Position numbers and translations under genes: made by a program | NCBI GenBank assembly: GCA_963663405.2 | Contig: CAXXSM010000147.1 | Location: 1 to 40,016 of the forward strand | Origin: a bacterium | GTDB lineage: Bacteria > Hinthialibacterota > Hinthialibacteria > Hinthialibacterales > Hinthialibacteraceae | DNA: 40,016 nucleotides | Reading direction: 5' to 3' | Part shown: positions 1 through 40,016 of the stretch, one piece after another | Layout: each line of letters opens with the position of its first letter | Position numbering within the stretch: position 1 is the first letter of the stretch | Notes under the pieces: generated by a model | Databases searched by the model: none | Told to the model about the DNA's origin: nothing | Seen by the model: the letters and a program-made list of their open reading frames with translations, nothing else

Positions 1-137
1 GGGAATTTGCTGTCAGCCTACTCCCCTCTACAATCCAGTAATTCAATAAATAAAAAAACAGAGAGGGACTCATCATTTCTCATTTATCACATTCTGATTA
101 TTTACAAAAGATTTTAGGCACGGACAAGAGAAATCCG

Positions 138-2342
138 GTGTTTACGATTTTCTGCGATGAAGAGGAAGACCAGTTGAATGTCTATTACGGCGCGGATCTA
201 TTAGAAATTGTACCGGACGATCGAGAGCATATCGAATACAAATTACTCGTCGCTCGACTCTACAACGCCAACCTCAATGCGACCATCTTGCAAGAAGTCT
301 TTCAAGTGGACCGGAAAACTATGAAGCGGTGGGGCGCCGCTCTTCGCTCTGGGGATAGTGAACAACTACGGAAAGTGTTGTTTGGCCGCCAAGCGCGAAG
401 AAAACTCACTCCGGAAATCGAATCGTATATCCGCATGCGATTTCCCGCGATTTACGAGGAAACAAAATATGAATATAGCAAACGGATGCGGGAAGAAATT
501 GAGCAGGTGTTCGGCTGCACGCTATCCGGGGAAACGCTCCGTCCCTTGCTGAGAGAATTGAAGGAAAGCATAAAAGTTCAAAAGGAAAATGAGGAAACTC
601 CCTGGGATTGTGAGCAGGAACCCGAGATCGAAGAAGAGGAGAAGACAAGCGAAATTGGCTCTGAAAACGAAGAAATTCGAGAACAATCTAAGGAGTCATC
701 CACACCAATGCCTTGTAACAATCGCAAGGAGTCTCCCGAATTAAAAGAAGCCTTTCCGGAGGAAGTGACGCTGTGTCATCACCTGGGCGTGTTGCTGTTC
801 AGCGCCTTGTTTCTCAGTCTCGACGCTTTCCCGGGGGAGGCGAGTTGGCTGCTCAAACAATGGGTGGCGATCATCTTGTTAGGAGCGGTCAATATCGAAC
901 AAACCAAGTTGCTGGATTTCGAGGATTTGAAACGGCTTTTGGGGAAGTGCATGCGCTCCTTGCATGACCAACGAACGCATCTGGGCCAAATGGCGACGGT
1001 CGCGATGGCGGAGCAGGTTCTTCGGTTAAACGCCGCAGAGGTCGATGCGGCGGCGAACGATGACTTTTATTACGATCCCCATACGAAACTCTATACAGGA
1101 ATCCAGAACGTCTTGAAAGGCTGGTGTCCAAGCATTCGTTCGGCGGATAAAGCGCTCCATATGGATTTTATTCACACGGCGGCGGGGCATCCGGTGTATC
1201 TCGAATCGACCGATAACTACGAAGACATGCGGGATCGGTTTTTTCAGGTGACCAACCACTTTCGAGCGCTTTTACAGATGGATAAAAAGAAGGTGATCAC
1301 CTTCATCGTTGACCGTGGGATATACAGTCTTGAAGTCTTTCAGAAATTCATCGAAGATCCTTCCACGCATGTGATCACGTGGGAAAAGAATTACAAGTTG
1401 GCGCCTTGGCCAGCGGAACCGGCGCCGGGAGCCTTCACGCTGGAACGGAACCGCAATTGCGCTACGGATCTGCAACTCTATACCTTCGCCTGCCTTGATG
1501 AGCGCTGGGAAAAGGATTCGTCGATGCGGAGGCTGCGCGTGCGCGCGACCAATCCCAAAGGACGGACGATCGAAGTGGGCGTATTGACCGATGACTTGAC
1601 TCGGCCGGCCCCAGAGATAATTACCTTGATCTTCCGGCGCTGGATCCAGGAAAATGATTTTAAGTATTTGGACAAACACTTTGGGATTAACGAAATCACC
1701 AGTTATGCGGTGATTCCTTACAAGCGATTACAAGATCACCTGGAAGATCAACAAATGAAGAGCGGCGCATATAAAGCGCTGGAAATGGAACGAAGCCAAA
1801 CGCAAGAGAAATTGGGCAAACTCTTGGTCCAGGAGCGTCAACATCCCGGAAAAAATGCGAAACGAGCCGAAAAGATTCAAACCTTGTCTCACCGGCTGGA
1901 TGAGATTGACGAGGAAATGAAAACGACAGAAAAGGAAATGTCCCGGCTCGAGTTTTTAATCGAGCAGGATTGCGTCCGCTTGGATACACGCAATAAGTAT
2001 TTGATGGACGTTTTGAAATTGTTGGCGCGAAATATCTTTTATAAAATGCTGGAGCCGTTCAAAAAAGAGTATGATAATTTCAGGGATGATCACGTGCTCT
2101 TTCGTTCCTTAACTCAATCGGATGGAGTCATCAAACAACAGGGAGATCAGGTGGAAGTCATTCTCCTTCCGAAACCGAATTATCCACCGAAAGTAAGGCG
2201 GATTATGGAGCAGTATCTGGCTAACATCAATGAGACCCACCCCCTTATGCCCGATGGCTCGAATCGGCAAATTCACTTTCGACTGGGGAAAAAATCGGAA
2301 TTTGAAATTGCGATTGTTTCAGGACCAAAACGGCCGAAATAG
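138..2342 (+). CDS. Large DDE transposase (IS4-superfamily/ISNCY-like) with N-terminal HTH; true start may lie upstream (~72-75)
   Basis: 734-aa ORF with DDE-type motifs FYYDPH, FIVDRG and RRWIQENDFKYL; HTH-like LQEVFQVDRKTMKRWG; coiled-coil insert near the C-terminus. Frame stays open back to position 54. Confidence 0.8.
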   Translation: MFTIFCDEEEDQLNVYYGADLLEIVPDDREHIEYKLLVARLYNANLNATILQEVFQVDRKTMKRWGAALRSGDSEQLRKVLFGRQARRKLTPEIESYIRMRFPAIYEETKYEYSKRMREEIEQVFGCTLSGETLRPLLRELKESIKVQKENEETPWDCEQEPEIEEEEKTSEIGSENEEIREQSKESSTPMPCNNRKESPELKEAFPEEVTLCHHLGVLLFSALFLSLDAFPGEASWLLKQWVAIILLGAVNIEQTKLLDFEDLKRLLGKCMRSLHDQRTHLGQMATVAMAEQVLRLNAAEVDAAANDDFYYDPHTKLYTGIQNVLKGWCPSIRSADKALHMDFIHTAAGHPVYLESTDNYEDMRDRFFQVTNHFRALLQMDKKKVITFIVDRGIYSLEVFQKFIEDPSTHVITWEKNYKLAPWPAEPAPGAFTLERNRNCATDLQLYTFACLDERWEKDSSMRRLRVRATNPKGRTIEVGVLTDDLTRPAPEIITLIFRRWIQENDFKYLDKHFGINEITSYAVIPYKRLQDHLEDQQMKSGAYKALEMERSQTQEKLGKLLVQERQHPGKNAKRAEKIQTLSHRLDEIDEEMKTTEKEMSRLEFLIEQDCVRLDTRNKYLMDVLKLLARNIFYKMLEPFKKEYDNFRDDHVLFRSLTQSDGVIKQQGDQVEVILLPKPNYPPKVRRIMEQYLANINETHPLMPDGSNRQIHFRLGKKSEFEIAIVSGPKRPK

Positions 2343-2348
2343 TGAGTT

Positions 2349-3500
2349 CTGGATGTTACGCACGAAGCCATAAAAGGATAGACTAAAGACCGAAGAAATG
2401 CAATAAAATCCGAAGGTTGAGGGACCGATGGATCGTGAGATTTTTGATTTATACACGGATTATGTAATCAGCAGTAGTAGCGCACGGATAGCCACAGGAT
2501 TATCCGGCCTAACCGATGGTGAAGTCAATCACGACAAGATCACTCGTTATTTATCGAAAGAAGAGTACACCTCAAAAGCGTTGTGGAAAAATGTGAAGCC
2601 CCTTATTCGTAAGATTGAGCAAGAAGACGGCCTATTACTTTTCGATGACACGATTGAGGAGAAACCGTACACAGATGAAAACGAAATCATCTGCTGGCAT
2701 TTCGATCACGCGAAAGGACGAAACGTAAAAGGGATTAATATCCTGAGCGCTCTTGTGCGCTATGGGGATGTGGCGTTACCCGTGGCGTATGAATTGGTGC
2801 GAAAAACCGAATCGTTCGTGGATCCCAAAACGGGCAAAACGAAACGGCGGGCGAATCAAAGCAAGAATGAAATGTTTCGAGAGATGGTTGACGTTTGTGT
2901 TCAGAATCAGCTGCCATTCCGCTATATCTTGGCGGATAGTTGGTTTTCCTCCAAGGAAAACATGGAGCATATTCGAAACCGGAAGAAACAGTTTCTCCTG
3001 GCCATCAAGAGCAATCGAACGGCCGCGCTATCGAGTGAGGAAAAATTGCGTGGAGAATTCAAAAAAGTATCCGAATTGAGTCTGAAAGAAGGAGAAGCCA
3101 AACTTGTTTTTTTAAAAGGGTTGGACTTTGGTGTTTTGTTGGTCAAACAAGTCTTTACAAACAAAGATGGAAGCACTGGTATCCTTTATCTCGTCTGCAG
3201 TGATACAACATTGGATTTCTCACGAATCGTCGATCTCTATAAATAACGGTGGAGAATCGAAGAGTATCACAAGTCCATCAAATCGAACACGGGGCTGGAA
3301 AAATCACCGACGAGAACTGTGAGGACTCAAACCAACCACATCTTTTCTTGCTTATGTGCGTTTGTGAAATTGGAATGGCTAAGCGTGAAGAAAAATCTCA
3401 ATCATTTTGCCTTGAAATATAAATTGATTCTCAAAGCCAATCAAATCGCTTTGGCTGAATTAAGAAAAATGAGGGCATAACTGTATCTGCGTAACATCAG
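2349..3500 (+). mobile_element. IS701-like insertion sequence
   Basis: Inverted repeats GATGTTACGCA (2352-2362) and TGCGTAACATC (3488-3498) bracket a transposase frame. Confidence 0.75.
2428..3480 (+). pseudogene. IS701-family DDE transposase with one internal stop (TAA 3244-3246)
   Basis: Motifs LLFDDTIEEKP and ILADSWF. After TAA the same frame continues RWRIEEYHKSIKSNTGLEKSPTRT...KMRA* to 3480 and carries the catalytic Glu motif. Confidence 0.85.
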
Positions 3501-3639
3501 ATTTTAAATTAAATTAAAAATCTAAAATAATTGAATCGCCTCTTTCCCTCACTAGAAAAATATATTAAAATAATCCCCAAAAAAAACGATCATTATGTGA
3601 ATACAAAAAAAATACTCTAAAAATATCGATTACAACTAT

Positions 3640-6600
3640 GTGATAAAAATCATGAGATGTTTTAATTGTGATACAAATCTTATTGAATACATAAAACCAT
3701 ATGAGAATACGGTTATCTGTCCGAATTGCCAAACTCAAAATGATGTATCGGGTAAAACCATCGTAAATCAAATTGATGATACATTTTGGAATGACGAGAC
3801 AATTGTAACAGACCACAATGAAAACAAAAAAGAGAAAAATACATATTTGAAAAATGTAGATATCAACAAGAATCATCAAGCAGAGACTATTGCGGAACGC
3901 TATAAGATCCTTGAAAAATTAGGAGAAGGAGGTATGGGAGCGGTTTATAGAGGGGTCGATACGAAATTCAATGACCACCCTATTGCCATTAAAAGATTGT
4001 CTCAAACATTAGCAAATGATTCTATATTTATAAAAAGATTCAATTTAGAAGCGCAGGTATTGCGCAAAATACGTCATCCAGGGATTATACAAGTTCATGA
4101 TTTCGAAGAAAGAGACCATTATTATCTGATAATGGACTTAGTTGAATCCAGCCAATACGGGTGTGGCGCGACGTTAAAAGACGAAATCGAGATTAAAACC
4201 TTTAACAATAATGACATTAAAAATTGGCATGGCTTTATTTCCAAGCTTATTCGTAGCGCGAACAGCGAAAAACCAAATCTGGGAAACTTACTCTGGAATG
4301 TATTACCTCAACAGCTTCAGCGTCACCTAGAGAGTATTGAAGATTACTCCCGTTTATCAGTTAAATACAAAGACATAATTGTGAGCGCATTAAACAAATT
4401 GCTAAGAATTCCTGATGTTTACAAAGAACTGTCTCTTGATAGAAAAGAGGGTTCAACGGCAATACAAAAATTGATCTCCCGCATTCAATATGATGATTCT
4501 GATAAAGTCGTTCTTCGATTAAACAGTATTCTAATTGAGGACTATTTCGAGAAGGAAATTGCCAAGAAAAAGAAAGTATTACAATTGGATCGCATCCTGG
4601 ATGTTATGTTCCAAGCGTGCGATGCTTTGCAATATGCTCATGATAAAGGTATCATTCATCGAGATATCAAACCCGCCAATTTTTTATTGGGATCGGGAAA
4701 CCGTGTTTTGCTGGCGGATTTTGGCATCGCCCACACGGGGCAGTATCGAAGTGACGAAACCTTGACCAGCTATGGAGATACGATAGGATCGCCACGATAT
4801 ATGTCTCCTGAGCAAAAGTACAATCCGGTGGATGTGACTTGTGTCAGCGATATTTTTTCTCTCGGCATAGTCTTTTATGAAATGTTAACCGGTGAATCCC
4901 GTGATGGGATGATTGCTGATGGGCGCAAGTTATTATGCGATTGTGAAATCCCGAGTAAAATTCGAAAGGATATTCCAAAACGTATTGCTCATCGAATTGA
5001 TCTCGTCTTTCTCAAAGCCATCCACAAAAATACTAATTACCGGTACCAATCGGCAAATGAATTTTCTGATAGTCTTCAAACAATAAAACAGCAATGTATA
5101 TTGTTTGAAAAAAGAAAGACAAAGCGGACTCGTTTGTTGACAACAATAGCCATTATCGGTGTACTCTGTGGAATTGGTTATTTCTATAACCCTGACGTGT
5201 TTCATTCTTCTTACATCACAGTGAGGAATATGATTAATACGTATGTTTTTCCTGTCACGTTTCAGGATTTGATAGACGCCGTTTTGGATTCCGACTTTGA
5301 TACATCCAACGAAATTGTCACAAATAATCCAACATTAGTGCAGCGTGGAAAAGGCAAATCTAATCGTACCATTTTACACTTTTTTGCGGAAAAAAAATCA
5401 CTGCTGGACACGGATTTTTCATTCCTAGACCGAGTCATCGCCATAGGAGCGCCGTTAAGCGCAGTGGATACAGATGGAAATACGCCGACGCATATATGCG
5501 CCATTGAGAATAACTTATCTTTGCTCAGCATCTTGATACAAAAAGGAGCGTTGTTTCATGAGAAAAATAACGATGGAAAAACTCCCTATGATATCGCGTG
5601 TGAAAACAAATATCAAAGTATCATGGATTTATTGGGACATCATGAATTACTGATAGCGATAAATGAGAAGAATTACACTCAGATTGACGCGCTCTTGAAA
5701 AACAGCGCCCATCTGGGAACAAAAGTGGATCCGGATACAGGACTTGCGCCTATCCATATTGCTGCTCAAGATGGTGATTTGCAATTGATTGAACTGGCTT
5801 TGAAATATGAAGCGGATCAAGACAGCAAGACAAATCAAGGACGGACCGCTCTCATCATCGCGTGCGAGAAAGGCGATCTATCCATTGCGGACAAACTGCT
5901 TTCTTCTCATGCTGCCATAAATCTGGCGGATGAAAACATGAAATCTCCGCTTCATTATGCGGCGGAAAAAGGATATACAGAATTAGTAAAATTCTTGATT
6001 GATCATGACGGTCAAGTTGAAGCGACGACGAATGTAGAATCGAATACGCCCTTGCATCTAGCGGCCATGAATGGACATGAGGAAACTGTAGAGGTTTTGT
6101 TAAAACAGACCACGATTCCTTTACTGCGAAACGCCCAAGGATTCAATCCGACGCAACTGGCCGAGATGAATAACCATAAGACATTGGCTCAAAAAATCCG
6201 TGATTATACAACGATTGATCTCGATGAATTTCATGACATGTTGATGAATAATGATTGCAGCAATATCTATGCCGCGCTGGATTTGAATCCATCCTATGCC
6301 AATCATCGTTATTCTGAAGGCAATACACCATTGCATATCGCAGCGCAGAAAGATTTCGTTGAAATCCTGGAACCACTAATTTCCAAGTACAAAGCAAATA
6401 TAAATGCGCAGAATGATAAAGGCAATACGCCATTGCACGTGGCGATCATCGCGGAAGGAGTCAACGCCGTTACTACCTTTTTACAACTAAACGCCCTAAC
6501 GGATATATACAACCAATCACAGCCGCCGGCAACCGCGCAGCACATTGGAAGAAAGAGCGCAAATGATCACATCAGAAAGTTATTTTCACCTATCCCTACA

Positions 6601-7062
6601 CCGACCCGAATGAAACCGACGGCTGTCCCGACGAAGAAACCAACGCCGACGAAAAAGCCAACTACAGTATCTCGAACGGATCTAATAAAAGCCATTCAAG
6701 GAAAGAACAAAACTTCATTCAATCGTTTATACAGAAAAGAACTGGTTGTAGTCGATCAACAGAATAGTCCATATTATGATAACAATGGGTATACATTACT
6801 TCATATAGCATCTAAATTAAACTTTGATATGGCTGTTAACAAAATTGTTGATTCCTTTCGTAATATTGAATCAATCCTAGATAGCAAAGATAAAGCGCTA
6901 GGCAACACGCCCTTACATTATGCGGTACTTAATCAAAACATTGATATGATTAAATATTTAAGATTAGCCGGTGCTAATCCAAATATATCAAACAATGCAA
7001 ATAAACGTCCCGTTCAACTAACCGTTGATCAGGACCTTATTCGAGCTATAGTAAGACCATAA
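3640..7062 (+). CDS. Hanks-type Ser/Thr protein kinase with N-terminal Zn-ribbon, one TM helix and C-terminal ankyrin repeats (start may be ATG 3652)
   Basis: CFNC..CPNC; LGEGGMGAVY, AIKR, HRDIKPAN, DFG, YMSPE, SDIFSLG; hydrophobic LLTTIAIIGVLCGIGYFY; many GNTPLHxA ankyrin motifs; Pro/Thr linker. Confidence 0.93.
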   Translation: MIKIMRCFNCDTNLIEYIKPYENTVICPNCQTQNDVSGKTIVNQIDDTFWNDETIVTDHNENKKEKNTYLKNVDINKNHQAETIAERYKILEKLGEGGMGAVYRGVDTKFNDHPIAIKRLSQTLANDSIFIKRFNLEAQVLRKIRHPGIIQVHDFEERDHYYLIMDLVESSQYGCGATLKDEIEIKTFNNNDIKNWHGFISKLIRSANSEKPNLGNLLWNVLPQQLQRHLESIEDYSRLSVKYKDIIVSALNKLLRIPDVYKELSLDRKEGSTAIQKLISRIQYDDSDKVVLRLNSILIEDYFEKEIAKKKKVLQLDRILDVMFQACDALQYAHDKGIIHRDIKPANFLLGSGNRVLLADFGIAHTGQYRSDETLTSYGDTIGSPRYMSPEQKYNPVDVTCVSDIFSLGIVFYEMLTGESRDGMIADGRKLLCDCEIPSKIRKDIPKRIAHRIDLVFLKAIHKNTNYRYQSANEFSDSLQTIKQQCILFEKRKTKRTRLLTTIAIIGVLCGIGYFYNPDVFHSSYITVRNMINTYVFPVTFQDLIDAVLDSDFDTSNEIVTNNPTLVQRGKGKSNRTILHFFAEKKSLLDTDFSFLDRVIAIGAPLSAVDTDGNTPTHICAIENNLSLLSILIQKGALFHEKNNDGKTPYDIACENKYQSIMDLLGHHELLIAINEKNYTQIDALLKNSAHLGTKVDPDTGLAPIHIAAQDGDLQLIELALKYEADQDSKTNQGRTALIIACEKGDLSIADKLLSSHAAINLADENMKSPLHYAAEKGYTELVKFLIDHDGQVEATTNVESNTPLHLAAMNGHEETVEVLLKQTTIPLLRNAQGFNPTQLAEMNNHKTLAQKIRDYTTIDLDEFHDMLMNNDCSNIYAALDLNPSYANHRYSEGNTPLHIAAQKDFVEILEPLISKYKANINAQNDKGNTPLHVAIIAEGVNAVTTFLQLNALTDIYNQSQPPATAQHIGRKSANDHIRKLFSPIPTPTRMKPTAVPTKKPTPTKKPTTVSRTDLIKAIQGKNKTSFNRLYRKELVVVDQQNSPYYDNNGYTLLHIASKLNFDMAVNKIVDSFRNIESILDSKDKALGNTPLHYAVLNQNIDMIKYLRLAGANPNISNNANKRPVQLTVDQDLIRAIVRP

Positions 7063-7080
7063 AAATGAAGAGGTGATGAA

Positions 7081-7947
7081 ATGTATCGATTTCAAAAGCC
7101 AGTAAGATGGATGTTAAGTTGTATAATGTGTATTATTTTTTTATTTGTTTCATGCAAGACTTTTGATACACGTATACTTTCTAACTTAGCACATAGCGCG
7201 TTGGATGGGGATGAGGCAAGTATGGTCGAATTAGCGTTGTTTTTAATTGATAAAATTGAACTATTTGAAGTGAGGGAAGCGAAATCAAATGCGAATCAAA
7301 AAGAAGTTTCAGATGAAGAACTCCGGCAAGGCAAGTCTATCCCCCAAATCCCAGAAGTGAGAATTATTCAAGCAAATATGGATAGAACGACCCCAAAAGT
7401 ATACCTGGGGGAATCAATTCATTTCTATCTTCGTTATCGTGTTGTCGGAGTGGAAAATAAATTAATAAATTTGAATATTTTAAGAACAGATGAATTGCAT
7501 TATCGATATGATGCTGATACGGCATTTATACCGATTGATAAATTAAATCAAAGAACACCATTGCCATCGATCGGAGACCAAACATCTCCCTTAGTAATGA
7601 AATTCTCAGATAGAGACGCGGAAGGATACTATCGTATTATAACAAAAATTGAGGTGACTAATGGAACTGTTGTTGGGACGATACCTGTTACATACGATTT
7701 TGTCCTGGGCGATAAACCTATACCAACAACTAGCTATTCACCAACCGTCTCTTCACCATCATCGTTAAATCCTACCATTCCATCCTCACAAGATGAATAT
7801 AATGTGTATTACGTAAAAAAGGGCGATACCATTGGTAAAATCGCGGTAAAGCATGATGTGTCCGTAGATGCAATATTGAATGCCAATAAAAACATATCTA
7901 ATCCTAATCAAATCCAAATTGGTGATCGCATCCGAATTCCTAAATAG
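7081..7947 (+). CDS. Putative lipoprotein with C-terminal LysM peptidoglycan-binding domain
   Basis: Signal peptide ending in lipobox-like FVSC; Ser/Pro/Thr linker; YYVKKGDTIGKIAVKHDVSVDAILNAN...IQIGDRIRIP is LysM; RBS GAGGTG. Confidence 0.88.
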   Translation: MYRFQKPVRWMLSCIMCIIFLFVSCKTFDTRILSNLAHSALDGDEASMVELALFLIDKIELFEVREAKSNANQKEVSDEELRQGKSIPQIPEVRIIQANMDRTTPKVYLGESIHFYLRYRVVGVENKLINLNILRTDELHYRYDADTAFIPIDKLNQRTPLPSIGDQTSPLVMKFSDRDAEGYYRIITKIEVTNGTVVGTIPVTYDFVLGDKPIPTTSYSPTVSSPSSLNPTIPSSQDEYNVYYVKKGDTIGKIAVKHDVSVDAILNANKNISNPNQIQIGDRIRIPK

Positions 7948-7981
7948 GCAATTATTTGGATATTCAAAATGGTGAACCATT

Positions 7982-10684
7982 GTGAAACTTAATGAGATTG
8001 TAAAAGAAATAAATCGGCGTTTTTCCATAGACATTACGACCTCTATAGTGATAAACGATATATTGAATGATGAAAATGTCGGTCTTCTAATTCAAGAGGA
8101 AACAGTACATGAAGCGACTGATTTTTCGCCTGAAAATGTCGAAAAAATAGTTGAGTATTACAAAGAGAAGTCCCACCAGTCTTCTCCAGAATTTGAAAAT
8201 GCTCCATCCAATAATTCAGATGAACAACATATATTAACAATACGAATCGATGATAATACAGAGCAAAAAAACGTAACCATTCAACCCGCGGATACACCCT
8301 ATCTATTCGGACGCGGGAACGAAGTAGCTCAATTCCTAGGCGATCCGACAGTCAGCCGTAAACATTGCAGCATTGATTGGAAAGACAACCAGTTTCTCAT
8401 TCGCGATTGCGACAGCCGTGTAGGAACGTATCTGAATGGCGTTTCGATTCAATCAAATCCTCTTAAAGATGGTGATGTGCTGTCGATCGGTAAGTTTAAA
8501 CTTTTTATTCAAATTGATACTTCGATCCAATCGCGCCCCAAGGTGGATGAAGAAAAATACGACGAAACGGAACTGGACGATGATAGTAGTAAAACAAGGT
8601 ATGTGAAAGATCCCAATCGTTATGCGAGAGATTCATTCCAGCAATCCTTACCCGAAAGTTTTGATCTATCAACAGGAAAACAATCTTTTGTACTGGGTCG
8701 AAAAAAAGACTGTGATATCTGTTTGGATGATCTTTTAGTCTCTCGAATTCATGCGAAAATTGATCGTCAAAATGATATCTATCATCTTTTCGACCACAAT
8801 TCGACAAACGGAACCTATGTCAATGGACGTCTGATAAAGCGAAAGACAAGAATTAAACTTAATGATCAGATTAATATAGGGCCTTTTCAACTTATTTTCA
8901 CTGGGAAATATTTAATAACAAAAACACAAAAAAAAGGAGCAAGAATCGCTGTAAGAAACCTGAGTAAAGAAGTGACGGATAGAAAAACAAATAAACCTTT
9001 GCTCTTATTAAATGACATTACTCTAACAATAGAAAACGGAGAGTTTATCGGATTGTTGGGGCAATCAGGATGTGGAAAATCTACGTTCATGGACGCCATT
9101 AATGGAAGACGTCATGGAACCGAAGGTTCTATTTATTATGACGATACACATTTATATGAGCAATTCGTTACTGTAAAAGACAAAATTGGCTATGTTCCTC
9201 AAAATGTAATATTTCATGAAAATCTTCCACTCGTCGACGCATTAAAATACGCAAGTCGATTGCGCTTATCCAGTGATATCAATGAAACAGAATTAGATAA
9301 AAATATTAATCGTGTTTTGACAACCGTAAAATTACTCGATCGGAAGGATACTGTCATTCGGGATCTATCGGGAGGGCAGAAAAAAAAAGTAGCCATTGCG
9401 ATGGAACTATTAAGCAAACCTCAGATCCTGTTTCTAGACGAAGTTACCTCGGGATTGGATTTAGGCTCGGAACGTCAGATGATGCGACTGTTTCGAGATC
9501 TGAGTCATGAAGAAATTACGGTTGTATGCATCACACATTTCGTCGATAGTTTAGATATCTGTGATCAAGTGGCCTATTTTGTGAAAGGCCGACTTGCATT
9601 TTTCGGTTCCCCTTTTGAGATGAAAGACTATTTTCAAATTGATCGTATTAGTGGTATATATGATCGCAATGATGAAGACAACGCCAAACAGTGTGAGATG
9701 GAATTTAGAGTTTCAAACTATTATAAAAAGAATGTCGAAAGTAAGAATTCACCTGACGAGAAATTTAAATTGGACGCGTACGATTTCTCCAATCATGCGA
9801 ACAAAATGACACTAGATGATATCAAGGATTCCTTTCAAAAAATAAAGAAAAAATTCTTTCAACCAATCTTTACCAATCCCAAACAAATGATGGATTTAGT
9901 GAATCAGCCATCCGCTTTCGCACGGCAATTAAAATTACTTTTTCGACGTTATTTCCAATTGATTGTTCAAGATAAAAATAACATGCCAATATTGCTCTTG
10001 CCGGCGCCATTAATTGCGATACTTCTATGTCTGGTGACCTCTTCATTAGAAGACAACGATCCACATAAACAAAGCGTATTATGCTTTGGCGCGGTACTCA
10101 CTGTTTTTTTCTTGAGTTTATTTAGTTCCATTCGAGAGATTGTCAAAGAAGATCTAATATACCGGCACGAACGATTTATCAGTTTACAACTCTTTCCATA
10201 CATCATAAGTAAAGTGATTGTGCTATTTGGGATCGGCGTCATACAAACGGTACTCGTCTACTTTATTATCTCACAGTTTGGAGATTTCGAATCCGATAAT
10301 TGGATAAGGCAGATCATGGTGCTTCTTTCCACTTCTTTAGCGGGAACAATGTTGGGACTTACCATATCGGCTTGGGCAACCTCCTCTGATTTAGCGGTCA
10401 ATGGTATGATCGCCGTTGTCATACCTCAAGTCTTATTTTCCGGAGCTCTTGTCAGTGAATTCTCTTCCGCTTCCGAATTCATCGCCAAATATTTTATTGT
10501 CAGTTATTGGTCTTTTCACGCTATGATAGAGTTGCTTCCACAAGGAGAGAATTGGATTCAATATACAATACCTATTATCTTATTTATCGCATTATATTTC
10601 TTTTTAGTGCTGTATTTTATGGCCTACAAAGATGGCGCTAATGTTTTCCAAAGAATATTAAATCATATAAAAGAGAATAATTAA
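7982..10684 (+). CDS. FHA-FHA-ABC ATPase-ABC2 permease fusion (Rv1747-like architecture)
   Basis: Two FHA motifs (GR..VSRKH..SRVGT; GR..VSRIH..STNGT), Walker A GQSGCGKS, signature LSGGQ, Walker B LFLDE, H-loop, about 6 C-terminal TM helices. Confidence 0.92.
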   Translation: MKLNEIVKEINRRFSIDITTSIVINDILNDENVGLLIQEETVHEATDFSPENVEKIVEYYKEKSHQSSPEFENAPSNNSDEQHILTIRIDDNTEQKNVTIQPADTPYLFGRGNEVAQFLGDPTVSRKHCSIDWKDNQFLIRDCDSRVGTYLNGVSIQSNPLKDGDVLSIGKFKLFIQIDTSIQSRPKVDEEKYDETELDDDSSKTRYVKDPNRYARDSFQQSLPESFDLSTGKQSFVLGRKKDCDICLDDLLVSRIHAKIDRQNDIYHLFDHNSTNGTYVNGRLIKRKTRIKLNDQINIGPFQLIFTGKYLITKTQKKGARIAVRNLSKEVTDRKTNKPLLLLNDITLTIENGEFIGLLGQSGCGKSTFMDAINGRRHGTEGSIYYDDTHLYEQFVTVKDKIGYVPQNVIFHENLPLVDALKYASRLRLSSDINETELDKNINRVLTTVKLLDRKDTVIRDLSGGQKKKVAIAMELLSKPQILFLDEVTSGLDLGSERQMMRLFRDLSHEEITVVCITHFVDSLDICDQVAYFVKGRLAFFGSPFEMKDYFQIDRISGIYDRNDEDNAKQCEMEFRVSNYYKKNVESKNSPDEKFKLDAYDFSNHANKMTLDDIKDSFQKIKKKFFQPIFTNPKQMMDLVNQPSAFARQLKLLFRRYFQLIVQDKNNMPILLLPAPLIAILLCLVTSSLEDNDPHKQSVLCFGAVLTVFFLSLFSSIREIVKEDLIYRHERFISLQLFPYIISKVIVLFGIGVIQTVLVYFIISQFGDFESDNWIRQIMVLLSTSLAGTMLGLTISAWATSSDLAVNGMIAVVIPQVLFSGALVSEFSSASEFIAKYFIVSYWSFHAMIELLPQGENWIQYTIPIILFIALYFFLVLYFMAYKDGANVFQRILNHIKENN

Positions 10685-10751
10685 TGGTTCAATTTGGAAT
10701 TGAGTTTTTTTGATTAAAAAGAGGTGGACAATCCTGTAATTTTTGTAGTTA

Positions 10752-12411
10752 GTTTCTGTTGCGGAAAGAAAAAAAAGATAAAAAAGAGCGTTACGAAATC
10801 ATAGCCCATTCCTTACAAGAAAGTCAGGCAAACTCAAAAGAAGGAAAGGGCTATGAGAAGTAAGATCAACTATCAAAGAACATTCAATTATAAACCATCG
10901 ATCGGCGTGAAAGTCGTTCAAGAGTACGTTACCAAATATGAAAGGATTGATGAGATTTTACAAGAGAATCGAGAGATTTTGGATGTTGTGCATGCCGATT
11001 TCGAGCGCTACATATCTTGTTCAAAGAAAGGCCGGGATGGAGATTATACGACCGAAGAGATTTTTCGCGCGATTCTGGTTCTGTTTCTTGAACAATGGAG
11101 TTTCCGGAAAACCGTAGTGAATATTGATACCAATCTAGTGCTCCAAGAATTTGTAGGCCTTGGATTTAAACCGGTGATGGATTTTACGTTTTTGAATAAA
11201 GCCTACTGCGCTCTCTCCGATACCACGTGGGAGACGATCAATCAGGCGCTGAATCAATATGCGCGGCAGGAGGAAAAAATCGGCGGCGAGAAGTTGCGTG
11301 TCGATAGCACAGTGTACGAAACCAACATTCATTATCCAACGGATTCGTCCTTGCTATGGGATAGTTTACGCACATTGGCGCGGCTGTTCAAGGAATTGAA
11401 AGACGAGATGAAAGCCGCTGGAATGACGCATCGCTTTCACACGAAAAAAGTGAAGAAATTGGCGTATTATATCAGCCGGAATGGGAAGAGCCAAAGTAAA
11501 CAGAAACAGCGGAAAGTTAAAAGTACATACCGGACATTGATCGACCGGGTGCGCTGGATTGTAGGAGTCGCGAAAGAGACCGTGCAAAAGTTGGAAGACT
11601 CCGCGTGGATAGATCTATCCGAACTAAAGCATTATCAGCCGATAGTGGAAAAGATCATTCACCAGGCCGAACAGCGCGTGTTCAATGGGGTGAAACTGCC
11701 CGCCACCGAGAAAGTCTACAGTTTGTTTGAAGAGCATACGGAACTGCTCAAACGGGGCAAAGCGGGGAAGCCGGTCGAATTTGGGCATAAGATTTTGGTG
11801 GCTCAGAACGAAGACAAATACATCACTCACTATGAGGTGTTACCCGAACGAAAAGAAGACAAGGACCTGCTCGAGGGAACTCTGAAGGCGCATAAAACGT
11901 TGTTTAAGAAAGCGCCGCGCGTGATAGCGGCGGATCGGGGATTCTATCAAGATCGCGCCCAGCTAAAGAAATTGGGGGAAGAAATTGAAACCGTATCCAT
12001 TCCCAAGAAGGGCTCACGAACGGAGGAAGAGAAAGCGAGAGAAAGCACGGATGAATTCAAGGAAGGTCAACGGTTCCGGGCGGGCTCGGAAGGTTCCATT
12101 GCCGTCTTAAAACGGGCGTATAAGTTAAGAAAATGCCTGTTTAAGGGATTTAAGAATTTTGCGGTCAGCGTAGGGTGCGCGGTGTTTTGTCATAACCTTG
12201 TTTTGCTGACCCAATTGTAGGATCCCAGATCCGGGCAGTAAAAAAACAGAGATTGAATCGACATTGAAGGGGAGGTCTGTCAAAAATCAGTACATTCAGG
12301 GTGAGGAACGCCTTTTAGATTGCTGACTCATATTGACGGCGGCAAAGCTAGTTGTCATATTCAGTGAAGTTTATGTGGTCCGACTCAAAATCGGCTTTCC
12401 GTAACAGAAAC
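10752..12411 (+). mobile_element. ISNCY/IS5-like insertion sequence with intact ends
   Basis: 17-bp TIRs GTTTCTGTTGCGGAAAG (10752-10768) and CTTTCCGTAACAGAAAC (12395-12411), 16/17 match; 6-bp target duplication TAGTTA at 10746-10751 and 12412-12417. Confidence 0.9.
10853..12220 (+). CDS. ISNCY/IS5-like DDE transposase
   Basis: LRVDSTVYETNIHYPTDSSLL, RGKAGKPVEFG, AADRGF, RFRAGSEGSIAVLKR. Confidence 0.9.
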   Translation: MRSKINYQRTFNYKPSIGVKVVQEYVTKYERIDEILQENREILDVVHADFERYISCSKKGRDGDYTTEEIFRAILVLFLEQWSFRKTVVNIDTNLVLQEFVGLGFKPVMDFTFLNKAYCALSDTTWETINQALNQYARQEEKIGGEKLRVDSTVYETNIHYPTDSSLLWDSLRTLARLFKELKDEMKAAGMTHRFHTKKVKKLAYYISRNGKSQSKQKQRKVKSTYRTLIDRVRWIVGVAKETVQKLEDSAWIDLSELKHYQPIVEKIIHQAEQRVFNGVKLPATEKVYSLFEEHTELLKRGKAGKPVEFGHKILVAQNEDKYITHYEVLPERKEDKDLLEGTLKAHKTLFKKAPRVIAADRGFYQDRAQLKKLGEEIETVSIPKKGSRTEEEKARESTDEFKEGQRFRAGSEGSIAVLKRAYKLRKCLFKGFKNFAVSVGCAVFCHNLVLLTQL

Positions 12412-12611
12412 TAGTTAGATTGTGTTGCAGATTCATTTTTTTCGCTTGAATCCCATTCATATTTGGCATTGTAATATCCATTAAAATTACATTTGCCTTA
12501 GAATTTTGAACAAAGTTGACGGCTTCTTCTCCATCGCTTGCCTCCGCGACAATCTGCATATCGGGTTCTTCATCCAATACATGACGGAGACTTTCGCGTA
12601 ATACATCGCGG

Positions 12612-12770
12612 ATCGGGTCGGGGCCGGACTGGTTACCGGCTCCCTCCCACACCACCGGACAAGCGGTTTTCCGCATCCGGCGGTTGAACCCGGCGACTCT
12701 AAATGGCCGCAAAGTCAATTGGTACGTGAAATCCATATTGTCTAAGGGTCTTATTGTTTAGCGCCACCTG
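12612..12770 (-). ncRNA. Group II intron 3' remnant (end of RT/maturase ORF plus domains V and VI)
   Basis: Minus strand reads AACCGCCGGATGCGGAAAACCGCTTGTCCGGTGGTGTGGGAGG..GACCCGAT (DV with CGC triad, DVI, AT 3' end), preceded by the RT C-terminal peptide QVALNNKTLRQYGFHVPIDFAAI*. Confidence 0.85.
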
Positions 12771-13031
12771 TCCGGAGTCTCGAACCCCGCGGATGGACGT
12801 TGTAAGAACCACACGTCGCACACTGTAATTTCTCCGGATCTTGAATAATCGTGAATTGGGTTGCTCCCTTCAGATAATCGGTCCTCTTATATTTGTAACC
12901 TCGGATTCCTAAAATATGATATAATAAACTCGTGGACATGCTTGCTCTCCTTTTTCTAACTTTAACCAGTTAGGAGAGTTAAGCCTGTCCGCTCTTTTTT
13001 TAAAGCTTTTAACCCAATTTCCGGATGAACC
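12768..13031 (-). mobile_element. Truncated ISL3 element (left TIR plus first ~55 codons of transposase)
   Basis: GGTTCATCCGGAAATTGGG TIR at 13031 is identical to that at 24958; peptide MSTSLLYHILGIRGYKY..CATCGSYNVHPRGSR closely resembles the 25049 ORF. Confidence 0.9.
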
Positions 13032-13110
13032 CTATTTTTTGGTCTTTTTTATGTAAGGTTTACACTTTTTAACGGACTACATTTCATAAGTCCTTTAAAT
13101 TCAACGAGTT

Positions 13111-13127
13111 CTTTCCGGACAGTAGTG
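13111..13127. mobile_element. Possible orphan IS terminal inverted repeat
   Basis: CTTTCCGGACAGTAGTG resembles IS ends (compare CTTTCCGTAACAG at 12395); no partner found in the window. Confidence 0.35.
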
Positions 13128-13178
13128 TGCGGAGCAATTACGTGCGGAAGGGTATACTAGACAATCCGGAAATCAAAC

Positions 13179-13206
13179 TTGACAAGTTAACGCTCTTTTC
13201 TATAAT
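13179..13206 (+). promoter_or_regulatory. Consensus sigma70 promoter
   Basis: TTGACA (13179-13184), 16-bp spacer, TATAAT (13201-13206), 33 bp upstream of ATG 13240. Confidence 0.75.
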
Positions 13207-13239
13207 CAATCCATATTTTCATGGTTCATAAGGTTTGAA

Positions 13240-14757
13240 ATGAAACATACGTCACATAATTTAGAAAAATTCTTCAATATTCGTATCTTTTTTATTTTTT
13301 TTACGTTTTTGTTTTTGTGTTTATCCATTCCGATTCTTTCATTTGGCTTGTACAACGAAGGCACGATAAAAATTCAACCCATATATATCTACACTGGAAA
13401 CCAAGCAGAAAAGAAAGATCTTGATAAAGCCGATATTCATCTGAAATATTCTTTGATCTATGCTAATGAAATATTTAGCCAGGTAGGAATCAAGATCGAA
13501 TCGCTATCACCCTGGCGAAGTTTTAAGGAGATCCATGACCCAAACGATCGCTGGGGAACAAATCCAGATCATATCATCAGTTCAAGAGAATTTACTCTAA
13601 TGTTAAATACCTATGGACCCAAAGTTCCATCTGGTGTCATACCCGTTTTTTTTGTAGAACATTTTCGTGTCCATTCTGATAAAGGTGATAGTATAGTAGT
13701 TCAAGCTAACGGTCAAACTAGAGCTGAAAGTAATGTTCCAATAATCAAACGATCTGGCATTCTCATCGACTTAAAAAATGGAAGATTTGATTGGATAGGA
13801 CTCAGTTATGATATACTCGCACATGAACTTGGCCATTTTCTACTGAATGACGCCTGTTTTTTGTCTAATTTGATCGATTGTGGTCATTTGAATGAAGAAT
13901 CCAATTTAATGGGCGCTGGTCAAGTTCGTCCAAGGATTACAAGTCATGATCCAAAAAGAAAGGTTGCACCGACTGGATACCTATGCAAAATCGATTTCTT
14001 GCCTATGAGTTTACCGCCCTCTTCAGGATCTTTTGACATCAACTCGGTTGAAGCGATGTATACTCGATCCAAGTACAATTATTCCACCGTTCCTCATACG
14101 AACTACATCCAATACAGTCCAAAGGATCCCATTGGGAAGTTCTCGATGAAGCTTCTCCCCGTTTCAGTTGTCCCCTTACTCATCGACACACAGTCCAACG
14201 ATCTGATGGTGTGGTCTGTTTCTTTCCCTGAAACCGAAATTTCCAATGAACGTATGGATGTTGAAATAACGGAACGGAAAGTGCCATTTTTTATGCCTTC
14301 CGAACAAAAGAAGGCAATCAACCATGCCGAAATCACGGTTTGGTCCCGCTTAATCGAAGGAACATACCAATGGAGTAGTTTTCTTCAAGAAGAATTCTGC
14401 ATCGATATTTTTTTTGAAAATCATTTTCAGTATGAAATTCCTAGTACATTGCAAGTACCTGCCAGTTTGGAATTCAATTTAGGAGATATCGAAAAGTATT
14501 ACATACTTGAATTGCAAATTGACGATACCGAATTTTATGAACAAACCGTTGAGGTGTATAAAAACTATGATTTTACAGAAATCGAGAAACCGGATGAAAT
14601 ACCCGAGGATATCATTCAATTTCTTGATTATATTGGCTTGAAGAACTTTGCCGAGGATATCTATCACAAAAAAGATCGAAACGTGATTTTTATTCCTGCA
14701 GATGAGCTGGATGGAGCCGAGTCAATCCGCTGGAAATTTCGCAAAAAAAACGGATAA
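13240..14757 (+). CDS. Secreted zinc metalloprotease-like protein (metzincin-like)
   Basis: Hydrophobic N-terminal signal/anchor; ILAHELGHFLL (HEXXH) followed by a third His (CGH) and a Met-turn-like SNLMG. Confidence 0.7.
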   Translation: MKHTSHNLEKFFNIRIFFIFFTFLFLCLSIPILSFGLYNEGTIKIQPIYIYTGNQAEKKDLDKADIHLKYSLIYANEIFSQVGIKIESLSPWRSFKEIHDPNDRWGTNPDHIISSREFTLMLNTYGPKVPSGVIPVFFVEHFRVHSDKGDSIVVQANGQTRAESNVPIIKRSGILIDLKNGRFDWIGLSYDILAHELGHFLLNDACFLSNLIDCGHLNEESNLMGAGQVRPRITSHDPKRKVAPTGYLCKIDFLPMSLPPSSGSFDINSVEAMYTRSKYNYSTVPHTNYIQYSPKDPIGKFSMKLLPVSVVPLLIDTQSNDLMVWSVSFPETEISNERMDVEITERKVPFFMPSEQKKAINHAEITVWSRLIEGTYQWSSFLQEEFCIDIFFENHFQYEIPSTLQVPASLEFNLGDIEKYYILELQIDDTEFYEQTVEVYKNYDFTEIEKPDEIPEDIIQFLDYIGLKNFAEDIYHKKDRNVIFIPADELDGAESIRWKFRKKNG

Positions 14758-14758
14758 T

Positions 14759-15109
14759 ATGACTCATCCAATACCTCGTCCAGTGTTTGCAGGGGATTAC
14801 AATTATGATGGAAAATACGGAATTGAAGATCTCAATATTCTAGTTAAATTAGTAGGTGAAATTTCTAATGAATTGGATATGACTGGTGACAGCGTGATTG
14901 ATGTTCAAGATCTAAGGATGCTCATCGAGAATCGAATCCGTACTAAAATGGGTGACATCAATTTGGATGGAAAAGTTGATATTACCGACATCATACAGCT
15001 TTCGAACAATTGGTTTTTCTTCAATCCCAATGCTGGATGGCAACATGGGGATTTCAATGGTGATAACATTGTAGACAATATAGATCTTTTGTTCCTACTA
15101 TCACAATGA
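14759..15109 (+). CDS. Dockerin type I/EF-hand-like repeat module, probably the frameshifted C-terminus of the upstream protease
   Basis: GDYNYDGKYGIEDL, DMTGDSVIDVQDL, GDINLDGKVDITDI, GDFNGDNIVDNIDL; frame is open through the A8 run at 14743-14750. Confidence 0.75.
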   Translation: MTHPIPRPVFAGDYNYDGKYGIEDLNILVKLVGEISNELDMTGDSVIDVQDLRMLIENRIRTKMGDINLDGKVDITDIIQLSNNWFFFNPNAGWQHGDFNGDNIVDNIDLLFLLSQ

Positions 15110-15442
15110 TCATTTCAATTGATCGACATAGGTAGGTCCTCGCGGACCTTCCCTGTCACACCACCGGGCTTACAGGTCCGTAACACGGTGGTTCAGAGAA
15201 GTTAAGCAATCGTAGAGATTCGTATAATCTTGGAAGACCAAGAGAGTCGAAATAGGCATTAGGCAGATCTTTGTTAACGCTCGCATGACGCGACATTTTC
15301 CAGCAGTTCGTAGGAGAACCGGTAGCGATTGCGGCTTGAAGATGAGGAACTTCCAATCGACGAAGTTCACGATATCGAGTGGGCCCATTACTCCATTGAC
15401 GCCAGATATATAGCCTGTTTCATAAAATTTACGACAAAGAGA

Positions 15443-15471
15443 TTGACAATAATTCATAAATTATATATACT
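15443..15471 (+). promoter_or_regulatory. IS630 transposase promoter, probably giving a leaderless mRNA
   Basis: TTGACA-17 bp-TATACT with ATG 7 nt downstream; no SD. Confidence 0.65.
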
Positions 15472-15478
15472 GTAATTT

Positions 15479-16489
15479 ATGAAAGAATCCAAATATTCTA
15501 CCTATGATATTCGTATGCGCGCTGTCAAAGCCGTTCTTCAAGGCATGTCAGTCCAAGACGTCGCCAAAGCGTATTCCACTCATCGTTCAACGGTTCATCG
15601 CTGGGTAAGCCGCTATACACAGCAAAACGGGGCCCAAGGATTAGTCAGAAAACCAGGAAGTGGACGCCCCCCGAAATTGGCAAGGTTAGACAAAGAGGAT
15701 TTGTTCTCAATTGTTTTACAACCGGCTTCTCGCTTTGGGTATGAAACAGATTTCTGGACATGCAAACGTCTCCGTCAAGTCATCCAGAATCAATTCGGGA
15801 TCGTTCTCTCCAAGTGTACTGTGTGGAGGCGTCTTCGGAAAGCCAATTTGACTTACCAAAAACCAGAACGCCGCTATTACGAAGCGAGCGAGGCCACGCG
15901 ACAAGAATGGCTTCAAACCGAATTGCCTAAAATTAAAGAAGCCGTAAAGAAACACAAGGCGATTCTTTATTTTGAAGACGAATCCAACATCTCCCTCACG
16001 GCGCTATTGGGAAAGACATGGGCGCATCGAGGGAAAACTCCCACTCAGGTTGTGACGGGCAAACGAGGGGGAATAGCCGCGATGTCAGCGATTAGCCCGC
16101 ATGGGAGTCTACTCTTTACTTTACATGATAAGAGAATTGCCTCGGAAGAAATCATTCATTTCCTGGACCAATTATTAAAACACCATAACAGAAGGCATAT
16201 CGTTGTTGTCATGGATCAAGCCCGTCCCCATACTTCGAAGACAACAAAAAACTATATTGAGAAACAAAAACGTCTTCATGTTTTTTATTTACCGCCCTAT
16301 TCTCCAGATTGGAATCCAGACGAACAAGTGTGGAATCATTTGAAGAATCAAGAACTCAAAGGACACCAAGCAAAGACAAAAGAAGAAATGAAGGAGTTAG
16401 CGGAAAGTAAACTAACAAAAATGGCTAATAATCCACATACAGTGCGAGGAATTTTTTTTCGATGTCATGTCGCAGATTTAATGAAATAG
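15479..16489 (+). CDS. IS630-family transposase
   Basis: HTH VAKAYSTHRSTVHRWV, GSGRPPKL, FEDES, VMDQARPH, LPPYSPDWNPDE. Confidence 0.95.
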   Translation: MKESKYSTYDIRMRAVKAVLQGMSVQDVAKAYSTHRSTVHRWVSRYTQQNGAQGLVRKPGSGRPPKLARLDKEDLFSIVLQPASRFGYETDFWTCKRLRQVIQNQFGIVLSKCTVWRRLRKANLTYQKPERRYYEASEATRQEWLQTELPKIKEAVKKHKAILYFEDESNISLTALLGKTWAHRGKTPTQVVTGKRGGIAAMSAISPHGSLLFTLHDKRIASEEIIHFLDQLLKHHNRRHIVVVMDQARPHTSKTTKNYIEKQKRLHVFYLPPYSPDWNPDEQVWNHLKNQELKGHQAKTKEEMKELAESKLTKMANNPHTVRGIFFRCHVADLMK

Positions 16490-16597
16490 GCTATACATCC
16501 GCAATCTTCTACGAATCCAAGACTCAAGAGCCTGAAGCACTTTCAGAGTTTGGCAGAATCCAAAGTAACCTCGCCACCCAATCAGGTATCGTCTCAA

Positions 16598-16656
16598 TGT
16601 AGTGGCGGCAACGGTCAGAAACTGAGCCAGTGCAACGTTTAGTTTTTGAGCCACCC
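16598..16656 (+). mobile_element. IS21-like terminal remnant
   Basis: Begins TGT exactly where intron RT homology stops; contains two TGAGCCA internal repeats, as in IS21-family ends. Confidence 0.55.
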
Positions 16657-17017
16657 ATGTACTGTTTTAGCGAACTTTGGTTCGTATTTCAAGTTGTAAC
16701 AAAACGAAAAAATTAGTGAATTTCTAGGTTTCAATTTCCTTTGAGAGAATTCTCAGTCTCGAAAAATCAAAAGTTGTATGGCGATCGAGAGAGCGCGATG
16801 TGATATACTAACGTTACCAGGTGAAACGGAGGCCGATTGACTGGCGAGTCACCGGCCAAGGGATAATCCTTCTGTTTATTGGTTTTTGTCATTGTAGAGT
16901 GATTACATTTCTTTCTCCTATTTATAGATTTCTATTCCTCAGCCGATAGATGGATTTCCCAAAAAGATCCCTCGGCCAACTGGTGTAATCGTGGCCAGTT
17001 GGCCGGAGGTGTAAGGA

Positions 17018-17581
17018 ATGAACAACCAACAAAAGGAATCTGCAATACAGAGAACAACTCCACAGAATTTGGTCTGTGCCTGCAAGGGGATGATTGATGA
17101 TACGATTGAGAAACTCGGGAAACAGCTGGAGCAAGGTATTTCCTTTGAAATGAGACGGTATTTGAAAACCATGTCCCTATTTCCTCAATTTTCTCTTGGC
17201 AATCAAATCCTCATTCTCAAACAAAAACCTTCCGCCACTCACGTAGCCGGATTTCGAGTCTGGAAACGGCTAAACCGGTATGTCCGCAAAGGCGAGAAAG
17301 GAATCAGGATTTTGGCTCCTTGCAAAATTCGTAAAAAGAATCCTGAAGAGAACAAAACCATCGAGATGGAGCGTCACAACGAAAATGATGAAGAGGAAGA
17401 ATTGTTGGTTGGATTCCGGATTGTGCATGTATTTGATGAATCGCAAACGGGCGGTAAAAAAATACCACAACCATCCACTAACTGTTTTTCTATGAAAAAT
17501 TTTATATTCTTGGCTCTAACACCTTGTGATACTTCTACTTGCAACCTGTTGGATAGAGGAGTGGTGAGAAATCCGGGCTAA
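17018..17581 (+). CDS. ArdC-like N-terminal ssDNA-binding domain protein (antirestriction family), probably C-terminally truncated
   Basis: FSLGNQILI..Q.P.ATHVAGF..WKRLNRYVRKGEKGIRILAP and VFDESQTGG; no HEXXH metalloprotease-like domain follows. Confidence 0.78.
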   Translation: MNNQQKESAIQRTTPQNLVCACKGMIDDTIEKLGKQLEQGISFEMRRYLKTMSLFPQFSLGNQILILKQKPSATHVAGFRVWKRLNRYVRKGEKGIRILAPCKIRKKNPEENKTIEMERHNENDEEEELLVGFRIVHVFDESQTGGKKIPQPSTNCFSMKNFIFLALTPCDTSTCNLLDRGVVRNPG

Positions 17582-17598
17582 AAACCATAGGTGATAAG

Positions 17599-17829
17599 AT
17601 GGCGATTTACAACCAGAAACAGTCTAGTGAGACAGCGAAACGTCCTGTTGAATATTTAACTCGTCAAGAAGCGGCGGACTATCTTCGTATTTCAGTGCGC
17701 TTATTGGATCAAAAAGCGGCTGGAGGTGAGATTGTCTACTATAAACTAGGAAACGGCCCTACAAGCCGGGTACTCTATAAATTCACGGATCTGAAGAAAT
17801 ATATTGAAAATTGCCGAATAGAGATATAG
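17599..17829 (+). CDS. Excisionase-like HTH DNA-binding protein
   Basis: YLTRQEAADYLRISVRLL..G.I.YYKLG..VLY..DL pattern; RBS AGGTG; adjacent to an att site. Confidence 0.82.
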   Translation: MAIYNQKQSSETAKRPVEYLTRQEAADYLRISVRLLDQKAAGGEIVYYKLGNGPTSRVLYKFTDLKKYIENCRIEI

Positions 17830-17915
17830 TATCTTATCTTTAAAACGTGGGCGCCATTTGGTCACCATTTGGAAATTGGAAGATAAAAGAGAGTTGTAAG
17901 TCTAGTAAAATCAAT

Positions 17916-17959
17916 CAGGCGTGGAGGGACTCGAACCCCCAACCTGCTGATTTGGAGTC
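17916..17959 (-). other. 3' half of tRNA-Trp(CCA), interpreted as an att site of an integrated element
   Basis: Minus strand GACTCCAAATCAGCAGGTTGGGGGTTCGAGTCCCTCCACGCCTG contains the CCA anticodon loop, T-arm GGTTCGAGTCC and acceptor 3' strand; D-arm and 5' acceptor strand are absent. Confidence 0.8.
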
Positions 17960-18323
17960 CGTAACCAGCAAGTAACTATAGGTAACAATAAGTAGTTTAA
18001 AGTAAATAAATTCAAAACATTATGACTAACTCTCCTTCTTCTGAATATCACCATTTTTACCCTTGTTCACTTATAGTTACCAGAAATTTGGGCAAAATTT
18101 GGGCAAAACTTTTTTTAAAATACCTCGATCTCTATATGCTGAAACTCGATCACCTGATGCTACTCTCGATTTATCCAGCCCATCAGAATGTGACCAAGAA
18201 GATGTGTCATACCGCAAAATGATGTTCATCGTATCCCATGCTATAAGTGAATGCTGCTATAGAATTGGAAGAAGGAAACGGTATGTCAATACGCCGAGAT
18301 CGCGGATTCGATACGTAACCTCT

Positions 18324-20425
18324 CGGTCCATCCCCACGTGCGTGGGGAATACCGTGAAATCGAAGGTCTTTTATCCCGGCTGTCCGGTCCATCCCCACGT
18401 GCGTGGGGAATACTATTCGTTATCTCTTCGTTAATCGCTTCGATCCGGTCCATCCCCACGTGCGTGGGGAATACTCCTTGCGTCAGGCATTGATCCAGAT
18501 GATATTCGGTCCATCCCCACGTGCGTGGGGAATACCCGGCGCGCCATAAATAATTCCCTTCACCATCCGGTCCATCCCCACGTGCGTGGGGAATACTCTT
18601 TAATGTTATATGATTTTATGTACTGTTTCGGTCCATCCCCACGTGCGTGGGGAATACCGGGCGCGACGCTGATCTTACGCGCTTCCTCGCGGTCCATCCC
18701 CACGTGCGTGGGGAATACAATAGGCACACGAGCAACATGGAGAATGTTTTCGGTCCATCCCCACGTGCGTGGGGAATACCGGCAAGCGATTTTCGCGATG
18801 AGCTCGACTCACGGTCCATCCCCACGTGCGTGGGGAATACTATAATTCTATTAAATATAAAACACCTATCCTCGGTCCATCCCCACGTGCGTGGGGAATA
18901 CGTATGCTTGAGCTTTCGTGGCTAACGAGAGAGCGGTCCATCCCCACGTGCGTGGGGAATACCCGGTCGATTGCGTGATTGAGCGATCGGACTACGGTCC
19001 ATCCCCACGTGCGTGGGGAATACGTAATAGTCTTTGCTTCATCCTATGGTCAATACGGTCCATCCCCACGTGCGTGGGGAATACTTGACTTGCTGCTCCC
19101 ACTGCCCTCGCTCGCTCGGTCCATCCCCACGTGCGTGGGGAATACGCGCAGATCGGTCATCGTTGGTTTTCGGTTCTCGGTCCATCCCCACGTGCGTGGG
19201 GAATACATGAGATGGCCGGATCGGATGAGGGGTCTCTACGGTCCATCCCCACGTGCGTGGGGAATACAAGCCGCCGTAAATACGGTCAACTTCCACCGGC
19301 GGTCCATCCCCACGTGCGTGGGGAATACAATAAAATCAACTTCCAAATCATCTACGTAATCGGTCCATCCCCACGTGCGTGGGGAATACGAATCTGACTC
19401 GCTCTATTTTTTTAGTTCTCTCGGTCCATCCCCACGTGCGTGGGGAATACCTTGGCGACCGACGTCGATGGAACTGCGCTTCCGGTCCATCCCCACGTGC
19501 GTGGGGAATACCAGGCCAACCATTGAAGTGGTTCATCACTATCCGGTCCATCCCCACGTGCGTGGGGAATACATGGGCTTCCTGGGGCAACAGAGAATGT
19601 AGGTCGGTCCATCCCCACGTGCGTGGGGAATACGTCAAACCATTACCGGCGATTTGAAAATTATTCGGTCCATCCCCACGTGCGTGGGGAATACATGTAG
19701 CGTCTGGCCAAATATTATTAACAATCCGGTCCATCCCCACGTGCGTGGGGAATACTTGACGAAAAAACAAAAAAATGGATTGACGACGGGTCCATCCCCA
19801 CGTGCGTGGGGAATACGCACCGAAACCTAGCCGTAGCGCATCCAACGCCGGTCCATCCCCACGTGCGTGGGGAATACTTTTTCTTCCGTTATCTTATCCA
19901 TCTGCACTTCGGTCCATCCCCACGTGCGTGGGGAATACGTGTTTCCTGTTTTGCCGCTTCTAAATGTAAATGGTCCATCCCCACGTGCGTGGGGAATACT
20001 TTCGGTCCCTACGGCGGGGGAGGGGGATTCTCGGTCCATCCCCACGTGCGTGGGGAATACTATAATATCACTCTATCGATTTCTTGAATATACGGTCCAT
20101 CCCCACGTGCGTGGGGAATACACGTCCCGATCTACCAATATAGTCCAACGACGCGGTCCATCCCCACGTGCGTGGGGAATACCGCATATAAAGTGTACGC
20201 GAAGCGGGCAGAGACGGTCCATCCCCACGTGCGTGGGGAATACAGCTGTTCTTTCGTTGTCGCGTCCTGAAAGCCCGGTCCATCCCCACGTGCGTGGGGA
20301 ATACTCATCAAGAATTAAAATCATCTCCGAAGCATACGGTCCATCCCCACGTGCGTGGGGAATACTTATCAAAAACGTCGCTTACAATTTTCCCGACGGT
20401 CCATCCCCACGTGCGTGGGGAATAC
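18324..20425 (-). CRISPR. Type I-E CRISPR array, 35 repeats and 34 spacers
   Basis: 29-bp repeat GTATTCCCCACGCACGTGGGGATGGACCG (plus strand CGGTCCATCCCCACGTGCGTGGGGAATAC), 61-bp period; spacers are 32 bp except the leader-proximal one (31 bp). Confidence 0.99.
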
Positions 20426-20467
20426 ACTTGAATTTTACTCGACTTACGGTTTGATATCTATCGCAAG
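20426..20467 (-). promoter_or_regulatory. CRISPR leader with IHF-like site
   Basis: TATCAAACCGTAA (20444-20456, minus) resembles WATCAANNNNTTR and lies 18 bp from the first repeat. Confidence 0.6.
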
Positions 20468-20779
20468 TCATTGTGGATTTCGCTCGATTTCCTTCTTTTT
20501 TTCAGTGTTGAGTATGGTGATGAGCTGCAGACCTTCCCAATCTGAGGGGAATCGTCTTTTGGGATTGAAAAAATCGATTTGAAATCCCTGTTCGGTGTTC
20601 GTACTCCAAATGATCATACAGGATCCTTCCCCAACTTTCTGACATACTTTACGCCATAATCGTTCTCGAACCATCCCCGATACACGGCCGACAAAAACTC
20701 CCGCTTTGGCTTCCAAAAGCCAGCGCGTCAGTTCTCCCCGTAGAGATGGTGAAACACTCTCGACAATCAGAACCATCAT
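20468..20779 (-). CDS. cas2: Type I-E Cas2
   Basis: MMVLIVESVSPSLRGELTRWLLE..GVFVG..S..VRERLW..EQGF. Confidence 0.95.
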   Translation of the reverse strand: MMVLIVESVSPSLRGELTRWLLEAKAGVFVGRVSGMVRERLWRKVCQKVGEGSCMIIWSTNTEQGFQIDFFNPKRRFPSDWEGLQLITILNTEKKKEIERNPQ

Positions 20780-21747
20780 GAGTTCGCCTCCCCGGATTCT
20801 GTATTTTCACCATACGAGATTCCACCTTCTACCCCATCCGCACGATCAGGATCCCATAAGGGGCCTGGTTGAGCGGGATCGAAATCGTAGGATATTTCAT
20901 CGGCGCCTGTTTCCAATTCCGGTTTTACATCCAAGATGTGTTGAATATCTTTGACAATCCGGTCAAGCAGGCGGGATTCATGAAACCGGTCCCGGCAATG
21001 CTGCCGTACCCGCCGTTCTAGATTGCCCACAGCCTCCGCCGAGACCTGAAACGCCGCTGGTACAGTAATATCCACTTTGTAGAGATCGGCGATATCGTAG
21101 ACAAACGAAAGCTGCTTGCCGGTATGGATGAATCCGAGTCCAGGGCTCAGCCCCAGGGAAACGATCGCAGCATGGCACACACCATACAAACAGGAGTTGG
21201 CGCACGAGAGCGCGCGGTTGATGGGATCCGCCTCGTTCCAACTTCGGCGTTTGTAGGATCGTCCGGTCCAAGGCACGCCGGTCACCTCCGAATAACGGGC
21301 ATACGCTTCCCGCACTCGAACACCCTCTTTTCCACGAATCTGCTGCAGAGACAACGACTCGTCCAGTTTTTCGGCAAAACGCAGCTGGTACATCCGCCGG
21401 ACCACGGTGAGACGCGATGGTGTATGGCTGCACAAGGCCGCTTGTTTGAGCAGCAGGTTAGCATGCCGGGTTTCTCCCATGCCAGAGGCGTAAAAACGAA
21501 CGCCTTTCTCTCCACACCATATGACCAGACATCCATTATCCGCCAGCGTCATGACAGCGGCGTGTGTGATGTTTGTTCCCGGTCCCAGCATTAGCATAGT
21601 TAGCGATGCGCAGGGAACCGGTGTCAAACCAATCTGGTCGTGAATGGCGATGGCCTCTGATTGCTTATCAATCCGGCAGTGTTCGACGTATAAGTAACTC
21701 CAACTATCACGTACTTTTGGAAGTTCATGCAAGTCTTTGAGCCTCAT
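20776..21747 (-). CDS. cas1: Type I-E Cas1
   Basis: LMLGPGTNITHAA, RGKEGVRVR, SPGLGFIHTG, SFVYDIADLYK. Confidence 0.97.
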   Translation of the reverse strand: MRLKDLHELPKVRDSWSYLYVEHCRIDKQSEAIAIHDQIGLTPVPCASLTMLMLGPGTNITHAAVMTLADNGCLVIWCGEKGVRFYASGMGETRHANLLLKQAALCSHTPSRLTVVRRMYQLRFAEKLDESLSLQQIRGKEGVRVREAYARYSEVTGVPWTGRSYKRRSWNEADPINRALSCANSCLYGVCHAAIVSLGLSPGLGFIHTGKQLSFVYDIADLYKVDITVPAAFQVSAEAVGNLERRVRQHCRDRFHESRLLDRIVKDIQHILDVKPELETGADEISYDFDPAQPGPLWDPDRADGVEGGISYGENTESGEANS

Positions 21748-21813
21748 CGTTCTACACTCCTTGGTTCAAACCAGAATCCACTAGTCAATTCAATTGGAAA
21801 CCGGTTTAATGAT

Positions 21814-22491
21814 TTATGCCGGCCGGATCGATAACAATCCGAATCCATACGCCTTGGCGCTTCCAATCCCGTTTATTAGAGTCTCCCGAAATTGATTCGC
21901 GTCTGTGACCGACAAACGACCTTCAAACACGATGGACGAAAAGGTCATCTTGAGATCATTTTTCTTTGCGCGAACGATGTCAGGAATGACACGAATGTCG
22001 GATACTGCATCGGAAAGACGCACCGATAGAAGCCGGAAACCTCCAGCCTGTCCTTTACGCTGTAGCCACTCGATTTGTTCTTCAGACGTGCGCAACGGTT
22101 CCCGGCGTCCATGGCGCCGTTTTCCATCCGCGCCGGTTTTTGTATCAACCTTGCGAGTGGGATTGGCGCGCAGCCGGAACAAGAAGGTTTGGTTCTCCCG
22201 GATCGATTTATAGGCGGGATCGATACACGCGGGAGGTTGTTTTAAATAACCTGATTGTTGTTCTAAATACGACCAATCCGGCTGTTCACGAGAGAGCACG
22301 AGAAGCGCAGGCCTTCCGGTTCGTGGGTGGATGTCCAGACGGTGTAATACGCCATATTGCGCGCGGGGCGGACGGCCATTTGACGGAGGAGGGAATGCGC
22401 GCATCACCGTGCGATGCAGGTCGTGGCAATTAGCCAGATCGCGTTGGACGCGCCGATCATGTGGATTGAGAATCAACTGTGACAGATACAT
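21814..22491 (-). CDS. cas6e: Cas6e/Cse3 crRNA endonuclease
   Basis: MYLSQL..LHRTVM, FRLRANPT, C-terminal GIGSAKAYGFGLL. Confidence 0.96.
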   Translation of the reverse strand: MYLSQLILNPHDRRVQRDLANCHDLHRTVMRAFPPPSNGRPPRAQYGVLHRLDIHPRTGRPALLVLSREQPDWSYLEQQSGYLKQPPACIDPAYKSIRENQTFLFRLRANPTRKVDTKTGADGKRRHGRREPLRTSEEQIEWLQRKGQAGGFRLLSVRLSDAVSDIRVIPDIVRAKKNDLKMTFSSIVFEGRLSVTDANQFRETLINGIGSAKAYGFGLLSIRPA

Positions 22492-23200
22492 CGGTCTCCT
22501 CCTTCCAGCCTTTAATGGGAAAGTCTTCGATAAACTCTTGTATCACGTACCTTACCGTAAACCGGCGGCGGCTGTTTGCGAAAGAGAGGGGAATATCCAT
22601 ACGCGCTACACCCTCATCCGGGCCGCATTCACGCATTAAACGAAGCATCGTTGGTGGTTCTTCCCTCTCACGCCGCTGGCGCCAGGAGATGGATTGCAGC
22701 GCCTCCCGGATGGAACCTTCTTTTATCCCTAAACACAATGGGGGAGTGGGAACGAATGATTTCCTTCCTAAATAGAGCGGCCAATGGGGGGAATGCAGGG
22801 CTGTTTCGAACGATTCGAGTAGACTAGTGTCACTCGATTCGATCGCCGCATGGAATTCAGCATCGGCAAGGTAATAGCGATTGGATAAGATTGTTCGTTT
22901 CTCATCCAATTTCTTTTGAGCGTTGATTACGCAATACGTTTTAAGGCCTGGGATTGTTCCCCCTCCAGCGGTGTGGTAATCCCGGCTGAACGTTCCAAGA
23001 TGATCGACGCGGATTCCCATCGGTAAACTCGCGAGTTTTTGTAAACCGGCGTCGTCTTCCCGGTCTATACCCAGCGCGGCGCATAGTAATCCAACCACTC
23101 CGCTTTTCGTTGGTTCACGGCTCGTATCACGTTCCACAAAACGGCTTTGGATGCCCCAGGACTGCATGGGACCGGCCAATCGAAGTATTAGGCAGCTCAT
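22457..23200 (-). CDS. cas5e: Cas5e/CasD
   Basis: Start ATG 23200 (ATGA overlap with cas7); LRLAGPMQSWG, PTKSGVVGLLCAALG, RYYLADAEF, LYLGRKS. Confidence 0.95.
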   Translation of the reverse strand: MSCLILRLAGPMQSWGIQSRFVERDTSREPTKSGVVGLLCAALGIDREDDAGLQKLASLPMGIRVDHLGTFSRDYHTAGGGTIPGLKTYCVINAQKKLDEKRTILSNRYYLADAEFHAAIESSDTSLLESFETALHSPHWPLYLGRKSFVPTPPLCLGIKEGSIREALQSISWRQRREREEPPTMLRLMRECGPDEGVARMDIPLSFANSRRRFTVRYVIQEFIEDFPIKGWKEETDVSVTVDSQST

Positions 23201-24378
23201 GAAAGTACCTCCATCACCGCCTGAATCACAGACTCCGCGTTTTCTTTGCGATCGCCTAACTTTTTGACAGGCGGTTTTGGGTCGAGAGAGGTCCAAGCCA
23301 ATACATTTGGCGTTCCATCGTATGTGTCGATTAACTGGCCCCAATACGTATCCAATTTCTCGATGGAAGAAGCGCACAAGCCCTTATCATTCGGCCGGAC
23401 AGGAATTTCGAATGCATTGGCCAACGACCAGGGAACGCCATCCCGGACAACAGCCATGATGAATCCAGGAGGATTGTGCGCGGCGAAGGTGTTTTGCTTC
23501 CCGGTGGGGATCGCTTCAATGGATGCGCGAAGGAAGGCTTCGATTGTTTTTTTCGTAAGATCCTCGTCTTTGCCGAGATTTTCCTCCAGTTTTTCACGAT
23601 CGATGACGGCGTAGCGATAGAAACAGGCGCTGTTGAATTCGACGATGCCCATCATGTCCGCCCCGGCGTTGTCTTCCGGTTGCAGATCGTCCACGGCGGT
23701 AAAGAAATCCATCTCCATTTCAATCTTATGTGTTGAAATCGCATGCGCCACCTGACAGGCGGCGTCGACATTAATGTGATGGGCGTCCGCGACCATACGC
23801 CCAAAGAGTGAGACATCGGAGGCTTTTTTCCCCTTAAATACACCTTCTATTGCTTCTTTTACTTCTTTAGGGAACGCATTCTTTTTTTCGTTCTTTTTAT
23901 TTTTCTTTTCTGTTTTCTCCTGTTCTTTATTTTCATCAGCAATCCTTTTCAGTGTGTCCCAGTGATCAGAGATCGCTTGACATAAAAGATCGATCTCATT
24001 TTTTCCTAAAAAAAGAACATATTGCGTCTTGTATTCATCTTGTTCATCAGATTCTTTTTGCGCCTTTGTTTTCTTCGCTATGGATATTTTATGAGTTTGA
24101 AGCGCGGCTTCAATTACACTTTCAATTTCGTTTTCCTCATGTTTTTTTTCGATGAGTTTCTCTTTCAGAATTGAAACCAATCTTTTGGTGCGTGTTCCCA
24201 TATCATCATCAAGTTTGCCCGCATTTTTCGTGTGAACGCGAATGGCGCGTTTGATGCACTGGCTGGAAATCCGGGCGCGACGGAATCCACCGAACATACA
24301 ATCTTTGGGTGTGTTGGTATCATCACGGTTCAGGCACGAGGGAGCGAAATTTTGTAATAAGTGGAGTTCGATATACAT
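23197..24378 (-). CDS. cas7e: Cas7e/Cse4/CasC
   Basis: IELHLLQNFAPSCLNRDD..PK..GG..RARISSQ, LFGRM, DFFTAVDD, PTGKQNTFA; RBS AAAGGA before ATG 24378. Confidence 0.96.
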   Translation of the reverse strand: MYIELHLLQNFAPSCLNRDDTNTPKDCMFGGFRRARISSQCIKRAIRVHTKNAGKLDDDMGTRTKRLVSILKEKLIEKKHEENEIESVIEAALQTHKISIAKKTKAQKESDEQDEYKTQYVLFLGKNEIDLLCQAISDHWDTLKRIADENKEQEKTEKKNKKNEKKNAFPKEVKEAIEGVFKGKKASDVSLFGRMVADAHHINVDAACQVAHAISTHKIEMEMDFFTAVDDLQPEDNAGADMMGIVEFNSACFYRYAVIDREKLEENLGKDEDLTKKTIEAFLRASIEAIPTGKQNTFAAHNPPGFIMAVVRDGVPWSLANAFEIPVRPNDKGLCASSIEKLDTYWGQLIDTYDGTPNVLAWTSLDPKPPVKKLGDRKENAESVIQAVMEVLS

Positions 24379-24402
24379 GATTGTGTTTCCTTTCAAGTAT
24401 TA

Positions 24403-24918
24403 TTATTCTGCATCTAAGTCAGATTTCTTGTCTTGACCAGGAGTCCAAAATTGCCTTGCCCACTGTTTTTGCACAGATCGGCTTTCATTTCTCCAAGAAC
24501 GCAGATCCTTGAGTAATTGTGTGTAATTGACAGGTACCTTTTTGGATGCCGCCAGGTCGATCGCATGACGCAGACGCCCCGGTAATTCATCTGGATGAGA
24601 GTTGAGTAACTGGACGAATCGCTTTTCGATACTGGGGCTGTCTCCAGCGTCTTTCCAGATGATTTGGAATGTCCTCCCTAAATTTCCGTCCAGTGTGTTA
24701 TCCTGATGCATGGCAAAGAGAGACGCCACGAGGAAATAGACTCGCTGTTCAAAATCCGATTTCTCCTGAATCCATGGAACGACGTATGGATACATCTCAG
24801 GAACCGAACCTGGGGGCTTACCCAGTCCCCGACGTAAATGAGCAAGAGCGGCGCGGTTTTCTCTCTCTTTTAGTTCAAGCAGATACTGGATGAATGGATG
24901 GTTGGTTTCTTCAGGCAT
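24403..24918 (-). CDS. cse2: Cse2/CasB (Cas11)
   Basis: RAALAHLRRGLG, SIEKRFVQLL, VQKQWARQFW; position in operon. Confidence 0.93.
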   Translation of the reverse strand: MPEETNHPFIQYLLELKERENRAALAHLRRGLGKPPGSVPEMYPYVVPWIQEKSDFEQRVYFLVASLFAMHQDNTLDGNLGRTFQIIWKDAGDSPSIEKRFVQLLNSHPDELPGRLRHAIDLAASKKVPVNYTQLLKDLRSWRNESRSVQKQWARQFWTPGQDKKSDLDAE

Positions 24919-24957
24919 TGGCTAACGCCTCCTTTCGAGGAAGGATTTTAGAAGAGA

Positions 24958-26391
24958 GGTTCATCCGGAAATTGGGTCAAAGACTTCATAAAAAGAGAGG
25001 ACAGGCTTAACTCTCCTAACTGGTTAAAGATAAAAAAGGAGAGCAAGCATGTCCACGAGTTCATTATATCATAATGTGGGAATCCGAGGCTACAAATATG
25101 TGAGAACCGAGTATGTGAAAGGAAAAACCCAAGTTACAATCACTCAAGATCTGGAGAAGTTACAGTGTGCGACGTGTGGTTCTTACGACGTCCATCCGCG
25201 GGGTTCGAGAGTCCGAACATTCAAAGCGCCACCGTGGGGTTCAAGAAGCATGGAAATTGTCTTTGCCATTCCACGAGTCGAGTGTGAAAACTGTGGCGAA
25301 TATCGGCAAGTCAAGATACGATTCGCCGATCCACAACTGAGTTATACCCGGAGTTTTGAGCGCTATGTTCTCGATCTATCGCAGAGCATGACCATCCAGG
25401 ATGTGGCCACCCATTTGGGCGTGAGATGGGATATGATCAAAGAGATTCAAAAGAGAAATCTTCAGCGCAAATATGCCCGTCCCAAGTTGAAGCATCTGCG
25501 GCGCCTCGCCATCGATGAAATTGCGATCGCCAAGGGGCATACCTATGTAACAATCGTCATGGATCTGGAGAGTGGAGCGGTTGTTTTTGTCGGAGACGGA
25601 AAGGACGTGGAGGCGCTCAAACCCTTCTGGAAACGGCTTCGTTCGTCTCGCGCCAAGATAGAAGCCGTCGCGATGGATATGGGCCCCGCCTATATCAAAG
25701 CGGTGACAGCCAACTTACCGGACGCCACCATCGTGTTCGATCATTTTCATGTGATCAAACTCTTCAATGAGAAATTGACCCAGTTGCGCCGGGCGTTGTT
25801 TCGGAAAGCCAAGAAAGAAGACAAGAGTGTTCTGAAAGGGATTCGGTTTTTACTGCTGAAGAATCCGGACAATTTGAACTCGGAACGTGAGGAAAAAGAA
25901 CGTCTCCAAGCCGCCTTAAAACTGAACAAACCTTTGGCCATTGCGTATTACATGAAAGAAGAACTTCGCCAGTTCTGGAGCCAAGCCAATTGGTGGAAAG
26001 CAAACATGTATTTGACGAGTTGGATCAATCGAGCCATCGCCTCGGGAGTCCGCATGCTGAAGAAATTTGCCAAGACGTTGGAGACTCATCGTCAAGGTCT
26101 ACTGGCTTACTACAGGTTTTCTATTTCAACCGGTCCTTTAGAAGGGACAAATAACAAAATTAAAACGATGAAACGCCAAGCATATGGATTTCGAGATCAT
26201 GAGTTTTTTAAACTCAAAATTCTGGGAATTCATGAAACCAAGTACAAGTTAGTCGGGTGATAGCAATTACCACATGGTTGAGGTCAAGGTCATTTTTTTC
26301 GAAGAAATTTGAATGGATTGAACTTGGAAATAGGCTAAAACAGACAAATTTCCTAAGAAAAAACGCAATGCGCCCAATTTCCGGATGAGCC
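24958..26391 (+). mobile_element. ISL3-family IS inserted in the 3' end of cas8e
   Basis: TIRs GGTTCATCCGGAAATTGGG and CCCAATTTCCGGATGAGCC (18/19); imperfect 8-bp flanks AGAAGAGA and TAAAGAGA. Confidence 0.92.
25049..26260 (+). CDS. ISL3-family transposase
   Basis: Zn finger CATC..CENC, AIDEIA, AMDMGPAY, VFDHFHV, STGPLEGTNNKIK..KRQAYGFRD. Confidence 0.96.
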   Translation: MSTSSLYHNVGIRGYKYVRTEYVKGKTQVTITQDLEKLQCATCGSYDVHPRGSRVRTFKAPPWGSRSMEIVFAIPRVECENCGEYRQVKIRFADPQLSYTRSFERYVLDLSQSMTIQDVATHLGVRWDMIKEIQKRNLQRKYARPKLKHLRRLAIDEIAIAKGHTYVTIVMDLESGAVVFVGDGKDVEALKPFWKRLRSSRAKIEAVAMDMGPAYIKAVTANLPDATIVFDHFHVIKLFNEKLTQLRRALFRKAKKEDKSVLKGIRFLLLKNPDNLNSEREEKERLQAALKLNKPLAIAYYMKEELRQFWSQANWWKANMYLTSWINRAIASGVRMLKKFAKTLETHRQGLLAYYRFSISTGPLEGTNNKIKTMKRQAYGFRDHEFFKLKILGIHETKYKLVG

Positions 26392-27876
26392 TAAAGAGAT
26401 ACTCAATTGACGATACGCTTCCGCCGCAGCCCGTATCGAACGTGCGGAACCATCTAGGCCGTCAACCGTCTGTTTCAGACTATCAAACGCTGTCTTACGT
26501 AGGACATCACACCACTTCTCTTGAGCAGCCTCGTCATCCTTAGGAAGATCGCGGTAGAGTTTAAAAAATGGCTCCTCCAAAGTGGACCAATAGATAGTGA
26601 TAGCGGGGAAACTTTCCTTCATTTGTTTTACCTGCTTCAGATCGGGTTTGCGTTTATTCTCATTAAAAGGATAAAGTAGTTTTTGGGCGAGTGTTTTTGT
26701 AACTTGGTGCAGTGTATCTTCTATTTTTTCGGCGTAATAAATGGCTGTTTCTAAATAGGCTACTAAATTGTCATGTTTTAAATAAGCGGTAGGAAAAGGG
26801 AGACGTTCATGTCGCCAAATAAAAATTTTATTGTTCTTATTATCTGTTCCAAAAACGTTCAACTGTGTTTGAGTAGTATCTGTTTCCGCGAGCAGATCAA
26901 GAATGGCAGGATAACGATCTTTTCTATTGATTATCAACGAAGCCAATGCGGATGAATCACGCCATAAGGCTTTTTCTTTATCAATGGAAATAGGATCATA
27001 TCCTTTTTTTTCACTGCGTCTATAGAACAACATTGGATCAAAGGTGTTTTCTGTCCATTCCTTATCCGGTTTTTTGTTGGGTTTAATGTATATTTTTCTT
27101 ATGATTGGAAACTGGTCATTAATAAGAAAAATACGACGATATTGCCATGTTAGATACGACAAATAACCAGAAGGGATATCGGTTTCAGGTGGAGTTGTAC
27201 GTTCCCAAGAAGGTTTATCATCTTTTATCTTAGGGAATGGGAGATCACTATTGTATTGACATAGGTTATATAGAAGAGTATCAAAAAGATCAGAGCCATA
27301 CACAAAAACCGTTGCTCCTCTTGTCAATGCTGATTGGCAATATCCCGAACCATCTTGAAGCGCAAATATCTGATTCGAAACAAGCAGACGGCTTGCAATG
27401 GAATATGAAATTGAAGGAGGAGAGTCATCCATAGTATGATCGAATAGCGTCGCATTATTCCCCGATGAGTATTCACGTGCAATTTGTACAATGCTTGACA
27501 TTTCTATCTTTTTTTCATTCAGTAATTTCGGATCTTGAAAGAAAGGATGCTCTCCGAAAAGATCAAAGCGGCTTTGAATGGAATTTCCTTCGTCGTCAGT
27601 TGAATGTAAATATTGATCAATTATAGATGGATCAAATATTCCTTTCTGTTTGATTGCCTTCCATTCAGCGATGGATTTTGGGCCATCATAACTCCGATGA
27701 AGAAACGCAAGTAATAATCTCAATATTGATAACGTCACCAGCGGCGAGTTATCCAACACTTCCCGCAGTTCATGCGCATTGAGCAACGTCTCGCGAAGCC
27801 CCAGTTCAATGTATTCTCCATTTCGGCGAAGGCAGGGAATCCACGGTTCATTGATCAGATTGAAGGATTCTTTCAT
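26353..27876 (-). CDS. cas8e: Cas8e/Cse1/CasA; last 12 codons are derived from the ISL3 end
   Basis: SFNLINEPWIPC, RFDLF..HPFFQ, SGNNATLFDH, YLTWQYRRI, KALWRD. Confidence 0.92.
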   Translation of the reverse strand: MKESFNLINEPWIPCLRRNGEYIELGLRETLLNAHELREVLDNSPLVTLSILRLLLAFLHRSYDGPKSIAEWKAIKQKGIFDPSIIDQYLHSTDDEGNSIQSRFDLFGEHPFFQDPKLLNEKKIEMSSIVQIAREYSSGNNATLFDHTMDDSPPSISYSIASRLLVSNQIFALQDGSGYCQSALTRGATVFVYGSDLFDTLLYNLCQYNSDLPFPKIKDDKPSWERTTPPETDIPSGYLSYLTWQYRRIFLINDQFPIIRKIYIKPNKKPDKEWTENTFDPMLFYRRSEKKGYDPISIDKEKALWRDSSALASLIINRKDRYPAILDLLAETDTTQTQLNVFGTDNKNNKIFIWRHERLPFPTAYLKHDNLVAYLETAIYYAEKIEDTLHQVTKTLAQKLLYPFNENKRKPDLKQVKQMKESFPAITIYWSTLEEPFFKLYRDLPKDDEAAQEKWCDVLRKTAFDSLKQTVDGLDGSARSIRAAAEAYRQLSISLGSSGNWAHCVFS

Positions 27877-30568
27877 AGTCGTCTCCTTTCCGGGTAAGAA
27901 CGACGCCTAGCTTTTCATCCAGGCTGATCGGGATATTTGGATTTACTGGCTTGCTATCTTTTAAAACTACCATTCGTGAGTGGCGGAGCAGCTGATGGCG
28001 CTTCCATTCGGGTGGAATCATATTCTCGGGAAAATCGGATGGACATCCGCAATACGAGAGCGTGACGGATGACTCGATCAGAAATTGTTCGCGTTCACGG
28101 CGTTTTGTTTCATCCTGTGGAAGGACCTTCTCCGATTCATCACGCAAACAAACAATGGACACGGACGGGGGCCCCAAGCGGGTTCGCGCTTGCAATTGTT
28201 TATGTTTTTCAGGATTGTCTTCATCTAATTCAGGATTCCACTGTGTCAAAACGTTTTCACGTTCAGGTAAAGGAATCACACATCCCCTTCCCGCTTGTTC
28301 TTCTCTTTTGCGCTTGCTTTCACAAGCAAGACGAGTTTCTTCCAGTTGAACCTTCAGAGAAGAGGAGCAATCGATATCGCCTTCTCCATAAACAGACTCG
28401 ATCAACGCTTCCACATCACCGGGGATATGAATATGGTTTCGTGAATGGATAGCCAACCATGTGCGGAGGAGGATATATTCATCGTATACGGAACGACTCA
28501 CGAGGGGATCGGATAACTCATGCCCCTTTGGTTTAAGCACGCTCAAGCATGGTTTCTCAAAGCCTGACGGACGTCTTGCTTTCTTATGCCGGTGCATTCG
28601 TCCCGATCGTTGCAGAAGCAGATCAACCGGAGCCAGTTCTGTGATCATCCAATCAAAATCCAGATCAAGGCTCTGTTCAACAACTTGCGTAGCCACAAGT
28701 ATGGCGCGGTGTGGTCGATGATCCCGCTCTTTGCCAAAGCGCTCTAAAACTTGTTTCTCAATGTATAAACGCTGTTTCAGTGGGAATCGCGCATGAAACA
28801 AAGTCAGTTCAATACCAGAATCACCAAGATGATTCAACAAGGCAGTGAACGCTTCCTGAGCGCGATGAACGCTATTAAGGATCCAGACAGCGCAGCCACC
28901 ATTCGCAAGGCGGGATTCAAGAATTAAGACGAGTCGATCGATATCATCATCAAGCCATTCGAGTTCAAACTCGGTTATACGATCTTCTGTCACATCGATT
29001 GCATGAGTGTTAATTCCAGCGTTCGATGAAAACGTAGTCAAACGGGGATAGGGAGTTTCGTTGATACTCACATTATGCCCTGCATATGCGGTTAAGAGTT
29101 TGTGACGAGTGGAATTTGGTAAAGTTGCCGAGAGAATAATGACGGTTGTGCCAAGCTGACCCAACCAGGAAAGCAATCGCTCGAAAAGCGAAAGCATGTA
29201 CGTATCGTAGGCGTGGACCTCATCGAAGATGAGTGTTTTATCTGCCAAACCGTAAAGCCGGACGGGGCCATGACGAACCTGCATTACTGAAAGAAGTGAT
29301 TGATCAACGGTTCCCACCGCAAAAGGCGCGAGAAAGCCCCGCTTGGATTTAGTAAACCATTCATGAGCGATCAGGCCGCTGGTGTTTTCTTTCTCGTCTG
29401 GATTAATGCTTGCGATTTGCAACGATTTGTAGTCCTGATTCAATTCACGATGACTATGCAACAAAAGTAAATTGAGAATTGAATCGTCGTAACGGTTTTC
29501 CAAAAATGACTTCGTTCGAGAAAATAATTGATTACTCGCGGCCATTGTAGGAAGGGCGAAATACGCGCCCGCCTGTTTGTTTGCTATACTCCACAGGTCT
29601 TGTAAGTAAAGCGCCGCTTCGGTTTTCCCTTCGCCCATCGGCGCCTCGATGATGACAAAACGAAGACCTTCTATCTTGTTTCCAATTTCTATAGTCTTTT
29701 GTTGCAATGGCCGGGGGATAATCGTATGAGGAAACAGCTCCCTAAACGGCTTAGATGCGCAAGGAAGTTCCCAACCGCTCCAATGAAATTCCTGCAAAAC
29801 ACGATTCGCTATATCTTTCGCTTTTTCATAGTATGAAACGGGATCATTGGCTGTAGAGACGTAGTGAAAATGGTTCTCCATTGATCCGATCCAATCGGCC
29901 ACGGCGGTTAATCCCGCGAGCAATATAGGAGTAGCATTATCTCTCGGATCGATCCGAGGAATCATTTCTAGATCTGGGTGAATCGTTTCAAGGAGATGGA
30001 CAACTATCGATTTACGGATCTTTCGCCAATCATTTTTATTCGGCGCGCTTTGATGTTCGGCAAGCGATAATTGTCTTTTTGCTTGGGGTAGTTGGGTTGG
30101 TGTAGGAAAAACGCCGTGATGACCGCCAAGAACAGCGGATAGTTTTTTTACTGTATTGTCATCAATTCGAGTTTGAGCGTCACTGAGCGCTTCTTTCAAT
30201 GAAACAGCAGTAATAAGGCCATGCTGTTGAGGGTTACAATACTTCGGTTCTTTGAACTTTGCGTCATCTAAAGAACGTTTCACAAATTCTGGAATTGGTT
30301 TCATAAATTGGAAGAAAGGATTGGCTTTCCCTAAATCATGCAATGATACGATGTACGCGATCCATGGAATCGCTGTATTATTGGCTATCTTCAATCCTTC
30401 CGCGATTCGTTCGGTTGGAGAGCGGCCCCGCACTGAGTGGCAAAGGCATTCACAGACCGCTGCGGTATCAAGCATGTGATGGATTAACGCGTGGCTTTGT
30501 CCATTTGAATCCTTCTTTGCCCAAAGAATTTTTAGTAGGGATGTTTCATCATTCGTATGCCAAACCAT
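27848..30568 (-). CDS. cas3: Cas3 HD nuclease-SF2 helicase
   Basis: LIHHMLD, HDLGK, GHHG, APMGEGKT, DEVH, SAT, HARF, ATQVVEQSLD, QRSGRMHRH. Confidence 0.97.
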   Translation of the reverse strand: MVWHTNDETSLLKILWAKKDSNGQSHALIHHMLDTAAVCECLCHSVRGRSPTERIAEGLKIANNTAIPWIAYIVSLHDLGKANPFFQFMKPIPEFVKRSLDDAKFKEPKYCNPQQHGLITAVSLKEALSDAQTRIDDNTVKKLSAVLGGHHGVFPTPTQLPQAKRQLSLAEHQSAPNKNDWRKIRKSIVVHLLETIHPDLEMIPRIDPRDNATPILLAGLTAVADWIGSMENHFHYVSTANDPVSYYEKAKDIANRVLQEFHWSGWELPCASKPFRELFPHTIIPRPLQQKTIEIGNKIEGLRFVIIEAPMGEGKTEAALYLQDLWSIANKQAGAYFALPTMAASNQLFSRTKSFLENRYDDSILNLLLLHSHRELNQDYKSLQIASINPDEKENTSGLIAHEWFTKSKRGFLAPFAVGTVDQSLLSVMQVRHGPVRLYGLADKTLIFDEVHAYDTYMLSLFERLLSWLGQLGTTVIILSATLPNSTRHKLLTAYAGHNVSINETPYPRLTTFSSNAGINTHAIDVTEDRITEFELEWLDDDIDRLVLILESRLANGGCAVWILNSVHRAQEAFTALLNHLGDSGIELTLFHARFPLKQRLYIEKQVLERFGKERDHRPHRAILVATQVVEQSLDLDFDWMITELAPVDLLLQRSGRMHRHKKARRPSGFEKPCLSVLKPKGHELSDPLVSRSVYDEYILLRTWLAIHSRNHIHIPGDVEALIESVYGEGDIDCSSSLKVQLEETRLACESKRKREEQAGRGCVIPLPERENVLTQWNPELDEDNPEKHKQLQARTRLGPPSVSIVCLRDESEKVLPQDETKRREREQFLIESSVTLSYCGCPSDFPENMIPPEWKRHQLLRHSRMVVLKDSKPVNPNIPISLDEKLGVVLTRKGDDYERILQSDQ

Positions 30569-30646
30569 TGTTTTACTTCCTATTTATTACATGGCGATTC
30601 TTACCATAAAGGCTCCAAATAATGTTTGAAAATAGTGAAGGACAGA

Positions 30647-33600
30647 CTAACCGGACTTAGACTGGGCCAATTCGAGAATGCGTTCCTCGGCGATCTGATA
30701 GGCGTCGATGATTGACCGGGTTCCCCGGATTGGTTGAACTGTTTTTTCACGAACCATACAGAATTCACCTATGATTTGACCGGGTAGCCGGTTGATGATG
30801 TCAAGACCGTGTTCACTAAGCATTGGTTTCAACTTTGCTAGCGCTGGATTTTCGCGGATACGACCAAGGAACCATGTTTGGATATTATCCCTGCATTTAT
30901 AATCAAAATCCGCTGGGCTTTGCGAGGCAAGAAATATCCCCAATCCCGCCGAACGCGCCCGTCGTAAGAGATTTTCCATCGGTTCCTTCGTGGATGGTTT
31001 GCGCGTGGCGGGAAGATAGAAGTCGGCTTCATCCAGCATGAGAACCGCTTGAAGACGTTTAGATGGATGTCGGCTGGACCAGCGCTCCATTTCTACTAAA
31101 AATCGCGCCATCCAGAATTCAAGATCTCTCATATCGGTTAAAAACTTAAGGCTGATGATCGTCAGGCGAGATCGCTTAGCCGAAGAAGGTGGTTCCAGCA
31201 ATGCGTTAATATTCAATAATTCCCCACTGGATTGCAGCATCTTGCCTTTCATAATCTGCAGCATTTGTAAATCACTCGCCAACTTACCAAATAGTTTGAT
31301 GTCCAAATGCCCAATAGCCTGCACTAATGCTGTATCTTTTTCATTGATAAAATTCATCAGAGTATCGAGATTTAATTCCTTATCTTTTTCCAACTGACTG
31401 AGCGTTGAGATGGCTTGTAAAAGAATGGCGAGTTTCTGTTTTTGATTATTGCTGGATATCCGATAATCCATCATTGAACCCAGAGCGTACGCGGCGTAAT
31501 GGGCGATGTTTTCACGCTCATTATCAGACACGTCTGATAAATCACCCGGCATCAAAGGAATGGATAACGAACGTCCCTCAATATGGCCAGGTGTAAAAAG
31601 ATCCACTTGGATGGCGTCTCTTAATTTCCGTCTCTGTTCGATACTGGAAGAATCATCCATAGGACGCTCCCATGCGGAAGGATCGGCGTAGGAACAGAGA
31701 TCCCCTTTCCGGTCGATCAAAATCACGGGTAATCCCTGTAAGAGTAATTGCTCGATGATGGTCAATGCCAGAGTTGTCTTTCCACTTCCCGTCCCTCCCA
31801 AAAAGGCAGTGTGACGGGTTAGTTCCTGGGGATTCAACGTGATCGGTTCCGCGGCGCGACTATTGCTGTATCCCAGTTGGATTAGACTGGTTTTGCTTGG
31901 TTCCAGTTTCGATTTCTTCGGTTGAGCAGAAGGTGGGGTGGTGGGTATATCCTTTTGTGATGTTGTTCCTTTAACCGGCAGTATTCCATCCGTGATATTC
32001 AGAATTTTTTTGATACTTTCCAAACGGGTCAAAGGACGTTGATGTCTCCGCCAGTTGGGAAACTCTGGTTTATCCTGGTGCATTTCGAGGAATTTCTCAA
32101 ACGCGATCATCGCGCGCCAATCTGAATCTTCGATAGTAATCCGGCGCGCGCCATGAGTGATTAATTCTCCAATGTAATTTGCGATTTTACTTTTCGGATT
32201 TTTTGAATAGGGTGTATTTCGAGCAATGATGATTTTTCGGCCATTCGCAGCTGCTTCCAATCCTTCAATTTCACGCTTTAGCCCTCCACCACGCGCGTCT
32301 TTAAGACACAAGCCTATGATCATTGCTTCGTTCCAGCCGTCTAACTTTATGGTTGATCCTTGATTAATGGCATTGATCTTAATCCCCTTACCTAGTTCTT
32401 CACTACTCTGATTTAGCGCCGAAGAGAGAACTTTTGCAAGAATTTCAGCTTCCACAGGTGGCGCCTCTGAGTATTGACTCAAGAAATCATTCCATACTGA
32501 TTCCAAATTGTCTTCTGTCGGGGGTATTACCTTACGATCTCCGGGCCATCTCTCTGGTGATGTACCATATTCAATCCAATGTTCACGGTATTGTCGACAC
32601 TGGTCGATGATATCCCGCGTTCTCATCCTCTCAAGAAAACTAAGCGATTCGATGGGATAGGGATAACATGGATTATCTTCATCTATGGATAATTCAGCCC
32701 ATTCATATAAGTAACGTAAACGGAGTTCGATGATACGTTGAATCTCTTCGAGATTTCGCTGGTTGGATAGAAGAATAGGTTTCGGATCTTCTTCAATGCG
32801 GTCAAGTCTAGATCGGGTGAGTCCGCTTCGTAAATCGGTGTAATAATCTTCTAAACAGCTTACTACGATAACGCTGGAGGGAACACGATCACTGATCTCG
32901 CAAACGGCGGTCATGGCTTTTTGGAATTTCTCCGCCGCGTTTTCTAAGTTGTAAATATCCTCCAACTGATCAAGGCAGATCACGAGCGCGGCCTGTTCCA
33001 CGCGTTGAATTAGGATCCCTAGTTGTTGAACAATACGAATAGCGTCCCCATCTTCTGTCATGGGAACAATATCTCCTAAAAACCGCCGATCTCGTAACGA
33101 GAGATCGTGTCCACGAAGAAACTGATAGACACACGTATGTATTTTGTTACTACTGGTCTGCAGGTAAATAAGAGCATTGACAATTCGTGGATCAATTTCT
33201 AAAAAATCCTCTTGTTCTATGGCCATGTCAGCGATGTCATGAATTAATTCACTGAGCGATTGTCCTTCGAGTTCATCTGAACGTAATTGAGATACTCGAT
33301 CAGAAAATCGGTTTCGATTCAACTCGTCATGTTCAAAACCGTTCCGAATGGATTCGAGTAGCGCATTGGATAACCGTAAAAGTCCATTCTGTTCAGAGCG
33401 AGATGGATCGAAGGCCATATTGAGAGAATGGATTAAATTACTGAGGATATAACGGCCGTAATTTGATACATCACTACTCATCTGCATATAGCCGAAATAC
33501 CCCAGATTCCGGCTGTGCGCCACATTCCGGAAGGCTCGCATCAGATGGGTTTTACCCGATCCAGCTTCTCCTTTGATCAAAAGTATCTTTCCAAATTGTC

Positions 33601-33802
33601 GATAGGGGGGGCACGTTGCGCGTGATAGCAAACGATCAAAAATATCACGCGCATCCGCATGGATTTCTTCTACATCGAAAGGATCCTCATTCCATATTTC
33701 TTGATAATGAGCAACCGAATAAAAAATCTCAGGGGCGTTTGGATTACAGAATGCATTCAGACGAGAATCGGTTTGGTGGGGATCATTCTGTCGATCATTC
33801 AT
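30647..33802 (-). CDS. Double P-loop ATPase: N-terminal AAA-like domain plus C-terminal HerA/FtsK-like domain
   Basis: Walker A GEAGSGKT with Walker B VICLDQLE; second HTAFLGGTGSGKT, ILIDRKGD, LMLDEAD, RARSAGLGIFLASQSP. Confidence 0.85.
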   Translation of the reverse strand: MNDRQNDPHQTDSRLNAFCNPNAPEIFYSVAHYQEIWNEDPFDVEEIHADARDIFDRLLSRATCPPYRQFGKILLIKGEAGSGKTHLMRAFRNVAHSRNLGYFGYMQMSSDVSNYGRYILSNLIHSLNMAFDPSRSEQNGLLRLSNALLESIRNGFEHDELNRNRFSDRVSQLRSDELEGQSLSELIHDIADMAIEQEDFLEIDPRIVNALIYLQTSSNKIHTCVYQFLRGHDLSLRDRRFLGDIVPMTEDGDAIRIVQQLGILIQRVEQAALVICLDQLEDIYNLENAAEKFQKAMTAVCEISDRVPSSVIVVSCLEDYYTDLRSGLTRSRLDRIEEDPKPILLSNQRNLEEIQRIIELRLRYLYEWAELSIDEDNPCYPYPIESLSFLERMRTRDIIDQCRQYREHWIEYGTSPERWPGDRKVIPPTEDNLESVWNDFLSQYSEAPPVEAEILAKVLSSALNQSSEELGKGIKINAINQGSTIKLDGWNEAMIIGLCLKDARGGGLKREIEGLEAAANGRKIIIARNTPYSKNPKSKIANYIGELITHGARRITIEDSDWRAMIAFEKFLEMHQDKPEFPNWRRHQRPLTRLESIKKILNITDGILPVKGTTSQKDIPTTPPSAQPKKSKLEPSKTSLIQLGYSNSRAAEPITLNPQELTRHTAFLGGTGSGKTTLALTIIEQLLLQGLPVILIDRKGDLCSYADPSAWERPMDDSSSIEQRRKLRDAIQVDLFTPGHIEGRSLSIPLMPGDLSDVSDNERENIAHYAAYALGSMMDYRISSNNQKQKLAILLQAISTLSQLEKDKELNLDTLMNFINEKDTALVQAIGHLDIKLFGKLASDLQMLQIMKGKMLQSSGELLNINALLEPPSSAKRSRLTIISLKFLTDMRDLEFWMARFLVEMERWSSRHPSKRLQAVLMLDEADFYLPATRKPSTKEPMENLLRRARSAGLGIFLASQSPADFDYKCRDNIQTWFLGRIRENPALAKLKPMLSEHGLDIINRLPGQIIGEFCMVREKTVQPIRGTRSIIDAYQIAEERILELAQSKSG

Positions 33803-34836
33803 GATTGTACTCCTGGGATTCGGATAAAGTGGTAACGCGCATTGAGATATGACGTTTCGGATTCAGCGACATCCTGTTGAGGCATGGCCTCGACCAAGTC
33901 GGCGCGGCTTAATTGCAGTAAGTTCTTACGATGGGCTTGAATTAAATGTTCTTTAAACGTGGCTATGCTAATTGAACGATTGGGAAATCGTTCCTGATAA
34001 CAACGAAAGGCATGCGAGATGAATATTTTTTCCCTGCCAAACCAACCTGTTGAAGATTGACGAGCGGTATCGATCACCTCGTGGACAAAATCATGAATTT
34101 TGATCTCATCTCTGTGGATCAATTCTTCAGGCAATTGCGTTGTTCCGTGACCGGTGGTCTCATCTAACCAATAGCGGATCACCGCCAAACGAAGTCCGGT
34201 TTTGTCACTGCGCCGTGCCTGGATCGCTTTTGCCGCCACTTGCTCCTTAAGTTGGCTAAAAGCCGCTGGTTGATCCAGATCTAATACACGACTGAGCAGA
34301 AGTTCTTTCACCGCTGTCAAACTGAATTTTTTATTAGTATCCACTCCAAGTTCTTTCCACAAAAGCGCGTCGAGGGTTTGTGTCTCTGTTGGAACTTTCG
34401 CAATGGGCAGGTCATAATGACGACGAAGAATGATCGCCCGAAGCCCGCCTACTGAAGAGATACGTTTGCGCGTTTCGGAATCGATATGCTGAAGGTTAAA
34501 TACACGAGGGATAAGATATTTCTCTTGAAGCGAAGACCAAACCAGTCCAGGGGGCAGAGATGTTAATCCGAGAAAATCGAGTGAGATCTGGAATCCTTCG
34601 GCGCTTAACTGAGGGCGGATACTCCTTCCGCTTTTCTCTTCTGTGATTAATCTACGACTGGTTAGATACTCCCATCGCTTATTGAACAGTTCAGACCAGC
34701 CTGAGCCACGAAGACGGTGTTCGAGAAAAATACCTATATCCTTTTGAACTTTGTTCGTAGTTAGTCCGGTTTTTCCTGGAATCAAAAGACGCACAAGAAT
34801 CAGCTGGTCAATGGAACTCAGTGAATCATTGTTCAT
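33799..34836 (-). CDS. Hypothetical protein, possibly with winged-helix domains, translationally coupled to the ATPase
   Basis: 345-aa ORF; RBS AAAGGA; ATGA overlap with the ATPase; N-terminal L.SRRLI....LSAEG resembles a wHTH wing. Confidence 0.75.
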   Translation of the reverse strand: MNNDSLSSIDQLILVRLLIPGKTGLTTNKVQKDIGIFLEHRLRGSGWSELFNKRWEYLTSRRLITEEKSGRSIRPQLSAEGFQISLDFLGLTSLPPGLVWSSLQEKYLIPRVFNLQHIDSETRKRISSVGGLRAIILRRHYDLPIAKVPTETQTLDALLWKELGVDTNKKFSLTAVKELLLSRVLDLDQPAAFSQLKEQVAAKAIQARRSDKTGLRLAVIRYWLDETTGHGTTQLPEELIHRDEIKIHDFVHEVIDTARQSSTGWFGREKIFISHAFRCYQERFPNRSISIATFKEHLIQAHRKNLLQLSRADLVEAMPQQDVAESETSYLNARYHFIRIPGVQS

Positions 34837-34949
34837 TCTGTCATTTCCTTTCTGTATTCAAATACACATTCGATTATCGAATCGATTATCGTTTCCAGAT
34901 TTGTGACAACGAGTATGTTCGAGAGCATTGGCCATGGAAGAGAGTGTTT

Positions 34950-35042
34950 TACCATACGCGAAATAGCAACCCAATTGTCATGCAATTAAATCCATGGCCC
35001 GTTTTCATTATTGCGTGGCGCTGTATGCGCATAATATTGCAT
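34950..35042 (-). pseudogene. Possible degraded Cas3-HD-like N-terminal fragment
   Basis: RBS GGAG then MQYYAHTAPRNNENGPWI*LHDNWVAISRMV, resembling the YYAHS..WQxLxDHL start of Cas3 HD domains. Confidence 0.45.
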
Positions 35043-35205
35043 TGGATTTTCTCCATGAATTATTAACATGCCCAATAGTCAAGTGAGTGATAATAACATA
35101 TAGCAGAAGCACTTTTAAGAATAAATCAACTAAATGTAGGTATAATTTACAGGAATTGAATTCCCCTGATTTAACTTGTATCTAGTTGGGTACAACTCAT
35201 TATGC

Positions 35206-36693
35206 TCAAATGCTGAATATTGAGAGATGGCAGAGTGAATCCGAATACCACACACCCGATCCTGTCATATCATTACTCTGAATGATCAATTCATTCCCCA
35301 ATCCTATAGATGAATCCGCTAGTTCAATTTCCTGGGAGACTTTTTCAATGAATTTATCGGTGGAGTGAAAAGGCGTCTCCTCTTTTTGATCGGGATCGCA
35401 AATGGCTTCCATGAAATACGAATCGGCTAACCGATCCCAACATTGTTGAAAAATGGCAGGAGAATCAAAACAATCCATTCCAATGATCTTTTTGCCTCTG
35501 CAAACTAAAACACCTGTAGTCTCCTCTGAAAGCGTAAATTTCCCCCGGTATTCTTTAATTCGTTCGTTGGCCTGTTGATAGCCGTCCGTAACCGATTCAG
35601 TAGGCGAAGATGACTTGAGATCGTGAAGATGCGATTCCACGGCTTCCCAGACAGCGCCTTGATCGCTTCGAGCCATTCCCGATTCGGATCGACACGCTTG
35701 GGTGCTTTGCATAGTTCGGCGGCGTAGTGTGGGATGGGCGTAGTGTGTGGCTTCAAATTTATGTGACGCATATTCCCAACGTCCTCGTTCTACACAGCTC
35801 ACAGGAATACGGATATTGCTTTCCGTCGCCACGAGAATGGAGATATTGACGATCCGGTTCTGTTTGGCGCCCGTTAAAATTTCTCCCCCAGGAACCAAGA
35901 CCGGGGAGAATCCATGATTCTGAAGAATGAGTTCGTTCACTTCTCCTTCTTCCGAGACTTCTTCAAGGACAGCGTCTCCCGAATCGAGAGCGCTTTTCAG
36001 CAACACGTATTTGGCAGAGATTCCATTGTTCGGAAAAATAGGGAACAGTGTCAAATTGTGATGATGAATTGGATCTCCTAATCGGAGTTTTTTCAAAACA
36101 TCACGAATCGAGTTAAGAGCGGTATTTCCCAGCCGGTTTTCAATCTCTTTCGCTTTTGAAGGGAATAACGCTAACAGCAGATGCGTTTCGGGGGAAATGA
36201 TGTTTTTAGCCAATGATTCGAGACGTTTGCCCAATCCTCGAATCACGTCCGGCTTCGTGTATTCAGATACTCTTTCAAAGACACTCCGAATTGTTTCTTG
36301 CAACGCTTCCACATCCGTCGAGGGGGTCAGTTTGGGTTGAAGTATATAAGCGCCTTTTTTGGATAGAAAGATTTTCAGTATCACCGGACAGCCTCTGTGC
36401 CGGTGGATCGATTGAGAAATTGATTGTTCGGGGATCCAACCTTCAACAAATATCGCTCCTTTATCGATGAGGGGGGAGAGCCACGATGCAATTTTACGGG
36501 GAATGAATCCAGCGTCATCGAAATCCATATTTTTGACTCGAATCGCATTGGGATCATGCTGGTTATCTGGATCACGTTCCAAATGAACTTCATTCCCTGC
36601 ATTTATGTTCCCTTCCGCATACTGCATTCCAGTAATCTTTGTTTGAATGGATCCTAAATAAACGTCGTGAATAGAATTGGTGGATTGTTTCAT
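35206..36693 (-). CDS. HIRAN domain plus DUF6569/ARPP-1-like domain fusion protein
   Basis: N-terminal ITGMQY..LERDPDNQHDPNAIRV..GFIPR (HIRAN); C-terminal NLTLFPI..GEILTGAKQNRIVN..IPVSCVERGRW..DQGAVW; RBS AGGAG. Confidence 0.8.
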   Translation of the reverse strand: MKQSTNSIHDVYLGSIQTKITGMQYAEGNINAGNEVHLERDPDNQHDPNAIRVKNMDFDDAGFIPRKIASWLSPLIDKGAIFVEGWIPEQSISQSIHRHRGCPVILKIFLSKKGAYILQPKLTPSTDVEALQETIRSVFERVSEYTKPDVIRGLGKRLESLAKNIISPETHLLLALFPSKAKEIENRLGNTALNSIRDVLKKLRLGDPIHHHNLTLFPIFPNNGISAKYVLLKSALDSGDAVLEEVSEEGEVNELILQNHGFSPVLVPGGEILTGAKQNRIVNISILVATESNIRIPVSCVERGRWEYASHKFEATHYAHPTLRRRTMQSTQACRSESGMARSDQGAVWEAVESHLHDLKSSSPTESVTDGYQQANERIKEYRGKFTLSEETTGVLVCRGKKIIGMDCFDSPAIFQQCWDRLADSYFMEAICDPDQKEETPFHSTDKFIEKVSQEIELADSSIGLGNELIIQSNDMTGSGVWYSDSLCHLSIFSI

Positions 36694-36999
36694 GGCGTTC
36701 TCCTGAAGATACAGATTTGAACGGCTTAATCTCAGAGATTTTTCCTCGCAATGTATTTTCTTTTGGGAGGCTGGCGATGTATTGTATCAAGAAGGGCGCC
36801 AAGTTTTGAAATGAAAAAGTTATCGCAACTCTAGCTGTTGTATTTGAAAAGATTATGGGGACTGACGTTATAGAGAATTTAATTTAAACGAGAGGAACAA
36901 ACTGGAAGAGGAACGACCAATATTTGAATGATCTCGTTCAATTTTTGAACGTGTTATTTTTAATAGAGTTGTTTTTAGAAATCCAATTTCCAGACGATT

Positions 37000-39441
37000 C
37001 TACCCTTCTTTTTCGGACACTACTACAGCGGCATCACCGGACATTTCGGCGTTTTTGTATTGCTCGTGAAAACGTAAAACAAGACCTCGGTTTCCCCACC
37101 ACAAGACTTTATTCATCCCGTTAGCCATTCTCTCATCAAGCATCTGGGCGACCCGTCGCTCCAAATCATTCCCGTTGGTATCAAGCAATGTAAGTATTAA
37201 ATTTCCTTTGGCATCTTGCTCTAAAGTAAAGTTCCGTTTTTCGAAAAGTAAACAACGCATCGTTTGTAAAGTGGTTTTATTGCCGTCTTCATGGTGATAG
37301 TATTCGCCTCCGACGTCTTTCAGAAAGTATTCGTAACTCAAACGTGCAATCATCACACAGTAGAACTCAAATTCGATTTTCTCTGGATCACTGCCATACA
37401 TTTCATCAAGAAAGTAACTGTAAACCAAATCTTTTAATCCGTTTTCTATCAACCAGCGATATCGATATTTTTGTAACAGATCCTTTGAGGACAGACTCGT
37501 GTTTGTGCTGCCAAAACAGCGAATATTTTTCCGGGTTTCAAGATCTCTAAGAATGACAATTTGCAGGGGGAGTCGTGTTTTTGGAAGCGTGACCTGTATG
37601 GTTTTGATTTCATCTTCATTATCCCACTTTTCCCATTCCTCTTTAGATTCCAAAGCCGGCGCAATCAGTTTTTTGATCTGCCGGTTTTTTTTCAAGCAGA
37701 GATAAACCTCCCCATTGGCGCAACGAACCTGTTTGAAATATTGCAGGCTGGCTTCTTTGGTATATTCCGAATCCATGTAGATCTCGCGGATAGCCAGTGG
37801 ATCCAAAAGAGGAAAGATATGGTGTTCACAGTATTGCTCCACAATGCCTGGCGCTCTCACACCTCCTTGATAATAACAGATCGATAGAATTGTGTTCTTC
37901 GCCAAATCCCAGGCGACATGAGGGCGGAATCCTGGAACCAAATCCCCTGATTTATCCGGCCCTTTGCCGATCCCTTTTTCTTGACCGCGTTCCCCGAAAA
38001 ACCGTTTAAAATGGAAATCAAACGCGATTTTCATCCCTTCGATCAGTCCCAATTCTTTGGCCCGATTGATCAGATCACAACGCAGAGCATGTAATTGATC
38101 AAATTTGAATTCCAGAGTATCCTGATAATATCTTGACCGGGTTCCAAATAGACCCAGACCACTGGCAAAAGCCACGGAACGATCCCGATTGTTGCTCAAA
38201 TGGTTAATGCGGCGGTAGCCTCCGACAATACGGAACACATTCAATAAAGCCAGATTGGTCAGCTCCTGACCTCTCAACCGCGCCGGGCCATAACTCTCCA
38301 TGGCCTGTACAATCCCCAGATCATTGACAAACGGCGCCAGCAAAAGCGGTCCCGGATCGCACAAATGGTAGGCGTGAGTCTGCATTTTTTGGCAGATCAA
38401 TTCAAAGTGGCGATTGATTCGCCGGGAGTCCAAAAGGGATTGTTCGGAGTAGAGATGGTAGGCGCTGGATCGACTTGGGAATGGTTGATCCTCCGTGCGA
38501 ATTTCTCTCGGGAAATATTGGTCCAACGTGATGGGGTGACGTTTTTTGTTCGTCAAATCCCAGTGCTTGAATACTCGATTGACCGCAAATCGTGAACAAC
38601 GCAATTTCAGTGCATTGACAATTTGCTGGGCGGACCAGTCTGGATAGCGTAACTTTTTGAGGAGAATATTGAGTTCGGTTTCACTGCTCATGGGATCTTT
38701 CCCGACGCTATACGCCGGGAGAACGGCCCATGGCCCCCAAAGACGATAATCTTTTACAAGCCGGTAATAGCTGGTTAGCGAGACCGCAAACTGGGAACAA
38801 GTCTCTTTGACGGCAAGAGAAGGATTGAAGAACAACTCTCGTACTAATTCCAAACGCATGTGACAGGAATCCTGATCACTGAAAAAGGTTTTTCTCCGCT
38901 GCTTTTTGTCCCGTTCTTGCCTGCCGCTTTTCTTCAGTCTTCCCAGTTGCTTGAGGATGCGTTGGATGCGATCCCAGAAATAGCTGTCCGCTGGTTGATC
39001 AGAAACGGAGCGGCCGTATGACGCCAAGATTTGTGCAATGCAGTCAATATCAGCCTCCTTTTGTGTTAAGGGAAGCGCTTCGGCTATCCGCAACATGGCT
39101 TGCTGTGAAAGAGAGGAACGCGCCTCACTGACCAAAAGGACCAGTTGTTCCAAATCGGCGAAAGACGCAGCGGGTTTGATTTCAGGAAACAAACCGAGTA
39201 GGCCATATTTCACAAACAAATCTTCCTTTTCGTAATACTGCGAACGCGAAATCTTATACTTGTGGCAAATGCTTTGGATGGAAACTCTTTCAATCCATAC
39301 TTCACGAATGATCTCATAATTTCTGACAATCGGATCGTCCTCCAAGAAATAAGGCGTAGAACTCGCATGCTGAGCCATCCCTTGAGTGACTTTGGCTTGT
39401 AAACCCTTGAAATATTCTCTGCATTTCGGTGATAGAATCAT
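37000..39441 (-). CDS. Large DDE transposase with tandem N-terminal HTH modules (likely start ATG 39441)
   Basis: HTHs ICHKYKISRSQYY and TCSQFAVSLTSYYRL; catalytic-like AFDFH, YMDSEY, YRYRWLIENGLKDL. Confidence 0.8.
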   Translation of the reverse strand: MILSPKCREYFKGLQAKVTQGMAQHASSTPYFLEDDPIVRNYEIIREVWIERVSIQSICHKYKISRSQYYEKEDLFVKYGLLGLFPEIKPAASFADLEQLVLLVSEARSSLSQQAMLRIAEALPLTQKEADIDCIAQILASYGRSVSDQPADSYFWDRIQRILKQLGRLKKSGRQERDKKQRRKTFFSDQDSCHMRLELVRELFFNPSLAVKETCSQFAVSLTSYYRLVKDYRLWGPWAVLPAYSVGKDPMSSETELNILLKKLRYPDWSAQQIVNALKLRCSRFAVNRVFKHWDLTNKKRHPITLDQYFPREIRTEDQPFPSRSSAYHLYSEQSLLDSRRINRHFELICQKMQTHAYHLCDPGPLLLAPFVNDLGIVQAMESYGPARLRGQELTNLALLNVFRIVGGYRRINHLSNNRDRSVAFASGLGLFGTRSRYYQDTLEFKFDQLHALRCDLINRAKELGLIEGMKIAFDFHFKRFFGERGQEKGIGKGPDKSGDLVPGFRPHVAWDLAKNTILSICYYQGGVRAPGIVEQYCEHHIFPLLDPLAIREIYMDSEYTKEASLQYFKQVRCANGEVYLCLKKNRQIKKLIAPALESKEEWEKWDNEDEIKTIQVTLPKTRLPLQIVILRDLETRKNIRCFGSTNTSLSSKDLLQKYRYRWLIENGLKDLVYSYFLDEMYGSDPEKIEFEFYCVMIARLSYEYFLKDVGGEYYHHEDGNKTTLQTMRCLLFEKRNFTLEQDAKGNLILTLLDTNGNDLERRVAQMLDERMANGMNKVLWWGNRGLVLRFHEQYKNAEMSGDAAVVVSEKEG

Positions 39442-39447
39442 GCCTGA

Positions 39448-39476
39448 ATTATACCATGCTAAACGCAACAAATCAA
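39448..39476 (-). promoter_or_regulatory. Sigma70 promoter of the large transposase (leaderless)
   Basis: TTGATT-17 bp-TATAAT, ATG 6 nt downstream, no SD. Confidence 0.6.
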
Positions 39477-39733
39477 CCCTAAAATTACCATGCTAAACGC
39501 ACATATTTTGCTGGAAATTTCCCCTTATTTTTCCTGAAATAGGGGAGAAATGGGGATTCTGGATAGTAACAGAGATGACGATTGAAAAGGAAAATACCTA
39601 TAAACTCTTTCCAGTCAGTATGTTACGCTGAATTTGCACTATTGTTTAGGTGTATTCAAAAGTAGCATATTTAAAGAATTGCTTAAAATTAATATGTGCG
39701 TTTAGCTTGGTAAGTTCCCAGGCTAAACGCACA
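39452..39733. repeat. Four copies of CCA(T/A/G)GCTAAACGCA, three direct and one inverted
   Basis: Copies at 39452-39467, 39485-39507, 39691-39713 (inverted, 22/23 to the second) and ~39718-39733. Confidence 0.85.
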
Positions 39734-39755
39734 GTAGAGAAGTCTTGCTTAGGCT

Positions 39756-40016
39756 TTAAAATAGGGGTATTTTGAAATTAACAGATCTTTGCTGGATCAA
39801 AAAGTGTCCGGAAAAACTGGGGAGAATGGTCTGATTTCTTATTGTATTTTTCGAAACTTGTAAAGAATCGGCAGCCTTACTTAAGTTCTGATTGAACAAT
39901 TGAAAGACATGTTTTATGTATGCGTCGCGAATTTCAGCCGCGGGAGCGACTTCATTCGGATCATTTGGCTGAAACAATCTGAGTTTGGCAAGAGTTTCTT
40001 GATCAACGATTCGTCC
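39756..40016 (-). CDS. Partial CDS: C-terminal Fis-type HTH (NtrC/sigma54-activator-like tail) running in from beyond the window
   Basis: AYIKHVFQLFNQNLSKAADSLQVSKNTIR; frame is open to the window edge. Confidence 0.6.
   Translation of the reverse strand, partial: GRIVDQETLAKLRLFQPNDPNEVAPAAEIRDAYIKHVFQLFNQNLSKAADSLQVSKNTIRNQTILPSFSGHFLIQQRSVNFKIPLF

Follow-up and report, generated by a model that had tools for sequence, protein, structure and literature searches.

Two genes upstream of the type I-E cas3 gene in a 40,016-nt stretch of bacterial DNA (contig CAXXSM010000147.1 of assembly GCA_963663405.2, from a member of the Hinthialibacteraceae; hereafter the window) are most probably, with a probability that we put at roughly 60%, genes B and C of a conserved, unnamed three-gene operon, A-B-C, of the accessory conflict or anti-phage type, the gene A of which has been deleted here. 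The intact operon is most likely a conflict or defence module that targets DNA and has a patchy distribution, with the defence role deduced solely from domain content and distribution.

Layout of the locus

The preliminary description of this region had reported two open reading frames of 345 and 1051 amino acids that overlap by ATGA, are co-oriented with the cas operon and end 78 bp before cas3. The ORF calls bear this out (Table 1): the stop of gene B overlaps the start of gene C as ATGA, all genes lie on the minus strand, and gene C ends 78 nt before the start of cas3 at 30568. The earlier impression that no obvious terminator precedes cas3 also holds, insofar as a scan limited to consensus patterns detected nothing terminator-like on the minus strand of the 78-nt gap. 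In the window cas3 is followed by cse1 (Cse1 4.4e-83, Pfam/PADLOC). On the other side, a gene with HIRAN and ARPP-1 domains adjoins the module both in the window and in its closest relative, locus L001; elsewhere it is not part of the module, this cluster being common to L001 only. The placement of the module between HIRAN-ARPP1 and CRISPR-Cas in these two loci is a conflict-like context.

Table 1. Features of the locus, with positions counted along the 40,016-nt window
Feature	Position	Strand	Size, content or basis
cas3 (type I-E), downstream neighbour	27848..30568	-	Cas3_HD 2.2e-39; PADLOC Cas3e 2e-194
Spacer between gene C and cas3	30569..30646	-	78 nt
Gene C	30647..33802	-	1051 aa, double P-loop ATPase (Pfam, PADLOC, NCBIfam)
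Gene C, C-terminal HerA/FtsK-type ATPase module, ~aa 640-1040	30683..31885	-	DUF87, HerA_C, PADLOC mad8
Gene C, Pro/Thr/Lys/Ser-rich linker, ~aa 611-638	31889..31972	-	read from the translation
Gene C, N-terminal P-loop module, ~aa 45-335	32798..33670	-	AAA_22/AAA_16/BrxC_BrxD-like, STAND-like
Gene B	33799..34836	-	345 aa (ORF call)
Putative gene A relic: last 24 codons and stop	34833..34907	-	tblastn, nucleotide identity to L001 gene A
Sequence at the expected place of gene A, with upstream region	34908..35205	-	repeat and junction comparison
HIRAN + ARPP-1 gene, upstream neighbour	35206..36693	-	Pfam HIRAN 4.7e-19, ARPP-1 3.5e-81

Proteins of the module

Gene C was described earlier as carrying two intact NTPase modules joined by a Pro/Thr/Lys linker, and the Pfam matches, the invariant Walker motifs and the linker at ~aa 611-638 confirm this. 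Its N-terminal module matches AAA_22 (1.4e-10) and AAA_16 (5.2e-09) at aa 62-330 and, marginally, BrxC_BrxD at aa 73-330 (24.4 bits versus a cut-off of 22.2), and its C-terminal module matches DUF87 (3.1e-14) and HerA_C (1e-09) at aa 643-976. The best PADLOC match is mad8 (aa 661-983, 1.5e-23, 81.8 bits), and the mad3 model reaches 23.1 bits; matches to the solved HerA chains 8wiv, 8xau and 9c1m and to YjgR chains are weak. Both Walker A motifs (G81 G83 K84 T85 and G672 S673 G674 K675 T676) and both Walker B motifs (D278 Q279 and D924 E925) are invariant in 18/18 family members, the window's protein included. Relatives of gene C number 1257 at E<=1e-3; the best 120 of these are full-length, with 41-73% identity.

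For gene B no match was obtained in Pfam, PADLOC or NCBIfam, and its AF2 model (pLDDT 91.3) retrieves winged-helix domains only in Foldseek, with E values of at least 0.028. Gene B is thus predicted to encode a helical protein built of several winged-helix domains and belonging to an unannotated family, which agrees with the earlier statement that this 345-aa partner has no recognisable nuclease or Sir2 motif. A C-terminal motif (R311 A312 D313 L314 ... S326 E327 ... H336 F337) is conserved in a 30-sequence alignment. The family comprises 2910 cluster representatives at E<=1e-3, its proteins being publicly named 'hypothetical protein', and the gene B of the window matches the family HMM with an E of 1.5e-129.

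Where it is intact, gene A encodes a protein of ~410 aa, with an N-terminal alpha/beta domain followed by a C-terminal DUF559/Vsr-type endonuclease. DUF559 scores above its cut-off in 7/7 A proteins tested, and residues E339, D341, E352, D354, H358 and K371 show no variation across 39 sequences. In the AF2 model (pLDDT 90.9) the C-terminal part resembles the Vsr-like homing endonuclease I-Bth0305I (probability 1.00, TMt 0.67), with a Foldseek E of 0.11 that lies above the 0.001 mark of the search.

Conservation of the operon and loss of gene A

That B and C are a coupled unit, as proposed earlier, finds support in their conservation. Among the best 80 of the 296 related loci, in which A and B were tallied from six-frame HMM matches and longest-ORF calls, 77 have gene B immediately upstream of C in the same orientation, the remaining 3 being cut by a contig end. 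The projected distances are short, with medians of 2 nt from the B stop to the C start (n=79) and -4 nt from the A stop to the B start (n=53). Sixty-five loci have at least 1250 nt upstream of B: 42 of them carry an intact gene A, 8 a split or partial one (where a split copy comes from a MAG, the assembly may be at fault), 3 a small remnant, and 12 lack it. On the gene C tree the A-less state requires at least 9 changes, plus 4 for the remnants, and repeated loss would fit a costly nuclease.

The window has the gene C fusion and a gene B tightly upstream of it; gene A is missing. L001, whose gene C is 73% identical, has the island HIRAN-ARPP1 / A-B-C / cas3-cse1 in common with the window, with gene A in place: HIRAN-ARPP1, A, B, C, cas3, cse1, cas7 and cas6 follow one another as in the window, which is without A, at 47-74% amino acid identity. 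The island of HIRAN-ARPP1, module and type I-E cas genes was inherited together with a sister genus. Residues 390-414 of the L001 A protein match window positions 34910..34836 (tblastn, 52% identity, E 0.002), and nucleotide identity to the 3' end of the L001 gene is 54/75 at the relic and falls to 22/75 over the 75 nt immediately upstream of it. The two translations align, a stop codon stands further upstream in the window, and the relic stop overlaps the start of gene B as ATGA. The relic contains nothing of the DUF559/Vsr-type nuclease core; no HMM match to gene A was obtained in the window, and a search with the L001 gene found none elsewhere in the genome, which is 82% complete. From these comparisons gene A appears to have been deleted in the window's genome with only its last 24 codons left, so that the presumed effector would be lost and the window would carry a decapitated B-C pair. 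Upstream, positions 34970-35205 fall in a segment of which the genome has another copy, 92% identical, on contig C103, and the one promoter-like consensus match lies at 35118..35090. Positions 34908-34969 matched neither gene A nor this repeat.

The preliminary description had proposed a stand-alone two-gene anti-phage system. The conserved, coupled B-C unit stands, but the usual form has three genes, and the third, lost in the window, is kept in L001. We therefore weighed the reading that B-C is a complete, working two-gene system to which gene A is an optional add-on, its loss being harmless, and consider it rather unlikely. It draws on the 12/65 loci with no trace of A and the 3 with remnants only, and on two groups that keep B-C intact without A: a Polyangiaceae clade (L059, L062, L067, L074, L076) and a planctomycete group (L021, L025, L047, L052). 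Since B-C persists without A in whole clades, A may not be the only or essential output. Moreover, both genes of the window are full-length with all family-invariant residues present, and they show the same identity to outgroups as their counterparts in L001, where A is retained, i.e. they do not diverge faster. However, A is found in 50/65 loci at tight operon spacing, the ancestor of the window had it, and no effector domain can be recognised in B or C. In the Polyangiaceae clade that lacks A, a NACHT-type STAND-WD40 gene follows C (with a 4-nt overlap in L074), and this coupling of another gene to C suggests that B-C needs a partner; an EAD1-trypsin gene also lies near the module in this clade. 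Finally, a second B-C copy in the window's genome has its gene C split into two frames and looks like decay.

Distribution and genomic neighbourhood

Among 185,579 species representatives, 296 stretches encode a relative, spread over Planctomycetota, Myxococcota, Cyanobacteriota, Pseudomonadota, Thermodesulfobacteriota and other phyla; cultured carriers include Singulisphaera acidiphila DSM 18658, Nitrosomonas nitrosa, N. eutropha and Archangium. The module occurs in 2/30 relatives of the window's genome and in 2/18 of its own family. The expected clustering in defence islands is weak: among 124 nearest-neighbour proteins no Pfam or PADLOC family occurs more than 5 times, Uma2 is the most frequent Pfam family with 5 proteins, and housekeeping proteins (e.g. 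RhaA, SHMT, sucrose synthase) are numerous. PADLOC assigns 4 of these neighbours to PDC-S03 and 2 to mad2, the rest being singletons, and no other gene cluster recurs around the module in more than 8 loci.

Archaeal HerA-NurA pairs a HerA-type ATPase with a nuclease in DNA end resection. By analogy, the module could serve DNA maintenance or repair, as an end processor like HerA-NurA, or else be a selfish addiction-type cassette, rather than a means of immunity. We hold this to be unlikely. A HerA-family ring ATPase paired with a nuclease is indeed common to both, the nearest neighbours are mostly ordinary genes, and Myxococcota, Planctomycetota and filamentous cyanobacteria, with their large genomes, make up most of the hosts. 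Neither 72,556 plasmids nor 50,697 phage records yielded a full-length relative, so that nothing points directly to carriage by known mobile elements. On the other hand, the very patchy occurrence even in one family (the 2/18 above) does not fit a housekeeping repair function, and the nuclease gene has been lost repeatedly. Gene C scores only ~16 bits on the NCBIfam HerA repair equivalogs, the cut-offs of which are 800-970, and Pfam scans gave no NurA match in A or B proteins; the nuclease is of the DUF559/Vsr type, and the distribution is that of an accessory module. NLR-like STAND, EAD1-trypsin and CRISPR-Cas genes are, in addition, associated with the module in independent clades.

Comparison with known systems

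The pair had been thought to belong to no named system, and it is indeed unassigned in PADLOC-DB v2.0.0: no model in PADLOC, Pfam or NCBIfam names gene B or the A-B-C trio, and no description of the trio was found in the literature searched. Among the closest parallels are Sir2-HerA and DUF4297-HerA, which Gao et al. reportedly described as anti-phage systems in 2020. The logic of a HerA-type ATPase working with a separate effector, invoked in the preliminary description, fits, as in both cases a HerA/FtsK-type P-loop ATPase gene stands beside a separate effector gene. In contrast to these two-gene systems, A-B-C is a three-gene operon, and in place of SIR2 or DUF4297 its ATPase is partnered by a DUF559 nuclease (A) and a winged-helix protein (B). 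Gene C reaches 20.5 bits on NCBIfam HerA_antiphage NF042943 (cut-off 800), is matched by PADLOC HerA models in short stretches only (best E 3.7e-11), and has an N-terminal BrxC/BrxD-like ATPase replacing the usual HerA N-terminal region. With neither the HerA equivalog nor a SIR2/DUF4297 partner found, the module falls outside both systems.

BREX is likewise set apart. The N-terminal module of gene C recalls BrxC/PglY and BrxD through its marginal BrxC_BrxD match, but BrxC and BrxD are not known to be fused to HerA, and no PglZ, PglX or other BREX genes occur among the 20 window ORFs scanned or the conserved neighbours. MADS is described as an eight-gene operon including a methyltransferase, a kinase and others, in which MAD7-MAD8 form an ATPase-nuclease module (PMC13662399). 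Its mad8 is the best PADLOC match of gene C, but in the HerA-type domain only; only the mad8 and mad3 models match, both on C, and its methyltransferase, kinase and other genes are not conserved around A-B-C, the neighbours in the window being HIRAN-ARPP1 and cas. We therefore do not assign the module to MADS.

Relation to type I-E CRISPR-Cas

Homologues of type I-E cas3, cse1, cas7 and cas6 adjoin the module in 2/81 loci, namely the window and L001; the module is therefore not a general CRISPR accessory, and it is linked to CRISPR only locally. Neither B nor C is a canonical type I-E component, as stated earlier, whereas the further suggestion of an ancillary module of Cas3/Cascade traces back to one island of two related genomes. 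That B-C or A-B-C is a type I-E accessory, co-transcribed with cas3 and acting with Cas3/Cascade, seems to us extremely improbable. Its attraction lies in the common strand and the short gap without a terminator-like site, in the adjacency kept in L001 (70-nt gap, ~70% amino acid identity), and in the cooperation with CRISPR-Cas reported for MADS (PMC13662399), whose MAD7-MAD8 is an ATPase-nuclease pair and whose mad8 model matches the HerA domain of C. However, the 25 PADLOC families that occur most often among the 124 nearest neighbours include no Cas family, the module family occurs in many genomes and places beside unrelated neighbours, and an ISL3 transposase gene interrupts the cas operon of the window, splitting cse1 from cse2.

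A broader variant would make B-C an ATPase platform (STAND/BrxD-like switch, HerA motor and winged-helix adaptor) with outputs that vary by lineage: mostly the DUF559 nuclease, NACHT-WD40 in Polyangiaceae, and, in the lineage of the window after the loss of A, the nuclease-helicase Cas3 encoded 78 nt downstream. We regard this as very unlikely; if true, type I-E interference would be tied, physically or in function, to a HerA-type machine.

Proposed function and significance

Under the preferred reading, an intact A-B-C would belong with the accessory conflict or anti-phage systems that combine a HerA-type ATPase with a nuclease. Gene C would assemble into a ring via its HerA-type domain and bind or translocate DNA, its N-terminal ATPase may act as a switch or sensor, gene B could be a DNA-binding or adaptor subunit, and gene A would be the nuclease effector that cuts the target. 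The B-C pair of the window may then be a recent relic, or may have an effector-independent role as in the A-less clades. For annotation, the pair beside cas3 should accordingly be named neither a complete new system nor a CRISPR accessory.

If intact A-B-C is immune in function, it would add to the HerA-based defences a distinct architecture, with a double ATPase in which the second motor is preceded by a BrxD/STAND-like module, together with a Vsr-type nuclease and a winged-helix partner from a family that lacks annotation. The module is present in ~300 species representatives, mostly large-genome, socially complex bacteria, and the independent, repeated loss of its nuclease gene with B-C left intact is a natural experiment on the cost of an effector and on the role of the ATPase core alone.

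The B–C pair is a remnant of a three-gene module

Genes B and C of the window are a degraded, nuclease-less remnant of a widespread three-gene module that has no name. The preliminary description of the pair was correct in its coordinates (see table), in the ATGA by which the stop of B overlaps the start of C, in the 78 nt between the end of C and cas3, and in the lack of a terminator-like site on the minus strand of this gap, where a pattern scan found none. The gene downstream of C is clearly cas3 (Cas3_HD 2.2e-39; PADLOC Cas3e 2e-194), and beyond it follow cse1, cse2, cas7, cas5 and more ORFs, cas1 among them (Pfam Cas_Cas1 1e-19). Between cse1 and cse2 the type I-E cas operon of the window is broken by an ISL3-family transposase gene of opposite orientation; L001, the closest syntenic relative, has no long gene between cse1 and cas7, only an 80-aa ORF. 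Several transposase genes are spread over the first 17 kb of the window, and spurious ORFs overlap the CRISPR array on both strands. Homologues of the FHA-ABC fusion are also found ≤8 kb from the module in L003, L009, L037 and L047 (neighbour cluster 4), perhaps by coincidence in these phyla.

Features of the window around genes B and C
Feature	Position	Strand	Remarks
Kinase with many ankyrin repeats, LysM protein and FHA-ABC transporter fusion	3640–10684	+	three adjoining genes; kinase 1140 aa, fusion 900 aa
Small protein with ArdC N-terminal (anti-restriction) domain	17018–17581	+	1.4e-09; beside the CRISPR array
CRISPR array	~18438–20400		downstream of the cas genes; 29-nt repeat, 61-nt period
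ISL3-family transposase gene	25049–26260	+	DDE_Tnp_ISL3 1.1e-76; between cse1 and cse2
Gene C	30647–33802	−	1051 aa
Gene B	33799–34836	−	345 aa
HIRAN-ARPP1 gene (HIRAN and ARPP-1 domains)	35206–36693	−	PADLOC PDC-M03B models match the HIRAN part only, 4.7e-07
IS4-like transposase gene with HTH domains	37000–39471	−	823 aa; adjoins the HIRAN-ARPP1 gene

The proteins of the module

The two P-loop modules of C and the linker rich in Pro, Thr and Lys between them could be confirmed. The first module (aa 62–330) matches AAA_22 (1.4e-10) and AAA_16 (5.2e-09), and BrxC_BrxD with 24.4 bits against a cut-off of 22.2; the second (aa 643–976) matches DUF87/HerA (3.1e-14) and HerA_C (1e-09), and overlaps the best PADLOC match, mad8 (1.5e-23, aa 661–983). 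In the translation the stretch between them, at about aa 611–638, is rich in Pro, Thr, Lys and Ser. We found 1257 relatives of C at E≤1e-3, the best 120 of which are 1031–1279 aa long, share 41–73% identity and cover ≥97% of the query. An alignment of 18 sequences has a mean column identity of 58%. Every sequence in it, the window's protein included, has the Walker A motifs of the two modules (G81 G83 K84 T85; G672 S673 G674 K675 T676) and their Walker B motifs (D278 Q279; D924 E925) unchanged.

Gene B has no match in Pfam, PADLOC or NCBIfam and diverges faster than C. A word-indexed search returned 36 relatives; a profile run against 1.84 billion cluster representatives returned 2910 at E≤1e-3 (937 at E≤1e-30), nearly all of them stand-alone proteins of about 330–360 aa. 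The AF2 model of B has a pLDDT of 91.3. Comparing it with the PDB by Foldseek gave nothing at E≤0.001; below significance there were single winged-helix matches and low-TM rows of MukE/MukF/ScpB. A sequence search of the PDB with the profile of B had no match below E 0.28, and matches in the ESM Atlas were unnamed clusters only.

When the neighbouring genes were clustered, most loci proved to have a further gene, A, immediately in front of B. In all seven A proteins tested the last ~100 residues match DUF559 above the cut-off and, more weakly, REase_MTES_1575. Invariant in 39 aligned A proteins are E339, D341, E352, D354, G355, H358, R366, D368, R369, K371 and D372. In the AF2 model (pLDDT 90.9, pTM 0.87) the C-terminal part resembles the Vsr-like homing endonuclease I-Bth0305I (probability 1.00, TMt 0.67) at a Foldseek E-value of only 0.11, and no match in this search reached E 0.001. 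The N-terminal alpha/beta part weakly resembles AAA+ proteins, with Cdc6 (1fnn, E 4.9e-3) followed by TnsC, HslU and ORC at TM 0.2–0.39. Public records name A 'DUF559 domain-containing protein', B 'hypothetical protein' and C either 'ATP-binding protein' or 'helicase HerA-like domain-containing protein'.

Three possible kinships of A were examined and dismissed. Descent of its N-terminal domain from the same source as the N-terminal ATPase of C is without support (hhalign profile comparison, probability 0.2%). A and B fell together in single-linkage cluster 1 because of over-long ORF calls, and are not paralogues (BLASTP of L001 A against B, E 8.9). Nor is HIRAN-ARPP1 a diverged A (BLASTP E 2.8).

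Conservation and distribution

Scanning one genome per species for C relatives gave 296 stretches, the best 80 of which were fetched. Six-frame HMM searches of these 80 loci found B immediately before C and co-oriented with it in 77; in the remaining three, the contig breaks off where C begins. The pairing of the two genes is conserved. Spacing is tight, with a median projected distance of 2 nt between the stop of B and the start of C (n=79) and of −4 nt between the stop of A and the start of B (n=53). In 65 of the fetched loci at least 1250 nt precede B; among these we found A intact in one frame in 42, present over ≥83% of its length but in 2–4 frames in seven, half present in one, reduced to a small remnant in three and absent from 12. 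The window represents the minority form without A. The module is a self-contained operon; no other cluster of neighbour genes occurs in more than eight loci. It is spread patchily over at least six phyla, and only two of 30 relatives of the window's genome carry it. Cultured, non-pathogenic carriers include Singulisphaera acidiphila DSM 18658 (B, WP_015250118.1; C, WP_237722709.1) and Nitrosomonas nitrosa Nm90 (A, WP_090671689.1; B, WP_107790192.1).

The nuclease gene has been lost repeatedly. States without A are scattered over the C tree (FastTree, SH-like supports, midpoint root only), with at least nine changes for 'none' and four for 'remnant', and an intact B–C without A is retained by two clades. 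In an A-less clade of Polyangiaceae (L059, L067, L074, L076) a gene for a ~1200-aa protein with NACHT/AAA_16 and WD40 domains directly follows C, overlapping it by 4 nt in L074; its product may be an alternative partner of the B–C core there. EAD1-trypsin, kinase-AAA_16-TPR and YcaO/TfuA genes also lie near C in this clade. In L021, L047 and L052 a gene of cluster 6 precedes B; it was set aside as a candidate replacement effector because L021 retains a relic of A between the two. Small A fragments beside an intact B–C also occur in L002, L021 and L029 (Verrucomicrobiota, Isosphaeraceae, Nodosilinea); in L021 and L029, just like in the window, what is left is the 3' end.

Loss of gene A in the window

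The A HMM has no match in the window. The last 25 residues of A from L001, which belongs to the window's family but to a different genus (genome G011), match 34910..34836 and abut the start of B exactly (52% identity, E 0.002). When the nucleotide sequences are anchored at the A stop codon, 54 of 75 positions agree with L001 over 34833–34907, but only 22 of 75 in the next 75 nt. Farther upstream the relic reading frame is interrupted by a stop codon, and nothing corresponds to the catalytic block (IEIDG..H in L001). L001 has the order HIRAN-ARPP1, A, B, C, a 70-nt gap, cas3, cse1, cas7 and cas6, and all its products except A have a counterpart in the window, with amino acid identities of 58% (HIRAN-ARPP1), 67% (B), 73% (C), 70% (cas3), 47% (cse1), 71% (cas7) and 74% (cas6). 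Since the window and L001 are sisters on the C tree with full support, their ancestor had A, and the window lineage lost about 1.15 kb of it. Judged by these alignments, the A-less window is a deletion within an otherwise conserved island.

A possible cause is recombination between two copies of the HIRAN-ARPP1 gene. The stretch 34970–35205 and the gene up to 36524 occur again, with 92% identity, on another contig of this genome (C103:1–1552, L089); the duplicated segment comprises the gene and 236 nt of its 3' flank, and on C103 it gives two ORFs. Between the end of the repeat and the deletion point lie 62 nt (34908–34969) that are outside the C103 repeat. With L001 A as query we did not find the gene elsewhere in the genome, which is 82% complete. 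A second, diverged B–C copy, likewise without A, is present on contig C83 (L087 1531–5781, minus; 42–45% identity), its C split into two overlapping frames (3413–4705 and 1531–3393). This copy is flanked on its upstream side by a divergent AAA_21 ATPase gene and downstream by a gene for a sulfatase that is likewise split in two.

Neither B nor C of the window is truncated, and both have all residues that are invariant in the family. Compared with four or five outgroup sequences, they reach the same identity as their L001 counterparts (C against L003, 45.0% for both; B against L002, 42.3% for the window and 41.1% for L001), and the terminal branches of the window/L001 pair on the C tree are 0.24 and 0.21. 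Either A was lost recently, or B–C would still be under constraint; the latter is plausible given the scatter of A-less states on this tree.

Relation to known systems and likely function

By analogy, A-B-C may be likened to Sir2-HerA, DUF4297-HerA and MAD7-MAD8, in which an ATPase is joined by a separate effector. It is neither of the first two, because C scores 20.5 bits on HerA_antiphage, against 800, and the module has no SIR2 or DUF4297 partner. Nor is it MADS as described in PMC13662399: mad8 matches the HerA-type domain of C only, and A-B-C lacks the eight-gene operon. It is not BREX either, for the BrxC_BrxD score of C is marginal and no PglZ or PglX was found among the scanned ORFs of the window; comparison with NCBIfam shows that A-B-C does not belong to HerA-NurA. 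Targeted full-text literature searches (DUF559, HerA, DUF853, DUF87 and Vsr; supplements outside their scope) found no description of the trio. The accessible portion of PMC7159879 contains no mention of DUF559, Vsr or ARPP, and HerA in its reference list only; that of bioRxiv 10.64898/2026.01.04.697583 contains no mention of HerA, FtsK, DUF559, Vsr or DUF87.

We infer that A-B-C most likely serves in conflict or defence and is of the 'HerA-type ATPase plus nuclease' kind. In it C would act as motor and switch, B as a winged-helix subunit that binds DNA or serves as an adaptor, and A as effector. For a defence role we estimate a probability of roughly 55–60%. The evidence against it is real: the nearest neighbours are mostly ordinary genes, few of the neighbours match PADLOC models, and no full-length copy was found on known plasmids or phages. 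The preliminary interpretation is supported in part: the pair is conserved, but a complete stand-alone anti-phage system of two genes is not supported, the usual form being A-B-C, from which the window has lost A.

The pair had alternatively been proposed as an ancillary module of Cas3/Cascade. Tight spacing to cas3 is common to the window and L001, and C may be co-transcribed with cas3 in the window. However, type I-E cas homologues lie beside the module in only two of 81 loci, these same two, which speaks against the proposal; a functional CRISPR accessory role is highly improbable, and the position next to cas3 is an island arrangement specific to this lineage. The A-B-C family is a credible new variant among HerA-based conflict systems and worth testing from cultured carriers.
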